IMG/VR virus record: IMGVR_UViG_3300024350_000252
Coordinates: 62,001 to 126,000 of that record
Length of the DNA: 64,000 nt
Reading direction: 5' to 3' (one strand)
A program made the position numbers and the translations under genes. This document shows positions 1-64,000 of this stretch, in pieces. Under the pieces are notes generated by a model that had not been told where the DNA came from, made no database searches, and saw only the letters and a program-made list of their open reading frames with translations. How positions within the stretch are numbered: position 1 is the first letter of the stretch; every line of letters starts with the position of its first letter.

Positions 1-1
1 A

Positions 2-547
2 ATGGCCGACAACAATCTAGAAACACTAAGACGTGCTGTAGACGGTTTAGACGATCTTATACAGACAGGCGATAACTTGCCTGAATGGTGCCAGGAAAAG
101 ATCGCTGTAGCTAAAAATATGCTAGTAGCAGTGTGGGATTATATGGAATCAGAAGAAGCCACACATCAAGAAACAGAAGCCATGAACATGCCATTTGCTG
201 GCGCTGCTGTTGGGCATAAAGAAGGTCCAGCCGGTCAACTGAAAGGCCGCATGAAGCGTCCGGCTAGCGCAGGAGATCTAGTAGGCGGTGAGAGCATCGA
301 GAATGAAGCCAAGTATCATGGCAAGGAAGTTCCGCTAGGTAAAAAACTTCCCGGTGATGTTAAAAAATCTAAAGTCTATGTACGCGATCCAAAGACCGGC
401 AACATTAAAAAAGTAAACTTTGGTGATAAGAAAATGCGTATTAAGAAATCAAATCCTGCTCGTCGTAAGTCATTTAGAGCAAGACATAATTGCGCTAATC
501 CAGGACCACGCACTAAAGCTCGTTACTGGTCATGTAGGAGCTGGTAA
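2..547 (+). CDS. Two-domain hypothetical phage protein with basic C-terminal domain (RKSFRARHNC...ARYWSC), possibly 5'-truncated
   Basis: ORF track; C-terminal Lys/Arg-rich motif resembles a domain recurrent in aquatic T4-like phages; ATG at the window edge so the true start is uncertain. Confidence 0.75.
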   Translation: MADNNLETLRRAVDGLDDLIQTGDNLPEWCQEKIAVAKNMLVAVWDYMESEEATHQETEAMNMPFAGAAVGHKEGPAGQLKGRMKRPASAGDLVGGESIENEAKYHGKEVPLGKKLPGDVKKSKVYVRDPKTGNIKKVNFGDKKMRIKKSNPARRKSFRARHNCANPGPRTKARYWSCRSW

Positions 548-888
548 TGAGATTACAAGAGCTTTTTGCATCTCTTGAGAAAGAACAAGATCATAGACTA
601 GATCCTGAAATAAACTATCTAGCTGATCTTAAATTTTTCATCGACAACGATAATGATATCTTGTCTAAATTTTTCTTTCCTGCTATAAAACAACATAAAG
701 ACACTGCGTCACCAGACGACTATCATCACTATGTTGAACCCATTAAAAAGACCATAGTGATTTATTGTAAGAAACATGATCTCGATGATGTCAAAGATGA
801 CATATTCGGTGAAGATGATATTCTAGAACTAGCTAAGAGAATGGCTCAAGAACAACATAGATATATAGACCGAGGCGATTACGAATAA
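547..888 (+). CDS. Hypothetical protein, putative head-internal protein (N-terminus MRLQEL)
   Basis: TAATG-coupled to upstream gene; shares N-terminal motif with neighbours. Confidence 0.8.
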   Translation: MRLQELFASLEKEQDHRLDPEINYLADLKFFIDNDNDILSKFFFPAIKQHKDTASPDDYHHYVEPIKKTIVIYCKKHDLDDVKDDIFGEDDILELAKRMAQEQHRYIDRGDYE

Positions 889-1979
889 TGAGACTAAAGC
901 AGTTATGGGAAGATTCGGGAGATTCTATAGCATTCTGTTTTGGTAGAATGAATCCTCCCACGCGAGGGCATAAAGCTGTGTTTGATACACTAGCAAAAAC
1001 CAACAAGAACTATAGAATATTCATTAGCCCCGCACAAAAACCCTTAAAAAATAATCCATTAGACTTTGATACAAAAATCAAATTTATCAGAGTGATGTTT
1101 CCAGAACATGCCGCACATGTTTCAGCAGATCCTGGCCTAAACACTATCATGGCTATCGCTGCTAAACTGTACGATGAAGGTTACAGGAAAATCACATTCG
1201 TAGGTGGCAGTGATAGAGTTGGCACATTCAAAGAGCTACTAGACAAATATAATGGGGTAGAAATGCCCAACGGCATGTACAACTTTGAAGAAATAAATGT
1301 TGTTACTAGCGGAGACAGAGATCCCGATGACGAGGGACTAGCAGGAATTAGTGCTAGTGGCGCACGTGATGCTGCTAGAGCAGGAGATGTAGAAGCATTC
1401 ACTGAAATAACAGGTGCAGGCAAGTATGCCAAGCAATTATATGATGCTGTACGTTCGGGATTAAAAATCAAAGAAGAAGTTAATGAAGGTCCATTAGAAC
1501 TTAACACTAAAGATCCTGTTGTAGTTATATCTGATCCTAAGACAGGAAAGATACTAGATAAAATGAATCTGTCTGCCGCTGCTATAAAATATAGATTAGG
1601 TCCGCCAGAGAATGTCAAGCAACAATTAGCACATCAAAACTACACTACCATAGGAAACTATGTAGTACAGGCACCAATGACAGGACAAGCCGCAGAGGCA
1701 ATATTAGTAAATGATCCAGAGAAAGGTGCTCAGATCCGTCCAGACGGTGGTATGGGAACTTGGGATGAAAAATCTCTAGTATCTAACCTAAGCCGTAAAT
1801 TTGAATCTATACAAGAGTTTCTCAAATACGGTAACTACGAAAATATCGAATACGTATTATACAAAGCAGGTGCTATGGAATCTATGATAACAGCGTTAGC
1901 ACAATACAATAGATTCAAACAGAAACAAGGCAAACGCCCCATAGGCAGAGGCCGAGAAATAGATATGGGGAAATACTGA
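888..1979 (+). CDS. HIGH-superfamily nucleotidyltransferase (cytidylyltransferase/NMNAT-like) with two extra C-terminal domains
   Basis: FGRMNPPTRGH (HxGH-like motif), NPL motif, GGSDR, and ISASxxR (KMSKS-like) motif. Confidence 0.8.
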   Translation: MRLKQLWEDSGDSIAFCFGRMNPPTRGHKAVFDTLAKTNKNYRIFISPAQKPLKNNPLDFDTKIKFIRVMFPEHAAHVSADPGLNTIMAIAAKLYDEGYRKITFVGGSDRVGTFKELLDKYNGVEMPNGMYNFEEINVVTSGDRDPDDEGLAGISASGARDAARAGDVEAFTEITGAGKYAKQLYDAVRSGLKIKEEVNEGPLELNTKDPVVVISDPKTGKILDKMNLSAAAIKYRLGPPENVKQQLAHQNYTTIGNYVVQAPMTGQAAEAILVNDPEKGAQIRPDGGMGTWDEKSLVSNLSRKFESIQEFLKYGNYENIEYVLYKAGAMESMITALAQYNRFKQKQGKRPIGRGREIDMGKY

Positions 1980-2164
1980 TGCGTCTACGTGACTTATTTG
2001 AAAACGACTTACCTAAAAAGAGAGATCCTAATTGGAAAACTCTACAGGCCAAGCGTACTAGTGGTGCTGCTGGTGTTCATCGCGATAAGAAAAAAGAACA
2101 GAAGCAAGGCTACGAAAAACATAAAAGTAAATCTACAGAAGAATCTCAAGATGGAACTCAGTGA
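1979..2164 (+). CDS. Small basic hypothetical protein (MRLRDL; AGVHRDKKK...KHK)
   Basis: TGATG overlap with upstream stop; very Lys-rich; shared N-terminal motif. Confidence 0.7.
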   Translation: MRLRDLFENDLPKKRDPNWKTLQAKRTSGAAGVHRDKKKEQKQGYEKHKSKSTEESQDGTQ

Positions 2165-2354
2165 ATTAAAACGCCTAGCAGGCATAACAGAATTTAAGGG
2201 CTATCAGCCATACGGCGGTAGCAATATAAGTATTACTGGCAATGAAAAAGGCGAACTGATGAAAAAACACAATATCAAACCAGGAACACCTGAATGGTTC
2301 CAGTTATGGTTTAGCAAGCCTTATCTAACCGGTGAAAAACCTGTAGGAAAATAA
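2151..2354 (+). CDS. Small hypothetical protein (MELSELKRLAGI...PGTPEWFQLWF)
   Basis: Internal ATG at 2151 of track ORF 1989..2354 avoids a long overlap and gives the shared N-terminal motif. Confidence 0.7.
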   Translation: MELSELKRLAGITEFKGYQPYGGSNISITGNEKGELMKKHNIKPGTPEWFQLWFSKPYLTGEKPVGK

Positions 2355-2355
2355 A

Positions 2356-2700
2356 ATGCGTTGGAAAGAAATAACAGAAGGTTTGAAAAAAGAAAATACC
2401 ACAGTACATGGCGCTAAAACCTTTCCTGCGATCAAAGGATGGACTTATGATATGTATAGATGGGGTGTGGCTGCAGCTGGTAGCCCAGATCCACTACATG
2501 ACATGGCTAAAGAAAGCGATATCGCTAATAATCTAGTAGCTGTACAATTCAGTGATGGCGATAGAGAAATCATAGACCACAGCGCAAAAAGAATTGGTTT
2601 GAAAACACAAAAAATAGGTCCCGACAAAAGAAAAGAAAGCGAACACATCAACAATGCTAGTCCTGTAGCTAATGTAAAAAGAAATCGTTTCGGAGTTTAA
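2356..2700 (+). CDS. Hypothetical protein (MRWKEITE)
   Basis: ORF track; tight packing; shared N-terminal motif. Confidence 0.75.
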
Positions 2701-2701
2701 C

Positions 2702-3025
2702 ATGGTAGAAATCACTCCAGCAGCAAAAGTCAAAATACAAGATTTACTTTCAGAAGAAAATAATGAAAATCTAAAACTTCGTACCTTTGTACAAGGTGGA
2801 GGATGTAGTGGGTTTAGTTATGGGTTTACTTTTGATGATGTAAAAAACGATGATGATTTTTCTATAGATATCGGACGTTGGCAAGTGCTTATCGATTCTA
2901 TGAGCATGATGTATCTAGAAGGTGCCAGCATAGATTACAAAGAAGATATCATGGGCAGTCAATTTGTTATCAGCAATCCTAATGCGCAAAGCACATGTGG
3001 TTGCGGGAGCAGTTTTTCAGTATGA
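2702..3025 (+). CDS. erpA: A-type iron-sulfur cluster carrier (HesB/IscA/ErpA family)
   Basis: GGGCSGFSY and C-terminal [14 protein letters not shown] motifs with three conserved Cys. Confidence 0.93.
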
Positions 3026-3093
3026 ACGAGTATCCAGTATATCCAGAGGATGATGGTTATGACCGTCCGAGAAACCCTTATAGCCCTGTTTAA
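3022..3093 (+). CDS. Possible 23-aa Pro/Tyr-rich micropeptide ([23 protein letters not shown])
   Basis: ATG overlaps the erpA stop (ATGA); below the ORF-track cutoff. Confidence 0.4.
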
Positions 3094-3146
3094 AGACATA
3101 CTAGAAGGAATTATTAGATTTGGTTGTGGCCTAGCAGGAATAATTT

Positions 3147-4241
3147 ATGAGAGCAAGTGAATTAAAATTACCGCAGGGAATGGAAGTCTATGTTGACATG
3201 GACGGTGTCCTCGCAGATTTTTTCTCAGAATATGCCAAACTAGCCGGTATCGAATCAGGCAACTACAGAGACATTCCTCCAGCTAAAGCAGATCCAACGT
3301 TAAACAAGATGATAGGCACTGACTTCTTTTATAGATTGCCTAAGTTTCCTACCGCTGACAAACTACTAGATATCGTTGTCGATGCTGCTGGCAGCTATAA
3401 TATCTGTTCAAGCCCTCTCAGAGGCGATCACGAAAATTCCGGTGTACAAAAAAGACGCTGGATAGAAAAACATCTAGCAGTAAAACCTAAAAATATTTTT
3501 ATAGTAGCTAACAAAGCCAAGTACGCAGTCAATGCCAATGGCATGCCTAATGTCTTAATAGATGATAGAGGTAGCAACATTTCATCCTGGGAAGCAGCAG
3601 GCGGTATAGGTATCAAATATCAAGCTGACGAAGATACACTTAAAAAAGTATTAGATGGGTTGAAACGTGCCCGTCGTGTTGGTCAAGGAGAAGAGCCTCA
3701 CGAACCACAACAGCTAATCAGCAAAGATAGAGGCGGCAGCAATGCTATCGCTACTGCCAAAGACGAAAGTATCGAAGAATCAAGAAGATCTGGGTTTTAT
3801 TCTGTACACAAGTTCTTAACAAAATACAATAGATTCGACCCTATAGGCAGTCCTACTAAGTTTTCCGGAAGTGCTGTCGGCAAGACTTTGGACTATCTCA
3901 AACAGACTAACATGCCAGTAAAGGTAACTATCAATGATCATAAAGGTGAATTTGATAGTGTGATTATCGAACCGGGCGATCACGTAAAACGTGCTGTCGA
4001 AAGACTGGGTTTCATAGATGACAGTCCGGATGTAGCATTAGACGTTAAAGAAGTTAGCAAGCAAGGTGTGGCGGAAAACTTTGCTGATGGCAAAGGACCA
4101 GGTCGCCCAGGTGATAGCCAACGCCATGGAATACCTAAAAAAGCCACTATGGCTGAATTAGAAAAAGCCTCACACGCTAAAGGACGTAAAGGACAGCTAG
4201 CCCGTTGGCAAATAAATATGAGACGGGGTAGAAAGAAATGA
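3147..4241 (+). CDS. HAD-family 5'(3')-deoxyribonucleotidase (NT5C-like) fused to two further domains, ending in a basic ENFADGK...RRGRKK module
   Basis: YVDMDGVL (DxDGV) and LIDDR motifs, W...GGIGI; additional ~190 aa C-terminal. Confidence 0.85.
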   Translation: MRASELKLPQGMEVYVDMDGVLADFFSEYAKLAGIESGNYRDIPPAKADPTLNKMIGTDFFYRLPKFPTADKLLDIVVDAAGSYNICSSPLRGDHENSGVQKRRWIEKHLAVKPKNIFIVANKAKYAVNANGMPNVLIDDRGSNISSWEAAGGIGIKYQADEDTLKKVLDGLKRARRVGQGEEPHEPQQLISKDRGGSNAIATAKDESIEESRRSGFYSVHKFLTKYNRFDPIGSPTKFSGSAVGKTLDYLKQTNMPVKVTINDHKGEFDSVIIEPGDHVKRAVERLGFIDDSPDVALDVKEVSKQGVAENFADGKGPGRPGDSQRHGIPKKATMAELEKASHAKGRKGQLARWQINMRRGRKK

Positions 4242-4423
4242 GATTTGGCGAGCTAGTAAATGATTATAGATATTATGGAGCTAGGATCAAGGTAAAACTT
4301 AATGGATCTACTTCTTACATTGATACAGCAGTTAACGCTAAAAACAGAGAAATGGCTAGGAGATTGTTTAAAGTAATGTACGGGCCCAGCTCTATGGTAA
4401 CTAATGTACGAGAAATCAAATGA
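4238..4423 (+). CDS. Small hypothetical protein (MRFGEL)
   Basis: ATGA coupling on both sides; shared N-terminal motif. Confidence 0.7.
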   Translation: MRFGELVNDYRYYGARIKVKLNGSTSYIDTAVNAKNREMARRLFKVMYGPSSMVTNVREIK

Positions 4424-4611
4424 AATTAGCAGAACTACTAGCAAAACCATCAAAAATCAAGGAATCTGCTACAGCAGGTGCTACTAGCGCAGGAAATATA
4501 GCGTCTGTAGCCAACCCTAACATAGCTAGATCTAAGAAAAAAGTAAAAACAGCTAATGCCCTTGATACCAAGGACGTAAGCATATTCGGCGGTCCGGCTT
4601 TCAAAAGATAA
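4420..4611 (+). CDS. Small hypothetical protein (MKLAEL...ESATAGATSAGNIASV)
   Basis: ATGA coupling; shared N-terminal motif. Confidence 0.7.
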   Translation: MKLAELLAKPSKIKESATAGATSAGNIASVANPNIARSKKKVKTANALDTKDVSIFGGPAFKR

Positions 4612-4614
4612 ATA
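4608..4614 (+). promoter_or_regulatory. Putative late promoter (ATAAATA)
   Basis: Resembles T4 late consensus TATAAATA; at the start of an intergenic gap upstream of 4674. Confidence 0.5.
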
Positions 4615-4673
4615 TACGTATGAAAAGAAAGCTCATGGAGCCAACAAGTTAATGAAGACCCAAGGAAAATAAC

Positions 4674-5909
4674 ATGGATTTTAAAGCACTCATCCAAAAA
4701 ATAGACAGTATTGATATTCCAGCGACGCCTGTAGCAGCACCAAAGCTAGCTGATCCCGTCGTACTAGAAGAAAGCATGGCTATCAAGGTTCTAGCAGGAG
4801 TTACTCCGCTAACAGAATCAATTCTAGCTGAAAAGAAAGCCAAGCCCGATTTCCTAGATATGGATAAAGATGGCAACAAGAAAGAGCCAATGAAAAAGGC
4901 AGCTAAAGACGCTAAGGTCAAAGAAGCTTCCGAACACAAAGACAAGGATTCATTTGATAAGAGTGCTAAACCAGGTGATACTGTCAAAACTTCTAAGGGC
5001 ACATTGACCAAGACCAAGACTGGTGTCAAGCATGAGCGCAAATATACAGAAGGTATGGAAAGCACAGCAGAAATGGCTCATCACCATGCTTCAGAATATG
5101 CCAAGCATCACAAAGCAGGAAACCTAGAGATGTGTATGCATCACAAAGAATCCTGTGAAAAATGCGGTGGTAAGATTTCACACGGTGAAATGGGTGAATG
5201 CTACCATCAACACGCAGGCATGAACCAAGGTCAACCATACAATGTACAAGAAGGTGTTATCGGCGCAGGAGTAGGCGCTGGCCTAGGAGCTCTAGTCGGT
5301 GGACCAGTTGGTGCTGTCGTAGGTGGCGGTTTGGGTCAAGCTGTAACCAATTCTATGACCAACGAAACTAAAAAGTGTACCTGTGAAACTGTAGGCAAGA
5401 CCAAATGCTCAGTACATGGTTCGATGAAAGAAGCTTCTACAGGAGATTATTCTGCCAAGAAAGCTCGCGCTGGTAAAGACATTGGTAAGCCAGGTAAGAA
5501 CTTTTCTAAGATTGCTAAGTCAGCAGGTGGTGGAGAAAAAGGCAAGAAGATTGCCGGCGCTGTGTTAAAGAAACAACGTGCCAACGAAGCTGCCAAACCA
5601 GATTATATCGATCTAGACAAAGATGGTAACAAGAAAGAGCCAATGAAGAAGGCAGCTAAGGATGCTAAAACCAAGAAGCCTATGAAAGAATCAGTAGAAA
5701 CAAAACTGACCTTTGTCAATGCTCTTGCTATCGTTAAAGAAAGCAATTACACAAAACAGATCGATCCTAAAGATGAAGCACTGTGGGATTGGGCTCAACG
5801 TGTAGCAAAAAACAAATTCACTGAATCAGCAAAAGCAGATGCGTTTGCCGCTATGACCTATGAAAGAATGGGCGGTGATTGGGACGTCTGCGATACTATT
5901 ACAGAATAA
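4674..5909 (+). CDS. Modular Lys-rich protein, probable head-internal/core protein
   Basis: Two DxDxDG-containing repeats, His/Cys-rich segment, glycine zipper, many hydrophobic-x-E linkers. Confidence 0.75.
   Translation: MDFKALIQKIDSIDIPATPVAAPKLADPVVLEESMAIKVLAGVTPLTESILAEKKAKPDFLDMDKDGNKKEPMKKAAKDAKVKEASEHKDKDSFDKSAKPGDTVKTSKGTLTKTKTGVKHERKYTEGMESTAEMAHHHASEYAKHHKAGNLEMCMHHKESCEKCGGKISHGEMGECYHQHAGMNQGQPYNVQEGVIGAGVGAGLGALVGGPVGAVVGGGLGQAVTNSMTNETKKCTCETVGKTKCSVHGSMKEASTGDYSAKKARAGKDIGKPGKNFSKIAKSAGGGEKGKKIAGAVLKKQRANEAAKPDYIDLDKDGNKKEPMKKAAKDAKTKKPMKESVETKLTFVNALAIVKESNYTKQIDPKDEALWDWAQRVAKNKFTESAKADAFAAMTYERMGGDWDVCDTITE
4839..5669 (+). repeat. Two diverged 78-nt intragenic repeats (4839-4916 and 5592-5669) encoding AKPD(F/Y)(L/I)D(M/L)DKDGNKKEPMKKAAKDAK
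   Basis: Direct comparison of DNA and protein sequence. Confidence 0.9.
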
Positions 5910-5920
5910 GGAAATAAAAG

Positions 5921-6535
5921 ATGGCTAGTCTAGAACAAATCCAAGCTGCTTTCCCACATGCTAATCCTAACAGAATAGCTGAACTATATGATGGATTCAT
6001 GGAAGCATTTGAATTGTTTGAAATTAACACACCTTCAAGACAAGCTGCTTTCTTAGCGCAATGCGCACATGAAAGTGGCAACTTTAATGCTATGGTAGAA
6101 AATCTAAATTACTCAGCCGATGGTTTACAAAAGATTTTCCATAAGTATTTTCCAGATTCAGAAATAGCAAGTCAATACGCTCGCAAACCAGAAATGATTG
6201 CCAACAGAGTGTATGCTAACAGAATGGGCAACGGTGACGAAGCCAGCGGAGATGGTTTCCGCTATCGTGGTCGTGGACTGATCCAAGTCACAGGCAAGAA
6301 CAACTACAGAGCCTGTGGTGATGCTCTTGGTGCTGATTTATTATCAGAACCAGATCTATTAGAAACATCCCCAGGCGCAGTACTATCAGCTGGTTGGTTC
6401 TGGGCTGCTAATGGGTTGAATGCCTACGCAGATGCCGGCGACATCCTAACAATGACCAAACGTATCAATGGCGGCACTATTGGTCTAGAAGATCGCAAAA
6501 AGCATTACGAACACGCGATGCACGTTTTGGCATAA
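5921..6535 (+). CDS. Glycoside hydrolase family 19 endolysin
   Basis: AFLAQCAHESG, ENLNY, YANRMGNG, YRGRGLIQVTG, INGG motifs. Confidence 0.93.
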   Translation: MASLEQIQAAFPHANPNRIAELYDGFMEAFELFEINTPSRQAAFLAQCAHESGNFNAMVENLNYSADGLQKIFHKYFPDSEIASQYARKPEMIANRVYANRMGNGDEASGDGFRYRGRGLIQVTGKNNYRACGDALGADLLSEPDLLETSPGAVLSAGWFWAANGLNAYADAGDILTMTKRINGGTIGLEDRKKHYEHAMHVLA

Positions 6536-6541
6536 AAATTT

Positions 6542-6571
6542 TTGCTCTTCGGGGCTCAAGTCATATATAAT
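6542..6571 (+). promoter_or_regulatory. Putative sigma70-type promoter TTGCTC-N18-TATAAT
   Basis: Perfect -10 at 6566-6571 in intergenic gap, followed by AGGAG RBS. Confidence 0.5.
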
Positions 6572-6594
6572 AGCTATATTAGGAGTTATTATAA

Positions 6595-6855
6595 ATGGCT
6601 AAAATTTACGGTCCCGAAGAAAAAGCAAAATTAGAACGTTTAATCGCAGAAGGTTCTAATGTTCTAAGAGAAGTAGAAGACCTACAAGAAGGTCTTAAAG
6701 AAACTGTCAAAGCTGTGGCAGAAGAACTCCAAGTAAAACCCAGCATCATCAACAAAGCTATACGTATCGCTCATAAGGGTAACTGGAAAGACCACGAATC
6801 TGAATGGGAAGAAATCGAAGGCATCCTCGGTGTTACTAAACATTTACCAGAATGA
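6595..6855 (+). CDS. Small dsDNA-binding protein (T4 DsbA / GapR-like)
   Basis: Helical 86 aa with E..DL....KE......AEEL.....IINKAIR pattern; AGGAG RBS. Confidence 0.6.
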   Translation: MAKIYGPEEKAKLERLIAEGSNVLREVEDLQEGLKETVKAVAEELQVKPSIINKAIRIAHKGNWKDHESEWEEIEGILGVTKHLPE

Positions 6856-7142
6856 TAGATCTATTAAAACCCACATTCGATTGGATTAGGGATGACTGGT
6901 CTAGTCATCCTGTCCGCTTTGTGGTGGAGTTGTTTGCTTGGGCTATCAGCATATTTTGTAGTATCACGATGGCAGTCACTGTACCAAACCCGCCTCTTTT
7001 GGCTCTCTACCCTGTTTGGATTACTGGCTGTGCTCTGTATGCTTGGGCTGCTTGGACTAGAAAAAGTTTCGGCATGTTGGCTAACTATATCTTGCTGACC
7101 AGTATCGATACTGTTGGCTTGATAAGAATGCTAACTAATTAA
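6852..7142 (+). CDS. Small 3-TM membrane protein (possible PnuC/SemiSWEET-like half transporter)
   Basis: Three hydrophobic segments; family assignment tentative. Confidence 0.65.
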   Translation: MIDLLKPTFDWIRDDWSSHPVRFVVELFAWAISIFCSITMAVTVPNPPLLALYPVWITGCALYAWAAWTRKSFGMLANYILLTSIDTVGLIRMLTN

Positions 7143-7155
7143 TATAGATTACGGT

Positions 7156-7203
7156 TGATCAGCCATAAATGATCAGTTTGGTATTTGCCAGCCCTAAATG
7201 GCA
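7156..7203 (+). promoter_or_regulatory. Tandem RNA hairpins with matching 8-nt loops abutting the polymerase RBS (putative translational operator)
   Basis: TGATCA-GCCATAAA-TGATCA (7156-7175) and TGCCA-GCCCTAAA-TGGCA (7186-7203); AGGAG at 7205-7209. Confidence 0.7.
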
Positions 7204-7214
7204 TAGGAGAATTG

Positions 7215-9887
7215 ATGAGTTACGTTGACGCTTTGTACAGCAGAGATTCTGATCTTGTAAGTATCGTAGAACGAGATAAAGAAGGTCGCAGACAATATAA
7301 AGAATTTCCTGCTAGATATATTTTCTATTATCCAGATACTAGAGGCAAGTATACCAGTGTGTACGGTGACACACTAAACAGAGTTACTTGTAAGAACCTC
7401 AAAGAATTCCACAAAGAAATAAAGATACACGGTAGCCAACGGCTATTTGAATCCGACATCAATCCTATATTCCGATGCCTAGAAGAAAATTATCTAGGAC
7501 AAGATGCTCCAAAATTGAATGTAGCATTTTTCGACATCGAAGTCGATTTCGATCCTGAACGCGGTTACGCATCGCCTGAAGATGCTTTCATGCCTATCAC
7601 TTCTATCGCTATACATCTACAATGGTTAGATACACTAGTCTGTTTGGCTGTGCCTCCAAAAACGATGTCTATGGCCGAAGCTACAGAAGCTGTTAAAGAA
7701 TTCCCTAATACATATCTCTTCGAAACTGAAGCGGAGATGTTAGACAACTTTCTAACTCTTATTGAAGACGCAGACGTTATCAGTGGTTGGAACAGCGAAG
7801 GATATGATATTCCCTATACTGTTAATCGTGTTACCAAAGCATTAAGCAAAGAAGATACTCGCAGATTCTGCCTTTGGGATCAGTTTCCCAAAAAGCGCGA
7901 ATATGAAAAGTTTGGTAAGACCGCAGTTACATACGACTTCATCGGTCGTGTACATCTAGACAGTCTAGAACTTTATAGAAAATATACCTACGAAGAACGC
8001 CACACCTATAGATTAGATGCTATCGGTGAGATGGAAATCGGAGAAAACAAAACTGTCTATGAAGGCACACTAGATCAATTGTATAACAACGACTTCCGTA
8101 AGTTTATCGAATACAATAGACAAGACTGTGCGTTGTTAGATAAACTTGATAAAAAACTAAAATTTATCGATCTAGCCAATCAGATCGCACATGAAAATAC
8201 TGTGTTGCTACAGACCACTATGGGTGCTGTAGCTGTTACTGAACAGGCTATTATTAACGAAGCACACCGCAGAGGCATGATCGTGCCCAACAGAGCCAAT
8301 AGAGATTCACACGGCGATACACAGGCTGCTGGTGCGTATGTAGCATATCCAAAGAAGGGTATAGCAGAATGGATTGGATCAGTTGACATTAACTCACTGT
8401 ATCCGTCTGCTATTCGTGCTCTAAACATGGGTCCAGAAACAGTGATAGGACAGTTGCGTCCAGATTATACCAAAGCCTATATTGACGAGCAGATGGTACG
8501 TCACGGTAAGTCATTTGCCGCAGCTTGGGAAGGACTTTTCGGAACATTAGAATACGAATTTGTAATGGATCGAAATGTCGCTAAAGAAATCACTATCGAC
8601 TGGGAAAAGGGCGGCAGTGACACGCTCTCAGGAGCCCAAATTAATGATCTCATATTTGATAGCAACCAACCGTGGATGTTGTCAGCTAATGGTACTATCT
8701 TTACATATGAAAAAGAAGGTGTAATACCAGGTCTGCTAAAACGCTGGTATGCTGAACGTAAAGAACTACAGGCCAAATTAAAAGAAAGTATTGCCGCAGG
8801 TAATAAGATTGAAGAAGAATACTGGGACAAACGACAGCTGGTCAAGAAGATTAACTTGAATAGTTTGTATGGTGCTATTCTTAACGTTGGCTGTAGATTC
8901 TTTGATCCGCGCATAGGACAATCTACTACACTCAGTGGTCGTACTATCGTGAAACATATGGCTAGTAAGATCAACGAAATTATTACAGGTGAATATGACT
9001 ACAAGGGCAAAGCTATCATCTACGGCGACACCGACTCTTGTTATTTTTCCGCATACAATGTTCTCAAGAAAGAAATCGAATCTGGTCAGATTCCTTGGAC
9101 TAAAGAAACTGTAATACAGCTATATGATCAGATAGCAGAAGAAACTAATCTTAGCTTTGCTAAGATGATGAACGAAAAATTCCATTGTCCAAAGACACGC
9201 GGCGAAGTCATACGTGCTGGTCGTGAAATCGTAGCATCAAAAGGATTGTTTATTACCAAGAAACGTTATGCTGTTCTTTATTACGACAAGGAAGGCAAAC
9301 GATCTGATGTTGACGGCAAGCCTGGCAAGATCAAAGCTATGGGGCTGGATCTTAAGCGTTCAGATACTCCTGTAATCATTCAGAACTTTCTAAGCGAAGT
9401 ATTAGAAAAAGTTCTTAAAGGTACTGACAGAGATGAAATCCTAAACTTTATCACGGAGTTTAGGACTGAGTTTAAATTAAGACCTGGTTGGGAGAAAGGA
9501 TCGCCCAAGCGAGCCAATAACATAACAGAATATCAAGCCAAAGAAAAGAAAGCAGGCAAAGCTAATATGCCAGGACATGTGCGAGCCAGTATCAATTGGA
9601 ATACTCTCAAACGCATGTATGGTGACAAGTATTCTATGAATATCACCGATGGTGCCAAAGTTATTGTGTGTAAGTTAAAAGAAAATCCCATGGGATATAC
9701 TTCTGTAGCTTATCCGGTAGACGAACTTAGACTACCATCGTGGTTCAAAGAATTACCATTCAATGACGGTGAGATGGAAAATGCCGTCATAGATGAAAAA
9801 CTAGAAAATTTGATCGGTGTGCTAGAGTGGGACATCAGTCAGACTAGAAGCGATAACACCTTTAACTCGCTTTTTGATTTTGAATAA
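7215..9887 (+). CDS. Family B DNA polymerase (T4 gp43-like)
   Basis: Exo motifs FDIE, WNSEGYD, YNRQD; Pol motifs DINSLYPS, KxxLNSLYG, YGDTDS; start moved to ATG 7215 behind AGGAG. Confidence 0.97.
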   Translation: MSYVDALYSRDSDLVSIVERDKEGRRQYKEFPARYIFYYPDTRGKYTSVYGDTLNRVTCKNLKEFHKEIKIHGSQRLFESDINPIFRCLEENYLGQDAPKLNVAFFDIEVDFDPERGYASPEDAFMPITSIAIHLQWLDTLVCLAVPPKTMSMAEATEAVKEFPNTYLFETEAEMLDNFLTLIEDADVISGWNSEGYDIPYTVNRVTKALSKEDTRRFCLWDQFPKKREYEKFGKTAVTYDFIGRVHLDSLELYRKYTYEERHTYRLDAIGEMEIGENKTVYEGTLDQLYNNDFRKFIEYNRQDCALLDKLDKKLKFIDLANQIAHENTVLLQTTMGAVAVTEQAIINEAHRRGMIVPNRANRDSHGDTQAAGAYVAYPKKGIAEWIGSVDINSLYPSAIRALNMGPETVIGQLRPDYTKAYIDEQMVRHGKSFAAAWEGLFGTLEYEFVMDRNVAKEITIDWEKGGSDTLSGAQINDLIFDSNQPWMLSANGTIFTYEKEGVIPGLLKRWYAERKELQAKLKESIAAGNKIEEEYWDKRQLVKKINLNSLYGAILNVGCRFFDPRIGQSTTLSGRTIVKHMASKINEIITGEYDYKGKAIIYGDTDSCYFSAYNVLKKEIESGQIPWTKETVIQLYDQIAEETNLSFAKMMNEKFHCPKTRGEVIRAGREIVASKGLFITKKRYAVLYYDKEGKRSDVDGKPGKIKAMGLDLKRSDTPVIIQNFLSEVLEKVLKGTDRDEILNFITEFRTEFKLRPGWEKGSPKRANNITEYQAKEKKAGKANMPGHVRASINWNTLKRMYGDKYSMNITDGAKVIVCKLKENPMGYTSVAYPVDELRLPSWFKELPFNDGEMENAVIDEKLENLIGVLEWDISQTRSDNTFNSLFDFE

Positions 9888-9894
9888 ATTTCAC

Positions 9895-9923
9895 TTGACA
9901 TTTACTCACGATCTAAATAAAAT
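9895..9923 (+). promoter_or_regulatory. sigma70-type promoter TTGACA-N17-TAAAAT
   Basis: Consensus -35, 17-nt spacer, near-consensus -10 in intergenic gap; CTAAATA (late-like) overlaps the -10. Confidence 0.8.
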
Positions 9924-9946
9924 TAACTTATACATGGAGAACTCTA

Positions 9947-10684
9947 ATGAAGGACATTTTACAAGACATCGTAAGCCATACACAGAACCTAGGATTCCTA
10001 ACTACTGTTAAGGTTACGGGCACAGAAGAAAGCACAACTTTCTTTTCTATGGCAGAAGATCGTTCAGTGATCATGGATGCCAATACACACAATCCATATC
10101 CTGATATGATTGGTACTTTTGGTATGCCTCAACTACAAAAGTTGAAGTATCTGCTAGATGGATCAGAATACAAAGAAGATGCTAAGATCAATATTTTCAA
10201 AGCAGAACGCAACGGCGAGACCCTGCCAGTAGGCATCCACTTTGAAAATAAAGATGGCGACTTCAAGAACGACTATCGTTTTATGAGCATGGAAGCTGTA
10301 AACGAAAAGCTAAAGAATGTTAAGTTCCGTGGCGTTGCTTGGCACGTAGAATTAGAACCCAGTGTGGCAGCAGTGGCTCGTTTCAATTTCCAAGCAGGTG
10401 CTCATAGCGAACATCCAACATTCTTGGCCAAGACAGAAAACAACAATCTAAAGTTTATCTTCGGTGATGCTAGCACACACGGTGGTGAATTTGTTTTTGC
10501 TACCGATGTCGTAGGTACGTTGAACAAGGGTTGGACTTGGCCAGTGTTGCCAGTACTAAGCATCTTGAAGATTGCTGATGTTAATAATACCAAGATGAAA
10601 CTTTCCAACGAAGGTGCTATCGAAATCACACTAGACAGCGGGTTGACTACTTACAGGTATATCATTCCAGCACAGGCGTCTTGA
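9947..10684 (+). CDS. Probable DNA polymerase sliding clamp (gp45-like)
   Basis: 245 aa alpha/beta pattern typical of clamps, ending in a beta-strand ...YRYIIPA; directly downstream of the polymerase. Confidence 0.6.
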   Translation: MKDILQDIVSHTQNLGFLTTVKVTGTEESTTFFSMAEDRSVIMDANTHNPYPDMIGTFGMPQLQKLKYLLDGSEYKEDAKINIFKAERNGETLPVGIHFENKDGDFKNDYRFMSMEAVNEKLKNVKFRGVAWHVELEPSVAAVARFNFQAGAHSEHPTFLAKTENNNLKFIFGDASTHGGEFVFATDVVGTLNKGWTWPVLPVLSILKIADVNNTKMKLSNEGAIEITLDSGLTTYRYIIPAQAS

Positions 10685-10688
10685 TATC

Positions 10689-10787
10689 ATGGATCTTGAT
10701 TTAATTTTCAGTCTTGTAGCATTAGTGGTCGTGGTTGGCATGATCGCTTTTGCTATTAAGGCAACTAAAGGTGATTGCGATGATTAA
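10689..10787 (+). CDS. 32-aa single-TM membrane peptide (MDLDLIFSLVALVVVVGMIAFAIKATKGDCDD)
   Basis: Fills gap between two genes; one strongly hydrophobic helix; below track cutoff. Confidence 0.55.
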   Translation: MDLDLIFSLVALVVVVGMIAFAIKATKGDCDD

Positions 10788-11175
10788 AAATATTACTACC
10801 AACAGCCGTTACTTAAATGTACAAGGCGGTTCTCCTATGAGCACATATATCAGTCCAGGCAGTTTGTCTGCTGGTTCTCTAAGATACAATCCGAATAATT
10901 CGGCCGTAGAAGTCTATGACGGAAATTCATGGAAAGAAATGGGTATGAGCTATGCCAGCGTGAATCTTTCTTCAGAAGCAGAAGCATTGCTGGATTGGGC
11001 ACGTCAGAGACGCAACGAAGAACAAGAATATGAACGGTTGGCTTCTACTAATCAAGCTGTTAAAATAGCTATGGAGAATGTAGAAAAAGCCAAACAACAA
11101 TTAACAATAACAGCAAAACTAGCCAAAGATACATATCACGATCATGGCGAAGTTATGGAACAGGCAAGCCCTTAA
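10780..11175 (+). CDS. Hypothetical protein with C-terminal coiled coil
   Basis: ORF track; start moved to ATG 10780 behind AAGGTG. Confidence 0.75.
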   Translation: MIKNITTNSRYLNVQGGSPMSTYISPGSLSAGSLRYNPNNSAVEVYDGNSWKEMGMSYASVNLSSEAEALLDWARQRRNEEQEYERLASTNQAVKIAMENVEKAKQQLTITAKLAKDTYHDHGEVMEQASP

Positions 11176-11176
11176 T

Positions 11177-12700
11177 ATGAACCCACCAGTCAACTTAACA
11201 CCTTTACAAAAAGATTACGCAGTATATCTGCCAGCTATCAGCTGTTTCTTTAGCACGTATATCAGTAAACAACGTTTCGAACAATTCGTTCCCGACGATC
11301 GTATTCCACAAGGTTTCGATCGTGGTATCGAAGGTATGAACTTTCTTAATCCTGAACAAGGGTACTTTACTTACAAGTATGGTCTTTATTCCGCAGGACA
11401 TGCTACACTAGATCTTAACAAGACTATGACCATGGATGCGATGATCCAAGATCGCGATCGTGCTAACACTGTTATCGTTGGAGATTCCGGTGGATATCAG
11501 ATTGGTAAAGGTGTTCTTAAGTTTGACTGGCAGAACTTTGAAGGCAAGGCTGCTAATGATGTTCGTGATAAGATCCTTAATTGGCTAGAGCTAACTGCTG
11601 ATTGGTCTATGTTGCTAGACGTTCCGACATGGGCTTGTGATCATATACACAGTCCAAAGACAGGTCTTAAGAGCTTCCAAGACTGTTTAGATAAAACTCT
11701 ACATAATAACGATTACTTTATCCGTAATCGACTAGGACAAACTAAGTTTCTAAACGTGTTACAAGGCAGCGACTGGGAAACAGCCGATGCTTGGTATCAG
11801 GCTGTCAAACATCTTCCTACCGAAGGTTGGGCGATGGGTGGTAAGAACATGTGCGACATGGAAATCGCACTTAAACGTCTTATCATATTGCGAGATGAAA
11901 AGCTGTTAGACGATCGTAATTGGATGCACTTCTTGGGTACAGCCCAATTAGATTGGTCTTGCTATTTGACTTCTATTCAAAGACAGATTAGGAAGAACGT
12001 AAATGAAAACTTTACCATATCTTTTGATTGCGCATCACCGTTTATCGCAACAGCACACGGGCTCGTCTACACAAACGCACAGCACACAAACAAACGCTGG
12101 TCAGTTATCATGGACAAAGCCCCAGACAACAAAGCCCTTAGCCAGGCTTTTCATGTCCCGTTCCCCTTCGAATCAGAAATAGGACGCAGGCTGTCAATCG
12201 GAGACATCTGCTGGTACAAACCAGGTATGTTAAACAAAGTCGGCAAAGAAGGCAAGACAAGCTGGGACAGCTTTGGTTATGCGCTTATGATGGCACATAA
12301 CACATATTGCCATATCGTTGCTGTACAACGTGCTAACAATCTCATGGATATCGAAACTAAGAAGATACAGCCTGATTGGAAACTATGGCGTAAGGTCAAA
12401 GAAAACGATATGAGCGATGAATACTCTGATTGGGTTCCTCGCAATATCCTGTATTTTGATAGATTTGTCGAAGAGTTATTCAAATCAGAAACTCCGATGC
12501 AGATGATCGAACAGGCAAGACCTATGCTCAATGACATGATGGGTATGAGATTGAAAGGTGGTGTTGCTAAGAACACATACAATTCGCTGTTTGAAGAAGA
12601 TCAAAAAACAGGAACAGTAGAAGACTTCATGGATCCAAATGATGAAGCACTTTTGGAATTAGAAGAACTCTATCACGAGCAGGAGGCTCAGCATGTATGA
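11177..12700 (+). CDS. tRNA-guanine transglycosylase-fold protein (DpdA/TGT-like base-exchange enzyme)
   Basis: GDSGGYQIG, LDVP, NVLQG, WAMGG, HFLG, SFDCASP motifs follow the TGT barrel order; context with folE, queD-like and queE. Confidence 0.8.
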   Translation: MNPPVNLTPLQKDYAVYLPAISCFFSTYISKQRFEQFVPDDRIPQGFDRGIEGMNFLNPEQGYFTYKYGLYSAGHATLDLNKTMTMDAMIQDRDRANTVIVGDSGGYQIGKGVLKFDWQNFEGKAANDVRDKILNWLELTADWSMLLDVPTWACDHIHSPKTGLKSFQDCLDKTLHNNDYFIRNRLGQTKFLNVLQGSDWETADAWYQAVKHLPTEGWAMGGKNMCDMEIALKRLIILRDEKLLDDRNWMHFLGTAQLDWSCYLTSIQRQIRKNVNENFTISFDCASPFIATAHGLVYTNAQHTNKRWSVIMDKAPDNKALSQAFHVPFPFESEIGRRLSIGDICWYKPGMLNKVGKEGKTSWDSFGYALMMAHNTYCHIVAVQRANNLMDIETKKIQPDWKLWRKVKENDMSDEYSDWVPRNILYFDRFVEELFKSETPMQMIEQARPMLNDMMGMRLKGGVAKNTYNSLFEEDQKTGTVEDFMDPNDEALLELEELYHEQEAQHV

Positions 12701-12908
12701 GAATCGAATCAAGCACTTACAAGAAGTACATCAACACCTAGATAACCAAATCGATAAAATGGAGCGAAATGGTAATTTCAAAGATGAAGAACTAGCTGCT
12801 TTGAAAAAGAAAAGGTTGTTTTTTAGAGACGAAATTGCTAAACTAGAACGTAAGCAATGGGAACACGATCACGATACATTGGAACACTGGGATGACGAAG
12901 AAAGATAA
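12693..12908 (+). CDS. DUF465/YdcH-like coiled-coil protein
   Basis: L...H..LD.QI...E......EE...LKKKRL..RDEI pattern. Confidence 0.7.
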   Translation: MYENRIKHLQEVHQHLDNQIDKMERNGNFKDEELAALKKKRLFFRDEIAKLERKQWEHDHDTLEHWDDEER

Positions 12909-13122
12909 ACCAATTCCTCCGGCACAATTTGCTCTCAATAGGACTCAAGTCGAAAAACTATCTAAAATGGCCGCGCACTTCAAAGAAGTAGAATGGTTTA
13001 CCTTAGAGGAAAGCCATAGTAGCGGTATCGGTCCTACTGTCGTAGTTAAATTCAATCTGTTCAACGATAACGACAAAGATAACGACACTACCGTCGATAT
13101 CACTGACGTTTCAACTTGGTGA
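12892..13122 (+). CDS. Hypothetical protein
   Basis: ORF track; overlapping operon-style packing. Confidence 0.75.
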   Translation: MTKKDKPIPPAQFALNRTQVEKLSKMAAHFKEVEWFTLEESHSSGIGPTVVVKFNLFNDNDKDNDTTVDITDVSTW

Positions 13123-13125
13123 AAT

Positions 13126-13671
13126 ATGAAAAGAGATTATTCATCTGGACAAGCAGACGACGCTGTATTTTTCACAGGTATTGAAGTAGAAAAAACTCCT
13201 GCCTTTGGATTAAAGACTTTATTCGTTGTAGGAGTACAGCCTACTAGCAAAATTCATGCGGCAGCAGTAGCATATGGCTGTGAACATATCTATTTTGGCG
13301 CTAATCAAAGTTTTCCTAAGCTACAAGTCAACGACGGTGACGGATGGCGTCCATGGGAAGATATGATCCAAACAATGTTACGAAGTGGTCTTAGAGACGG
13401 ACATCAATACCTATGTACTTTAGATCTTGATGTTAGTTGCGTAGAAGGTCTTCTTGAATCTGCGTGTTGCGAATATACAAATTTCATTCCGCAGATATCT
13501 GTAAAGATCCCCTATCTACAACAATTAGGCTATAATGCCACAATTAAAATCGACGATAGAGATTTTAATGCTACTAATCACGGAGTGTGGTGCCATAACC
13601 TCCATGACCTACTGGGAAGAGATCGCTTCACTAGTTGGACCGAATATGGTAAAGATGAGATTATAAAGTAA
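13126..13671 (+). CDS. Hypothetical enzyme-like protein within the deazaguanine cluster
   Basis: alpha/beta pattern with motifs such as FTGxEVExT, HIYFGANQS and KIDDxDF. Confidence 0.8.
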   Translation: MKRDYSSGQADDAVFFTGIEVEKTPAFGLKTLFVVGVQPTSKIHAAAVAYGCEHIYFGANQSFPKLQVNDGDGWRPWEDMIQTMLRSGLRDGHQYLCTLDLDVSCVEGLLESACCEYTNFIPQISVKIPYLQQLGYNATIKIDDRDFNATNHGVWCHNLHDLLGRDRFTSWTEYGKDEIIK

Positions 13672-14000
13672 TGGCAACTGGACAATATGCTGTCGAAACA
13701 ACAGCAAAAACACAAAGGCAAGTAATGAAACGATCTTTTAAACAAAAATTTCGATCTTGGTTATTCGACGAAGAAAGTTCTCAACCAATAGCTTCTCTCG
13801 GAATGGTCGAAGAAGCTAAACTACAATCAGAAGGTATGCGACTACAAATCTACAAGGCATCTGGCGGTTATGTAGTTGAAACTAGAAGCTATGATCGTTT
13901 AAAGGATCGTAGCGGTTGTAAGATGTTCGTTATCAAAGAAGAAGACGACCTAGGCACAGAACTAGGAAAGATCGTCATGATGGAGGCATTAAGAGGATGA
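13671..14000 (+). CDS. Hypothetical protein
   Basis: TAATG coupling. Confidence 0.75.
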   Translation: MATGQYAVETTAKTQRQVMKRSFKQKFRSWLFDEESSQPIASLGMVEEAKLQSEGMRLQIYKASGGYVVETRSYDRLKDRSGCKMFVIKEEDDLGTELGKIVMMEALRG

Positions 14001-14392
14001 ATATTCGGCAGGACGTCCGCCCTAACAAAATGATTTGGGTCACTTTTCGCAAAGAAGGTATTCATAAATATCCAGCAGCCTTGGAAGATCCAAGTCTAGC
14101 TACTGGAGATGAATATGACGTATCGTTTTTGGGTTACCCTCATCGCCACATCTTTCATTTCAGGGTGTGGATCAATGTGCTCCACAATGATAGGGACATC
14201 GAGTTCATCCAATTCAAACGATGGCTCGAGTCGCTGTATAATGGTCAAGGTGCCGTTCTAAGCCTTGACTACAAGAGTTGTGAGATGATGAGCGATGATT
14301 TACACGCTCAGATTATCGCAAAGTACCCAGGCCGCGAGGTTTGGATTGAGATCTCCGAAGACGGAGAAAATGGTTCATTCATCAAATATTAA
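13997..14392 (+). CDS. queD: QueD-like 6-carboxytetrahydropterin synthase (T-fold, phage variant)
   Basis: HRHIFH metal-binding motif, DRDIEFI, SCE and terminal V.I.EDGENG strand; context. Confidence 0.65.
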   Translation: MNIRQDVRPNKMIWVTFRKEGIHKYPAALEDPSLATGDEYDVSFLGYPHRHIFHFRVWINVLHNDRDIEFIQFKRWLESLYNGQGAVLSLDYKSCEMMSDDLHAQIIAKYPGREVWIEISEDGENGSFIKY

Positions 14393-14406
14393 AACAAGAG
14401 GCTATA

Positions 14407-14673
14407 ATGTCTAAGAACTACAAGGAATATAAGTATTTCGCCAATCGCCCAGATGTCGTCAAGATTTTTGATGACTTAGATGCTTATCTCGACTTTTGTC
14501 GATTTGAGCTTCGTCCTTATAATCCTGCTGATCTTTATAGAAAAGACAGCGAACACTATAGGGCATTTCTAAACTCTCAACGCCATAGCAATGGTGGTTA
14601 TCATAATAACCACAATCATCAACGTAGAGATTTTAGACACAACAATAAGCCAAGAAACTTCACAAGACAATGA
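14407..14673 (+). CDS. Hypothetical protein with low-complexity His/Asn/Arg tail
   Basis: ORF track; AGAGG RBS. Confidence 0.75.
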   Translation: MSKNYKEYKYFANRPDVVKIFDDLDAYLDFCRFELRPYNPADLYRKDSEHYRAFLNSQRHSNGGYHNNHNHQRRDFRHNNKPRNFTRQ

Positions 14674-15761
14674 CAGTATTTTTAGTTGATTTAGAAGCTG
14701 TCGAGACCAGGTACACGGGACAATGGAAGGCTCATGTACCTGAGCTCTTACGAAAAAGGGTACAAAATGTTCAAATTATCGATGGCCCTACGGATATTCC
14801 TGCTGCCACTACGCCTGGTGCTTTTCTCAATTTTGGTGGCACCAATGTATATAAGTCTAGTCAAGTTGAGAAGATTAGCAGACTATTTTGCGCCGGATCA
14901 GTGGGCCCTGGTGATCATTTTATTTTTACAGATGCGTGGCATCCTGGGATCATTAACATCAAATACATGAGTGAGTTACTTGGCATTCCTGTCAAGATAC
15001 ACGCTCTATGGCATGCTGGTAGTTATGATCCTCAGGACTTCTTAGGGCGTCTTATTGGTAACGCAGGTTGGGTAAGACATGCCGAAAAGAGTTTTTTCCA
15101 CGCGATTGATCACAATTATTTTGCTACAGAATTTCATATCAAGATGTTCGATGACAATCTCTTGAATGATGAGATTTTTGAAAATCCATGGAGGCATGAG
15201 GATCTAAAAAATTATCGTGATGATGGTAAGATAATTCGATCTGGTTGGCCTATGGAGTATATGCCAGACACTTTGATCATGTACAAAAACATGCCAAAGA
15301 AAAATGTCATTCTTTTCCCACATCGACTTGCTCCAGAAAAGCAATTAGACATATTCATGGACTTGAAGAAGCATCTTCCTCAATACGAATTCCGTGTATG
15401 TCAAGAATATCCATTGACCAAGAATGAATATCACAATATGCTGGGCGAAGCTAAACTAGTGTTTAGTGCTAATTTACAAGAAACCTTAGGCATAAGTTGG
15501 TACGAAGGCGCACTAGTAGATGCTATTCCAATGGTGCCTGATAGACTCAGCTATAGCGAAATGGCATTAGATACATTTAAGTATCCGAGCAAATGGACAG
15601 AGTCTTTCGAATCGTACGACATCCATAGAAAAGAAGTCTGCCATAAGATTATCCAGTACATGGAAAATTACGAAAAATTCTTACCTAGCCTAAATAAACA
15701 AGTAGATATGTTAACTAAAGACTTCTTCAGTTGCGATAACTTGCTGAAGATGTTAAAATAA
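14670..15761 (+). CDS. GT-B fold glycosyltransferase (GT4-like)
   Basis: HRLAPEK acceptor/donor motif and E-x7-E (ETLGISWYE); two Rossmann-like halves. Confidence 0.85.
   Translation: MTVFLVDLEAVETRYTGQWKAHVPELLRKRVQNVQIIDGPTDIPAATTPGAFLNFGGTNVYKSSQVEKISRLFCAGSVGPGDHFIFTDAWHPGIINIKYMSELLGIPVKIHALWHAGSYDPQDFLGRLIGNAGWVRHAEKSFFHAIDHNYFATEFHIKMFDDNLLNDEIFENPWRHEDLKNYRDDGKIIRSGWPMEYMPDTLIMYKNMPKKNVILFPHRLAPEKQLDIFMDLKKHLPQYEFRVCQEYPLTKNEYHNMLGEAKLVFSANLQETLGISWYEGALVDAIPMVPDRLSYSEMALDTFKYPSKWTESFESYDIHRKEVCHKIIQYMENYEKFLPSLNKQVDMLTKDFFSCDNLLKMLK
15731..15759 (+). promoter_or_regulatory. sigma70-type promoter TTGCGA-N17-TAAAAT with extended -10 TG
   Basis: Overlaps the 3' end of the GT gene; upstream of the 15799/folE block. 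Confidence 0.55.
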
Positions 15762-15798
15762 TACATATGTCATCCACGACACAAACTCGGAGAAAAAA

Positions 15799-16197
15799 AT
15801 GTTAAAGTTTAAAACAATAGAAGATATAACTTCTACTAAAGAAGAATATGATCGATTATACAATATGGATCATATTTTTGTAATTAGAAGCAAGAAACCC
15901 GATGACAACGATTTAACTAAAGCACTGTCGATATTCGAAAGAGACAACTTTGACTGGACTTCAACCCTCAGAGGTCCGTACAAAGGTCAACCAAAAATCA
16001 CAAACGAATTAAATTATCAAGATTATGCTCACGGTTACGTGTTTGAAGTTAGTGATGATAAGTTAATTAATTTCGAAAGAAAAGCATTCATGCTTATTAT
16101 GACAACAGATTTTATCGTTGAAAAATTAGATATAGTAAGATCTAAAAAAGAAGCATCAGACGAAATGTTTTACTCCCTATTTGAGGAACAAGAATAA
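15799..16197 (+). CDS. Hypothetical protein
   Basis: GGAG RBS; TAATG-coupled to folE. Confidence 0.75.
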   Translation: MLKFKTIEDITSTKEEYDRLYNMDHIFVIRSKKPDDNDLTKALSIFERDNFDWTSTLRGPYKGQPKITNELNYQDYAHGYVFEVSDDKLINFERKAFMLIMTTDFIVEKLDIVRSKKEASDEMFYSLFEEQE

Positions 16198-17033
16198 TGA
16201 CAAAAGAATTTACACCAGATCCTGTTATTAACGCAGAACTCAATAGAGAATTTATTAAGCAAGAATACGAACCTTTAGGTAAACCTGTGTTCATCAAGAA
16301 AGAAACAGGGTTAGATGCTATGAACGGCGACGGCGGATATGAACTAGCTAAACTAAGTGATCATTTACGTTTTAAAATGAAACGTGAAAACAAAAGATTC
16401 TGGGCCGGCGATAACATTAGCGATTTCCTAAGCGACGGTGATAAAGAAAAACTTATCGACGAAGCAACTCTAGCATTTGAAAAAGTCTTAGATGTCTTGT
16501 TGATCGATCGCGAAAACGATCCCAATAGTAAAGGCACAGCTCGTCGCCTTGCTAAGATGTACTTTAACGAAATAATGGCAGGAAGATATGACCCAGCACC
16601 AGACGCAACAGCATTTCCCAATGATTCGCAGGACCGTTACGAAGGTATGCTTGTTGTTCGCAGTGAGCTTCGCAGTATGTGTAGCCATCATCATCAACCC
16701 GTTACTGGCGTTGCTTATATTGGCATTATTGCCGCCGAGAAACTTATCGGACTCAGCAAGTACACACGTATCGCACAATGGTGTGCCCGTCGAGGTACTC
16801 TCCAGGAGGAACTGGCTAATGATATTGCTCGGGAGATCGAACGTGCCACAGGCGCCAAAGACCTAGGCGTTTATATTCAAGCCACTCATGGTTGCTGTGA
16901 GAATCGTGGCATCATGGCACACTCTAGTCTAACACAGACTACTGTACTAAAGGGTGCGTTTAAAGATGATCCGGGTACAAAGAAAGAGTTTATGGACAAT
17001 ATTAAACTTCAACAAGAGTTCGCTCCACGATAA
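16197..17033 (+). CDS. folE: GTP cyclohydrolase I with N-terminal extension
   Basis: TARRLAKMY, SMCSHH, IGLSKYTR, RRGTLQEEL, HGCCENRG motifs. Confidence 0.96.
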   Translation: MTKEFTPDPVINAELNREFIKQEYEPLGKPVFIKKETGLDAMNGDGGYELAKLSDHLRFKMKRENKRFWAGDNISDFLSDGDKEKLIDEATLAFEKVLDVLLIDRENDPNSKGTARRLAKMYFNEIMAGRYDPAPDATAFPNDSQDRYEGMLVVRSELRSMCSHHHQPVTGVAYIGIIAAEKLIGLSKYTRIAQWCARRGTLQEELANDIAREIERATGAKDLGVYIQATHGCCENRGIMAHSSLTQTTVLKGAFKDDPGTKKEFMDNIKLQQEFAPR

Positions 17034-17044
17034 AGGATAAAACA

Positions 17045-17524
17045 ATGAAGTGGTTTTTAAACTTCCTAGAACGCATTGGTCGTAAACGTATCATCCTCGA
17101 TAGAGAATCTAACGAACCATATCTCGAAAGATATTATGTCTTTCTCAAAGATAGGTCTTGGTTTCCCTTCAATGTGTTCTTACACAAATTCTTAAAGTCA
17201 GATCCCGACGATGTACACGATCATCCTTGGCCGTATGCCACTCTCATCCTTAAAGGCGGATACTACGAGTGGGTTCCTAAATTTAACGGCAACGGAGAAA
17301 TGATCGGACAGGTCCGTCATTGGCGTGGCCCTGGTCATTTTCGTGTATGTAATCCCACTTCTTATCATCGTATCGAACTTAAAGAAGGTGTTACAGCATG
17401 GACGTTGTTTATGCCTGGACCACATCGTAGGGAGTGGGGATTCCTTGTTAAAGGTAAGGAATGGATACAACATGAACAATATATTGAACAAAGGAAAAAG
17501 TTAAATGTACAAACGAACGGTTAG
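17045..17524 (+). CDS. Cupin-fold (RmlC-like) protein
   Basis: HDHPW...GGYYE...YHRIEL...WTLF metal-binding cupin pattern. Confidence 0.75.
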   Translation: MKWFLNFLERIGRKRIILDRESNEPYLERYYVFLKDRSWFPFNVFLHKFLKSDPDDVHDHPWPYATLILKGGYYEWVPKFNGNGEMIGQVRHWRGPGHFRVCNPTSYHRIELKEGVTAWTLFMPGPHRREWGFLVKGKEWIQHEQYIEQRKKLNVQTNG

Positions 17525-18002
17525 TTGGTACGATTTACAAAAAACAGTTAATAAAATTTGTCGGGACGTCACATTAACAGGTTGGCGTCCTGATTATGTT
17601 GTAGGCATCACACGTGGTGGATTGCTACCAGCTGTAATGATCAGTCATTATTTCGATATACCCTGTAACACATTAAAAGTCTGTCTTAGAGACAACGAAG
17701 AAACAGAAAGCAATCTGTGGATGGCTGAAGATGCATTTGCTGGTAAGAAAATTCTTGTCGTCGATGACATCAATGATTCAGGTGCCACCATTAATTGGTT
17801 ATTAAAAGATTGGCCTAGTGGATGTTTTCCAAATGATCCCAAATGGGAAAGTATATGGGGAGATAATGTTCGCTTTGCCGTCCTGTTCGATAACTTAGCT
17901 TCTAAAGCACAAGTATCCGCAGACTACGTCGGTGAAGAAATCAATAAAGCCGAAGACGATTGTTGGATAGACTTTCCTTATGAAGATTGGTGGACAAAAT
18001 GA
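17505..18002 (+). CDS. Type I phosphoribosyltransferase (Gpt/Hpt-like)
   Basis: GITRGG and PRPP-binding ILVVDDINDSGAT motif; C-terminal WIDFPYE. Confidence 0.9.
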   Translation: MYKRTVSWYDLQKTVNKICRDVTLTGWRPDYVVGITRGGLLPAVMISHYFDIPCNTLKVCLRDNEETESNLWMAEDAFAGKKILVVDDINDSGATINWLLKDWPSGCFPNDPKWESIWGDNVRFAVLFDNLASKAQVSADYVGEEINKAEDDCWIDFPYEDWWTK

Positions 18003-18229
18003 TAGACGAAAAAGTAAAATTACATTGTACAGACAACGGCAAAGACCTCGATGGACATATTCTGTCTTACAAGCCTAAAGCATATCTAGAAGTAGCTGTA
18101 CAAACATTAAAGATTCGTATGGCGTATCAAGAACGCACTAAGGTATTTGTAGGCAGCGTAGGCGGAAAAGAATTCGTTCTAAAAGAATCCAATCTGCCTA
18201 CCGAACGCAAGGAGTTTAGTAGAAAATGA
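17999..18229 (+). CDS. Hypothetical protein
   Basis: ATGA coupling at 17999. Confidence 0.75.
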   Translation: MIDEKVKLHCTDNGKDLDGHILSYKPKAYLEVAVQTLKIRMAYQERTKVFVGSVGGKEFVLKESNLPTERKEFSRK

Positions 18230-18615
18230 GCAACGAAGCACACACATTAAGCGATGCCAAAGCAGAAGGTGTAGCACCATGGGATGATCTTGTAGAAGAA
18301 GATTTCCATGTTGCTGTTTTTAAAGATAGATATCCTGTCACAGAAGGACATCTTTTGTTTGTACCGCAATATGATGCTGACGGCATCATAGCCGATGCGT
18401 TCCGAGATGCTTTACGCAAAGGTAGAGAAATGATGGCTAATAACGAATGCGATGGATTCAACATCGGAATCAATGTTGGTAAAGCAGCAGGCCAAACAGT
18501 AATGTATCCGCATGTACATCTCATTCCTAGAAGAAATGGCGATATGGCCGATCCTAGAGGCGGTGTACGTCATGTTATTCCTGAAAAAGGTAATTACAAG
18601 AAGGAGACTGTATGA
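18226..18615 (+). CDS. HIT-family nucleotide hydrolase
   Basis: YPVTEGHLL, GFNIGIN.G.AAGQTV and HVHLIPR (HxHxh) motifs. Confidence 0.9.
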   Translation: MSNEAHTLSDAKAEGVAPWDDLVEEDFHVAVFKDRYPVTEGHLLFVPQYDADGIIADAFRDALRKGREMMANNECDGFNIGINVGKAAGQTVMYPHVHLIPRRNGDMADPRGGVRHVIPEKGNYKKETV

Positions 18616-18824
18616 CAAATAAAATCAAAGAAGGTAGTAAATGGCGTGCCGGGGATAAAACATTCCATGTATTGAGTGTTGTCGAAATAAACAATAATAT
18701 TTGGGTACACTATATCGAAGATACAAAACTGTCATTAAACGGCGACAAACTGCCAGGCGAAAAGGAGTACAGTTGTTTTGCTGAAAGCTTCGTCAGTAGG
18801 TTCACACCCTTTGAAAACTATTAA
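18612..18824 (+). CDS. Hypothetical protein
   Basis: ATGA coupling. Confidence 0.7.
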   Translation: MTNKIKEGSKWRAGDKTFHVLSVVEINNNIWVHYIEDTKLSLNGDKLPGEKEYSCFAESFVSRFTPFENY

Positions 18825-19011
18825 GATTCCGTGGTCTTCTAAACTCGACAACATACCAAAATGGGATGAAGTGAGTATCAAGATCGTACAAACATTTGGT
18901 TTACCAGGACACAAGTATCGTTGCGAAATGAGTACCGAGGCTATGATATATCATTTTGAAAACGAACAAGATTGCTTTTTATGTAAACTGATGGTGAGTG
19001 AATATCTATGA
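18811..19011 (+). CDS. Hypothetical protein (start TTG 18811, or 18778 as in track)
   Basis: ORF track; fills gap. Confidence 0.6.
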   Translation: MKTIKIPWSSKLDNIPKWDEVSIKIVQTFGLPGHKYRCEMSTEAMIYHFENEQDCFLCKLMVSEYL

Positions 19012-19826
19012 GCATAGCATTATTCTTAGGCGATAGTCATACCTGTGGGTATGTAACAGTGCCAGGACAACAAGGGCCTGGAACATATACCATGTGGAAC
19101 AATAACAATTATGCCGAATCATATGCTAGACAAAATAACAAAAAAACTGTTATCTATGCTGTGCCTGGAAGTTGTAATAGAGTCTACCCCGATTGGTTAA
19201 GATCTATGTTGGACAAATATCCAGATATAGATGAAGTATATGTATTGTTAGCTTATTGGAATAGATTTGTTTTAGGGTTCAATGAAACCCTATCTCCTTC
19301 TGTTTTGCCAGCTGATTATTTTACTACACACGTAATGAACAAAGACAATTTAATAGATATCTATCAAGATGTACTGTTCAAAGAAGATCGATTCCAACTA
19401 TACAATAAACCCACTTATGAAGATTTTTCAAGCGGAGCATCTGTTAGTTTTAACTATCAAAATGCTTTAGTTGATCCGGATCTAAGAAAAGACAGCTTTA
19501 TGAAAGTCAAATTATTCTTTGATCTAAATACACACCTAGAACAAAGAGATTTTTTTAAAGATGTATACACAATGGATAATATGTGCCATGATAGGAATTG
19601 TCGTTTATTTTTCTTTAACATGACTGATCGCATGAAGTTTCCTGATTCATTTGATTTTTATGGAAAGCTAAAAGCTACAACAGTAGCACCAATGTCTGTA
19701 GAATCGTATTTTAAAAGCAAATTCATAGATCATAAAAAATATTACATAGAAGACGGTGAGCATTACAATCAAGAATATCACGACCTTATTGCGAGCAGAT
19801 TTATTCCATGGCTAAAGACTCAGTAA
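19008..19826 (+). CDS. SGNH/GDSL-like hydrolase or acyltransferase
   Basis: FLGDSH nucleophile block, PG..N block, C-terminal DGEH (DxxH). Confidence 0.65.
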   Translation: MSIALFLGDSHTCGYVTVPGQQGPGTYTMWNNNNYAESYARQNNKKTVIYAVPGSCNRVYPDWLRSMLDKYPDIDEVYVLLAYWNRFVLGFNETLSPSVLPADYFTTHVMNKDNLIDIYQDVLFKEDRFQLYNKPTYEDFSSGASVSFNYQNALVDPDLRKDSFMKVKLFFDLNTHLEQRDFFKDVYTMDNMCHDRNCRLFFFNMTDRMKFPDSFDFYGKLKATTVAPMSVESYFKSKFIDHKKYYIEDGEHYNQEYHDLIASRFIPWLKTQ

Positions 19827-20407
19827 AAATCCTAATCGCCGGAGATAGTTTTGCTGCTAAATGGCCTGGCAAAGGTTGGCCTGATCTGTTATCTGAATAT
19901 ATCAATGTGACTAATCTAGCACAAGCCGGTGTAGGCGAATACAAGATTCTAGAACAGATAAAATCAGCAAATCTACAAGATTATTCTGCTGTAATCGTTT
20001 GCCATACCAGTCCTAGTAGAGTACATACCAGATCACATCCTATTCATAAAACAGGGCTACATGAAAATTGTGATTTGATATGGACTGATATCGAATCTCA
20101 TAAAGATTATTTCAATAGTAGTTTGAAAGCAGCTAAAGGATATTTCCAACATCATTACGATGATCAATATTACAAAGACATTTACAGCTTGATTAGGAAA
20201 GAAATATCTAATATAATAGATATACCATACATATCTGTAGATAATCTAAAAGCTAGCACAGAGTTTAAGTTTGAAACAAATTCAATAGACTTTAGCGACT
20301 ACTGGTTAGAAAATAGAGGAAATACAAACCATTTTAACGAACAAGGAAACAGTTACGTATGTCAGACATTACTAACGAAACTAAAAAGCATTGGACTATC
20401 ACTTTAG
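19808..20407 (+). CDS. SGNH/GDSL-like protein, second paralog
   Basis: IAGDSF, NLAQAGVG, C-terminal NHFNEQGN. Confidence 0.65.
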   Translation: MAKDSVKILIAGDSFAAKWPGKGWPDLLSEYINVTNLAQAGVGEYKILEQIKSANLQDYSAVIVCHTSPSRVHTRSHPIHKTGLHENCDLIWTDIESHKDYFNSSLKAAKGYFQHHYDDQYYKDIYSLIRKEISNIIDIPYISVDNLKASTEFKFETNSIDFSDYWLENRGNTNHFNEQGNSYVCQTLLTKLKSIGLSL

Positions 20408-20571
20408 AAGAAGATCCCGAAACTGGCGAATTGGTAATGCCATTGCCTGACGATGCTCTACAGCAAGCAGGATTTAAAGAAGGCGATATTTTAGTTTGGA
20501 AAGATCTTGGTAACGGATCATTTGAACTAAGAAAAAAGGTTGACAATCAAGATACAAAGGATGTAAAATAA
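20359..20571 (+). CDS. AbrB/MazE-like small DNA-binding protein
   Basis: GELVMPLP...AGFKEGDILVW swapped-hairpin pattern. Confidence 0.55.
   Translation: MSDITNETKKHWTITLEEDPETGELVMPLPDDALQQAGFKEGDILVWKDLGNGSFELRKKVDNQDTKDVK
20540..20569 (+). promoter_or_regulatory. sigma70-type promoter TTGACA-N18-TAAAAT upstream of queE
   Basis: Consensus -35 at 20540-20545 and -10 at 20564-20569. Confidence 0.6.
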
Positions 20572-20575
20572 AACA

Positions 20576-21424
20576 ATGAGCAAAATCAAGATAGCAGAAC
20601 TATTTTATTCAATTCAAGGCGAAGGACGCTATATGGGTGTACCTTCGGTCTTCTTGCGTACTTTTGGTTGTAACTTTAAGTGCGCAGGCTTTGGTATGCC
20701 TAAAGGAGAACTCAGCAATGAAGCAGATAATATTGACCCATCTCTTTACACCGAGTACAAATCGCTTCCTTTGGTGTCTACAGGTTGTGATAGTTACGCT
20801 AGTTGGGATCCTCGCTTTAAGCATCTTTCTCCCGTTTTGGATACTGATGCGATTGCCGATGCTATTGTGGATACGTTACCTTACAAAGAATGGCGCGACG
20901 AACATCTCGTGATTACAGGCGGTGAGCCGTTGCTAGGTTGGCAACGTGCTTACCCAGACTTGCTACGTCATCCTAAGATGGCAGGTCTCAAGGAAATCAC
21001 TTTTGAAACAAATGGCACTCAGCCGCTAACTGAAGAATTCGCAGAGTATTTGTTAGAATGGTTGATGCCTCATCCAGAATATCACAAAGAAATCACATTC
21101 AGTGTCAGTGCTAAACTAAGTTGCTCTGGTGAAGCAAGACATGAAGCTATTCGGCCAGATGTAGTTTGTAACTACGAAACTCTAGGATATACATATCTTA
21201 AATTTGTTGTGGCTACAGAAGAAGACGCAGAAGAAGCTATCGAAACAGTAGACCTTTACAGAGCAGAAGGATTTACAGGACCGGTGTATTTGATGCCTGT
21301 AGGCGGTGTAGAAAGTGTTTATACATTGAATAATCGCCGTGTAGCAGAGCTAGCAATGAAGAACGGTTTACGTTATAGCGACAGATTACAAGTGCCGTTA
21401 TTTAAAAATGAATGGGGTACATAA
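20576..21424 (+). CDS. queE: 7-carboxy-7-deazaguanine synthase (radical SAM)
   Basis: ELFYSIQGEG..GVPSVFLRTFGCNFKC...CDS, VITGGEP, ETNGT, SVSAKL, RLQV motifs. Confidence 0.92.
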   Translation: MSKIKIAELFYSIQGEGRYMGVPSVFLRTFGCNFKCAGFGMPKGELSNEADNIDPSLYTEYKSLPLVSTGCDSYASWDPRFKHLSPVLDTDAIADAIVDTLPYKEWRDEHLVITGGEPLLGWQRAYPDLLRHPKMAGLKEITFETNGTQPLTEEFAEYLLEWLMPHPEYHKEITFSVSAKLSCSGEARHEAIRPDVVCNYETLGYTYLKFVVATEEDAEEAIETVDLYRAEGFTGPVYLMPVGGVESVYTLNNRRVAELAMKNGLRYSDRLQVPLFKNEWGT

Positions 21425-21852
21425 TGAAAGATTGGTTAAAGAAAATCACAGGTATTAAACAATTAGAAGAAGAAAAAGCTCGTGCCGAACAAGAACGCAC
21501 CGAAGCACTTGCTCGTGCGGCTGAAGCGCAGGCTAAAGAGGAAGAAGCTAAACTAACTCCTAAAGAACGTGCTACCAAAAAAGGCGAGCCTTGGGTAGCT
21601 GTGCTGGATACTAAAGTAAACAAAGATAATATACGTAACGGTTTTTTTGAGCTTGACTGGAATGAACAATTCATAGTACAATTAAAGCAAGAAGGATACG
21701 GATTTGACGGCGACCTTGATGAAGAAATCGTAGATCGTTGGTTCAAAGATATCGTTCGAAACATGCTAGCCGACGAAGGACAAGATACTACTCGTGGGGC
21801 TGGTTATATCAATGTTGTTCCTATTACTAAAGAAAAGTCTGCTATTTCATGA
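21424..21852 (+). CDS. Hypothetical protein with N-terminal coiled coil
   Basis: TAATG coupling to queE. Confidence 0.75.
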   Translation: MKDWLKKITGIKQLEEEKARAEQERTEALARAAEAQAKEEEAKLTPKERATKKGEPWVAVLDTKVNKDNIRNGFFELDWNEQFIVQLKQEGYGFDGDLDEEIVDRWFKDIVRNMLADEGQDTTRGAGYINVVPITKEKSAIS

Positions 21853-22835
21853 ACTATATCTTGGTAGATACAGCTAACACTTTTTTCCGTGCTAGACATG
21901 TTATCAGAGGTGATGCTGATATTAAAATTGGCATGGCTTTTCATATCACTTTTAACAGTATCAAGAAAGCATGGAAAGACTTTAATGGTAGCCATGTTAT
22001 TTTCTGTTTAGAAGGTCGTAGCTGGCGTAAGGACTATTACGAGCCATATAAGCGTAATAGAGCAGAAAGTCGTGCTGCGCTAACTGCGTCCGAACAAGAA
22101 GAAGATAAATTGTTTTGGGAAGCGTTTGACACGTTTAAAGAATTTATTTCAGATAAAACAAACTGTACAGTATTACATAATCCAAGGTTAGAAGCAGATG
22201 ATCTCATCGCTGGTTTTATTCAAAATCATCCTAACGATAACCATATTATTATTTCTACAGACAGTGATTTCGAACAGATGATCGCCTCGAATGTAAAACA
22301 ATACAACGGTGTAAGCGAAGTTACTATTTCACATGACGGATACTTTGACAGCAAAGGTAATAGAGTTAAAGACAAAAAGACAGGTGAAGATAAGGCACCG
22401 CCTGATCCACAATGGTTGCTTTTCGAAAAGTGTATGCGAGGAGACACATCTGACAATGTCTTTAGTGCTTATCCGGGTGTGCGCACAAAAGGCACAAAAA
22501 GTAAAGTCGGTCTGCTAGAAGCATTCGAAGATCGTAACAGTAAAGGATTTTCGTGGAATAACCTCATGCTACAACGTTGGGTAGACCACGAAGGAAAAGA
22601 ACACAGAGTTTTGGAAGACTATGAGCGAAATCGTAGACTTATAGATCTTTCATATCAACCTGATGATATCAAAGCCATCATCAAAGAAACTATCGATCAA
22701 GCTATTGCTGCCGATAAAAATATCAGTCAGGTTGGAATTAGGTTGATGAAGTTTTGTAATCTGTATGATCTTAAAAAGATCGCAGATCAAGCCAACCTAT
22801 ATGCTGAACCACTCAATGCGAGGTACACACAATGA
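21849..22835 (+). CDS. rnh: 5'-3' exonuclease / RNase H (T4 rnh-like, PIN/FEN fold)
   Basis: LVDTAN, EADDLIA, STDSDF, GDTSDNV acidic motifs. Confidence 0.88.
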   Translation: MNYILVDTANTFFRARHVIRGDADIKIGMAFHITFNSIKKAWKDFNGSHVIFCLEGRSWRKDYYEPYKRNRAESRAALTASEQEEDKLFWEAFDTFKEFISDKTNCTVLHNPRLEADDLIAGFIQNHPNDNHIIISTDSDFEQMIASNVKQYNGVSEVTISHDGYFDSKGNRVKDKKTGEDKAPPDPQWLLFEKCMRGDTSDNVFSAYPGVRTKGTKSKVGLLEAFEDRNSKGFSWNNLMLQRWVDHEGKEHRVLEDYERNRRLIDLSYQPDDIKAIIKETIDQAIAADKNISQVGIRLMKFCNLYDLKKIADQANLYAEPLNARYTQ

Positions 22836-23308
22836 CAGAATTACATGCTAAACCAATTATCGAAAATAAGTTTTGGATAGTCGAAAAAGATGGCAATAGA
22901 TTTGCTACACTAAGAAAGAACGAAGATGATCGTTTTGTTCTTAGCAATGAGTCAGGTGTAAAAATCTATCCTAGTAAAGAAAGCCTAACTAAACAGTTTG
23001 GTAAAGATTTTTTTATCGCCAAGATTGTCAAGGAATCTAGAGATTCAGAAGAAAACGAAGTACATGGTTTTCCAACTAGCGTCAAGCCACATAACGCCAT
23101 GTTTGACATACAACGTAAACTACCACTGTTTACCAAAAGTGGCGACAGCAAGAGTTTATACTGTTCTGGCTACTATGTGATCCGATTCGATAAAGGTTGG
23201 GTCAAAAGTTTCTGTCCCAAGTTAATTACTTTACAAAGATACGAGTATAAAGGTCCATTCAAGACAGAACTGGAAATGAGACAGGTATTAGCAAATGTCT
23301 CAAAATAA
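22832..23308 (+). CDS. Hypothetical protein
   Basis: ATGA coupling. Confidence 0.8.
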   Translation: MTELHAKPIIENKFWIVEKDGNRFATLRKNEDDRFVLSNESGVKIYPSKESLTKQFGKDFFIAKIVKESRDSEENEVHGFPTSVKPHNAMFDIQRKLPLFTKSGDSKSLYCSGYYVIRFDKGWVKSFCPKLITLQRYEYKGPFKTELEMRQVLANVSK

Positions 23309-23543
23309 ACTACCCGATACCTTTCCTTCTGTAGAAAGATTCATACAGCGTACCATACAAGCTGAAAAGACTAATCAGCGAGAGATTCGCATGACTCTAG
23401 AAGAAGCTAAGGATATAGTAACTGATCTTAGTATCTTGACTAGTAAATTGGGTAAACACATAAAAGAAATACACGAAAAGCTGGATAAAATAGCTGTACA
23501 AAGCAATCAAGTGTCTATTAATATGGACGGGGGAACTTTTTAA
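23295..23543 (+). CDS. Hypothetical protein
   Basis: ORF track. Confidence 0.7.
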   Translation: MSQNKLPDTFPSVERFIQRTIQAEKTNQREIRMTLEEAKDIVTDLSILTSKLGKHIKEIHEKLDKIAVQSNQVSINMDGGTF

Positions 23544-23547
23544 CGGC

Positions 23548-23554
23548 ATAAATA
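23548..23554 (+). promoter_or_regulatory. Putative late promoter (ATAAATA)
   Basis: Intergenic; same heptamer as other gaps. Confidence 0.5.
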
Positions 23555-23582
23555 TATGCGTGTATTATAAATCGAGAAACGC

Positions 23583-23873
23583 ATGAGTAGACCAAAACCC
23601 AAGATACTTTTAGAGTATGCTAATAAAGAAAACTATAAGGTAGAACAGGTTCTTGAAGCTGAAGCTATCTGGGCGGTCTTTTATAAAGGAAACCCCTTCA
23701 ATTTAAAGAGCGGTAGTTTGGTAGCCAGTTATCCAGGACCAAAATACAAGAAGGTAAGTTTTTCTAATCCAGGACACGCTCACAACCTTGCCAAGAAACT
23801 GAACAAGATGTTTAAGTCTACCGACTTCCAAGTTGTTAAACTAACATCCGGTGAAATTCTTGGCAAACAATGA
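23583..23873 (+). CDS. Hypothetical protein
   Basis: ORF track. Confidence 0.8.
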   Translation: MSRPKPKILLEYANKENYKVEQVLEAEAIWAVFYKGNPFNLKSGSLVASYPGPKYKKVSFSNPGHAHNLAKKLNKMFKSTDFQVVKLTSGEILGKQ

Positions 23874-24262
23874 ACAAAGATAGATATACCAAAATATTTC
23901 TAACTGCGGCTGATTTAGTTTCAGACGATGAAGCCGTAAAGGCAAAAAGAACAGAATGGTGGTATAATAATCGAGATCAAGGTGGCCTAAGATTGACAGA
24001 AGCAGGGTTGGATTTTGTCATAGAAAAAGCTAAAATAAAAACATACAACATCAAGTTCCCAGGAACATTTTCAATCACTCCACAAATCTTAGTATGGTTA
24101 GATCGTTTCATAGACTGTCCATTTTATCTAACAAAAAAAGACATAACTGTGCTATCAGAAAAATCAGCATTTGAATTATATCTATTTTCAGGCGATGTTA
24201 AAAAAATGGGATATTCGAAAGCTCTAGCCAAAAGATTAAGCCAAGAATCCCTAGAACAATAA
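23870..24262 (+). CDS. Hypothetical protein
   Basis: ATGA coupling. Confidence 0.8.
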   Translation: MNKDRYTKIFLTAADLVSDDEAVKAKRTEWWYNNRDQGGLRLTEAGLDFVIEKAKIKTYNIKFPGTFSITPQILVWLDRFIDCPFYLTKKDITVLSEKSAFELYLFSGDVKKMGYSKALAKRLSQESLEQ

Positions 24263-24282
24263 ACATAGGATTTAAATATATC

Positions 24283-24558
24283 ATGATGATAGAGCTCAAC
24301 CCCCTGAATGTCATACAGGAAAGAAAACTTTCTTGGTGTCCTCCGCATTTTAAAACTGCGAAAATAAAAAGCCAAGACACTGGTTGGTGGGCTCTTGGCA
24401 CGCCAGCCAACGATCTAGAAGACTGGATTACATTCAGATTACAGGGAAGATATTGTATCATAAACACACCGACAGAATCAGGGGAGCAATCCACTTTTGT
24501 TGGTTTTGAAGATGAAAAAGAACTAACATACTTTATGTTGGCTTGCCCACACATTTAA
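24283..24558 (+). CDS. Hypothetical protein
   Basis: ORF track; AGGA RBS. Confidence 0.75.
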   Translation: MMIELNPLNVIQERKLSWCPPHFKTAKIKSQDTGWWALGTPANDLEDWITFRLQGRYCIINTPTESGEQSTFVGFEDEKELTYFMLACPHI

Positions 24559-24568
24559 GGAGATAAAA

Positions 24569-24820
24569 ATGGCAGAAGAAAATAATACACAGACTAACGA
24601 AGCACAGGCCACTCAGCCTACCAATCAATCGGCTGCGCCTGACTTAACTATCAACGATCTCAATGCTGTACGCACCATCCTGGATGTTGCTACTTCGAGA
24701 GGTGCTTTTAAAGCGAACGAATTAGAAGCCGTTGGTAAAGTTTATAACAAATTAAACAGCTTCTTGGAAAGTGTAACACCAGCTACACCTAATCAAGCAG
24801 CACCACAAACCCAAGGATAA
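24569..24820 (+). CDS. Hypothetical protein
   Basis: AAGGAG RBS. Confidence 0.8.
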   Translation: MAEENNTQTNEAQATQPTNQSAAPDLTINDLNAVRTILDVATSRGAFKANELEAVGKVYNKLNSFLESVTPATPNQAAPQTQG

Positions 24821-24824
24821 TATC

Positions 24825-25412
24825 ATGACCACAGCACTAAAACACGTGGGGCGATTAAAAGATACAAAACAAAAGGTCCTAGTAGTGTTTAAGACCATTC
24901 CAGACGATTTCTATAATTGTTTGGTAGCTAGTACATCTAACTTTAATGACGAAGATCATAATTCTATCATGACCGTCGTAGAAAGCACACAAGGACAAGA
25001 TGCTTTTGAATTAGGTGAAGTACTAGCCAATCGTTATTTTAGAGATGGCAGACCCATGCTGGCTTCTCTACATCAAGATGGCAAGTTAGTCAAGATTCCT
25101 ACAAGTAGGATAGAAATGACTCCGACTACTACCGATGTGATCAATTTAGATGAACTAAATGTTATGATCGCAGAACAAAGAGGAACACCAGTTCCTAATA
25201 AAGGAGTAGAAGTACAAGAATTAGCCAGAGTACAAGACATACCAAATACTGCCGATAGCGCACAACCGTTGTCTGATAAAGACCTAGCACGTTCTTATCG
25301 CAGTCAAGCTGATGCTATGTATAAAGAAGCAGCCAGACTACGCAAACAAGCAGACGAATTAGATCCGCCTGCTAAGAAAACTGTCAAAGCTAAAGAAGAA
25401 GTAAGTGCCTAA
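24825..25412 (+). CDS. Hypothetical protein
   Basis: AAGGA RBS. Confidence 0.8.
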   Translation: MTTALKHVGRLKDTKQKVLVVFKTIPDDFYNCLVASTSNFNDEDHNSIMTVVESTQGQDAFELGEVLANRYFRDGRPMLASLHQDGKLVKIPTSRIEMTPTTTDVINLDELNVMIAEQRGTPVPNKGVEVQELARVQDIPNTADSAQPLSDKDLARSYRSQADAMYKEAARLRKQADELDPPAKKTVKAKEEVSA

Positions 25413-25719
25413 AAAATTTTTTAAGCCGCCCGCAGATGTCGTCAAGGAGTGGCCCGAAATATTCGAAGATATGTATATGAGCAGCATGCCTGTAAAATAC
25501 ATACGGGGAGTCGAAATAACATTCGACGACGGAAGAGTTTGGGCCATAGACATCTCAGAACAGTTAGATTTAAGAGATGAAAAAGAAATCTTAGATAAGC
25601 TATTTGCTGCTTTCAAAGACTATCAAGAAGAAATACTAACTGTTAATTTCCAAGTCGATATTTCAAAATTGAAAACCGACGTAATAGATTCAACGAAAGG
25701 CCTATTGGACGACAAATGA
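25405..25719 (+). CDS. Hypothetical protein (GTG start)
   Basis: ORF track; overlap coupling. Confidence 0.7.
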   Translation: MPKKFFKPPADVVKEWPEIFEDMYMSSMPVKYIRGVEITFDDGRVWAIDISEQLDLRDEKEILDKLFAAFKDYQEEILTVNFQVDISKLKTDVIDSTKGLLDDK

Positions 25720-26384
25720 ATGTTAAACTGGTTTCCTATTCTCAACCAACAGCAGAGTTTGCGAACATGGGCATCTCGGATGCGCAGGAACTCATTGCGT
25801 ACTGCGCCCGTGTGTCCAACCCAAGCAATCAATTTAACACCGAGACATCAGAAAAACTCATCAGATACTTGGTCAAACACGCACACTGGAGCCCACTCGA
25901 AATGGTCTCAGCCTGCGTTGAAATCACAACCACCCGGGACATTGCCAGACAGATCTTGCGACACAGAAGTTTCAGTTTCCAAGAATTCAGTCAACGCTAT
26001 GCTGACCCAACTAAAGATCTTAAATTCGTTACAAGAGAAGCTAGACTCCAAGACGACAAAAACAGACAGAATAGTATCGAAGCAGATGATCCAGAGTTAC
26101 AAGCATGGTGGGATGCCAAACAAAAATGGGTCATTGAACAAGCTCGCATAGCCTACGAAGAAGCTATCAATAAGGGCATGGCAAAAGAACAGGCTAGAGC
26201 AGTATTGCCAGAAGGTCTGATTGAAAGTAGGCTATATATGAATGGAACCTTGCGCAGTTGGGTACATTTTATAGAATTGCGTTCAGGTAACGGAACTCAA
26301 AAAGAACATAGAGAAATAGCCAAAATGTGTGCTCAGGTTATTGCTCAAGTGTTTCCAATGAGTGTACAATATATACAAGATTAA
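25716..26384 (+). CDS. thyX: FAD-dependent thymidylate synthase
   Basis: HWSPLE, QILRHRSFSFQEFSQRY (RHR-x7-S), EQARAVLP, LRSWVHF. Confidence 0.96.
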   Translation: MNVKLVSYSQPTAEFANMGISDAQELIAYCARVSNPSNQFNTETSEKLIRYLVKHAHWSPLEMVSACVEITTTRDIARQILRHRSFSFQEFSQRYADPTKDLKFVTREARLQDDKNRQNSIEADDPELQAWWDAKQKWVIEQARIAYEEAINKGMAKEQARAVLPEGLIESRLYMNGTLRSWVHFIELRSGNGTQKEHREIAKMCAQVIAQVFPMSVQYIQD

Positions 26385-26403
26385 CTTTAAGGAGAATATC
26401 TCT

Positions 26404-27081
26404 ATGTTAGCAACAGGTACATATAGAAGTGCGGATGCCATTAACTCTGCTATGTTGAGAGTCTACAATCACATGCTCAGTGCTGTTGTGATTTCTGGAC
26501 TGACTGCCGCAGGTGTTGCCAGTTCACCCGCATTATTGTCTTTCTTTTTTACAGGCCCAATGATGTGGGTTACACTATTCCTGCCGTTGGTTTGTATCTT
26601 AGGATTTGCCTTTGCTCAAGAAAATTTGAGCAAGACAGGACTACAACTATTCCTAATGGCATTTGCTGCTCTTATGGGGCTTAGCCTTAGTGCTATGTTT
26701 GCTGTGTTCACTTTAGGTTCAGTAGTCAGCGCATTTTTAGGATCGGCGGTTCTGTTTGGTACCATGAGCTTTTATGGTTACTTTACTAAACGCAGTTTAG
26801 AAAGTTTAGGCCAGTTTATGTTTATTGGTTTGATCGCTATCGTTATCGCAAGCATTGTCAATATCTTTATCGGTTCATCAGTAATGACCATGGTGATTTC
26901 AGCATTGGCAATCATTATATTCTTAGGTTTAACAGCCTATGACACACAACAAATTCGTGAAATGGTAACTATTGATTCCGACACCGGACGAGAAGAAGTA
27001 TTAGGTGCGTTGACACTATACATGGACTTTATCAATCTGTTTATCAATCTATTACAGATTATTGGTGTTAAACGGGATTAA
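26404..27081 (+). CDS. Bax inhibitor-1 / YccA family membrane protein
   Basis: Seven hydrophobic segments, TAYDTQ and ALTLYMDFINLF motifs; AAGGAG RBS places start at 26404. Confidence 0.9.
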   Translation: MLATGTYRSADAINSAMLRVYNHMLSAVVISGLTAAGVASSPALLSFFFTGPMMWVTLFLPLVCILGFAFAQENLSKTGLQLFLMAFAALMGLSLSAMFAVFTLGSVVSAFLGSAVLFGTMSFYGYFTKRSLESLGQFMFIGLIAIVIASIVNIFIGSSVMTMVISALAIIIFLGLTAYDTQQIREMVTIDSDTGREEVLGALTLYMDFINLFINLLQIIGVKRD

Positions 27082-28495
27082 GTTTTTTACAGTAAAAATA
27101 AAATTCTGCCAATTCGGGGAACGTTTCTAAAAAATTCGTTCCCCGTCTCTTATCATGTTCATCGACAAAGGCTACAAAATCTTTTCTATTTCTATCCTGT
27201 AGTCCATCCATTCTGCTACTGAATATAGAATATAGACGTTCTAGTTTCTGTATCTCGCTTTTATAAAATCCGACAGAATTGTCACCTTTAGAAACAGTAT
27301 TAGCTTTCATAAAAGCAATTTGTTCTTTGATCATAGACATGATATCTTTGGTCAAGATACCTACTGTTTGATGAGGAGGATTATTCAAATATGGTATGTC
27401 TAGATTAACAGGATGGGTGCCTATATCAATATTAAAGACTTTGTTTAGTACTCTTTCGTACCATTTTGGTTTTCCATATTTTTCATTAAGATAAAGGATA
27501 TCTTTTAGAAACTCTGTATAACTAGTAACAGACAGAGCATTATAAGTGCTCATTATTCCTATCTTGGCTCTGGGAACTTCTGTTAGATACTTTTCACAAT
27601 TAGACAACCACTTGGCGTAATCTAATCCGAAACGAATATACTCTGCTTGTTTGCCATGTGCTTCACAGCTAGTATAAACAAGAATAGATTTTACAGATTT
27701 TGATATCTGTATCTTTTTAAGTTTTTCTATAAACTTATCAAACAGGTCATCAGGTACACAAAAATTCGAATTGATGTTTAATTCTAGATTCTTATTAGGA
27801 TTTTCCAGTATATGATCTAACACTCTGAAAGTATGCTTGCTAAGGAGAGGTTCGCCTCCAGTGATACGGAATGTGTGTAGAGTTGGGTATAATTCAGGCC
27901 ACCATTGCCAAAATGCTTCAACATATGGATTATATTCTCTTTCAGGATGTGGCATCTTGTTCTGTATCTGTACCCATTCTAGATTATTAAATCTCATAGA
28001 AGTAGGATACGGACCAAACTCTTTTATCTCTTCCATCCACTTGCTGCTAACATCCGGAGAGCAATACGAACACTTAAAATTACAAACATTTGAAAAAGAA
28101 ATTTCTAGATAACTAGGATTTACGTTACCATCTGATCCGGCTGCTAGATATTCTTTCAATCTATCTTTAGACCAGGGTTCGTAACTTTTTAATATCCTAT
28201 CGCTGAGTGTATGACCACTGTCCTCAGCTTTCCAACAATAATCACATTCGCTAGGGCGAGATCCATCTAGCATCTGTTTACGCAACAGTTTTTTGTATCC
28301 TGTATTATGTAATGCGCTGGGGTTTTCTTTTATTTCTTCTATAGGGATGACATGAGTTCTAGGGTGATGGCAACTGTGCGTATGCCCTACACCAAGATGT
28401 ATAGTTACCTGGCTCCATTTGGCCGTACAGAAGCTAGGACTAATCTTGTCCATTTCTTTCTTATATTCTAGACGTTCTTTAGTCCAACTGTTCAT
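27068..28495 (-). CDS. Radical SAM protein with N-terminal Cys-rich (twitch-like) domain
   Basis: CNFKCSYC (CX3CX2C), ITGGEPLL; N-terminal FC...SCHH...CDYC. Confidence 0.88.
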   Translation of the reverse strand: MNSWTKERLEYKKEMDKISPSFCTAKWSQVTIHLGVGHTHSCHHPRTHVIPIEEIKENPSALHNTGYKKLLRKQMLDGSRPSECDYCWKAEDSGHTLSDRILKSYEPWSKDRLKEYLAAGSDGNVNPSYLEISFSNVCNFKCSYCSPDVSSKWMEEIKEFGPYPTSMRFNNLEWVQIQNKMPHPEREYNPYVEAFWQWWPELYPTLHTFRITGGEPLLSKHTFRVLDHILENPNKNLELNINSNFCVPDDLFDKFIEKLKKIQISKSVKSILVYTSCEAHGKQAEYIRFGLDYAKWLSNCEKYLTEVPRAKIGIMSTYNALSVTSYTEFLKDILYLNEKYGKPKWYERVLNKVFNIDIGTHPVNLDIPYLNNPPHQTVGILTKDIMSMIKEQIAFMKANTVSKGDNSVGFYKSEIQKLERLYSIFSSRMDGLQDRNRKDFVAFVDEHDKRRGTNFLETFPELAEFYFYCKKLNPV

Positions 28496-29153
28496 ATTGA
28501 TTTTTTAACCACACAAAATCATTTATTTTTTTAAGTGCTTCTTGATTGTCTTTGTTTTCTCGACCAAACTGTTCGCCTGCTCTAGCACCTTTAAGAGATT
28601 CATAAGCAAAAGGAGAATCGTTAGATTCAGTACACCAAATTTTTAATCGTGCTTCGTCTGTTTTTATATTTCTATTCTTGATAGTGCCCGATGCTAATTT
28701 GACACACTCCCTAAATGCTGTTCTCCAAGCATGGAATGCTGTGCTGTTATAAGCATGATAATTCAACACATGTTCTACTATCTTTATTCGGCCATAAAAA
28801 CTGGTACTGAAATCTATGCGTTCTTGATCATCGAACAGAGTTTTATCAAATATTTTTATTCCGCCGTGACCGTATTCCAACCCATTTATAGGATTTCTTG
28901 CTCTAAAAATATAGATGTATCCTCTTTCTTGTGTTTTCTTGTAGACATCAAAAAGATTAAAATCATCCAAGAGAACAGCATCTCCATCTATAAGCATAAA
29001 TTGATTAGTGTCAGAGATATTAGCACAGTGCTTATGAGACTGTGCTATAGACATTTTGGTGTCTATTTTTTTAAGATCTTTTATCTTTTCTTTTGCCAGC
29101 TGAAAGTTTTTTTCTGCGTTTGGCTCATCATATGCTAGGAAAAATTTTTCCAT
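28479..29153 (-). CDS. GT-A-like putative glycosyltransferase
   Basis: YDEPNAE, SH..C, IDGD (DxD), YGHGGIK, AWRTAFRE; paralog of next gene. Confidence 0.65.
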   Translation of the reverse strand: MEKFFLAYDEPNAEKNFQLAKEKIKDLKKIDTKMSIAQSHKHCANISDTNQFMLIDGDAVLLDDFNLFDVYKKTQERGYIYIFRARNPINGLEYGHGGIKIFDKTLFDDQERIDFSTSFYGRIKIVEHVLNYHAYNSTAFHAWRTAFRECVKLASGTIKNRNIKTDEARLKIWCTESNDSPFAYESLKGARAGEQFGRENKDNQEALKKINDFVWLKNQYEQLD

Positions 29154-30055
29154 ATTGGACTCTTATTGTAATAGGTCTGTCCTAACGAAATAGATTCAGA
29201 ATAAAGATCTAATATGTATTCGCTTTGATCTTTATCAAAATAGGCCCAGTTTAAACCTAGTTCTAATTTTATTTTTTCACCTAGTGATTTTATTTCTTCT
29301 ACAAGACCCTTGTCGTTATCATCAACATAGGGTTTCACATACTGACCATAGATTCCCTGTAATATGTCAAAGTCTCTAACTTCACGATAGTCCCAATCTG
29401 TACAATAGGCTAACCATGTACCTAATCTCGCACCATATATAGCATAAAGCCCATTATTAACGTGAGCCCCTACAGAACTCCAAATACGAAGTCTATGTAT
29501 GTTGTGCCAGTAGATTTCTTTCGTGATTAAAGACTTGTGTACTTTTACACCGTTCTTGGTCAACATCTTTACTCCTTCGCGGAAGCCGGCACGCCAGGCC
29601 TGTAAAGGAGTAGCATTTATTATAGTGTCGCTGAATACTGATGGAAAGTTCATATAACCTTTTTCCCAACAGAAATCAACTTGTGCGTTTTCTGATTCAG
29701 CAGCTTCATGCGTTTTCATCTGCTCTATGAAAGATTTTTTCCATATTTTTAAACCACCGTTGCCATAACTTAGATGATTAATATTGTTTTGACCGCACCA
29801 GCTATACACTTCTATAGCAGGTAGTTCCTCAAAGGCAATATCAAAAAAAGCTGGTCGTACTTGATTATCACCATCAACAGTTACTAACCACTCTGTGTTA
29901 GATAATTTTGCTGCTGCTTTATGAGCATTATCACTGCCTTTGACTCCGTGTACACGTTGAGCCCAGGGTGCCTTAGATAGCAGGTCAGCCCAATTTATTT
30001 CAGCATTAGGCTCATCATAGGAAATAAAAATAATATCTAGATCTGAAACTTTCAT
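29135..30055 (-). CDS. GT-A-like putative glycosyltransferase
   Basis: ISYDEPNAE, HGVKG..NAH, VDGD, YGNGGLK, AWRAGFRE; start moved to second Met. Confidence 0.7.
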   Translation of the reverse strand: MKVSDLDIIFISYDEPNAEINWADLLSKAPWAQRVHGVKGSDNAHKAAAKLSNTEWLVTVDGDNQVRPAFFDIAFEELPAIEVYSWCGQNNINHLSYGNGGLKIWKKSFIEQMKTHEAAESENAQVDFCWEKGYMNFPSVFSDTIINATPLQAWRAGFREGVKMLTKNGVKVHKSLITKEIYWHNIHRLRIWSSVGAHVNNGLYAIYGARLGTWLAYCTDWDYREVRDFDILQGIYGQYVKPYVDDNDKGLVEEIKSLGEKIKLELGLNWAYFDKDQSEYILDLYSESISLGQTYYNKSPIWKNFS

Positions 30056-30636
30056 TTTATAGTGTAACAAGCTGAAATAAAAATCTTTCTATAATACAGA
30101 CTAAAATCATTGGCAAACAATTTAGTAGGATTCATGTCTGTTATCATAAATTCTTTTTCATTGTTTTCATCAAACTCATCAAAATTACAATTAAAAGTCT
30201 GATAGTGTGCGTTAATATCTCCCTTGCCGGTAAGATGTAAATCGAAACTATTCTTAGAAGGATCTGCTTTAGCAGATGGCGGTCCATTGTATTTTACGAT
30301 CATACGAGGTGAATGATCTCTAGTAAAAACAGTGACTACTAGATCAGTAGTTTGATTGTTCCTAGCTGGGGAAAACGGTAATTGAATGAATTGATTAAAA
30401 TCAGGATCATTGTCTAAAGTTTCTTCTATGCTATAGATCCTTATACTATTACCGTCAATATTAACTTTATAGTTGTGTATATTTTTAACACCTCGAGATA
30501 TTTCGTCAAACAATGGCTGGTATTCGTCAGGAACTGTGATTACCTGTAGAGTGGGATCATTGCTTTTAACAATAACAGATTTACTACCTCCTACTATATC
30601 CCCGGTAGTAGTTCTTACTACGATGTTATGTAACAT
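30052..30636 (-). CDS. Hypothetical protein
   Basis: ORF track; overlap-coupled in operon. Confidence 0.75.
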   Translation of the reverse strand: MLHNIVVRTTTGDIVGGSKSVIVKSNDPTLQVITVPDEYQPLFDEISRGVKNIHNYKVNIDGNSIRIYSIEETLDNDPDFNQFIQLPFSPARNNQTTDLVVTVFTRDHSPRMIVKYNGPPSAKADPSKNSFDLHLTGKGDINAHYQTFNCNFDEFDENNEKEFMITDMNPTKLFANDFSLYYRKIFISACYTIK

Positions 30637-31486
30637 TTTTAAAATTCTCCATCATGATGTTATGATAGTTACTTATCATATCCTGTGTGAACAGATCTTT
30701 TTGACTGTAATGTATGATATCAGTTTGATTAAAACTACCTATCTTAAATCGATTCAGCTTGTCAAAGTAATAACCAACTTCTTTGCCCATTTTTTGTACA
30801 TTGGTTTTGAACCCTTGTATCCTAGGTTTTAGATGTACAAATCGAGGAAATTCTAAATCATATGAAATAGTATCTTCTAAATCTAATATCTTTGCTGCTA
30901 AAGAAAATGCTTCATCTGTGCCTACAACTTCTGGTATATCTTTATCAAGGAAATAATTTTTAAATTCAGTTGGATAATCTATGATATATCGACCCATGTT
31001 GAAAAATTTTTCAACAATTAATGATGTCTTATCAAAAAATGTATACGCCGAATATAGGATAGGCAATTGATTTTTTTCATATGTTTGTCTATAAAAATTA
31101 TCAGTAACAATATCGTCTCTAAATGTCTTTACCTTATTAGTCACATAAATTTCTGTATTAGAATTTATAAAATAATCAATCCAATGACTAGTATCTCTGA
31201 CCATCAACATATCAGCATCAAGACAGACTGTGTATCGCCAAGGGCTTAACTGATCCATATATGATCTACCATCCCAGTGCTGTTTTTTATCCCAGAATAT
31301 AACTTGATTAAACACAGGACTAGAACTAATGACTGGTATCGTTTCCTTATCATCTGTTATTAATGCTACTTTATCGTATCCTTGTTTCTGTGTGGCTTTT
31401 ATAGATAAAGCCAACAAGTAGGCCATCGACAGATATTCATTGGTGCTAGATTTAGAAATGACTACAAGATATCCAAAATCTTTCAT
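30626..31486 (-). CDS. GT8-like putative glycosyltransferase
   Basis: Y..MAYLLALSIK, VALITD, VCLDADML (DxD), TDEAFS, late HY motif. Confidence 0.7.
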   Translation of the reverse strand: MKDFGYLVVISKSSTNEYLSMAYLLALSIKATQKQGYDKVALITDDKETIPVISSSPVFNQVIFWDKKQHWDGRSYMDQLSPWRYTVCLDADMLMVRDTSHWIDYFINSNTEIYVTNKVKTFRDDIVTDNFYRQTYEKNQLPILYSAYTFFDKTSLIVEKFFNMGRYIIDYPTEFKNYFLDKDIPEVVGTDEAFSLAAKILDLEDTISYDLEFPRFVHLKPRIQGFKTNVQKMGKEVGYYFDKLNRFKIGSFNQTDIIHYSQKDLFTQDMISNYHNIMMENFKNVT

Positions 31487-32298
31487 AGAGATAGAATCTC
31501 CTTTTCAAACTTTAGAATGTCTTGTTTTTTCATAATATGAATAGAAGAATTTTTTATCGATAGCAGAGCAGTTTTATCAAATGCGTCTACAGAAAAATGT
31601 AATCCGTGTTCGTTAACATTTATTAATGTGTCAGTTTTTGTCATCCATATGATAGACGGCAATAAATTCGCACCTTCAACAAATCCATTATAAATGTGAT
31701 TGGCTAATGTAAAAGCTATATCATTCCTAAAAATCCTAGGATTAAATTTATGTATATCACTAACAAATCGATATTCTGTTTTGATGTACTTCATTGTATC
31801 GAACACTAATTTTGCTGCCTGATTTTTTGTAAACATCATAGCAGTAGCCCATCTCAATCGCATAGCAGTATCAGATACACGTAGGTCTTCCGGGTGTAAT
31901 TTATTACCTATAAAATCTATCATACTGTCAGTGATCATAAAATCTTCATCATACTCCCAATAGTGAGAATACTGATCATCGAATATTAAAAGGTCACTAT
32001 CTATCAATAGAGTTCTATCGTATGGTGTAAGTTCAAAAGCCAACTGCCTAGAATCATTTAGGAAAAGCTCAGACTTTCCTTCATATATTCTATAATTATT
32101 TTTTTGAGGAGAATCTATTTCTATAATATTATCAAATATAGAATCATCAAAAGTAGAATTTTCTCTACTTTCTTTGTCGGTGATCAAAGATACCGGCACT
32201 GATAATTTTTTCATAGCTAATTTCGCCGATATTTCAGCTAGCTTTAGATAATCTATAGATTGATTATTGTGTCCAAATATCAATATGCCTTTGTTCAT
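31483..32298 (-). CDS. GT8-like putative glycosyltransferase
   Basis: Y..LA..SA, VSLITD, LLIDSDLL (DxD), RNDIAF, HIMKK; paralog of preceding gene. Confidence 0.7.
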   Translation of the reverse strand: MNKGILIFGHNNQSIDYLKLAEISAKLAMKKLSVPVSLITDKESRENSTFDDSIFDNIIEIDSPQKNNYRIYEGKSELFLNDSRQLAFELTPYDRTLLIDSDLLIFDDQYSHYWEYDEDFMITDSMIDFIGNKLHPEDLRVSDTAMRLRWATAMMFTKNQAAKLVFDTMKYIKTEYRFVSDIHKFNPRIFRNDIAFTLANHIYNGFVEGANLLPSIIWMTKTDTLINVNEHGLHFSVDAFDKTALLSIKNSSIHIMKKQDILKFEKEILSL

Positions 32299-32651
32299 TC
32301 TTTAGGCATCACTCTTAATATATTATTTTTTTGATTTTTTAGATCTTCATAACCTGCTTGATAAAACCCCACAGCAGACCAATATCTGTCTTTTATTAGA
32401 TTTTCAAAATCTTTAAGATCCGGTATCACTATAGGATTTCCATTTGAATCTATAAGGATAACGTCTCGAATTTTTCCTTCAATGATTAGAGACCTTACAA
32501 AAACTAAAAGATGGCTGTCTATCTTGAACAGACCTCCTTGATAGCCAAATGTAGTGTCAGCTGAAAATTTTTCAGCAAGATATTTTTTTTGAGTCTTAAT
32601 GCTCAACATCTTGTTTGAAAAATCTATAGCATTTTGTAGATTTTCGTTCAT
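32295..32651 (-). CDS. Hypothetical protein
   Basis: First gene of the GT block; overlap-coupled. Confidence 0.75.
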   Translation of the reverse strand: MNENLQNAIDFSNKMLSIKTQKKYLAEKFSADTTFGYQGGLFKIDSHLLVFVRSLIIEGKIRDVILIDSNGNPIVIPDLKDFENLIKDRYWSAVGFYQAGYEDLKNQKNNILRVMPKE

Positions 32652-32689
32652 AAAAAAACCCCTAGCTTTGTATATATGCTAAGGGTTTT
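32652..32689 (-). terminator. Hairpin plus T7 tract abutting a start codon (terminator and/or RBS-sequestering stem)
   Basis: Minus strand AAAACCCTTAGC-atatatacaaa-GCTAGGGGTTTT-TTT-ATG. Confidence 0.65.
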
Positions 32690-32708
32690 GCTGATCTGTA
32701 AGTCTTGA

Positions 32709-34055
32709 TTACGAAAATACTGAGCCACCGGATCCATTGCTGAAACTAATTTGCGAATTAGTCCAAGGTACTACGTAAGGATCTGATTGTAGTGTTATAC
32801 TGCCAACGGTGTAATATAATGTCAAATTCAATTGGAATCTAGCTGTCACGTTTGGAGAGAATTGGTTCACGTGTCCGTTGTATAGATCGATCAAAATACC
32901 AATTTTCTTTTGTGTATATGCTCTGTGTTTAATACCTATATAGTTAGTAGTATAACTGGTTGTAGTAGATGTCACTTGATTGATATAACCAAGGTTACCA
33001 TATGTAGCTGCGGTGGCATTGTATGCTCCTGCCGAAGTCCAAGGTGCGCTTGCCGGTTGCCCATACGCTCCAGTCTGGCCGTAAGGTCCTACTCCTGATG
33101 CTGTATAGCCCATGCCTGCTTTGTTATAGGCACCATAGTTAATACCTCCTGTGCCAAATAAAGACTTGGCTAAATTTTGCCAATCTTGGTTTTGAGAGGC
33201 GGCGCTTGCCGGACCATTGGTAATATTTGTTACTACTAGGTTAAGATTAAAAAATCCCCCAGTATTAAAATACTGTACGAAATCATAATTAGTCGGAAAG
33301 TCGATGATCGTTTCAACGCTCATAAGACCGTTACCCCAAGGATTGGTCGCACCATCTCTAACAGGAGCAACGTTCCAACCAAAATAAAATGCGTCTTGCA
33401 TGATAAACTTGTAAGTGTTTACATCATTTACTCTGTTGTAAAATGGAAGATAGATATCATGTAAAATAGGATCTCCACGAACAGGTTGAGGACAATGACT
33501 TGTTACACCTGTCGTAGGCCATGCGTTACCTATTTGCGGATCATTAGCTAAATCACTGCCAGTCACATGCTTCCATGCTTTATTAAGATCTATCCTTAAA
33601 TTATTGAACTGATTAGCAGAAATAACAAACTGTGATATAGCACCAGTACCGCCTGCCCATCCACTAGGATAACCATTGGATACTCTGCTATCCACATTAA
33701 CCAGCGAAAATACTGTAGGACTAATTATTTGATTGACTACAAAATAATTACCGTTCAGAGGAGTTGCTCCCCAAGATACATTGCTTATATTATCAATGTA
33801 AATTTGTTCACCTGCTACTAAGTTATGATTAGCAGTTGTAGTAATTTGGCAGGGATTGGTATTCGATATGCTAGCTATAGTTCTGTTAAATGGATATGCC
33901 AAAGATGCTAGGCTACTTAAAGGTAATCCATATCCAGTTCCTTTTATATACACATTCGGTGCGGAAGTCTGAAGAGGCCCAACCAATGTGGCTATTGTGC
34001 TATAAAGAGCATTGTAATCACTATATCTAACTGGATCATACTGGTTTGCTGGCAT
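32709..34055 (-). CDS. Virion structural protein with an FCCH-like beta domain
   Basis: ISNTNPCQITT..NHNL..GE.I.I pattern; Asn/Thr/Gly-rich; located in tail module. Confidence 0.7.
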   Translation of the reverse strand: MPANQYDPVRYSDYNALYSTIATLVGPLQTSAPNVYIKGTGYGLPLSSLASLAYPFNRTIASISNTNPCQITTTANHNLVAGEQIYIDNISNVSWGATPLNGNYFVVNQIISPTVFSLVNVDSRVSNGYPSGWAGGTGAISQFVISANQFNNLRIDLNKAWKHVTGSDLANDPQIGNAWPTTGVTSHCPQPVRGDPILHDIYLPFYNRVNDVNTYKFIMQDAFYFGWNVAPVRDGATNPWGNGLMSVETIIDFPTNYDFVQYFNTGGFFNLNLVVTNITNGPASAASQNQDWQNLAKSLFGTGGINYGAYNKAGMGYTASGVGPYGQTGAYGQPASAPWTSAGAYNATAATYGNLGYINQVTSTTTSYTTNYIGIKHRAYTQKKIGILIDLYNGHVNQFSPNVTARFQLNLTLYYTVGSITLQSDPYVVPWTNSQISFSNGSGGSVFS

Positions 34056-34065
34056 CTGTCTTACC

Positions 34066-35868
34066 TTATAAAATTATGGCTTCTACTATTTTTATTATTT
34101 CTCTATCATCCGAAGCTAATGCTATAGCGAAATTATCTAGTCTATCTGTAGCTGCTCGAGCTGTACCATCGGCAGCAGCTACTAATCTTTGACCTTTCTT
34201 GATCGGACCAACTACTTTAACTGGTACTCTTCCTTTTAATGCTACCGGCTGTCCTTCAGCTTCACTGTTCATCAGATAAGCTGGATTTTGTGAAATAACT
34301 CCTATAGCTCTATCACCGTCTTGGCAAGCAGTAACTTCGTATTCTCCTCCTACAACCATCACTGTGCCTACTTCATATTCTTTGTCAGTTTTATATATCT
34401 CAGCTAAATCGGCATAGTTAGCACTACTGGCTGTACCATTGAAAAACCTACCGTTAACATCACCGGAAGCAGTTCTTATTACTAGCGTATCACCGGTCTT
34501 GTTAACATCTGCTTGTCTGCCATTTACTGTTTGTGTATCTTTAGCTTGACCGTCAAATAATACAGCCTTGATCGCTCCCGAGGCGCTTCTTATTGGAATA
34601 GAAATAACTCCAGGATTAGCAATATCTAAAGGATCATATGTTCCTAACTTGCTAGCATTTACCGCAGATGTTGCTTGACCACTTAACGATCCTGTAAACT
34701 GTCCATAGAAATTGTCTGCTGTAAATGATCTAGTAGTGGCATTATACGCGGTAGTGCCAGCTGCGTTATTGATATTTCCGGTATGTGTGCCAGTAGTGTT
34801 GCCTGTAACATTACCTGTTAGATTACCAAAAAGAGACTGAGCATAGATATTTTTCCAATGTCTTGACGAAGCTCCAAGATTGATAGTTTCGGTATTTGCT
34901 GGGAATATCGCTTTGGCTGTAGTAATATCGTTAGTATCATACTGCTGCCTAGAGAAAATCATCATGTCATCTCTATCAGTAACTGAAGCAGCATTGCTGA
35001 TACGGAACAGTATTACACCGTTATTTTGATTTTCTATAGTTGGTTGGTTAGCTGTATTGATATAGATACGCAGATCTTTTCTTACAGTTAGATCACCAAG
35101 ACCAACAGTTAGACCTGCGCCAGAGAATGACACAGGATCGGCACCAGTGAATTGTTGTGCTGTACCTCCTGTGCTTCTAATAAAATCTTCTACTGGATGA
35201 CCACCTAGTCTTTCTGAATTACTAGCGGTACCCCAGAATCTATAACCCGAACTGTCACTAACTCCTGTATCTGATACAGAATTTAGTGTAACACCTTTCT
35301 TAATCTGCCTACCAGCTTCTGAAAAACCTGCGATACTATTAGTAGAAGATAAAGTAAAATCGGGATCATTACTAAAAACAGCAGTAGTAAGGCCGCCGAC
35401 CACAGCTTTCAATATAACATGGCTGGTATTATTAACGTCTTTAACTACCTGTGTAACAATCTGTGATGTACCAAAACCTGGTGCGCTCTGTGGTCCAATA
35501 AGCACAAAGCTAGATCCGTTCCATGCGCTCAGCTGATTTGTATTAGTATCAAACCAAAGATCTCCTTGTGAAAGCCCTGCTGGCGGACTGCTGGCTATTT
35601 CAGCACCACTTGCTGACTTAAACTTAGATCCATCATAAAACTTTAATTTCTTTGAGCTAGAATCATACCATATCTGACCGCTTACTGGCTTGCTAGGCTG
35701 TACAGTATTAGCGAAATTTTCCAATAGATATAGGAAATTTTCGTTTTGTATCTGCCCGTAGCCAGTATAATTCTTACCTACGAATTTTAAATCCGTAGAT
35801 GTATCAATAGAACCATCTTCTACATTAGTTAGAAAAGTTCCGTTATATCTATCTACTCTGTAAGTCAT
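34066..35868 (-). CDS. Tail fibre protein with C-terminal intramolecular chaperone (peptidase G2-like)
   Basis: Shared fibre N-terminus; YADLAE cleavage-type motif followed by GVIS..PAYLMN..VALKGRVPVKV. Confidence 0.8.
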   Translation of the reverse strand: MTYRVDRYNGTFLTNVEDGSIDTSTDLKFVGKNYTGYGQIQNENFLYLLENFANTVQPSKPVSGQIWYDSSSKKLKFYDGSKFKSASGAEIASSPPAGLSQGDLWFDTNTNQLSAWNGSSFVLIGPQSAPGFGTSQIVTQVVKDVNNTSHVILKAVVGGLTTAVFSNDPDFTLSSTNSIAGFSEAGRQIKKGVTLNSVSDTGVSDSSGYRFWGTASNSERLGGHPVEDFIRSTGGTAQQFTGADPVSFSGAGLTVGLGDLTVRKDLRIYINTANQPTIENQNNGVILFRISNAASVTDRDDMMIFSRQQYDTNDITTAKAIFPANTETINLGASSRHWKNIYAQSLFGNLTGNVTGNTTGTHTGNINNAAGTTAYNATTRSFTADNFYGQFTGSLSGQATSAVNASKLGTYDPLDIANPGVISIPIRSASGAIKAVLFDGQAKDTQTVNGRQADVNKTGDTLVIRTASGDVNGRFFNGTASSANYADLAEIYKTDKEYEVGTVMVVGGEYEVTACQDGDRAIGVISQNPAYLMNSEAEGQPVALKGRVPVKVVGPIKKGQRLVAAADGTARAATDRLDNFAIALASDDREIIKIVEAIIL

Positions 35869-35886
35869 CTTAGCTCCAGTTCCCTG

Positions 35887-35893
35887 TATTTAT
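35887..35893 (-). promoter_or_regulatory. Putative late promoter (ATAAATA)
   Basis: Intergenic, upstream of GGAG RBS and 35868 start. Confidence 0.55.
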
Positions 35894-35896
35894 TCG

Positions 35897-36364
35897 TTAG
35901 AGTTTTTGCTTTTGAGCTAAGATAGCTTGCTCTTGATCTTCATTTATCCATGTATAGGCATCCGGGTTTGACGCATATGCCTGTACCTGTTCTGCGTGTT
36001 GATTTCTAGCAGCATCAATAAACTCTTTCATAGCTATAAATTCGTCTGTTTTTACAGCTGAATTCTTATCTAACATATCTATAATAATATTCAGCTGCTT
36101 GTGTATAGGGTATTCTTTCAAAACAGTGACGTTTGTGTTATATTTTACATAAGATTCTGTAAGGACTGGTTTATCAGACCGAGATCTTACTTCACCTGTG
36201 CTGTAATCGCCATACCAATAATCACCAGCTTCGTCATCTATTTCTACAGTCTTGATAAGAAACTTATCTAGATTTAACTGCGACGAATCTGTATCTTGTG
36301 GAATTTCTCCTATTAGAGTTCCTGTACTTTTTATAAACAATAAATTTCTTTCTACTTTTGCCAT
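35897..36364 (-). CDS. Hypothetical protein, possible fibre assembly factor
   Basis: Between fibre genes; EYPI.KQL pattern. Confidence 0.7.
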   Translation of the reverse strand: MAKVERNLLFIKSTGTLIGEIPQDTDSSQLNLDKFLIKTVEIDDEAGDYWYGDYSTGEVRSRSDKPVLTESYVKYNTNVTVLKEYPIHKQLNIIIDMLDKNSAVKTDEFIAMKEFIDAARNQHAEQVQAYASNPDAYTWINEDQEQAILAQKQKL

Positions 36365-36365
36365 A

Positions 36366-36863
36366 TTATCCTACCTTCCCCCATGCTAGAACAAGGCTGT
36401 ATTTAGGCCTTTCATCTTGTTCAATTGTTGTCACTTCGTGCTCTAAGTGTATTGGCATGTCTAACAATGCGCCCGGTTCTTCTTCTACTACGAAACCGTT
36501 ACCATCTTTATCATACCATTTGAAATGAGGACGATCGCTCCTCAAAAAAACTAATTTAAATTTCCAATAACCCCCAACGCTGTCTTTATGTCTTAGCAAA
36601 TAATCACCGGGATCATATCTATTAATAGTGTAACTGGTCACAAAACGTCGATCATCTGGTATGGTTTTAAATATAGCATCTTTAAGATCGCTATCCATAT
36701 TAAAATAGAACAAACTCTTTAGCTGGCTATTTCCATATTGTGTGACAAAATTATGAGCCTCATCTTTTTCCCTTACAGAGAAACGATCTCTGTGCCTTTC
36801 AGCCAGTTCTATGATTTCGTCAACATTAGTGATATAGTTTTTAATCATATTAACCTGAGACAT
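36366..36863 (-). CDS. 2-oxoglutarate/Fe(II) oxygenase (prolyl-hydroxylase-like)
   Basis: INRYDPGDYL.RHKD (HxD), distal HEV, KYS in the RxS position. Confidence 0.8.
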   Translation of the reverse strand: MSQVNMIKNYITNVDEIIELAERHRDRFSVREKDEAHNFVTQYGNSQLKSLFYFNMDSDLKDAIFKTIPDDRRFVTSYTINRYDPGDYLLRHKDSVGGYWKFKLVFLRSDRPHFKWYDKDGNGFVVEEEPGALLDMPIHLEHEVTTIEQDERPKYSLVLAWGKVG

Positions 36864-38631
36864 ATTCCCAACTCGTTTGTGTACTGTTTATTCTATAGAT
36901 CAAAAGATTGTTTCTTGTAGGATTTTGTATAGTTGTAGTCACTGTAACACTTGAAACATAATTGATAGAAATCCATCTAGATGTTGAAGTAGCAACTGTC
37001 GATGATACATTCTGTATCGTACTTGCGATATGTGCTACTTTGTATGAAGGAAACGAAGTAGGCGGACATAGTTCGTTAAGGACAGATACTACTGAGCCAG
37101 CGGCTACACCTGTTATATCAAGTCCTCTAGTATCTAAGCTGAAAAACAATGGTATCTGAGATACTTGGGCATCAACATAACCTTTGTTAGCTGCGTGTAA
37201 ACTATTAGTAGGAGCACCAGGTAAAGTGATAGCACCAGTCATCACACCACCGGATTTAGGTAAAGCATACGGATCGATGATATCGATATTAGCTGTACCG
37301 TCGAATAATACTCCGTTGATGTATTTTCCGTTAATTAACCTAGATGCTGTATCAGCATTTCCGACTAATGAACCATAAAACTGTTTGGTACCATTGTTAA
37401 AAGCCATGCTATCATCGTTGGCGTAGAGATCTCCCTTAACATCACCTACCAATTTATCTATTAATGTAAGAGTATTAGCATTGATATTTGTGATATTGGC
37501 ATTTAATGATGATACTGTGTTAGTAGTTGCATCAAAAATCAGTGTATTATCAGCAGCTCTTACATTACCTTTATGGGTTCCTACTGTTGTACCTGTAAAT
37601 TGTTTAAGTACATTGTCTATCATCAATGTAGCATCACTGGCATATACATTACCTGTGATGTTACCAGTTACTTCACCATATATGTTAGCTGCGAATAGAT
37701 TCCTATATTTGAATAAAGAAGTACCTATATCGTAGGCGTTGTTTCTACCAGGAGTTAACCCTGCGGCAGAAAATACAACAACATCATTATTATCAGTACC
37801 AACTGTGATACGAACTTTGATATTATTACCAAGTGTGTTTTGTAGTACAGGAACATTGGTATTTTCGACAAATACCTTTAAATCAGCATCATTACCTACT
37901 GTGAAACCAGCATCATCGAAGGTAGATCCTGATCCTGTTCTCAACACAAAATCAGCGATAGGATGTCCTGCTAATTTGATAGAATCACTAGATGTACCCC
38001 AAAATCTAAAATTAGAAGTAGTTACTCCACTTATTGGTGTATCTTTGATCGTGATACCTTGGTTTATGCGTGAAAATCCCGGAATAACTGTAATGTTACC
38101 AATATCAAACGTATCATTGCTCATGATACCTATAACATTACTATCTGATATAATTTTAATAACAGGATGCGCTGTATTTCCATTGTCTCTAATAACATCA
38201 GATCTCAGTCTAGTTTCACCAAAACCGGGTGCTTGATCCGGACCAATAAGGACATAATTAGCACCATCCCAAACATTCATCTGTTTGTTAGTTTCATCAA
38301 ACCACAAAGCACCTTTATCTACTGCTGTTAGCCCTAAAGGTGCAGTAGTGCTGCTGTTCGAAATAGGCATCGTTCTCCACGCTGCGCTAGAATCATAAAA
38401 TTTTATCTTGTTTGTGGATTCGTCATACCAGATCTGTCCAATAACCGGACGCCTTGGTTGTGTTGTACCTCTAAAATTTTCTAGTAGATGTAGAAAGTTT
38501 TCATTTTCTATCGTACCATATCCAGCATAGTTCTTTCCAATAAATTTAATATCACTAGAAGAACTATCGACAGATTGATCTTTTACTTCTACAAAAAATG
38601 TTCCGTTATATCTATAAACTTGATATGCCAT
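36850..38631 (-). CDS. Tail fibre-like structural protein (paralog)
   Basis: Shared N-terminus GKNYAGYG..ENENF.HLLENF...GQIWYD; G.A.TA..L fibre repeats; HAANKGYVD. Confidence 0.8.
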   Translation of the reverse strand: MAYQVYRYNGTFFVEVKDQSVDSSSSDIKFIGKNYAGYGTIENENFLHLLENFRGTTQPRRPVIGQIWYDESTNKIKFYDSSAAWRTMPISNSSTTAPLGLTAVDKGALWFDETNKQMNVWDGANYVLIGPDQAPGFGETRLRSDVIRDNGNTAHPVIKIISDSNVIGIMSNDTFDIGNITVIPGFSRINQGITIKDTPISGVTTSNFRFWGTSSDSIKLAGHPIADFVLRTGSGSTFDDAGFTVGNDADLKVFVENTNVPVLQNTLGNNIKVRITVGTDNNDVVVFSAAGLTPGRNNAYDIGTSLFKYRNLFAANIYGEVTGNITGNVYASDATLMIDNVLKQFTGTTVGTHKGNVRAADNTLIFDATTNTVSSLNANITNINANTLTLIDKLVGDVKGDLYANDDSMAFNNGTKQFYGSLVGNADTASRLINGKYINGVLFDGTANIDIIDPYALPKSGGVMTGAITLPGAPTNSLHAANKGYVDAQVSQIPLFFSLDTRGLDITGVAAGSVVSVLNELCPPTSFPSYKVAHIASTIQNVSSTVATSTSRWISINYVSSVTVTTTIQNPTRNNLLIYRINSTQTSWEYVSG

Positions 38632-38642
38632 CTGTCGCTCCG

Positions 38643-40463
38643 TTATGTCTTAATACATGGTAGCAATGCTACGTTTCTTGGTCTTGTTTCTGTGTTGCCA
38701 CCCGGCTCAGTCCTGCCTAAGGCATAACGAGCTCCGTAATCTGCGTCTTCGTCATACATGAAATACTGATCATCTGGATAAGGATAGTTTTTATTACCAT
38801 TTCTATCTGTCCAATCTGATGCTCCATCATCTTCAAACCCATATACATCTTTGAAATCGTGTGTATGTGGTCCCACATCTGCGGACTGTCTTGTACCTAA
38901 CACTCGACCAGTGTCTACTCCACGTCCTATGTCTAACCCTCTAATAAACTCACCACGTAGATCTGGAAGGTTAAAGGTGTTTACACCGTCGCCCGATCCC
39001 CATATGGTACTAATAGCTGCGAATAAATTAGGATAATCGGTCCTAGATACTGCGGTACCATCACAGATCAACCACCCAGTTGGCGGAACTGCCATAGCAA
39101 AATATGCCACTTGACCAGTAGTACCATTAGGTGCGCTGATCCAAGTGCCGCCTGTAGAAGTTAAAACATTTCCCTGTGTCCCTGGGGCTACAAAATTAAC
39201 ATTACCGGCCCCTGCGCCTAGTAAAACATTGCCTGTAGTTAATGAACTTCTTCCAGTTCCGCCATGGGGTACTGATAGTATATTTGTAACTTGATTGCTA
39301 AGGTCTATGACAGGTGTGCCCCACACTGGAGGTTGATTAGCTCCTTGGGATTTTAAAATATATCCTATCGTGCCTGCTGATCCATTAGTTACTAATTGGT
39401 CGCTTATCGTTATAGAAGTAAATGTTGCTGTACTAGGAGTTATATTTCCCACCACACCGTTGTGCTGACCTGTAGTATTACCTGTTAGATTACCTTGTAC
39501 ATCTCCTTGTAGATCACCAGTAAATCCAAGACTAGCAGATACACTAGTACCGGTTACAGCACCTTGTACTGGTCCATAATGTGTACCTGTGGTATTACCT
39601 GTTAGATCTGCGGTTATCCTGCTAGCAGAAAAATTACCTAGAGAATCTCTAGACACTATCGTGTCATCTACATTGTTTGCTGTGGCATTGATAGACCAAG
39701 TAATTTCTGAACTACCATCAAATCTAGAACCCTGTATAAATTGACTAGCGTTGATACCGTATGGTGTTAGAGCTTTGATCGTTATGTTTGCGGTGCCATC
39801 AAATGCTACACCATTAATATTTTTAGGTGCTGCTAATTTAGTAGCGGTATCAGCATTACCGACAACGTCGCCGCGCAATTTACTTGAAGAACTGACTGTT
39901 ATACCCTTACTCAACTGATCGAATCCAGGTACAGCATCTAATGCGTTGATGGTAAAATCTCTTTCTGCTGTTATCGCTACCACTGTATCATTTAATGTAG
40001 ACAAAATAACTGGATGATATGATCCAGTAGTATCTCTTAATTTTGTAGATATATTTCTTGTTTTTCCGTAACCTGCGACACTTTCTGCTCCAACAAAAAC
40101 AAATTGAGTTCCGTCATAGACATAAAATTTATTGTCTGTTGTATCTAACCATCCATCGCCGGGCGCAGCTTCTGTTGGTTCTGTTGCGCTGATAACGGTA
40201 TTACCAACTATAGTCCAAGTAGGACCTGTGTTTACCCTCAGTCTCTTAGTCGATGCATCGTACCAAATTTGTCCTACTAGTGCCTTTGGTGGAGCATTAT
40301 TTCCTGCGAAGTTTTCTAACAGGAATACAAAATTTTCATTTTGTATTTCTCCATACCCGGCAAAGTTTTTACCTATAAGGCCAATGCTGGTACTTCGATC
40401 TAATGTACCATCATCTAGTTGGACTAGTTTATCTCCGTTGTATTTGTTAATCTGATATGCCAT
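38643..40463 (-). CDS. Tail fibre with tail-collar domain
   Basis: Shared N-terminus; GWLICDG.AVSRTDYPNLFAAI...FNLPDLRGEFIRG; ETRPRNVALL. Confidence 0.85.
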   Translation of the reverse strand: MAYQINKYNGDKLVQLDDGTLDRSTSIGLIGKNFAGYGEIQNENFVFLLENFAGNNAPPKALVGQIWYDASTKRLRVNTGPTWTIVGNTVISATEPTEAAPGDGWLDTTDNKFYVYDGTQFVFVGAESVAGYGKTRNISTKLRDTTGSYHPVILSTLNDTVVAITAERDFTINALDAVPGFDQLSKGITVSSSSKLRGDVVGNADTATKLAAPKNINGVAFDGTANITIKALTPYGINASQFIQGSRFDGSSEITWSINATANNVDDTIVSRDSLGNFSASRITADLTGNTTGTHYGPVQGAVTGTSVSASLGFTGDLQGDVQGNLTGNTTGQHNGVVGNITPSTATFTSITISDQLVTNGSAGTIGYILKSQGANQPPVWGTPVIDLSNQVTNILSVPHGGTGRSSLTTGNVLLGAGAGNVNFVAPGTQGNVLTSTGGTWISAPNGTTGQVAYFAMAVPPTGWLICDGTAVSRTDYPNLFAAISTIWGSGDGVNTFNLPDLRGEFIRGLDIGRGVDTGRVLGTRQSADVGPHTHDFKDVYGFEDDGASDWTDRNGNKNYPYPDDQYFMYDEDADYGARYALGRTEPGGNTETRPRNVALLPCIKT

Positions 40464-40483
40464 TTCGTTCGCCCGTTTTTATT

Positions 40484-42460
40484 TTAAGTCCTATCAAAAG
40501 TTGAGATAGCTAAATCGTAAGGATTAGGTTCTTCAACTAGAGGAGTTAACTGAGTCCAAGTAAGTGATCCGCCCGGAGCCGAAAGTTGGAACTCCCAGTA
40601 ACCTCTTACAATGTACATTCTTGGTGGTTGTTTATTTTCTGGAACAGTACCAGATGCTGAACTGCCTGATACTCCAAGCGTCACCGGTACCGATGAAACA
40701 TTTTCTAAGTAGTATCTATAAGTGGCTATTCTAGCTATAGTACCCGGATCATACTCTGCCGGAGGTGCTATCTGTGCTAAAATACTAGCCATCTTGGTCT
40801 GTGTTATCACAGTTTCAGGTGTTGGATAGCCTCCAAAAATATCAGTTATATCCATCGACAATGGTATGTTTCTTGTTCTTACAAGATTATTAACGTATTT
40901 TTTATTTGTGGCTTCTGACAGTTCTGTCGAACTTAGCAATGAAGAAGATTCTGTTGTCTGTCTAGTACCTACACTATCTTCATTAGTGTTATGTATGCCC
41001 ACTATCTTCACATTAGAACCAATAACGTTGATATCACCTAACGGTTCTATTTCTAGATTAGTTGGAACAGCCGGATCGTTATTTGAGTATAATCCTGTTC
41101 TTCCGTTATTGGCTATCCTATTATTGTTTAAAGTGATATTGTCTATTACAGCCTGTATCTGAGCACCAAAATTAGATAGACCAGGAGCATTAATAACAGC
41201 AGAAGTTAGTGTTATGCCGGCGCCTGTATCTTCAATAATCGGAATGCCGTTGATACTAATAGTTCTATTAGAACCATTTACACTAATATTTTCACTAAAA
41301 TTCCAAGTATCAGTAAGATTATCCCATAGTATTGTATGGTTTGTTGTACCTTTTAAAATTAGACCACCGCCATCGGCATAAGCATCTGTGGATACTCCTC
41401 CAGACACATTAGCTAATTCTATATTCCTATCATCTACTTTTAATGTTGTACTTTCAACTGTGGTAGTTGTACCTTGTACATCAAGATTTCCAACTATGGT
41501 AACATTACCACCTATAGTGGTAATACTCGATGGGTTACCTGGCATTAACTCTAAAGTATCTACGTTGCCAGATACAAAAGTATTGTATGGTTGTATTTCT
41601 ATAAAAGAAATGTTACTATTGTTCTTGTTTAATTTTACAGAAAACTTTTTATTATTGGCAATGTTTCTAATATAGATATCACCGAAGCCGTCAACTCCTA
41701 ATTGACCTTGCGGACCATCACCCCATCTTATTCCGCCATTATTACTGACTGTTAATACTTCTGTAAAAATATTACCTTGATCTTTTCTAGCAAAATAGAT
41801 AGAATTGATATTACCAAGAGAATCAGAATTAGAAGCGGTTCCATGCCATTTTACATCCGAGTTAATCGGGTTGAAACCAATCTTAACTGATGTTTGATTA
41901 GCACCGGTGCTATCTTTAAAATTGGGAATTTGATTTCTAGTAGTAAATTCTGTACTACTGAAAAATCCCTGTAATGAATTTGAAACATATACAGCAGCTA
42001 TAGTTCTGTTTCTTCTAGACGAATCTTCAATAGTTTCTATTTTTACACCACTTAAACTCTGAGCGGTGCTATAAGCTGGGCCTATCAAAACATCGGCCAA
42101 TCCGGTAAAGAAATATAGTTGATTGTCACTAGTGTTGTACCAAAAGTCACCTGTACCAACATCTAACGGCCTTGCCGCAGAAAGTGCTGTGCTACCTACT
42201 GAACGCCATTGAGTTCCTGAGTAAACTTTTATTCTATTTTCAGTAGTGTCATACCATAACTGCCCTATCAACGGTGATGCAGGCGAAGATCCTGCGCTGG
42301 CAAAATTTTCTAAAATTTGTACAAAATTTTCGTTGATGTACTGACCAAAGCCGCTGAAATTTTTTCCTACCAATGTAATAGAAGTTGACGCAGTATCTAT
42401 CTGCCCGTCAGCTACTGTTGCTATCGTCGTTCCGTCTGTTTTAGTTAAGATGTATGACAT
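40484..42460 (-). CDS. Tail fibre/baseplate-associated structural protein (paralog)
   Basis: Shared N-terminus; GNL.VQGTTTTVES...DRNIEL and ATNKKYV motifs. Confidence 0.8.
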   Translation of the reverse strand: MSYILTKTDGTTIATVADGQIDTASTSITLVGKNFSGFGQYINENFVQILENFASAGSSPASPLIGQLWYDTTENRIKVYSGTQWRSVGSTALSAARPLDVGTGDFWYNTSDNQLYFFTGLADVLIGPAYSTAQSLSGVKIETIEDSSRRNRTIAAVYVSNSLQGFFSSTEFTTRNQIPNFKDSTGANQTSVKIGFNPINSDVKWHGTASNSDSLGNINSIYFARKDQGNIFTEVLTVSNNGGIRWGDGPQGQLGVDGFGDIYIRNIANNKKFSVKLNKNNSNISFIEIQPYNTFVSGNVDTLELMPGNPSSITTIGGNVTIVGNLDVQGTTTTVESTTLKVDDRNIELANVSGGVSTDAYADGGGLILKGTTNHTILWDNLTDTWNFSENISVNGSNRTISINGIPIIEDTGAGITLTSAVINAPGLSNFGAQIQAVIDNITLNNNRIANNGRTGLYSNNDPAVPTNLEIEPLGDINVIGSNVKIVGIHNTNEDSVGTRQTTESSSLLSSTELSEATNKKYVNNLVRTRNIPLSMDITDIFGGYPTPETVITQTKMASILAQIAPPAEYDPGTIARIATYRYYLENVSSVPVTLGVSGSSASGTVPENKQPPRMYIVRGYWEFQLSAPGGSLTWTQLTPLVEEPNPYDLAISTFDRT

Positions 42461-42462
42461 TA

Positions 42463-44655
42463 TTATTGAGTTCCATCGTTACTTGGTCTACCAGATCTAA
42501 TAATATAATTCATAGTCATGAATGGATTCATTACGTTAAATGGTCTACCTATTTGTGAATCAACCAAACCAGAAACACGTTTATCTTCATTAGCAATTCT
42601 TACTAGTCCAGTAGATGCCATAGCTTGGCCGCCGCCAATAACTGTGCCTGCTTTGATCCTTGAGTTTGCTTGTCCCGAACCACCAATTAATGTAGTTGGT
42701 CCAAAATCTGTCGGAACCGATGTGTTTTCGTTAATAACATAAAATTGCGATCCCGAAGTTTGGTTGTCTGCTCTTCTTCCTTTTAAATCATGGTCATGAT
42801 CTGGAATATTATATGGTTCTATGACATACTGATCTTTACCACTAGTGCCTCCTAGAACACTAGCTTTAGAATCGTTGACTAGAGGAGTAACCAAAGCACC
42901 GCCACCAGCACTAGGGCTGCTAGTACCGCCCGGATAAGGTACAGTCAGCGCATTATACATATCCTGCTTACCTAACACTAATCTTCCACGAAGATCCGGC
43001 AATCTAAAAGTATTTCCTTTTGGCGATCCTAGCAGCGGAGTAGTACCGTTGTATATGGTTCCTACTACAGCAGCTAAATCTCTATATCTATATTCTTCTA
43101 CTTCTGATCCGTCGCAGAACAAATAACCTGTTGGACAAACTGGTCCAGCAAATGCTAATATTGTTCCAATAGGCACGTTAGCATCTCCTAAGAATGTGTC
43201 TCTAGTGATTTTTCTTAGACCTTGACCTGCTCTATAAATCAACATTTCGTCGTTGACTTGATAATTTCCTACAGATGCCTTATTAGAAATAATGTCAGAT
43301 GTTAGTGTAGTTGTAAAGACTTTATTAAGGTTACCTGTACCGTTAAATGCCACAACGTTACTAGACACGTCACCTTCCAATTTAAAATTAGTAGCCGATC
43401 TTAAGCTGGTAGCTGAATTTGAGTTTCCATCGATATTACCACTAACTGTACCTGTAATTGTATCAGCTACTACATTTCTAGCATAAATGGTAGCATATCT
43501 ATTAGTCGCTTCACCTATTGTTTCTGATGCTGTACGTGGTTTGATGGATTTTGTTCTAAGTGTACCGTTTTGTATTTCAACATCACCACCTACCCAAATG
43601 TTTTTCTTAACTGCCATACCACCCAGTGTCTGTATAGATCCACTGTCAAGATTAGTAGCATCTATTTCAGAACCGTTAGTGATAGTGCCTACTAGATTAA
43701 AATCTCCTACAAGATCTAATTGCTTTGTAGGATTAAGATTATTAATACCTACTCTATTTTCTACCACACGTACAATAGGTGTTCCAACACCAAAAGATCC
43801 TGTTCTACTAGGCTGTATGTCTATGCTGGCACCGGGTGTAGCATTATAGATTACAGCATTAGCCGATGTTACACTGATGTTTAAATTACCATTAGCACCA
43901 ACGTATATACCCGCATCATCTCTAACGTTAAACTGTGCTTGTACAGTTTGAATAGTATCTGTTCTAACAAAACTTGTAGCCGGAACTATAGTGGTTCCGT
44001 ATAAAAGACTATCGGCGCTAGTAGCTGTACCAACGAATCTAGGAGACACAGTAGTACTAGATATATCAGTTCTAGTTGTTAGATTGACACCAGTTTGTAT
44101 ACTGGTAAAGCCCTGTATGGTAACTTTAGGTGTAAAGGTATCTTTACTGATGATAGCAACAGGAATATCGTCTGTATACATGACCACAACTGATCTAGGA
44201 TTGTTGTCAATATCAAATAAACTTTCAACTTGCGGTCCAGTTTTAGTTCCTGAACTGTATTGAGGTCCCACCAAAACCCAGGATGTACCTGCCCACAGAT
44301 ATAATTGTTGTGTACTGGCGTTTACCCATAGATCACCAATAGTAGCACCGGATGGTTCATTGACTGCTGTCTGGATGTTACTAGTTGATTTCCAGCTAAT
44401 ACCATCAAATACAAATAATTTATTGTTACCGGAATCATACCAAAGCTGTCCTGTAACAGCTTTAGCTACATCTGGAGCACTATCGCTAGCAAAATTTTCT
44501 AATAAGTGTAATAGGTCTTCTGAAATAATCTTGGCGTACCCGACTTGGTTCCTACCAGGAAAAGACAAGCTAGTATCTTGATTAGTAGTATTATCTTGTA
44601 CTACCAATGGCTCAGGATGTAGCGTGGAATTTGTGAAATTTACGTTATATGACAT
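42463..44655 (-). CDS. Tail fibre with tail-collar domain
   Basis: Shared N-terminus; PIGTILAFAG...GYLFCDG...TFRLPDLRGR; MNPFMTMNYII. Confidence 0.85.
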   Translation of the reverse strand: MSYNVNFTNSTLHPEPLVVQDNTTNQDTSLSFPGRNQVGYAKIISEDLLHLLENFASDSAPDVAKAVTGQLWYDSGNNKLFVFDGISWKSTSNIQTAVNEPSGATIGDLWVNASTQQLYLWAGTSWVLVGPQYSSGTKTGPQVESLFDIDNNPRSVVVMYTDDIPVAIISKDTFTPKVTIQGFTSIQTGVNLTTRTDISSTTVSPRFVGTATSADSLLYGTTIVPATSFVRTDTIQTVQAQFNVRDDAGIYVGANGNLNISVTSANAVIYNATPGASIDIQPSRTGSFGVGTPIVRVVENRVGINNLNPTKQLDLVGDFNLVGTITNGSEIDATNLDSGSIQTLGGMAVKKNIWVGGDVEIQNGTLRTKSIKPRTASETIGEATNRYATIYARNVVADTITGTVSGNIDGNSNSATSLRSATNFKLEGDVSSNVVAFNGTGNLNKVFTTTLTSDIISNKASVGNYQVNDEMLIYRAGQGLRKITRDTFLGDANVPIGTILAFAGPVCPTGYLFCDGSEVEEYRYRDLAAVVGTIYNGTTPLLGSPKGNTFRLPDLRGRLVLGKQDMYNALTVPYPGGTSSPSAGGGALVTPLVNDSKASVLGGTSGKDQYVIEPYNIPDHDHDLKGRRADNQTSGSQFYVINENTSVPTDFGPTTLIGGSGQANSRIKAGTVIGGGQAMASTGLVRIANEDKRVSGLVDSQIGRPFNVMNPFMTMNYIIRSGRPSNDGTQ

Positions 44656-44658
44656 TTA

Positions 44659-45306
44659 TCAAACTCCAGTAAACCCAGTCAAGCTCTGTATCCTTATCGT
44701 GTAATCGATCTGGATCAATCTGTTTAAAGATTTCTGAACAGGATGGAAGACCACGTGTGTTAACAGTTTTCCGGTAGAAGATTTTAATCCTAGTTCATCA
44801 AAGACATAATCACCGTTCATGTCTACAGAATTGTCAAATGCTTCTTGTCCACTAGGCTCTCCGTAATCTAGCAAACATTTGATAACAATATCTGTATATG
44901 TTGCTCCACTGACATGGTTAATTTCCATATAATTTCTTGCTGTATCAGTGTTCAAAGGAGAATTTTGATCTACTACTTTGTTGTATGTCTGATAATACAA
45001 GCTGGAATTGATACCATTTGTGTTTGGTGTTAGATAAGTTATCAGCCCTGTGCTGTCAACTACTGTGCCACCGTTACCAAAAACCATTTCGGAAATCCAG
45101 CCTTGACCCTGATTTGATAGACTGTTAGCAAGAGCAACACTCATATTTTCGTAATGGATAGCGTTTGGCTTATCCCTGAACACTTCTCCAGTGCTAGGAT
45201 CCCAAATTTTTATATGTCCTCTGATGTCAAAACCGCAAATTTCGTTGGGTTTTTTATGATTTTGATCTGTTTTATTTTCAGGCATTTTTTCCGATTCCGT
45301 GTTCAT
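44659..45306 (-). CDS. Baseplate/tail structural protein
   Basis: Position between giant wedge protein and fibres; FDELGL...HPVQKS pattern. Confidence 0.7.
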   Translation of the reverse strand: MNTESEKMPENKTDQNHKKPNEICGFDIRGHIKIWDPSTGEVFRDKPNAIHYENMSVALANSLSNQGQGWISEMVFGNGGTVVDSTGLITYLTPNTNGINSSLYYQTYNKVVDQNSPLNTDTARNYMEINHVSGATYTDIVIKCLLDYGEPSGQEAFDNSVDMNGDYVFDELGLKSSTGKLLTHVVFHPVQKSLNRLIQIDYTIRIQSLTGFTGV

Positions 45307-45310
45307 ATGT

Positions 45311-45317
45311 TATTTAT
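45311..45317 (-). promoter_or_regulatory. Putative late promoter (ATAAATA)
   Basis: Only 4 nt before the 45306 ATG. Confidence 0.5.
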
Positions 45318-48300
45318 TATGGCAAATTTGTAGTCTTCTGCTGTAGGAACGTCACTATCGAAGTTTTGCTATTGCTTAATCCTTCTCCGGTAGTAGCTGA
45401 ACTGTTACCAACATCATACCATAGCTTGCCGGTTCTCTTAACCACTGTGATCCTAGTTGCTGCTTCTACAGCCGAAGTTAATCTTATATATGGCGTTGAT
45501 CCATCTACAGAAAATTCAGCTTCTACTAGCACATCGCCCGCAGGGCTATGTGAACCTACAGTTTGATCGTATACGTAGACAGGATCTTTGTTCAATCTGC
45601 GTCCAGCCACAAATACTTCGATAGTATCGCATGGTCCGTACTCTTCAGGTATACTGTCTACCGGCCATTCTTTCCTGTATCCTGTTCCATCTACAGCAGA
45701 TTTAGCAGGAATAAAAGTTAATGGCCCAATAAGCAAAGAAGTTCCGTCTGATACAAAATCTTCTTTTTCTTGAGAATCCTTGTAAGGAATAGCTTCTGTA
45801 TAACCTGTGATTACTACTTCAGTTCCCGCACTAAACAATGGCGTTACAGAAGTACCAAACATACCTCTTCTTAATCCCGTTAGACGATTACCATCTATAG
45901 CTAGATATTGTATTTTTTCTCCGCCTATAGTCACTATACCCGGCTGATCAAATTTGGGTACAGGAAGTGCTGTAGCATCTGTCAGTGTCATAGATTCGTC
46001 ATAGTAATTTAAATTTTCTACCAATTTGATGTTAGACAATGAGTATCTGCTGTAATAATTTTTGTTCAACACATCTTTAAATATTTCAAACGATACCGGT
46101 TCACGATAAATCATATCAGATCCGCTGATTATTTCCACTACATCAGTAGAGGTTGTAATAAATGAAGGATTGAATATAATTTCGTTTCTATTTCTTGATA
46201 GATAGTAATCTATATCCTGTGTAGCTCTTTCACCATTTACATATACCCATACATAAGAAACTCCTAAAACAGGTTTTTCTAGAGAATAAGCTAATTCGCC
46301 ACCTTTAAAGATGTCTCTGGTTAGATCCATCGTAGTATACTGTTCAAACCACTTGACGTTTAAAACATCACCTAATTGTAGATTTAAATCTGTCCTAAAA
46401 ACAATATTGTTATTTTTGATTTCATAGTTGCTATTAGAATAATCTTCTATCCTAATAATATCTCCTATGTCATATTTTCCAAACAGAGTCACTGTGTTGT
46501 CTTCAGCTGTGAACCCATAATCGATACCAAATATCAATAAATTGTCATTTACAAAAACTTTAACTTGGCTATCGATAATATCTCCTGGGTTTCTAAAAGG
46601 ATCTAAACCTATCTTTATAGAATCGTTACCTGAATAGATTTCTATAACAGTATCAACAGTGGTTAGTAAGTTACCGTTTCTTTCTACAAGAACGTTACTT
46701 GTAGGTGATCCTCCTAGATTGATAAATGATTCTAAAGGATATATTCTTTGTACGATATCAGTTACTGTTATAGTTTGATCATTGACTTTGATCAAAGGAG
46801 AATATGATCCCGATTCAGCAGATAGAACAACGATAGAAATCTTTCTGTTAACTTCCGGAGGATTACCAAACTCTACTAGAGTTTGATCTAGATCATTTAC
46901 CTGTCCTTTGCTGTTAACGAATCCGGCATCAACGATCTGTCCATCAACAGTAGCATAGATAGATCCAGTTTCAAAATATGATGCTCCTGTTAGATAATAT
47001 CTTGTTAGTCCGTCTGCTATAAATTCTTTATAGTCAAGAATTTCTGTACCACCTAACGCCATGGATACAACTTCTATTGTAGAACCAGCAGGTGGTAAAA
47101 CTCCGACGAATCTAACTTGATTAGTTTCAAAAGATATTGTATAATCTAGGCCGTTATCTTTTTTGACTTTATCGACATAAACTGTAACAGATTTTCTCTC
47201 AGTTACTTTCTGACCTATTTCATAGAGATCTGTCTGACCGTCTCCAAAATAAATTCTAGTTAATAGCGCAGGAGCTCCTGCTCTATCAGTATGGAACACT
47301 TTGATACTAAGTGTATCTAAAACCTGTCCCGGAACATTTTCCTCTGGAGCAGGTACTTGTTCTGGACTGATAAATTTTTGTCCGTCTAATACTATCTCAG
47401 AAGCAGTTTTACCTGTCGCTGTAGAGTATGCTCCACCTATATTTGTTAGATCCCCGCCAGATATAGCCGTATCGATATTTCTACCTACTAGTGCTACAGT
47501 ACCATCACTTTCGATCGGTCTGAATATCAGTGTATCATCTTTATCGATTTGTACTCCCGGAGGAATCGTTACAGCTATAGTAGATCCATCACCAACAAAT
47601 GTCTGCATCACAGCATGTTCGGGAGCTTCTTTCAAGCCGTTTATCTGTATCGTGCTTCCATCATAATAGTCAAAGAAAGGATCGTCTAATCTGACAGAAT
47701 TGTATTCTAATTTCTTTCTTAGATAGATTGTTATTTCTTTACCTAGAGGTGGCGGTTCAGGTAGATAGAATGTTCTATTAACACCATCAGCTGCTACATA
47801 AAAATCAGTGTTCATGTCGCCGGAGCTGTCCCATCCTTCTAATCCCCATGGCACAGCATCCCAACCAGCACCTACATCAAACATTGATCCTTGTACTATA
47901 ACTCCGCCAAAGTCTATGCCGGTGACTAGCTGTGAATAATCGCTGATTATTTCGCCATCTATTGTGTTCTTTTCTACACCTAACATACCAGATGTTGGTT
48001 GATAATACTTGTCTATCCTATTAAGAGCATCAAGTATTTCGTCATTCTTTTCGTAATGAACTGTAACTGTAGCACCCTGTGGCGGAGCTGCGTTCAATAA
48101 TAATTGACCAGTAAGAACTTCCGTTCCAGAAATATTTGTCTTGAAAATCTTGATCAAATATTGGCTGTTTAACAACTTGGCACCGTCTGTGCCTGCTGCT
48201 GTATTAGGATGTTTTAAAAATACAGCAATCTTAGATTTGTCTGTAGTGGGTGGATACTTTAGTGTGAAAGTATTTTTAGTACCAGGACATACAAATGATT

Positions 48301-51300
48301 CTGTTTCTAAGAAATTGTTTCCTAGATTTTTAAACTTCGGAGTCTTTGAATATCTATCAAACTTGATAGACATATCAAATGTACGAGCTTTAGATTGTCC
48401 TATGATGGCTACAGCTTTAGCAGAATTTTCTATCACTGTACCAACACCGCCAACTAATGTTACTGTAGGAGCAGAAGTATATCCTGATCCATGCTTGATC
48501 ATTCTTATATGTGTTACTACGCCGCTAGAAACAAATGCTTGTGCTTCTGCTCCATTACCACCACCGCCTTCGATGACTACCTTAGGTACGCTGGTATAGT
48601 TCTTTCCGCTGTATGTCAATACGATGTCTTTGACTACAAAAGCATGATTGTCTTTCCAGAATTTCCAAGGGTACTGATCGATTTCCAATCTTGTAGAATC
48701 AACAGGAACTATGCTTTGTGAATTAATATCAAAGACTGGAGGTAAATCAAAATCACTAATCGGTGAAGATGCTAGCTCTTGCCCTAAGTACCTACTGGTA
48801 TATTTTCTAATTTTGGTTCTATAAGGTTTAACTTCTTCGATATATTTCTGATAGCTAGAAAGATTATCGCTCTTATAGTTGATCCTATTGCTAAAATAAC
48901 CAACGTTGTGTGTTGCGTTCAAGAAACTGGTCTTGAATGCCCAATCGACATAAAGTTGTTCGCTGAATATGTAATGTATAGAAACAAAGAACAACTTGTT
49001 CCATTCGTTACTAAGTTCATCGATGAATATATTTTCTTTTACCGCTTTTAGAATATTTCTAAACTCGATAGAGAACGAAGTATCATATTTGTTACTATCA
49101 TAGCTTTGAGTTAAATCGTATCCTGTAGATTCCGCAGCAGTATTGTAGAACTTATTAACTATCTGGATAGTTCCATTTTTACGACCAACTAAACGATATT
49201 TGTTTTGTAAATCAGTAGCTATCGGATCGACTGTTTCAAAAACTGCCCAACCGCCAGAACCATATTCATCCACTCTTACTAGATCTCCTATCTCTACAGT
49301 CAGACCTGATTCTCTATAAAGTCCAGGAATAGTATATTTGATTCTAGAAGTATTGCTAAATCCCGACTTCCAATAGTCGACAGGAATCCAGAATTTAGTG
49401 GTATCATATGCTTGTGTTGCTGTCTTATAAAATGTTTCTGTTTTATCATCCCAACTATAGATAGCCCAATAGCCGTTTGAGTTCACATCGCTTTCGATCA
49501 ATACAGAAAACGGTCTAACATTTAGTCTAGCATTGATATACTTGGTGCCGCTATTTTCAATGATGACACCAGTCACCACGCCTAATTTATTAATAACTGT
49601 TTTAATCTTTGCGCCGGTGCCTGACCCATCTATTTCGACATAAGGTGGTACTCTATATCCTCGACCACCATCTATAACATCAACAGAAGTTATTTTTCCG
49701 TTAGCTATATTAGCTGACAACAAAGCCGGTTTTATTTTAGCAGTAGCTATAGTAGATAATTCTTTATAGCTGGCAAAAGATTGATCATACAGATTTAAAT
49801 TAGATTTAGGTAATGGTGCTGTTAAATTTAAATATTCATAAGAAATAGAATCTGCCAATGGATAACGAGAAAGTATATTGTTAATATAATCTACTGTTAT
49901 CTGTACCGCTTTATTTCTGTTAATAAACATAGACTGTCTAGGTCTATTGGCTATTCCGTATTTTGATTTTTCTGGAAGATCTTTATCAGGAACTGATCTA
50001 CCTAGAATATCTTCACCAACAAGACTGTCGATCCACTTTCTTTCTATATCTTCAACAGGATATTCATCAGAACCTTCTGTCAACAGAGTATATTCGTTGT
50101 GGACTAGATTTATGTTTTTATCAGTTTTATAGAATTGTATATTCAATAAAAATTCATCAGTATTGATAGAACCTTGTAAGTTATACAAAGAAATTTTATC
50201 AACATCAGTTATAGCAGCAAACGGAATTCCTGCTGTCGTTGGATTAGCAATGTAATTTGCTATAACTCCTGCGCTATTTGTTTTAGTAGAATTATTAGGC
50301 AGAGTATTTTTGCTTCTTACCCAATAATAGTAAACATTATATAATACTTCGCCGGTTATTGAGTCTAGTTTTTGCTTGTAAGAATAGTTTGAATCATCAG
50401 GATACAATGGTGTCCCGCTGATACCTTCTTCAAAACCAGCAGTAGTGCCAGTCATAGCTGCCCACTCGCTAGGCCTATAAATGGTTTCTACCCATTCGTA
50501 AACATCGATGCTAGCACCATATGCTAGTGAACCCCAATTAGCTGTCTTATAAACAAAATCATTTTGTTCATAATCAAGATACTTTGCGGTAGATGTTCTC
50601 CACCATATCTTACCAACATTATCATCCATCCATGCTTGGCCGGCGTCGATAGCATTATCAACAGTACCAGTAGAATAAACAGCAGGATCATAAGATGTTT
50701 TATAATCTATATCTTGATCAGCTATAGAAAGTATCTTTCCTTTAAATGGATCTATTATATCAAGGTCAGCAATCTTGCGATTATTAACAGCATCGTATAT
50801 GGCTAGATTTTTTAATTTGTCTATATCTATGCCGTTTGTTTGCTGCCTAATCACTGTCCAAGGTTTTACTCCTGCTTTCTTAGTAAATTTTTGTATCCTA
50901 CCAATCCTAGTAGTAGCAAAAGCAGGATCTAATGATAGATATTTTGGTGATCCAACAATGATCGAATCATTGGATGCTGAAAGAGACTTACCAAAGTCTT
51001 CATTGGTGTTAAGGCCTTCATCAAATATTTCTGAAAGAACAAACTTACCTACATACTTGTCAAACACATAGACTTTACCAGTTTTTCCTTGTGAATCTTT
51101 GAAGTTGGTAACAAAACGATCAAATCTAGTATCATTAGCATCAAATGTTGTAGTTTTATAACTTTCAGCACCTTCAGCTGAAATAGCTATAGTTTGATTA
51201 TCAGGAGTGATACAGATATTTGAACCGAATCTTTCGTTAGGATCTAGTTGACCGCTATCTAGTTTTTGTATCAGTTTATATGTTCCGTTTTTGTTTTCAA

Positions 51301-54300
51301 ATACGAATGTAGCTCCCTGGTCTACTCCTTTGAAGTTAGAAGCAGGAGCAGTAACAAACATATTTGTGGATTCAGAACTTAATAGAATCTTGTAACCAAA
51401 TTGATCGCCTGCGGAGATTTCTGTACTGTCAGTAAGATAAGAATTAACATTAACAGAATCTATATGTTGAGAAAGTTTATATGTGTTATTGCTATCTCTA
51501 TCATAGATAAACACCGCACCAGTCCTTGGCTGCTCTTCAGGATATTCTATAGACCAAATCGAAGGATTACCTTCCGGTATAGTTCCTTTATCAGAATCTG
51601 CTGCCAATGTATAGTAGCTGTCGTTTCTCCTAACAGTATCTCCTTTGAGATATATTTGATAGGATTTCCAGACACCTTTATACGAATCAAATGTCAGGCT
51701 ATCTGCGTTAGGTGCTCCAATTATTAACTTGCTGCCATCGGCATTAAAACTTAATGAATATCCATACGATGAACCTATTTTAATATTTTCTACATCATCA
51801 GTCGGTTTGATACCAGTTTGTATAGTAGATCCGTCATCTGGGGTAGCTGCTGTTACTGGCAGCATACCTGTATTCAATGAATCAATAGCTTCCCAATAGA
51901 CTGTAGAATCACCAGTAATAACTCCGGGAGTTTCTGTGTTAGGTGATATATCTGATAGAGCTTTGTAATAATTGTTTGTGTGCCAAACAACTGTACCTGC
52001 CGGATAGAATTTGGTGCTGTCAAATATTCCAACAAAACCTTCATCTTGGAAATGCGTCCATTCGATTCCGTTAAATTTATAAAGATATACTCTACCAGTA
52101 TCGTCTAGAGATCCCGGAGCACCAACTGCCATATAATAAGTTTCAGGAACAGCACCAATCGAAGTTCCTAAAATCCTAATTTGATCTCCTACATTATAGC
52201 GTAAACCTTTAACACCAACGGTAGCTGAATATGAACCTTCTGCCCTCGTCAATGTAAAGATAGCACCATTACCCGGCTCGCTGATATCTTCACCAACAAC
52301 ATCGTTATATTGTGCTTCGCCGGAAGATGCTATGCCACTCCAAGAAATTCCTGGTACCGCTGTACCAAAGAAACTAAAATCAGATATAGAAGTATCTGTA
52401 GCTGATGTTACAGCATCGACTCTTATAGTTAAATCATTAGCTGGTGAATATCCGCCTAGTTCAGTTCCGGGAATAGTTATTATTGTACCTGGAGTATAAG
52501 TAACTCGCAACCCTGTAGTAATTGCTCTATCTCTCCAAGGCAGAGCATTTGAAGCAAAATTAGATCCAGTAACTGGTTCCCAGAAATCAGTATCTGTAGG
52601 TAAGATAGGATTATGTGTTTCGTAATACTGTTCATCAGGTGGTGCTATCCCAGTAACTATAGCAGTCACTTTAAAATAGCCTACAGGTAGTACTGGATTA
52701 TATTGATAATAAACTATATCACCTGGATAATATGTAGTGTTGATATCCCAGGCACCTCGTTCAATTCTAGTATCTCTAATACAGGCATAGTATCTACCGT
52801 TATAACTAACAATGCTTCTTGCTGTATATCCCTGACCACTGTTTGTCAAATTAACATCAACATACAAATCCCTAAGTTTTGAAATTTGAAATACCGCTTG
52901 TTCAGATACGAGATTTGATTCTATACCGGTCACATTATTATATGTTTCCGATCCTAAAATTTCACCTAAAGAATTTACTGCGTTGACTGTTACAATAAGA
53001 TCATTTGTAGGTGTTACTCCACCAAGGCGACTACCAACTATCTTGATCCTGTCACCGACCGCGTATCTTGTGCCACCGTTTCTAACTGTTACAACATATC
53101 TATTCAATGCTCTGTTGATGTCAAACGAAGCATTAGAACCGGGTTCGCTGACATCTATACCACTGATGTTTTCAAATATAGCATTATTAAGACCACTGAC
53201 TCCCGATGCTGTTACTCCGAGGATTCCTCCTTCGGCATCTACAGTTGTGACCGTCAATGTAACATCACCACTAGTTCCTTCAATTCCAGCTACTTTAGCT
53301 ATAGATATACCAGAAGCAAAGTATTCACCGTGTCCCGGGCGAGGACTTATAATGGTATCTCGTAAAACATATTGTCCTTCGGAATATTCAAAGATATCGA
53401 TAGCACCTTGATTTCTATAACCTTGATTTATATCATAGATAGATTTGCCTAATGGGTTGGCTTTATGAATTACAGCTGGTTCCCAATCTTGAGAATTAAG
53501 ATTTATCGTACTACCATCACCGTAAATAGATCTAACCGCTCTCCATAGTTTGCCAGCATAAAGAACAGTGTCGTCTTGCTGATAGGTAGCATTTGGATCA
53601 AATGTTTCTCTATAATTACTAGGCACATAAGAAACGTTAGGTGAGCCTATCATCAACCAGCGACCATCTTCGCTAGTTGTCATTACTGTAGCATAAGAAC
53701 CCAGATATGTGCTTTGAAGACCAGAATTAGGTACTAATACCTGTAACGGTATCAAGCCACCCTGGCCCTGAGAATATACTATAACTGCCGACTCTCTAGT
53801 AACATCACCAGAAGTAACAACTGCGCCAGGGTTACCAACAATAGTGTTTCCTCTGCTGGCTAGATAGATCACACTGGCTCCTGTACCTGTCGGGAAAGCG
53901 ATACCGTATTCGGATATCTGTGTAGGATTATATTGTTTCTGTCTATTCAATACTTGCCAATATCCATCTCCACTATCATCTAACCATATCTTAGATCCTA
54001 CCGGTAATAAAGCAATTTTCTTAGATGTAAGATAAGATTGATCATCAATCCTTACTGTTTCAAATGTAGAGATATAACAGAAACTACTTTGATCTATAAC
54101 AGGTTCTTTAGTAGTACCTGCTACAGCTATGATAATCGTCTTAGGATTAACTCCGGCTACCTGATAAAAACCTGTTAGGTTTTCTATGTTAGTCAATCCA
54201 ATAATATCGCCTACTTTAAAATTGTGTACAATATTAGTGATTAACGAAACAAATCCTGTTTCGACTGCTACTGCTTTACCTACTAAGATTGATGTTATAG

Positions 54301-57300
54301 TATATCTATATACATCCCAGCCTGTTGGTAGGGAGGTCAACCATACTAACGAACCTTCTTTAAATATTGTTATATCAAGACTGTATAATTCGTCAAGTGT
54401 AGTAACTGTAAAATCGACGTCGGCAGGATTTACATACCCCGCAGACATATTGTTTATAGGATAGTATTTTGTAGGAAATTTAAATTTCCTAGATCCTATC
54501 TTATAATCAGAGTCTTTTACCAATACAGATGTTTGATACTGCTTAATATCTATTCCTGTTGTATCTAATAACACAGGTTGCGGATTGATATTGATATTTT
54601 CTTTTTTGATCGAAACTTCTATTTCATTAGACTGATCAATACCACCTAGTCTACCTACAAGAAATGCCCATTCTTCATCAAGAACGACAGCATCTGCTTC
54701 GATAGCACTCACCTTGTCAAATATCTTAGTGATAGAATTTGCTGTACCTTTTTCTCTTATGAAGCCTTGGTATAATCTAAATTGAGTTACTTCATCTTCT
54801 GCTATATCCTGTAGGTATTCTCTTTGTTGATACCCAATAGAGTGTTGTGCTAACTTTTTCTGTTCGTTATCGATACCGATATAGTCTAGTTCGAAATAAT
54901 CTTCTATTTGATTGATTTTATAATCAAAATTAGATACTAGACCTTTCTGAGGAAGATTATCTAATCTTTCCCAATTATTAGAATTAAATTCAACGGAACC
55001 TTTTTGAAACTTCAAGCTGGTATAGTAAAACTGTTTGTATTGTACTATATCTCCTAATCTATAATCAGTAAACGGTTTCCAAGTTTCTATATTAACATCG
55101 TCATAGATGAATCCCGGACTTGTGTAGTCACCATCCCAGTCGGTGGTACGGAAACCTGCGACTTTGATTCTTTCTTGTCGATATCCTGGTGCCTTATCAA
55201 ATATAACATCACCAAACACAGTTCTATCATTGAATACAACTACGTGTTCTTTGGTCACATAATTGATTTTAGCAAAATAAATTCCGTCTGTGCTATCAAG
55301 AGGTGTTAGTATAAACTTGTTAAATGTCCTATAAACCTGTATGTCCTTAGGTTGTATTTTTGTCCCGTCACTTCTTTGTATATTATAATCATAAAAATTA
55401 TCAAGTAGATTATCAGCGACTCGACCAACTTTTTCTATAGTGATCGCAGACGCAGACGGGCTTAGTGAAATGATAGAACCATTGGCCCAATTATGAGTAG
55501 TCCAGAACATGAATTCTTTGCAACTAGTTTCCCAATCATTGGGTACTTGTAAATCTGTATTAAAAGATTCAAATACCATTCCCTGGTCTTTGAGATATTC
55601 TCCATAACCAAGAAGGAAATCTACTACAGACTGTAAATCAGCGAATACAGTATTATATGGCAGCACAGCCGGCTGATACTTAGAAAATTTACTTCTGTTA
55701 ATAGCTGTAATCGATCCAACTATGGGAACCGACAGTATAGATACCCAAAGAGAACTTTCAAAATTTTCTGAGCTAGTATGAGCCTGTCTAGATCTGTAAA
55801 ATTTACTTTGATATCTAATCAATGTTCCTGATGGATAGTATTGATTAGCAGTCCACTCTACAAAAGTTTCGCTAACACCGCCTACAGAAAATACAGGATC
55901 ACTAGCTGTAGTCAATGGATGATAATATGTAAAAGCAGAAACTAATGTGTCATAGCCTGTGAGTTTCCAACCCGAAGATGTTTTTTCGATAATTACAGCC
56001 GAATAAGAAACAGTTTCTACTGGTGTGCTAACATTAAAAAATATCTCATAATCTTCAGAAGGAACAAAAATTCCTGAAGTTTTAGATTGAGGACTCTTGC
56101 TATCTAACAAATACTTCTGTTGATTTTTATCTACGAACCCACCTATCTTGTTAGATAATTTTACTTTAAAATTATCAGAATTAAATTTTGAAGCTAATTC
56201 TACAGATGCTACAGAATTAGATTTTAGATAATCAACGACATAATTTACGAGACCTTTTGGTTTTGTAACATCTAGTGTTGATTGATAAACTTCATCTAAA
56301 CTAAGGAATTTTCCTGTAGACGTAGACACCATTTGATCCATATCATTTTTAGTCAACAGCGTTCTGTCAAAATTCAATGATACAGTCTGTAATGGTCGTA
56401 ATAAAATAATTGCTTGTAATAGAGCGAAAGGATATCTGCCACTTTTTCTCCAAGCAGATTCAGCCGGACCTATGTCGCCAAATACAAATGCTTCGGCAGG
56501 CTGTATGATAGCATAATTTATAATCGATCCAGATGACACAGGATCTAATAATCTACCCTCATCGTCAACTGGAAGATAAGAAAGCAAGTTTGGTCTCTTG
56601 AATCTAATATGAGTACCTGCTCTATTACCTTGTCTAATTACACCGTCTCTTATATCTTCCCACAACAATAAGTTTCCACTAGTGTACGGTGCTGGACCAT
56701 ACTCTTCTTCCCACCATGTTGGTTTTTCACTAAAACCTAGCATTTCCCATGGTCGAGTATGAGGAGCATCAGTATCATATAGATAGATATAAATGCCTCG
56801 CCAGTATGCTGGCATTTTTTCAGTTCGAGTTATATCTGTGGCTTTAGAAAAGCTATAGGTGTACTGATTTTCGCTTTCAAAATAGTTATTAGCATAAGGA
56901 TCTATTCCTAATGGATTAGCCCATCTTAAAAATTCTTGATTTAATACACTGTCTAATTGTGCTTTAGTGAATTCACCAGTCTTTCCATAACCGCCCAAAA
57001 GATTATCAAGATCTAAGAAATCAGGATTGTATTGAATCTTGATATTGTTATAAATTCTTTTTTCTAATTCTAAAAGTAGTTCATCTCTGAAATCATCATA
57101 AGCTACTATAATACTACCGTCATGCCCTCTTATCACTCTAGTAGGTTCTAGATATGTGTCGTCGAGATAAATCTCAGGTGTAAATTTTTTATATAATCCT
57201 AATTTAGTAGGAGTCATCGGCATAAAATTAAATGCCGTTGTATAATATTCTTTTATCTGTATCTGATCATTTTCTACTAAGTCTATCAGTAAACGAACAA

Positions 57301-60142
57301 ACCCAAATGTAGAATCAAATTCATAATCTCTACCAACTAAAAGCTGTACGTTGTTGCGATAAACATAAACAGCTTTTAATGATTCAGTAGATAAGTCAAA
57401 TTTCTGAGAAAGAGCAAAAACTTTTATACCTTCGTCTTCTACAGTATAATCGATAGAATTATACGCACCGCTACCAATCATGTCTGAATTAGCAAAAGGC
57501 GAATTACTATTTTTTGATTTGCTAATATGATCGATGATCTGATCAACAAATTTTACTGTATCTAGTTCAAACGGTAATTCTACAGCTAAATTTAAAAATT
57601 CTGATTTATATTTGTCATATTCTAAAGCAGCATAAGAAATAGCCTTGATTACATTAATCTGTCTATCACAGACCAAAGGTAATGATATAGAAGGTACTCC
57701 AGAATGTTTTATAAATCTTCTACCGTAATAGAGGTAATCATCTATATCTCTAAGATTGCTTATACCAGGAAATTGTCCAGAAAAATCTCTAGATAATTCT
57801 ACCATAGATCTTAGATGATCATTAACCTGGCCTAAAGTGAATTGTGCTACATCTTCATTAAGTGGATTTCTTTCTAATGGCAACGGAAATTCATAAAAAC
57901 CTAAATTAGGTTCAGCATCAGAATAAACTTTAATCATCAGTACATCATTTACAGCAAACTCTCTGATAAATGTAAAAGTTCTTTTATCGTTGATGACAGT
58001 ATCTGTGTACGAATCTTTGATTAAATCTCCGTTGAGATAGAAGAGAATTTTTTCTCTAGTAACTTGATCCCAAAAAACAGCATCAAACTCCACTGTGTTT
58101 GTAACTTCAGTAAAGGTATGAGTCTGTATTACTGCCTGACAATAATCTTCATCAAACAATGACCAAGAATTCTTATGTACCCAACTGCCTAGCTCTTTTA
58201 ACAGTCTGTAATAACCAAAATTTATATTTCTTGTTACGACTGTTGGTCCGGACTGATAGGTAAAGTTCTGTGTTTCAAAATCAAAATCAAAAAGTATATC
58301 GCCAGTATTATTGATATTAAGGTAACTGACTGCGAATCCTAATTCTTTGTCCACTACTCCCGCAGGATCAACTTTGTAACTTATCAATCTAGTTCCTTGG
58401 AAACTAGATGTTACATATTTTTGTGTATCTGAAAGGCTGACATTATCGCTATCAAATATATCGAATAATGGTGCTTGGTTGACTGCTAGTTTTTCCTGGC
58501 TCTTCTTCCATACTGTTCCATCAAAATGATACATCTTGCCGGCATTTGTTTTGCCTTTAGTAACGATAAGACATTCTCCAGCTAGTGTTTCACTGTCATC
58601 TGCTTCTACTAGATTTATTTGTTTTCTGTTAACTGTGTTAGTGCTAGTCTGGATCGTGACAAATTTAACAACATAGATCTTGTTATTGACCATATTGTCG
58701 TTGTCTGCTGTAAACAGAACTCTAGCTCCTTCAAACAACGGCACATTGTCGATATTATATCCAGCAGTGCCTTCTATAGTAGAAAACACATCAGTGGTAA
58801 AATCATCGATTAGATCTACGCTGTTCTTGGCTTTAGAACCATGGTTGAAAAGCTGTAGATTAGTTTGGAATTCTATGATAGGACGTTTAGCTCTGCTGTC
58901 TTCAGCTAATCCCGCCGTGGTGCCATTTAATTGGGCAGAATATTCTATGACACTTCTATGGAACCAACGATTGTAACGACTCCATGGATTCTTATCCAAG
59001 CTGGCACGATTGATGGTTATATAATCTTTTTTAGACGGATAGGTAGAAGCATCATCGAATGGTTCTGTGTCAAAAGGCTGATCGTCAAACACCAATGCTC
59101 CGTAAGGATTTGGTATGGGAGGTAACTCTAAATCTGACAAATTAATCAGTTTGATACCTGTGCCTACTCCTTCTACTATCCAATAACCTTTTCTGTAGAT
59201 TTCCGGAGAAGTTTTGCCTACAAATTCTACTCGTAGTCCATTGGTAAATTTTACACCGTTGCTGCTTTGATAATTGAGCTTACCGATAATATCTTTTTCT
59301 ACATCGAGATATGTATTATCTAATACGTTAGCTATCCTAAAAGAACCTATACGGTTGATATTAGTTCCACTTTGATAGTAGAGCATGTCTGGTGCATCAT
59401 TAGGAACTTTAAATGTGATTTTGCCAACTTCAATGCCGTTATTAGTAACACCCTTGTTGTAATCTGATGGTGTTCCTAGCAGTGTTGTAAGATAATCGAT
59501 CGTGTCTGAAGTTCTAATATGGAAACCGTCGCCTGGACAATTAACATTAAATTCATATGTCTGCCCTCGATACAAAGTTATCGCAGGATTTCTTTTTAAT
59601 CCGTCAGGAAAAAATAACCATTCATTCTGTCCTTCGGTTACTACTTTGTATGAAGATACTACTGATTGTTCTTGTCCTAATACCTGTACAGGATCTGGTC
59701 CGGCAGGAAGCCAATAGTATTCTCTATAATTAACAAACTTGTCTAGGTCGAGAGGTGGAGTCCATGTATAGTGCTGCTGACCTGTAGTTAGATCATCTCT
59801 TTCATTTTTGTTATTAAAAAATTTTAATTGATTTTTTAGATCTACATAATCAAAAAGATTTTTAGGTTTTTTATTTTCATCGTAGATCACTACGCCGGGT
59901 TCAAATTGATAAGCGTGTCTTAGGCTTTGAGCGACATCTAAGTAAACGTCACTAGTATTATATGTGCGACCATAATTGCGCCCAATGTAACCGTTTAATC
60001 TATCTAAGGTACCTGGCTGTATTAAAGGATCTAAAGTAGCTGACAAAAATTTGTCATTAGACGAAGACCTAAAAATTTCAGGTAATAGTTCTACGGTCCT
60101 CCTTAGAGGTAAACCACTTTGTTTAAAAACTTTTTTATCCAT
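45317..60142 (-). CDS. Giant (4941 aa) virion structural protein, probable baseplate wedge/hub with adhesin-like inserts
   Basis: Uninterrupted 14.8-kb ORF after the gp6-like gene; FG-GAP-like blades; W..Y..GD.V.Y carbohydrate-binding-like repeats. Confidence 0.85.
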   Translation of the reverse strand: MDKKVFKQSGLPLRRTVELLPEIFRSSSNDKFLSATLDPLIQPGTLDRLNGYIGRNYGRTYNTSDVYLDVAQSLRHAYQFEPGVVIYDENKKPKNLFDYVDLKNQLKFFNNKNERDDLTTGQQHYTWTPPLDLDKFVNYREYYWLPAGPDPVQVLGQEQSVVSSYKVVTEGQNEWLFFPDGLKRNPAITLYRGQTYEFNVNCPGDGFHIRTSDTIDYLTTLLGTPSDYNKGVTNNGIEVGKITFKVPNDAPDMLYYQSGTNINRIGSFRIANVLDNTYLDVEKDIIGKLNYQSSNGVKFTNGLRVEFVGKTSPEIYRKGYWIVEGVGTGIKLINLSDLELPPIPNPYGALVFDDQPFDTEPFDDASTYPSKKDYITINRASLDKNPWSRYNRWFHRSVIEYSAQLNGTTAGLAEDSRAKRPIIEFQTNLQLFNHGSKAKNSVDLIDDFTTDVFSTIEGTAGYNIDNVPLFEGARVLFTADNDNMVNNKIYVVKFVTIQTSTNTVNRKQINLVEADDSETLAGECLIVTKGKTNAGKMYHFDGTVWKKSQEKLAVNQAPLFDIFDSDNVSLSDTQKYVTSSFQGTRLISYKVDPAGVVDKELGFAVSYLNINNTGDILFDFDFETQNFTYQSGPTVVTRNINFGYYRLLKELGSWVHKNSWSLFDEDYCQAVIQTHTFTEVTNTVEFDAVFWDQVTREKILFYLNGDLIKDSYTDTVINDKRTFTFIREFAVNDVLMIKVYSDAEPNLGFYEFPLPLERNPLNEDVAQFTLGQVNDHLRSMVELSRDFSGQFPGISNLRDIDDYLYYGRRFIKHSGVPSISLPLVCDRQINVIKAISYAALEYDKYKSEFLNLAVELPFELDTVKFVDQIIDHISKSKNSNSPFANSDMIGSGAYNSIDYTVEDEGIKVFALSQKFDLSTESLKAVYVYRNNVQLLVGRDYEFDSTFGFVRLLIDLVENDQIQIKEYYTTAFNFMPMTPTKLGLYKKFTPEIYLDDTYLEPTRVIRGHDGSIIVAYDDFRDELLLELEKRIYNNIKIQYNPDFLDLDNLLGGYGKTGEFTKAQLDSVLNQEFLRWANPLGIDPYANNYFESENQYTYSFSKATDITRTEKMPAYWRGIYIYLYDTDAPHTRPWEMLGFSEKPTWWEEEYGPAPYTSGNLLLWEDIRDGVIRQGNRAGTHIRFKRPNLLSYLPVDDEGRLLDPVSSGSIINYAIIQPAEAFVFGDIGPAESAWRKSGRYPFALLQAIILLRPLQTVSLNFDRTLLTKNDMDQMVSTSTGKFLSLDEVYQSTLDVTKPKGLVNYVVDYLKSNSVASVELASKFNSDNFKVKLSNKIGGFVDKNQQKYLLDSKSPQSKTSGIFVPSEDYEIFFNVSTPVETVSYSAVIIEKTSSGWKLTGYDTLVSAFTYYHPLTTASDPVFSVGGVSETFVEWTANQYYPSGTLIRYQSKFYRSRQAHTSSENFESSLWVSILSVPIVGSITAINRSKFSKYQPAVLPYNTVFADLQSVVDFLLGYGEYLKDQGMVFESFNTDLQVPNDWETSCKEFMFWTTHNWANGSIISLSPSASAITIEKVGRVADNLLDNFYDYNIQRSDGTKIQPKDIQVYRTFNKFILTPLDSTDGIYFAKINYVTKEHVVVFNDRTVFGDVIFDKAPGYRQERIKVAGFRTTDWDGDYTSPGFIYDDVNIETWKPFTDYRLGDIVQYKQFYYTSLKFQKGSVEFNSNNWERLDNLPQKGLVSNFDYKINQIEDYFELDYIGIDNEQKKLAQHSIGYQQREYLQDIAEDEVTQFRLYQGFIREKGTANSITKIFDKVSAIEADAVVLDEEWAFLVGRLGGIDQSNEIEVSIKKENININPQPVLLDTTGIDIKQYQTSVLVKDSDYKIGSRKFKFPTKYYPINNMSAGYVNPADVDFTVTTLDELYSLDITIFKEGSLVWLTSLPTGWDVYRYTITSILVGKAVAVETGFVSLITNIVHNFKVGDIIGLTNIENLTGFYQVAGVNPKTIIIAVAGTTKEPVIDQSSFCYISTFETVRIDDQSYLTSKKIALLPVGSKIWLDDSGDGYWQVLNRQKQYNPTQISEYGIAFPTGTGASVIYLASRGNTIVGNPGAVVTSGDVTRESAVIVYSQGQGGLIPLQVLVPNSGLQSTYLGSYATVMTTSEDGRWLMIGSPNVSYVPSNYRETFDPNATYQQDDTVLYAGKLWRAVRSIYGDGSTINLNSQDWEPAVIHKANPLGKSIYDINQGYRNQGAIDIFEYSEGQYVLRDTIISPRPGHGEYFASGISIAKVAGIEGTSGDVTLTVTTVDAEGGILGVTASGVSGLNNAIFENISGIDVSEPGSNASFDINRALNRYVVTVRNGGTRYAVGDRIKIVGSRLGGVTPTNDLIVTVNAVNSLGEILGSETYNNVTGIESNLVSEQAVFQISKLRDLYVDVNLTNSGQGYTARSIVSYNGRYYACIRDTRIERGAWDINTTYYPGDIVYYQYNPVLPVGYFKVTAIVTGIAPPDEQYYETHNPILPTDTDFWEPVTGSNFASNALPWRDRAITTGLRVTYTPGTIITIPGTELGGYSPANDLTIRVDAVTSATDTSISDFSFFGTAVPGISWSGIASSGEAQYNDVVGEDISEPGNGAIFTLTRAEGSYSATVGVKGLRYNVGDQIRILGTSIGAVPETYYMAVGAPGSLDDTGRVYLYKFNGIEWTHFQDEGFVGIFDSTKFYPAGTVVWHTNNYYKALSDISPNTETPGVITGDSTVYWEAIDSLNTGMLPVTAATPDDGSTIQTGIKPTDDVENIKIGSSYGYSLSFNADGSKLIIGAPNADSLTFDSYKGVWKSYQIYLKGDTVRRNDSYYTLAADSDKGTIPEGNPSIWSIEYPEEQPRTGAVFIYDRDSNNTYKLSQHIDSVNVNSYLTDSTEISAGDQFGYKILLSSESTNMFVTAPASNFKGVDQGATFVFENKNGTYKLIQKLDSGQLDPNERFGSNICITPDNQTIAISAEGAESYKTTTFDANDTRFDRFVTNFKDSQGKTGKVYVFDKYVGKFVLSEIFDEGLNTNEDFGKSLSASNDSIIVGSPKYLSLDPAFATTRIGRIQKFTKKAGVKPWTVIRQQTNGIDIDKLKNLAIYDAVNNRKIADLDIIDPFKGKILSIADQDIDYKTSYDPAVYSTGTVDNAIDAGQAWMDDNVGKIWWRTSTAKYLDYEQNDFVYKTANWGSLAYGASIDVYEWVETIYRPSEWAAMTGTTAGFEEGISGTPLYPDDSNYSYKQKLDSITGEVLYNVYYYWVRSKNTLPNNSTKTNSAGVIANYIANPTTAGIPFAAITDVDKISLYNLQGSINTDEFLLNIQFYKTDKNINLVHNEYTLLTEGSDEYPVEDIERKWIDSLVGEDILGRSVPDKDLPEKSKYGIANRPRQSMFINRNKAVQITVDYINNILSRYPLADSISYEYLNLTAPLPKSNLNLYDQSFASYKELSTIATAKIKPALLSANIANGKITSVDVIDGGRGYRVPPYVEIDGSGTGAKIKTVINKLGVVTGVIIENSGTKYINARLNVRPFSVLIESDVNSNGYWAIYSWDDKTETFYKTATQAYDTTKFWIPVDYWKSGFSNTSRIKYTIPGLYRESGLTVEIGDLVRVDEYGSGGWAVFETVDPIATDLQNKYRLVGRKNGTIQIVNKFYNTAAESTGYDLTQSYDSNKYDTSFSIEFRNILKAVKENIFIDELSNEWNKLFFVSIHYIFSEQLYVDWAFKTSFLNATHNVGYFSNRINYKSDNLSSYQKYIEEVKPYRTKIRKYTSRYLGQELASSPISDFDLPPVFDINSQSIVPVDSTRLEIDQYPWKFWKDNHAFVVKDIVLTYSGKNYTSVPKVVIEGGGGNGAEAQAFVSSGVVTHIRMIKHGSGYTSAPTVTLVGGVGTVIENSAKAVAIIGQSKARTFDMSIKFDRYSKTPKFKNLGNNFLETESFVCPGTKNTFTLKYPPTTDKSKIAVFLKHPNTAAGTDGAKLLNSQYLIKIFKTNISGTEVLTGQLLLNAAPPQGATVTVHYEKNDEILDALNRIDKYYQPTSGMLGVEKNTIDGEIISDYSQLVTGIDFGGVIVQGSMFDVGAGWDAVPWGLEGWDSSGDMNTDFYVAADGVNRTFYLPEPPPLGKEITIYLRKKLEYNSVRLDDPFFDYYDGSTIQINGLKEAPEHAVMQTFVGDGSTIAVTIPPGVQIDKDDTLIFRPIESDGTVALVGRNIDTAISGGDLTNIGGAYSTATGKTASEIVLDGQKFISPEQVPAPEENVPGQVLDTLSIKVFHTDRAGAPALLTRIYFGDGQTDLYEIGQKVTERKSVTVYVDKVKKDNGLDYTISFETNQVRFVGVLPPAGSTIEVVSMALGGTEILDYKEFIADGLTRYYLTGASYFETGSIYATVDGQIVDAGFVNSKGQVNDLDQTLVEFGNPPEVNRKISIVVLSAESGSYSPLIKVNDQTITVTDIVQRIYPLESFINLGGSPTSNVLVERNGNLLTTVDTVIEIYSGNDSIKIGLDPFRNPGDIIDSQVKVFVNDNLLIFGIDYGFTAEDNTVTLFGKYDIGDIIRIEDYSNSNYEIKNNNIVFRTDLNLQLGDVLNVKWFEQYTTMDLTRDIFKGGELAYSLEKPVLGVSYVWVYVNGERATQDIDYYLSRNRNEIIFNPSFITTSTDVVEIISGSDMIYREPVSFEIFKDVLNKNYYSRYSLSNIKLVENLNYYDESMTLTDATALPVPKFDQPGIVTIGGEKIQYLAIDGNRLTGLRRGMFGTSVTPLFSAGTEVVITGYTEAIPYKDSQEKEDFVSDGTSLLIGPLTFIPAKSAVDGTGYRKEWPVDSIPEEYGPCDTIEVFVAGRRLNKDPVYVYDQTVGSHSPAGDVLVEAEFSVDGSTPYIRLTSAVEAATRITVVKRTGKLWYDVGNSSATTGEGLSNSKTSIVTFLQQKTTNLP

Positions 60143-60144
60143 TA

Positions 60145-63100
60145 TTAAATGCTCGTGCTAGTTACGATCGACGACGTTGTAAGTTTAAGATCTGAAGCTG
60201 TTATATTAGTTAGTATATCAATGGTATCCACAGTTACAGCACTGACTAACAGTTCATCGGGTTTACTTTGTATTTCTAAAAGACTGCCAAATGCCTGCGT
60301 TGTTTGTACAGGAACTATTACCATGTTGCTGATGTCTGGTGAATTTTCTTTAACCACATATGTGATTAACTCACTTGCGTGGAATCTATCACCAAAATCA
60401 AAATTCTGTACATCAAAGAAATCAGAAATAGCATTGACAATTCTAACTTTAAGATCATTATCGTTGATACTTCTGTTAGGATTTTTTACAACCTTAATCC
60501 TTGCTTGGAATTCTGCTCTTGCCTTAGATCCAAATAACGGAAAATAGCTCACAGGATGATATACTATTTCGTCACTGATAGCCTTGATAGGAGCTAGATT
60601 ATTACCAAATTCTACTCTTAAAGCTTCTGCGGTCGGTGCTTGTGGCTCTGTAGCGATAGCACCTTTCAACCAAAGTCTATAGTTGTTGTCGTAATTTCTT
60701 GTCAATAGATAAACATCAATGATATTGGTCACAGAAGGATCTATTCTTCTTCCTTCACCAGAAGTGTGAATATACTGGAACTTTAAATCGCTGCGTCCTA
60801 CATATCCCACATACGAAGGTTCTAAAATAAAGGTATTGGTTACCAAATCTACTCGCTTGACAAAATTTTCTAACTGATCATAAAAATATATCAATTGATT
60901 GTGAGCATAATCATTTACTGCTGTATTAGCTTCTTTGTCTCGTACCAATATGTAATCGTTCTTGTTTGGCACAAACACGTAAGTTTTAGCACCAAATTCA
61001 TCAACATCCTCTTTAAAGAATACATATTTGGTAGTATTATTGGTTCCCACTATTTCATCAAAAGCATCAGGATTATCTATGACTCCGTCATCGTTAGAAT
61101 CAATAAAACTGATCTTGATCGAGTCATTGGCTTGATATCCATCATCATAGCGCACACTATCCGAAACAGTAAATGAAACGTCTTCTTTGATAGTCTGTTT
61201 AGAATCAACTATAGATAATACATCAGCAAGAGTAAACTGAGGTTTATTAGTCTTTAAAGCTAGGATAGCATTAGCCACTTCTAATGATCCTACATTCAAT
61301 GCCACCGGTGCTGTGTTTACTGATAATACCTTGACAGCATCTTTGATAACTGTTCTTGTTTTGCTATCATAGATTTTTTGATTCTTATCAAAATAAAATC
61401 TATTTTGTTCAACACTGGTGAAAACATAATCTGTTCCTCTCAGTCTTACTTTGTAAGTTTCACCATCAAAAATAAATGCTATCAACCAAGAAGCATCTAG
61501 GCTCTTGTTGGTAGAATCGCCTGCTTGACCTAGATTAAAATTACTAGTTTGATCTATGTTACTAGCTGTTACTATCGCCCAAGAATTGGTTGTTCTTACA
61601 TATCTTATACCAAAAGTTTGATTTAGGAAACAGAGGTTGATTATTTCTGATTCTATATCGCTGGTAAATTTATTATCAAATTTAGGAACTACCTGCGATG
61701 GTACAGCACCTGTAGGAATAACCGAGCTGACTGTAATCGGGCCTCTGCCTGTTGATAAATTACCTTTACCTGCGTTTGTGCCATCACCTACAACCTGTAC
61801 AACTTTGGCCCAGATATATGTCTTATGATCAGTATTCATGGGATCATAATCAACGACTTTGCCTTTGTAAAATGCTTTCGTGCTGCTAGGTGGTACAAAT
61901 TTAATTAGAGCATTTACTGTTAGATATTTTAAGTTACTGGTAGTATAAGATCCTACACGTATAGGAAAACTGTCAAATGCGTTGCCAAAATAACCCGTAC
62001 TTGATCCAGTATCTGCTGTGCTCTGTAACCATTTAACGTTAACGTCTGAAAGGAAAATTTTATCAAAGTTAGTAAGATAAAAATTATAAGTTTGAAAATC
62101 AGCTACTGCTGGTTCTATGACATCCTTGATATAATTCAACAAAATAGTTTTATTAGAAAGTGTAAAACTAAAAGTTCTTTCGTTGTCATATCGATAGATG
62201 ATTCCGTCGTCGGCAAATACATTTACACCACTGTACTTTCCGCTAGCATCAATGATATCAAAATTCCTGCTTATACCGCTGCTACTTCTGTTGATCGATT
62301 TTACCTTGAGAATATCTTGGCTGCTAGATAGCGGAGCTAGATTATAATCTTCTCCTGTGATCATTCTATTCTGTGTATAATAGACAGCAGGAGCATTAGC
62401 ACGGATAGTGTCCATGTCTTCAGATGCGGCGCTGTTATCCACGCTGTAATAGAGGCTACAGGTCACTGTCAAGGTTTCAGCAGTACCTCTAGAACTAGTA
62501 TAAGGAATTGATAAAGTTACTCCTCGTAATTCGTTAGGAGAAATAATATATCTTAAACCATTGCTGACTCTATAATAAATCTTAAAAGAACCTCTAGGCA
62601 AATTGCCATACACACCGTCAGCAAATAAAAGATCTACCTGATCATTATTTTTTGTAATAGCAGAATAGATATTCTTGACGCCGTTGCTAACACTATTATA
62701 AACAATATTGTTGCCTGTCAAAGAAGAAACCTGTGTCCATTTTTCTCCTTGATTTCCTGCGGCATCGACAGCATATAGCCAAAGGTCATCATTGTTAATA
62801 CCATTGGTAGTGATATTGATTATTTCGTTAACTGTCGGCTGTGTGATCGTAAAATCAGCCGTAGTCATGCTACCTTGCTTGAACAGTAAGAAAAATCCAG
62901 TATTGCTGCTAGCATTACCTTTTCCGTCTTGTCTGTAGACAAAACCTAACTTATTGCCCGGAATAGGATCTTCTTCATAGATATAATCTTTTCCGATTAT
63001 GCTAGTACTAACCAATTCAAAATTCATAGAACGGCCGCCTGCTACCTTACTAAAAGTATAGATAGGAACCCCGGTATTTGAAGCATTAAATCTGTACTGA

Positions 63101-63654
63101 TCGGTAGTGATACCGTCGATAGAAGCAGTGCCTTGACTCTTGCCAAATTCAGTAGTAGACGGCATAGCAGCATTTAAAACAGCGATAAACTGTTGATACC
63201 AATTGGTATTTGTAGGATCATTCCATATCACGGTCTGTTTAGCAAGATTGATACCGTTGGCATCTGTAAGTGTTTCTGTAGTAGAAACCGTGTCAAATTT
63301 TAGTAGCCCCTGGGCAGCTTTATTTCTCTTGGCATTATAAGATAACATACGTGCCAACCTTAACACGCTGTCTTTTCTGCTGGCTAATTCTATGAAATTT
63401 TCTCTAGATGCTAAATCAATACGGAACGCAAGATTTTGTCCCAAGAAGGCGATAAGATCAATTAAGGCGACATATTCGCTAGACTCAATATAATCGTTAA
63501 AATCTTCAGCATAGTTTTCTCTCAGATAAGCGGTCATTACCCTTCTGAGATTTTCAAAATCGTAACTGGTAAAATCAGCATTTTTGAAAGTTTGGTAAAT
63601 CCTCTTCCAATCTTCTGCCAATATTAAATTATTTTGTCTAGCTGTGGTTGTCAT
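60145..63654 (-). CDS. Baseplate wedge protein (T4 gp6-like)
   Basis: DFTSYDFENLR...ALIDLIAF...RENFIELA..KDSVLRLARMLSY; I..NAP.VY.TQNRMITGEDY. Confidence 0.85.
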   Translation of the reverse strand: MTTTARQNNLILAEDWKRIYQTFKNADFTSYDFENLRRVMTAYLRENYAEDFNDYIESSEYVALIDLIAFLGQNLAFRIDLASRENFIELASRKDSVLRLARMLSYNAKRNKAAQGLLKFDTVSTTETLTDANGINLAKQTVIWNDPTNTNWYQQFIAVLNAAMPSTTEFGKSQGTASIDGITTDQYRFNASNTGVPIYTFSKVAGGRSMNFELVSTSIIGKDYIYEEDPIPGNKLGFVYRQDGKGNASSNTGFFLLFKQGSMTTADFTITQPTVNEIINITTNGINNDDLWLYAVDAAGNQGEKWTQVSSLTGNNIVYNSVSNGVKNIYSAITKNNDQVDLLFADGVYGNLPRGSFKIYYRVSNGLRYIISPNELRGVTLSIPYTSSRGTAETLTVTCSLYYSVDNSAASEDMDTIRANAPAVYYTQNRMITGEDYNLAPLSSSQDILKVKSINRSSSGISRNFDIIDASGKYSGVNVFADDGIIYRYDNERTFSFTLSNKTILLNYIKDVIEPAVADFQTYNFYLTNFDKIFLSDVNVKWLQSTADTGSSTGYFGNAFDSFPIRVGSYTTSNLKYLTVNALIKFVPPSSTKAFYKGKVVDYDPMNTDHKTYIWAKVVQVVGDGTNAGKGNLSTGRGPITVSSVIPTGAVPSQVVPKFDNKFTSDIESEIINLCFLNQTFGIRYVRTTNSWAIVTASNIDQTSNFNLGQAGDSTNKSLDASWLIAFIFDGETYKVRLRGTDYVFTSVEQNRFYFDKNQKIYDSKTRTVIKDAVKVLSVNTAPVALNVGSLEVANAILALKTNKPQFTLADVLSIVDSKQTIKEDVSFTVSDSVRYDDGYQANDSIKISFIDSNDDGVIDNPDAFDEIVGTNNTTKYVFFKEDVDEFGAKTYVFVPNKNDYILVRDKEANTAVNDYAHNQLIYFYDQLENFVKRVDLVTNTFILEPSYVGYVGRSDLKFQYIHTSGEGRRIDPSVTNIIDVYLLTRNYDNNYRLWLKGAIATEPQAPTAEALRVEFGNNLAPIKAISDEIVYHPVSYFPLFGSKARAEFQARIKVVKNPNRSINDNDLKVRIVNAISDFFDVQNFDFGDRFHASELITYVVKENSPDISNMVIVPVQTTQAFGSLLEIQSKPDELLVSAVTVDTIDILTNITASDLKLTTSSIVTSTSI

Positions 63655-63673
63655 GAATTAGCATCCTATCTTA

Positions 63674-63680
63674 TATTTAT
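63674..63680 (-). promoter_or_regulatory. Putative late promoter (ATAAATA)
   Basis: Intergenic, upstream of AGGA RBS and 63654 start. Confidence 0.55.
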
Positions 63681-63705
63681 TTGGTTTTAAAAACTGCGCA
63701 TATTA

Positions 63706-63999
63706 TCATTGAGCAGTAGTTTTACTTTCTTTCCTATTATCAAAATCAATAGCTATTTTTTCCGATAGGTTAAATTCAACATAAAAGAGATCAACCATGA
63801 CTCGTATACCATATTGTGTAGTATCTACAGTCACATTCTGTACATTAACTCTGGGATCTCTGTTGACTATCTCTGTCACATCGTCGCTGATAGCTTGTAT
63901 ATTCACACCTGTCAAAGGTTCGTAGATCATGTTCCAGATAATAGTTCCAAAATCCGGATTCATCAGTTTTTCGCCTTTCCTAATATTGAAATGATTGAG
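63706..63999 (-). CDS. Baseplate wedge subunit gp25-like (5'-partial)
   Basis: LNHFNIRKGEKLMNPDFG..IW...EP...DPRV pattern; frame open to the window edge. Confidence 0.85.
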   Translation of the reverse strand, partial: LNHFNIRKGEKLMNPDFGTIIWNMIYEPLTGVNIQAISDDVTEIVNRDPRVNVQNVTVDTTQYGIRVMVDLFYVEFNLSEKIAIDFDNRKESKTTAQ

Positions 64000-64000
64000 C

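What the first reader, a model, noticed from the sequence alone, without database searches (positions are those of the whole stretch)
27068..32651. Four glycosyltransferases plus a radical SAM enzyme appended to the tail-fibre operon: candidate virion glycosylation system
Seen: seven overlap-coupled genes directly downstream of, and co-oriented with, the fibre/baseplate genes. They comprise two GT8-like paralogs (IDSD, LDAD), two paralogs of a second GT-A-like type (VDGD, IDGD; shared YDEPNAE, YGxGGxK and AWRxxFRE), two hypotheticals, and a radical SAM enzyme with an extra Cys-rich domain. None has a predicted TM segment or signal peptide. Known: protein glycosylation is established in giant eukaryotic viruses and in some mycobacteriophages, where GT genes sit beside structural genes. 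Inference: a dedicated pathway builds an oligosaccharide on the Ser/Thr/Asn-rich fibres or baseplate, with the radical SAM enzyme tailoring a sugar or residue. DNA modification is the main alternative, but the location in the structural block argues against it.
Basis: partly seen in the sequence, partly recalled or inferred. Interest (0 to 1): 0.75.

Follow-up and report, generated by a model that had tools for sequence, protein, structure and literature searches.

The report
Jumbo-phage glycosyltransferase and radical SAM cassette
Next to the tail-fibre genes of an uncultured river jumbo phage sits a widely conserved cassette of four sugar-adding enzymes and a radical SAM enzyme. It most likely decorates a phage protein with sugars, but its target is unproven and it seems to be transcribed separately from the fibre genes.

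Summary
Seven overlapping minus-strand genes (27068-32651) encode two GT8-like retaining GT-A enzymes, two GT2-like GT-A paralogues, a radical SAM enzyme with an N-terminal twitch domain (NF033640, 355 bits), and two small proteins. AlphaFold models (pLDDT about 90) confirm both GT folds, and the DXD motifs are invariant.

The cassette follows the fibre genes in the same order in Ralstonia phage RsoM2USA and in about 15 metagenomic jumbo-phage loci. Some relatives add UDP-sugar dehydrogenase and up to ten tandem radical SAM paralogues.

New evidence favours a protein acceptor. The 306-aa GT is 40-42% identical to the C-terminal domain of bacterial GT1+GT-A fusions. These sit beside double-glycine-leader peptides and, in three of four independent contexts, C39 ABC exporters, as in glycocin-like RiPP clusters.

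The claim "appended to the fibre operon" is weakened. A hairpin plus U7 lies between the last fibre gene and the cassette. Four relatives have a near-consensus sigma-70 promoter at that spot. River metatranscriptome contigs break there in three of four runs.

No hydroxymethylase or DpdA was found, which argues against DNA glycosylation. Pelagimyophage work described similar GT8/radical SAM islands and read them as host LPS modification. The acceptor remains unproven.

The parts
32709..34055 (-). 448-aa fibre-block protein just upstream of the cassette. It is a probable divergent member of a conserved ~300-330-aa family ('X') that precedes the cassette in relatives. In RsoM2USA gp355, X is fused to a fibre N-terminal domain. 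It is a candidate acceptor, not part of the enzyme set.
   Evidence: the X family is conserved upstream of g118 in 8 loci and in gp355; hhalign probability 62%, E 7.6e-5 over 137 columns. No Pfam or PHROG hit.
32652..32689 (-). Hairpin with a 12-bp stem (32689-32678 pairs with 32666-32655) and an 11-nt loop, running into a U7 tract (32658-32652) that abuts the ATG of g118. It looks like an intrinsic terminator or processing site.
   Evidence: dG -17.5 kcal/mol, z -4.9, 0 of 200 shuffles fold as well. RNA-library contigs end at 32636 or 32646 in 3 of 4 runs.
32295..32651 (-). g118: a conserved 118-aa protein and first gene of the cassette. Its predicted fold resembles DUF4376/tail-fibre-assembly proteins. 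It may be a chaperone or adaptor.
   Evidence: Atlas: feature score 0.89 to DUF4376 clusters, TM 0.55-0.61. Orthologues in 9 loci and RsoM2USA gp354. No HMM match to PF14301.
31483..32298 (-). g271: a GT8-like retaining GT-A glycosyltransferase, paralogue of g286, with DXD = D-S-D.
   Evidence: 25% identical to g286 and aligned along its length. D100 and D102 are invariant among 12 orthologues. Syntenic in all relatives.
30626..31486 (-). g286: a GT8-like retaining GT-A glycosyltransferase, with DXD = D90-A-D92.
   Evidence: Model pLDDT 90.2, pTM 0.90. Foldseek hits LARGE1 xylosyltransferase domain, WbbM, XXYLT1, glycogenin and UGGT at E 1e-8 to 1e-7, TM 0.5-0.57. Also YfnD/YfnF, LARGE1/2, HPAT and GspA. 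The family has 1613 clusters.
30052..30636 (-). g194: a fast-evolving small protein at a fixed position between the two GT types. It has no confident fold. It may be a specificity subunit or a substrate; its role is unknown.
   Evidence: Atlas pLDDT 0.32, no meaningful neighbours. Most relatives carry a weakly homologous gene at this position with shared N- and C-terminal motifs; L012/L016/L018/L019 and L017 carry other small genes there.
29135..30055 (-). g311 (306 aa from ATG 30055): a GT2-like GT-A glycosyltransferase with a C-terminal helical domain. Motifs: SYDEPNA, D66-G-D68, YGNGGLK, AWRAGFRE. Inferred to be polypeptide-directed.
   Evidence: Model pLDDT 89.5. Best PDB match is the PBCV-1 A064R GT (E 1e-5), then RmlT, TarP, WrtF and SunS. 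It is 40-42% identical to the GT-A domain of bacterial GT1+GT-A fusions next to double-Gly leader peptides, three of four also beside C39 exporters. 5925 clusters at 90% identity.
28479..29153 (-). g224: a short paralogue of g311 holding the GT-A core only, with an intact DGD and the shared motifs.
   Evidence: 26% identical to g311 with all family-invariant residues kept. Orthologues sit before or after the rSAM gene in relatives.
27068..28495 (-). Radical SAM enzyme with an N-terminal twitch (auxiliary Fe-S) domain. Proposed to tailor either a sugar or an acceptor residue.
   Evidence: NF033640 at 355 bits, cut-off 170. PF04055. Invariant C23, C84, C87, C138, C142, C145 and GGE213-215. Present as 0-10 tandem paralogues in relatives.

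Best explanation
The locus is a self-contained cassette of soluble cytoplasmic enzymes. I propose that it builds and tailors a short glycan on a polypeptide, most probably a phage structural protein of the adjacent fibre block.

Proposed order of events (inferred):
1. The GT2-like enzymes (g311, g224) belong to a family whose bacterial branch accompanies ribosomal leader peptides. They put the first sugar(s) on Ser, Thr or Tyr of the acceptor.
2. The two GT8-like retaining enzymes (g271, g286) extend the glycan.
3. Donors are host nucleotide sugars plus phage-made ones. This genome has an HldE-like kinase/nucleotidyltransferase and an epimerase elsewhere, and relatives carry UDP-sugar dehydrogenase inside the cassette.
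4. The twitch-domain radical SAM enzyme modifies a sugar or the acceptor residue.
5. g118 and the fast-evolving g194 act as adaptor or specificity factors.

The cassette appears to be its own transcription unit placed after the fibre genes, not a continuation of their operon.

Shown: the gene set, the folds, the catalytic motifs, the synteny, the homology to the bacterial fusion enzymes, the hairpin, and the RNA contig breaks.

Inferred: polypeptide acceptor, fibre or virion target, order of reactions, donors, timing.
For: - GT-A folds with invariant DXD.
- No TM segments.
- The order X-g118-g271-g286-small gene-g311-(g224, rSAM) is kept after the fibre genes in RsoM2USA and about 15 metagenomic loci at only 25-67% identity.
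- g311 is 40-42% identical to the C-terminal domain of bacterial GT1+GT-A fusions. Four independent contexts carry a 59-87-aa double-glycine-leader ORF, and three also carry a C39 ABC exporter.
- Structural neighbours are protein-directed GTs: A064R, SunS/ThuS and the Che8 GT for g311; LARGE, XXYLT1, glycogenin, HPAT and UGGT for g286.
- Nucleotide-sugar genes lie in the cassette of relatives (L011, L003) and elsewhere in this genome.
- In Bacteroidota chromosomes, N_Twi_rSAM genes sit with a methyltransferase-GT2 fusion and a GT-C in one cluster, and with PhyH-type oxygenases in another.
- The region is present at over 99% identity in river RNA libraries.
- No hydroxymethylase or DpdA in the record.
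Against: - There is no direct evidence of glycans on any virion protein.
- The only proteomics on a cultured carrier (RsoM2USA) examined the ten most abundant gel bands and used no glycan stain (PMC8504454).
- A terminator-like hairpin, sigma-70-type promoters in four relatives, and flipping RNA depth ratios show separate, possibly earlier, expression.
- GT8 enzymes also build LPS cores, and pelagimyophage authors read similar islands as host O-chain modification (PMC7029224).
- The polypeptide-acceptor inference rests on uncharacterised bacterial clusters.
- No acceptor motif is conserved: the PYG idea failed.
- The record is only about 67% complete, so absence of DNA-modification genes is provisional.
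Confidence: 0.45

Rival explanations
1. Host envelope remodelling. The GTs act at the inner face of the membrane on lipid A-core, undecaprenyl-linked O-antigen or capsule intermediates of the infected cell. This changes the receptor landscape to block superinfection or to stop progeny sticking to debris. The cassette sits beside fibre genes only because both belong to a host-range hypervariable region.
For: - GT8 is the main LPS-core GT family, and such enzymes lack TM segments.
- The genome carries an HldE-like ADP-heptose enzyme and an epimerase. Relatives carry UDP-Glc dehydrogenase. These are classical LPS/capsule precursor enzymes.
- The same reading was published for GT8/rfaE/rSAM islands next to fibres in pelagimyophages (PMC7029224).
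- An own promoter in relatives and RNA breaks fit expression uncoupled from the fibres.
Against: - The closest cellular relatives of g311 accompany leader peptides (three of four also C39 exporters), not LPS genes.
- LPS GT8 enzymes (WaaI/J, LgtC) are not among the listed structural matches of g286; the listed matches are mostly protein- or glycoprotein-directed enzymes.
- No flippase, polymerase or Gtr-type membrane partner is in the cassette.
- Arrays of up to ten radical SAM paralogues have no precedent in LPS modification.
- The strict adjacency to the X/g118 genes across hosts as different as Ralstonia and uncultured aquatic bacteria is not explained.
Confidence: 0.2
2. Maturation of a non-virion phage polypeptide. 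The cassette is a RiPP-like pathway whose substrate is encoded in or near the cassette (for example the fast-evolving g194). Its glycosylated, radical-SAM-modified product acts inside or outside the cell, for instance against host defences or competitors.
For: - Homology of g311 to GTs of double-glycine-leader peptide clusters.
- SPASM/twitch radical SAM enzymes are typical peptide maturases.
- A rapidly diverging small ORF with no predicted fold occupies a fixed slot between the GT genes.
- Relatives have their own promoter for the cassette.
Against: - No double-glycine-leader-like small ORF in the window, and no C39 exporter homologue in the 238-kb record or in related phage loci.
- g194 has no leader-like N-terminus, and its conserved N-terminal motif looks like a folded strand.
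- Four GTs is more than known glycocin systems use.
Confidence: 0.15
3. DNA hypermodification. The GTs glycosylate a modified base in phage DNA and the radical SAM enzyme helps to make that base.
For: - Phage GTs classically glucosylate 5-hmC.
- Radical SAM enzymes occur in thymidine hypermodification pathways (background knowledge).
- FolE- and QueE-like genes lie on the convergent strand.
- Sigma-70 promoters in relatives would fit early expression.
Against: - No ThyA-like dCMP/dUMP hydroxymethylase and no TGT/DpdA in the 238 kb held.
- ThyX is present, so thymidylate is made normally.
- The fold is GT-A, not the GT-B of T4 alpha- and beta-GT.
- Relatives of g311 are tied to peptides.
- Linkage to fibre genes rather than to replication genes is conserved.
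Confidence: 0.05

Closest known systems
Mycobacteriophage virion O-glycosylation (Che8, Corndog, Myrna; Freeman et al. 2023, cited in PMC12619734)
   Same: Phage-encoded soluble GT-A enzymes lie beside structural genes and are proposed to glycosylate virion proteins. The Che8 GT is a weak structural neighbour of g311 (rank 18).
   Different: Those GTs are recognisable GT2-type enzymes inside the late operon, and their acceptors are C-terminal tails of capsid and tail-tube proteins. Here there are four GTs of two families unknown to Pfam, plus a radical SAM enzyme and two small proteins. They sit next to fibres, apparently as a separate transcription unit. No glycan has been shown.
Chlorovirus PBCV-1 A064R capsid-glycosylating glycosyltransferase
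   Same: It is the best solved-structure match of g311 (2p73, Foldseek E 1e-5, probability 1.0). It is a virus-encoded cytoplasmic GT-A acting on a virion protein independently of host machinery.
   Different: Only 13-14% identity and TM 0.29-0.44, so the likeness is at fold level. A064R is a three-domain protein of a eukaryotic virus, and no radical SAM partner is known.
Glycocin-type RiPP systems (SunS/ThuS S-glycosyltransferases with C39 ABC exporters)
   Same: Bacterial homologues of g311 (40-42% identity) lie next to double-glycine-leader peptides, three of four also next to C39 ABC exporters. SunS and ThuS are among the fold matches of g311.
   Different: The bacterial enzymes are GT1+GT-A fusions of an uncharacterised family, not SunS orthologues. 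The phage has no leader peptide and no exporter, and it adds GT8-like enzymes and a radical SAM.
Hypervariable fibre region of pelagimyophages and cyanomyophages (Zaragoza-Solas et al. 2020, PMC7029224)
   Same: The layout is the same: a giant VrlC-like protein, then fibres, then GT8-type GTs, rfaE, UDP-Glc dehydrogenase and variable radical SAM cassettes.
   Different: Those are 150-200-kb T4-like phages. No sequence match to the present GT families was found in any cultured phage except RsoM2USA. Those authors proposed host O-chain modification. The link to peptide-associated GTs was not made there.
Cytoplasmic O-glycosylation of serine-rich repeat adhesins in streptococci (GtfA/B, then GT8 and GT2 enzymes such as GlyD/GlyE; background knowledge, not tested here)
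   Same: Several soluble GT8 and GT2 enzymes act in sequence in the cytoplasm on a fibrillar surface protein before export or assembly.
   Different: There is no homology beyond the fold. The acceptor there is a long Ser-rich repeat, which the phage fibres lack. No radical SAM enzyme is involved.

Membership tests
GT-A fold, GT2-like glycosyltransferases (g311, g224) | Rossmann-like GT-A fold | tested here: met
   Model pLDDT 89.5. 48 PDB matches at E<=1e-3; the 50 best listed are nearly all GT-A enzymes (the exception, HddC, is a GT-A-like nucleotidyltransferase): A064R, RmlT, TarP, WrtF, SunS, BcsA. Swiss-Prot matches include IcaA, TagX and ExoM.
GT-A fold, GT2-like glycosyltransferases (g311, g224) | DXD metal/nucleotide-sugar motif | tested here: met
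   D66 and D68 are invariant in 30 sequences including g224.
GT-A fold, GT2-like glycosyltransferases (g311, g224) | Sequence membership in Pfam Glycos_transf_2 (PF00535) or a related model | tested here: not met
   No Pfam, PHROG or NCBIfam hit at E<=0.1. A profile search against PDB sequences found nothing. This is a separate, undescribed family.
CAZy GT8-like retaining glycosyltransferases (g286, g271) | GT-A fold closest to GT8 members | tested here: met
   LARGE1 xylosyltransferase domain, XXYLT1 and glycogenin at TM 0.5-0.57, E about 1e-8. GT6 and GT24 enzymes score similarly, so the placement is 'GT8-like', not GT8 proper.
CAZy GT8-like retaining glycosyltransferases (g286, g271) | DXD motif | tested here: met
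   D90 and D92 are invariant. In the g271 orthologues, D100 and D102 are invariant.
CAZy GT8-like retaining glycosyltransferases (g286, g271) | Sequence match to Glyco_transf_8 (PF01501) | tested here: not met
   No Pfam hit. A profile search against PDB sequences was empty.
N_Twi_rSAM (NCBIfam NF033640) | Score above the curated cut-off over the full model | tested here: met
   355.2 bits against a cut-off of 170, model positions 1-398.
N_Twi_rSAM (NCBIfam NF033640) | CX3CX2C radical SAM cluster, GGE SAM motif, and N-terminal Cys ligands of an auxiliary cluster | tested here: met
   C138, C142, C145, G213-G214-E215 and C23, C84, C87 are invariant in 24 phage and bacterial members. Pfam SPASM matches the N-terminus of bacterial members.
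Phage virion glycosylation systems (mycobacteriophage type) | Glycan covalently attached to virion proteins | not testable with these tools
   Needs virions. RsoM2USA proteomics covered only abundant bands and used no glycan analysis.
Phage virion glycosylation systems (mycobacteriophage type) | GT genes embedded in and co-transcribed with the structural operon | tested here: inconclusive
   The genes are adjacent and co-oriented, and the synteny is conserved. However, a hairpin plus U7 lies in the spacer, relatives have a sigma-70 promoter there, and RNA contigs break at the junction.
Glycocin-like RiPP clusters | Leader-peptide precursor and C39 peptidase ABC exporter next to the GT | tested here: not met
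   Present beside bacterial homologues. Absent from the window, the 238-kb record and related phage loci.
T4-type DNA glucosylation | Hydroxymethyl-pyrimidine synthesis (ThyA-like hydroxymethylase) and GT-B transferases | tested here: not met
   PF00303 is absent from the record, which is about 67% complete. The folds are GT-A.
Tail fibre assembly proteins / DUF4376 (g118) | Sequence or structure membership | tested here: inconclusive
   Atlas feature score 0.89 and TM 0.55-0.61 to DUF4376/Caudo_TAP clusters. No PF14301 match even at E<=10 and no Pfam hit.

The most novel reading that the evidence does not exclude
The cassette is a phage-borne, RiPP-style protein-maturation pathway. A polypeptide glycosyltransferase was recruited from bacterial leader-peptide systems. 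GT8-like extenders and expandable arrays of twitch-domain radical SAM enzymes were added. Together they install glycans and radical-made modifications (epimerised, cross-linked or oxidised residues or sugars) on receptor-binding fibre components. The variable radical SAM complement diversifies or hardens the virion surface against proteases, host defences or grazers. This would be the first radical-SAM-assisted post-translational modification of a phage virion.
Probability: 0.2. Interest if true: 0.85.

Novelty: new variant of a known kind. Interest (0 to 1): 0.62.

Why it matters
Virion glycosylation is established for chloroviruses, giant viruses and some mycobacteriophages, but not for the large aquatic myoviruses that dominate many waters. 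This cassette is very common: about 5900 clusters at 90% identity for one GT and at least 8000 for the radical SAM enzyme. It is strictly linked to the host-recognition genes and is built from enzyme families that no curated library knows.

If it decorates fibres, it changes how adsorption, host range, particle stability and antigenicity of these phages should be read. It would also give a tractable model, because the cultured Ralstonia phage RsoM2USA carries it.

The homology to GT1+GT-A fusions beside double-glycine-leader peptides also points to an undescribed family of glycosylated bacterial peptides. If the cassette remodels host LPS instead, it is a widespread superinfection-exclusion device. 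Either way, the tandem arrays of N-terminal-twitch radical SAM enzymes have no assigned chemistry.

Tried and rejected
- **Sequence libraries.** Pfam, PHROGs and NCBIfam gave nothing for the four GTs and the two small proteins. Profile searches against PDB sequences were empty.
- **Radical SAM-GT fusion idea.** I suspected the 715-810-aa homologues were radical SAM-GT fusions. BLASTP showed no similarity to the radical SAM enzyme, and their N-domain is GT1/GT28-like.
- **PYG acceptor motif.** A motif shared by bacterial core peptides and the 448-aa upstream protein is not conserved in the upstream genes of relatives.
- **Late promoter.** The T4 late promoter TATAAATA has zero matches in the window. 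The generic sigma-70 and terminator scan found nothing above shuffles inside the cassette.
- **165-aa ORF as 2OG oxygenase.** No Pfam or PDB support.
- **g118 against the DUF4376 HMM.** No match.
- **Complex prediction (g118 against the three GTs).** Scores were 0.74 for the complex and 0.00, 0.11 and 0.62 for the controls. By its own rule the tool returned 'no answer', so I do not use it as evidence.
- **Near-identical DNA in cultured phages.** None found.
- **Moraphages.** I could not test whether the four core GT orthogroups of moraphages (PMC12619734) are these families.

Full report
**Setting**

The window is bases 62001-126000 of a 238-kb IMG/VR viral record that CheckV estimates to be 67% complete. 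The same proteins also occur on a 354,650-bp contig. The DNA polymerase is T4-like and closest (44-50% identity) to jumbo myoviruses such as Sinorhizobium phage Phosso, Agrobacterium phage Atu_ph07 and Escherichia phage 121Q.

The plus strand from 1 to about 27 kb carries replication and nucleotide-metabolism genes: DNA polymerase, a FolE-like gene, a phosphoribosyltransferase, a QueE-like gene, an exonuclease and ThyX.

The minus strand from 64 kb down to 27 kb carries, in order:
- a gp6-like baseplate wedge;
- a 4941-aa virion protein shared with Atu_ph07, PA5oct and cyanophages;
- six fibre genes with a common N-terminal domain;
- the seven genes of the finding.

The cassette ends convergently against a Bax1-I family membrane protein gene, with a 14-nt overlap of the two 3' ends.

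**Check of the observation**

All seven ORFs are present and overlap one another. One correction: the 311-aa ORF really starts at ATG 30055 (306 aa), which gives an ATGA overlap with the preceding gene. The homologues and the Atlas record agree on this start.

The quoted motifs are real and conserved.
- In the GT2-like pair, D19, E20, P21, N22, A23, D66, D68, Y102, G103, G105, G106, K108, W159, R160, F163, R164 and E165 are invariant across 30 sequences, including the 224-aa paralogue.
- In the GT8-like pair, D90 and D92 are invariant.

None of the seven proteins has a TM-like stretch, whereas the Bax1-I control does.

Curated sequence libraries recognise only the radical SAM enzyme. It hits PF04055 and, strongly, NCBIfam NF033640 'twitch domain-containing radical SAM protein' (355 bits against a cut-off of 170). 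Its CX3CX2C motif, GGE motif and three N-terminal cysteines are invariant across phage and bacterial members.

**Folds**

AlphaFold2 models built on my alignments were confident: pLDDT 89.5 and 90.2.

The 306-aa protein has a GT-A core of about 170 residues plus a helical C-terminal domain.
- Its best solved match is the PBCV-1 A064R glycosyltransferase, which glycosylates the chlorovirus capsid (E 1e-5).
- The next matches are GT2-type enzymes: RmlT, TarP, WrtF, BcsA and the glycocin S-glycosyltransferases SunS and ThuS.
- TM scores are low (0.3-0.44), so this is fold-level likeness only.
- Swiss-Prot models give IcaA, TagX and ExoM. BFVD gives two long uncultured-phage proteins that contain the domain, and the Che8 GT at rank 18.

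The 286-aa protein matches retaining GT-A enzymes at TM 0.5-0.57.
- PDB matches are the LARGE1 xylosyltransferase domain, WbbM, XXYLT1, glycogenin, the UGGT catalytic domain and alpha-3-GalT.
- Swiss-Prot matches are YfnD/YfnF, LARGE1/2, hydroxyproline O-arabinosyltransferase and GspA.

'GT8-like' is therefore a fair description. Membership of GT8 by sequence was tested and not met.

**Distribution and synteny**

The families are large and almost wholly metagenomic.
- The 306-aa GT has 5925 clusters at 90% identity, or 1520 clusters at 50% identity in the exhaustive profile search.
- The 286-aa GT has 1613 clusters.
- The radical SAM enzyme has at least 8000.

Among 50,697 cultured-phage records, only Ralstonia jumbo phage RsoM2USA carries them. 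There, gp354-gp348 follow the baseplate, giant-protein and fibre genes in the same order.

In GTDB genomes the 21 loci are all in MAGs of unrelated phyla from marine and fresh water. They are therefore most probably mis-binned phage contigs.

Mapping the window's proteins on RsoM2USA, the related contigs L003/L004 and those 21 loci shows a constant order: fibres, g118, g271, g286, a variable small gene, g311, then g224 and radical SAM genes in varying order and number.

The gene just before g118 is itself a conserved family of about 300-330 aa ('X'). In RsoM2USA gp355 it is fused to a fibre N-terminal domain. The window's 448-aa protein joins this family weakly (hhalign probability 62%, E 7.6e-5).

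Relatives extend the cassette with:
- UDP-glucose/GDP-mannose dehydrogenase (L011, L003);
- other radical SAM types;
- a weak sulfotransferase-like protein;
- tandem arrays of six to ten N_Twi_rSAM paralogues.

This genome carries an HldE-like PfkB+cytidylyltransferase fusion and an NAD-dependent epimerase beside the gp15 and sheath genes, outside the window.

**What kind of acceptor**

The most informative result came from the exhaustive profile search. A recurrent class of 715-810-aa bacterial proteins carries the g311-type domain at the C-terminus. The domain is 40-42% identical to g311, with every motif kept. It sits behind a GT1/GT28-like N-domain.

I inspected six loci, five distinct contexts of which four are independent: L037/L038, L039, L040, L041 and L042.
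- Each has a 59-87-aa ORF next to the fusion, with a classical double-glycine leader and a Gly/Ser/Thr/Tyr/Pro-rich core.
- L037/L038, L039 and L042 also have a C39-peptidase ABC exporter next door, and L037/L038 an HlyD-type partner as well.

This is the layout of glycocin-like RiPP clusters. The cellular branch of this GT family therefore very probably glycosylates ribosomal polypeptides. That is inference by association, because these clusters are uncharacterised.

The phage has no such leader peptide or exporter. The domain must therefore work on another acceptor in the phage.

N_Twi_rSAM genes are rare in Bacteroidota chromosomes: four of 401 genomes sampled have a match above the family cut-off. 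Where present, one cluster has four paralogues with a methyltransferase-GT2 fusion and a GT-C enzyme. Another has two paralogues with five PhyH-type oxygenases, a WelO5-like enzyme and a methyltransferase. Both are tailoring clusters rather than core metabolism.

**The small proteins**

g118 is conserved. Its Atlas model resembles DUF4376/tail-fibre-assembly proteins (feature score 0.89, TM 0.55-0.61), but no HMM match exists. This is a lead only.

g194 has no confident fold. It evolves fast but keeps N- and C-terminal motifs across most loci. Four loci (L012, L016, L018, L019) and L017 carry other small genes at that position.

**Transcription**

The cassette is not overlap-coupled to the fibre genes. 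The 57-nt spacer holds a 12-bp hairpin that runs into U7 directly before the g118 ATG (dG -17.5 kcal/mol, z -4.9).

In four independent relatives (L008, L009, L014, L017) the same spacer holds the only plus-strand near-consensus sigma-70 promoter of the whole 12-17-kb locus. L008 and L017 have a perfect TTGACA-N17-TATAAT. In this genome such sites cluster in the early plus-strand block and are absent from the structural block.

Nineteen river metatranscriptome runs hold the region. I laid the contigs of four of them on 28400-34390.
- All matched at 95-100% identity.
- In three runs the contigs end at 32636 or 32646, inside or next to the spacer. One of these ends in adapter sequence.
- Cassette depth relative to fibre depth flips between samples: about 0.4-fold in X1 and more than 2-fold in X2.

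These are assembled contigs without strand information, and DNA carry-over cannot be excluded. I therefore read this only as consistent with a transcript boundary and separate regulation. The conserved N-terminus of g118 shows that the ATG at 32651 is the real start, so 32646 is not a functional transcription start for it.

**Weighing the explanations**

DNA glycosylation is unlikely.
- No ThyA-like hydroxymethylase and no TGT/DpdA are found in the record.
- ThyX is present.
- The folds are GT-A.
- Linkage is to fibres, not to replication genes.

Host LPS or capsule remodelling remains a serious rival. It is the published reading of very similar islands in pelagimyophages: a VrlC-like giant protein, fibres, GT8 enzymes, rfaE, UDP-Glc dehydrogenase and radical SAM cassettes (PMC7029224). 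It also fits the nucleotide-sugar genes and the separate promoter. It does not explain the peptide-associated relatives of g311, the protein-directed character of the nearest structural analogues, the radical SAM arrays, or the absence of any membrane partner.

A RiPP-like pathway acting on a non-virion phage polypeptide is possible but lacks a leader peptide and an exporter.

I therefore favour protein glycosylation of a phage polypeptide, most probably a fibre-block protein such as X, at a confidence of about 0.45. The virion target is unproven.

**Novelty**

Fibre-adjacent GT and radical SAM islands in aquatic myophages are already described (PMC7029224). Four core GT orthogroups were noted in 'moraphages', with virion glycosylation mentioned as one option (PMC12619734). 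Virion glycosylation itself is known in other viruses.

To my knowledge from the literature searched, the following are new here:
- the definition of this conserved cassette and its two Pfam-less GT families;
- its presence in a cultured phage, RsoM2USA;
- the homology of one GT to leader-peptide-associated bacterial fusion enzymes;
- the N-terminal-twitch radical SAM arrays;
- the evidence that the cassette is a separate transcription unit.

I rate it a new variant of a known kind, with interest 0.62.

Noticed in passing
window 26362-27081 (+): A Bax1-I/YccA-family multi-pass membrane protein (PF01027, E 5e-53) is encoded by the phage. Its 3' end overlaps the 3' end of the convergent radical SAM gene by 14 nt, so the two convergent units have no intergenic terminator.
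   Followed up: partly
window 16197-17033, 20576-21424 (+): FolE-like and QueE-like 7-deazaguanine pathway genes lie in the replication block. No TGT/DpdA transglycosylase is found in the 238-kb record, so DNA versus tRNA use is open.
   Followed up: partly
whole window: The T4 late-promoter octamer TATAAATA occurs 0 times in 64 kb on both strands, against 8.7 expected from shuffles. The late-promoter motif of this phage group is evidently different.
   Followed up: no
window 45317-60142 (-): A single 4941-aa ORF lies between the gp6-like wedge and the fibres. Its first 1500 residues match virion structural proteins of Atu_ph07, Phosso, PA5oct, SCTP-2 and some cyanophages at about 28-30% identity.
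   Followed up: partly
window 36366-36863 (-): A 165-aa ORF inside the fibre array shows an H-x-D ... H pattern by eye, as in 2OG-Fe(II) oxygenases, but has no Pfam, PHROG or PDB-sequence support. A relative (L017:7238-8008) carries a different 2OG-oxygenase-looking gene inside the GT cassette.
   Followed up: partly
own genome G000:C1:196051-198570 (outside the window; L036:6552-9071): A PfkB kinase + cytidylyltransferase fusion (HldE/RfaE-like, ADP-heptose pathway) and an NAD-dependent epimerase/dehydratase lie next to the gp15 tail-sheath-stabiliser and sheath genes. This is a phage-encoded nucleotide-sugar supply.
   Followed up: partly
G002:C3:17469-25947; G004:C2:22472-32999; G001:C1:104540-113620; G001:C3:16983-26137: Related phage contigs (binned into MAGs) carry tandem arrays of six to ten N_Twi_rSAM paralogues directly after the GT genes. 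The window has one. No chemistry is assigned to this family.
   Followed up: partly
L037:7677-13610, L039:1411-6040, L042:4876-11261, L041:581-3463, L040:1-2566: Bacterial GT1+GT-A fusion enzymes lie next to double-glycine-leader peptides with Gly/Ser/Thr/Tyr/Pro-rich cores, and in three of four independent contexts next to C39 ABC exporters. This looks like an undescribed family of glycosylated RiPPs.
   Followed up: partly
window 34066-35868 (-): The 600-aa fibre has a C-terminal stretch matching the Peptidase_G2 IMC autoproteolytic cleavage domain (E 8e-5, below the Pfam cut-off) and PHROG tail-fibre families. This suggests a self-cleaving intramolecular chaperone.
   Followed up: no
L002:10950-11633 (RsoM2USA gp347): The gene after the cassette in RsoM2USA shows by eye a class I SAM-methyltransferase-like GxGxG and acidic motif, but Pfam finds nothing. 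The window has no counterpart.
   Followed up: partly
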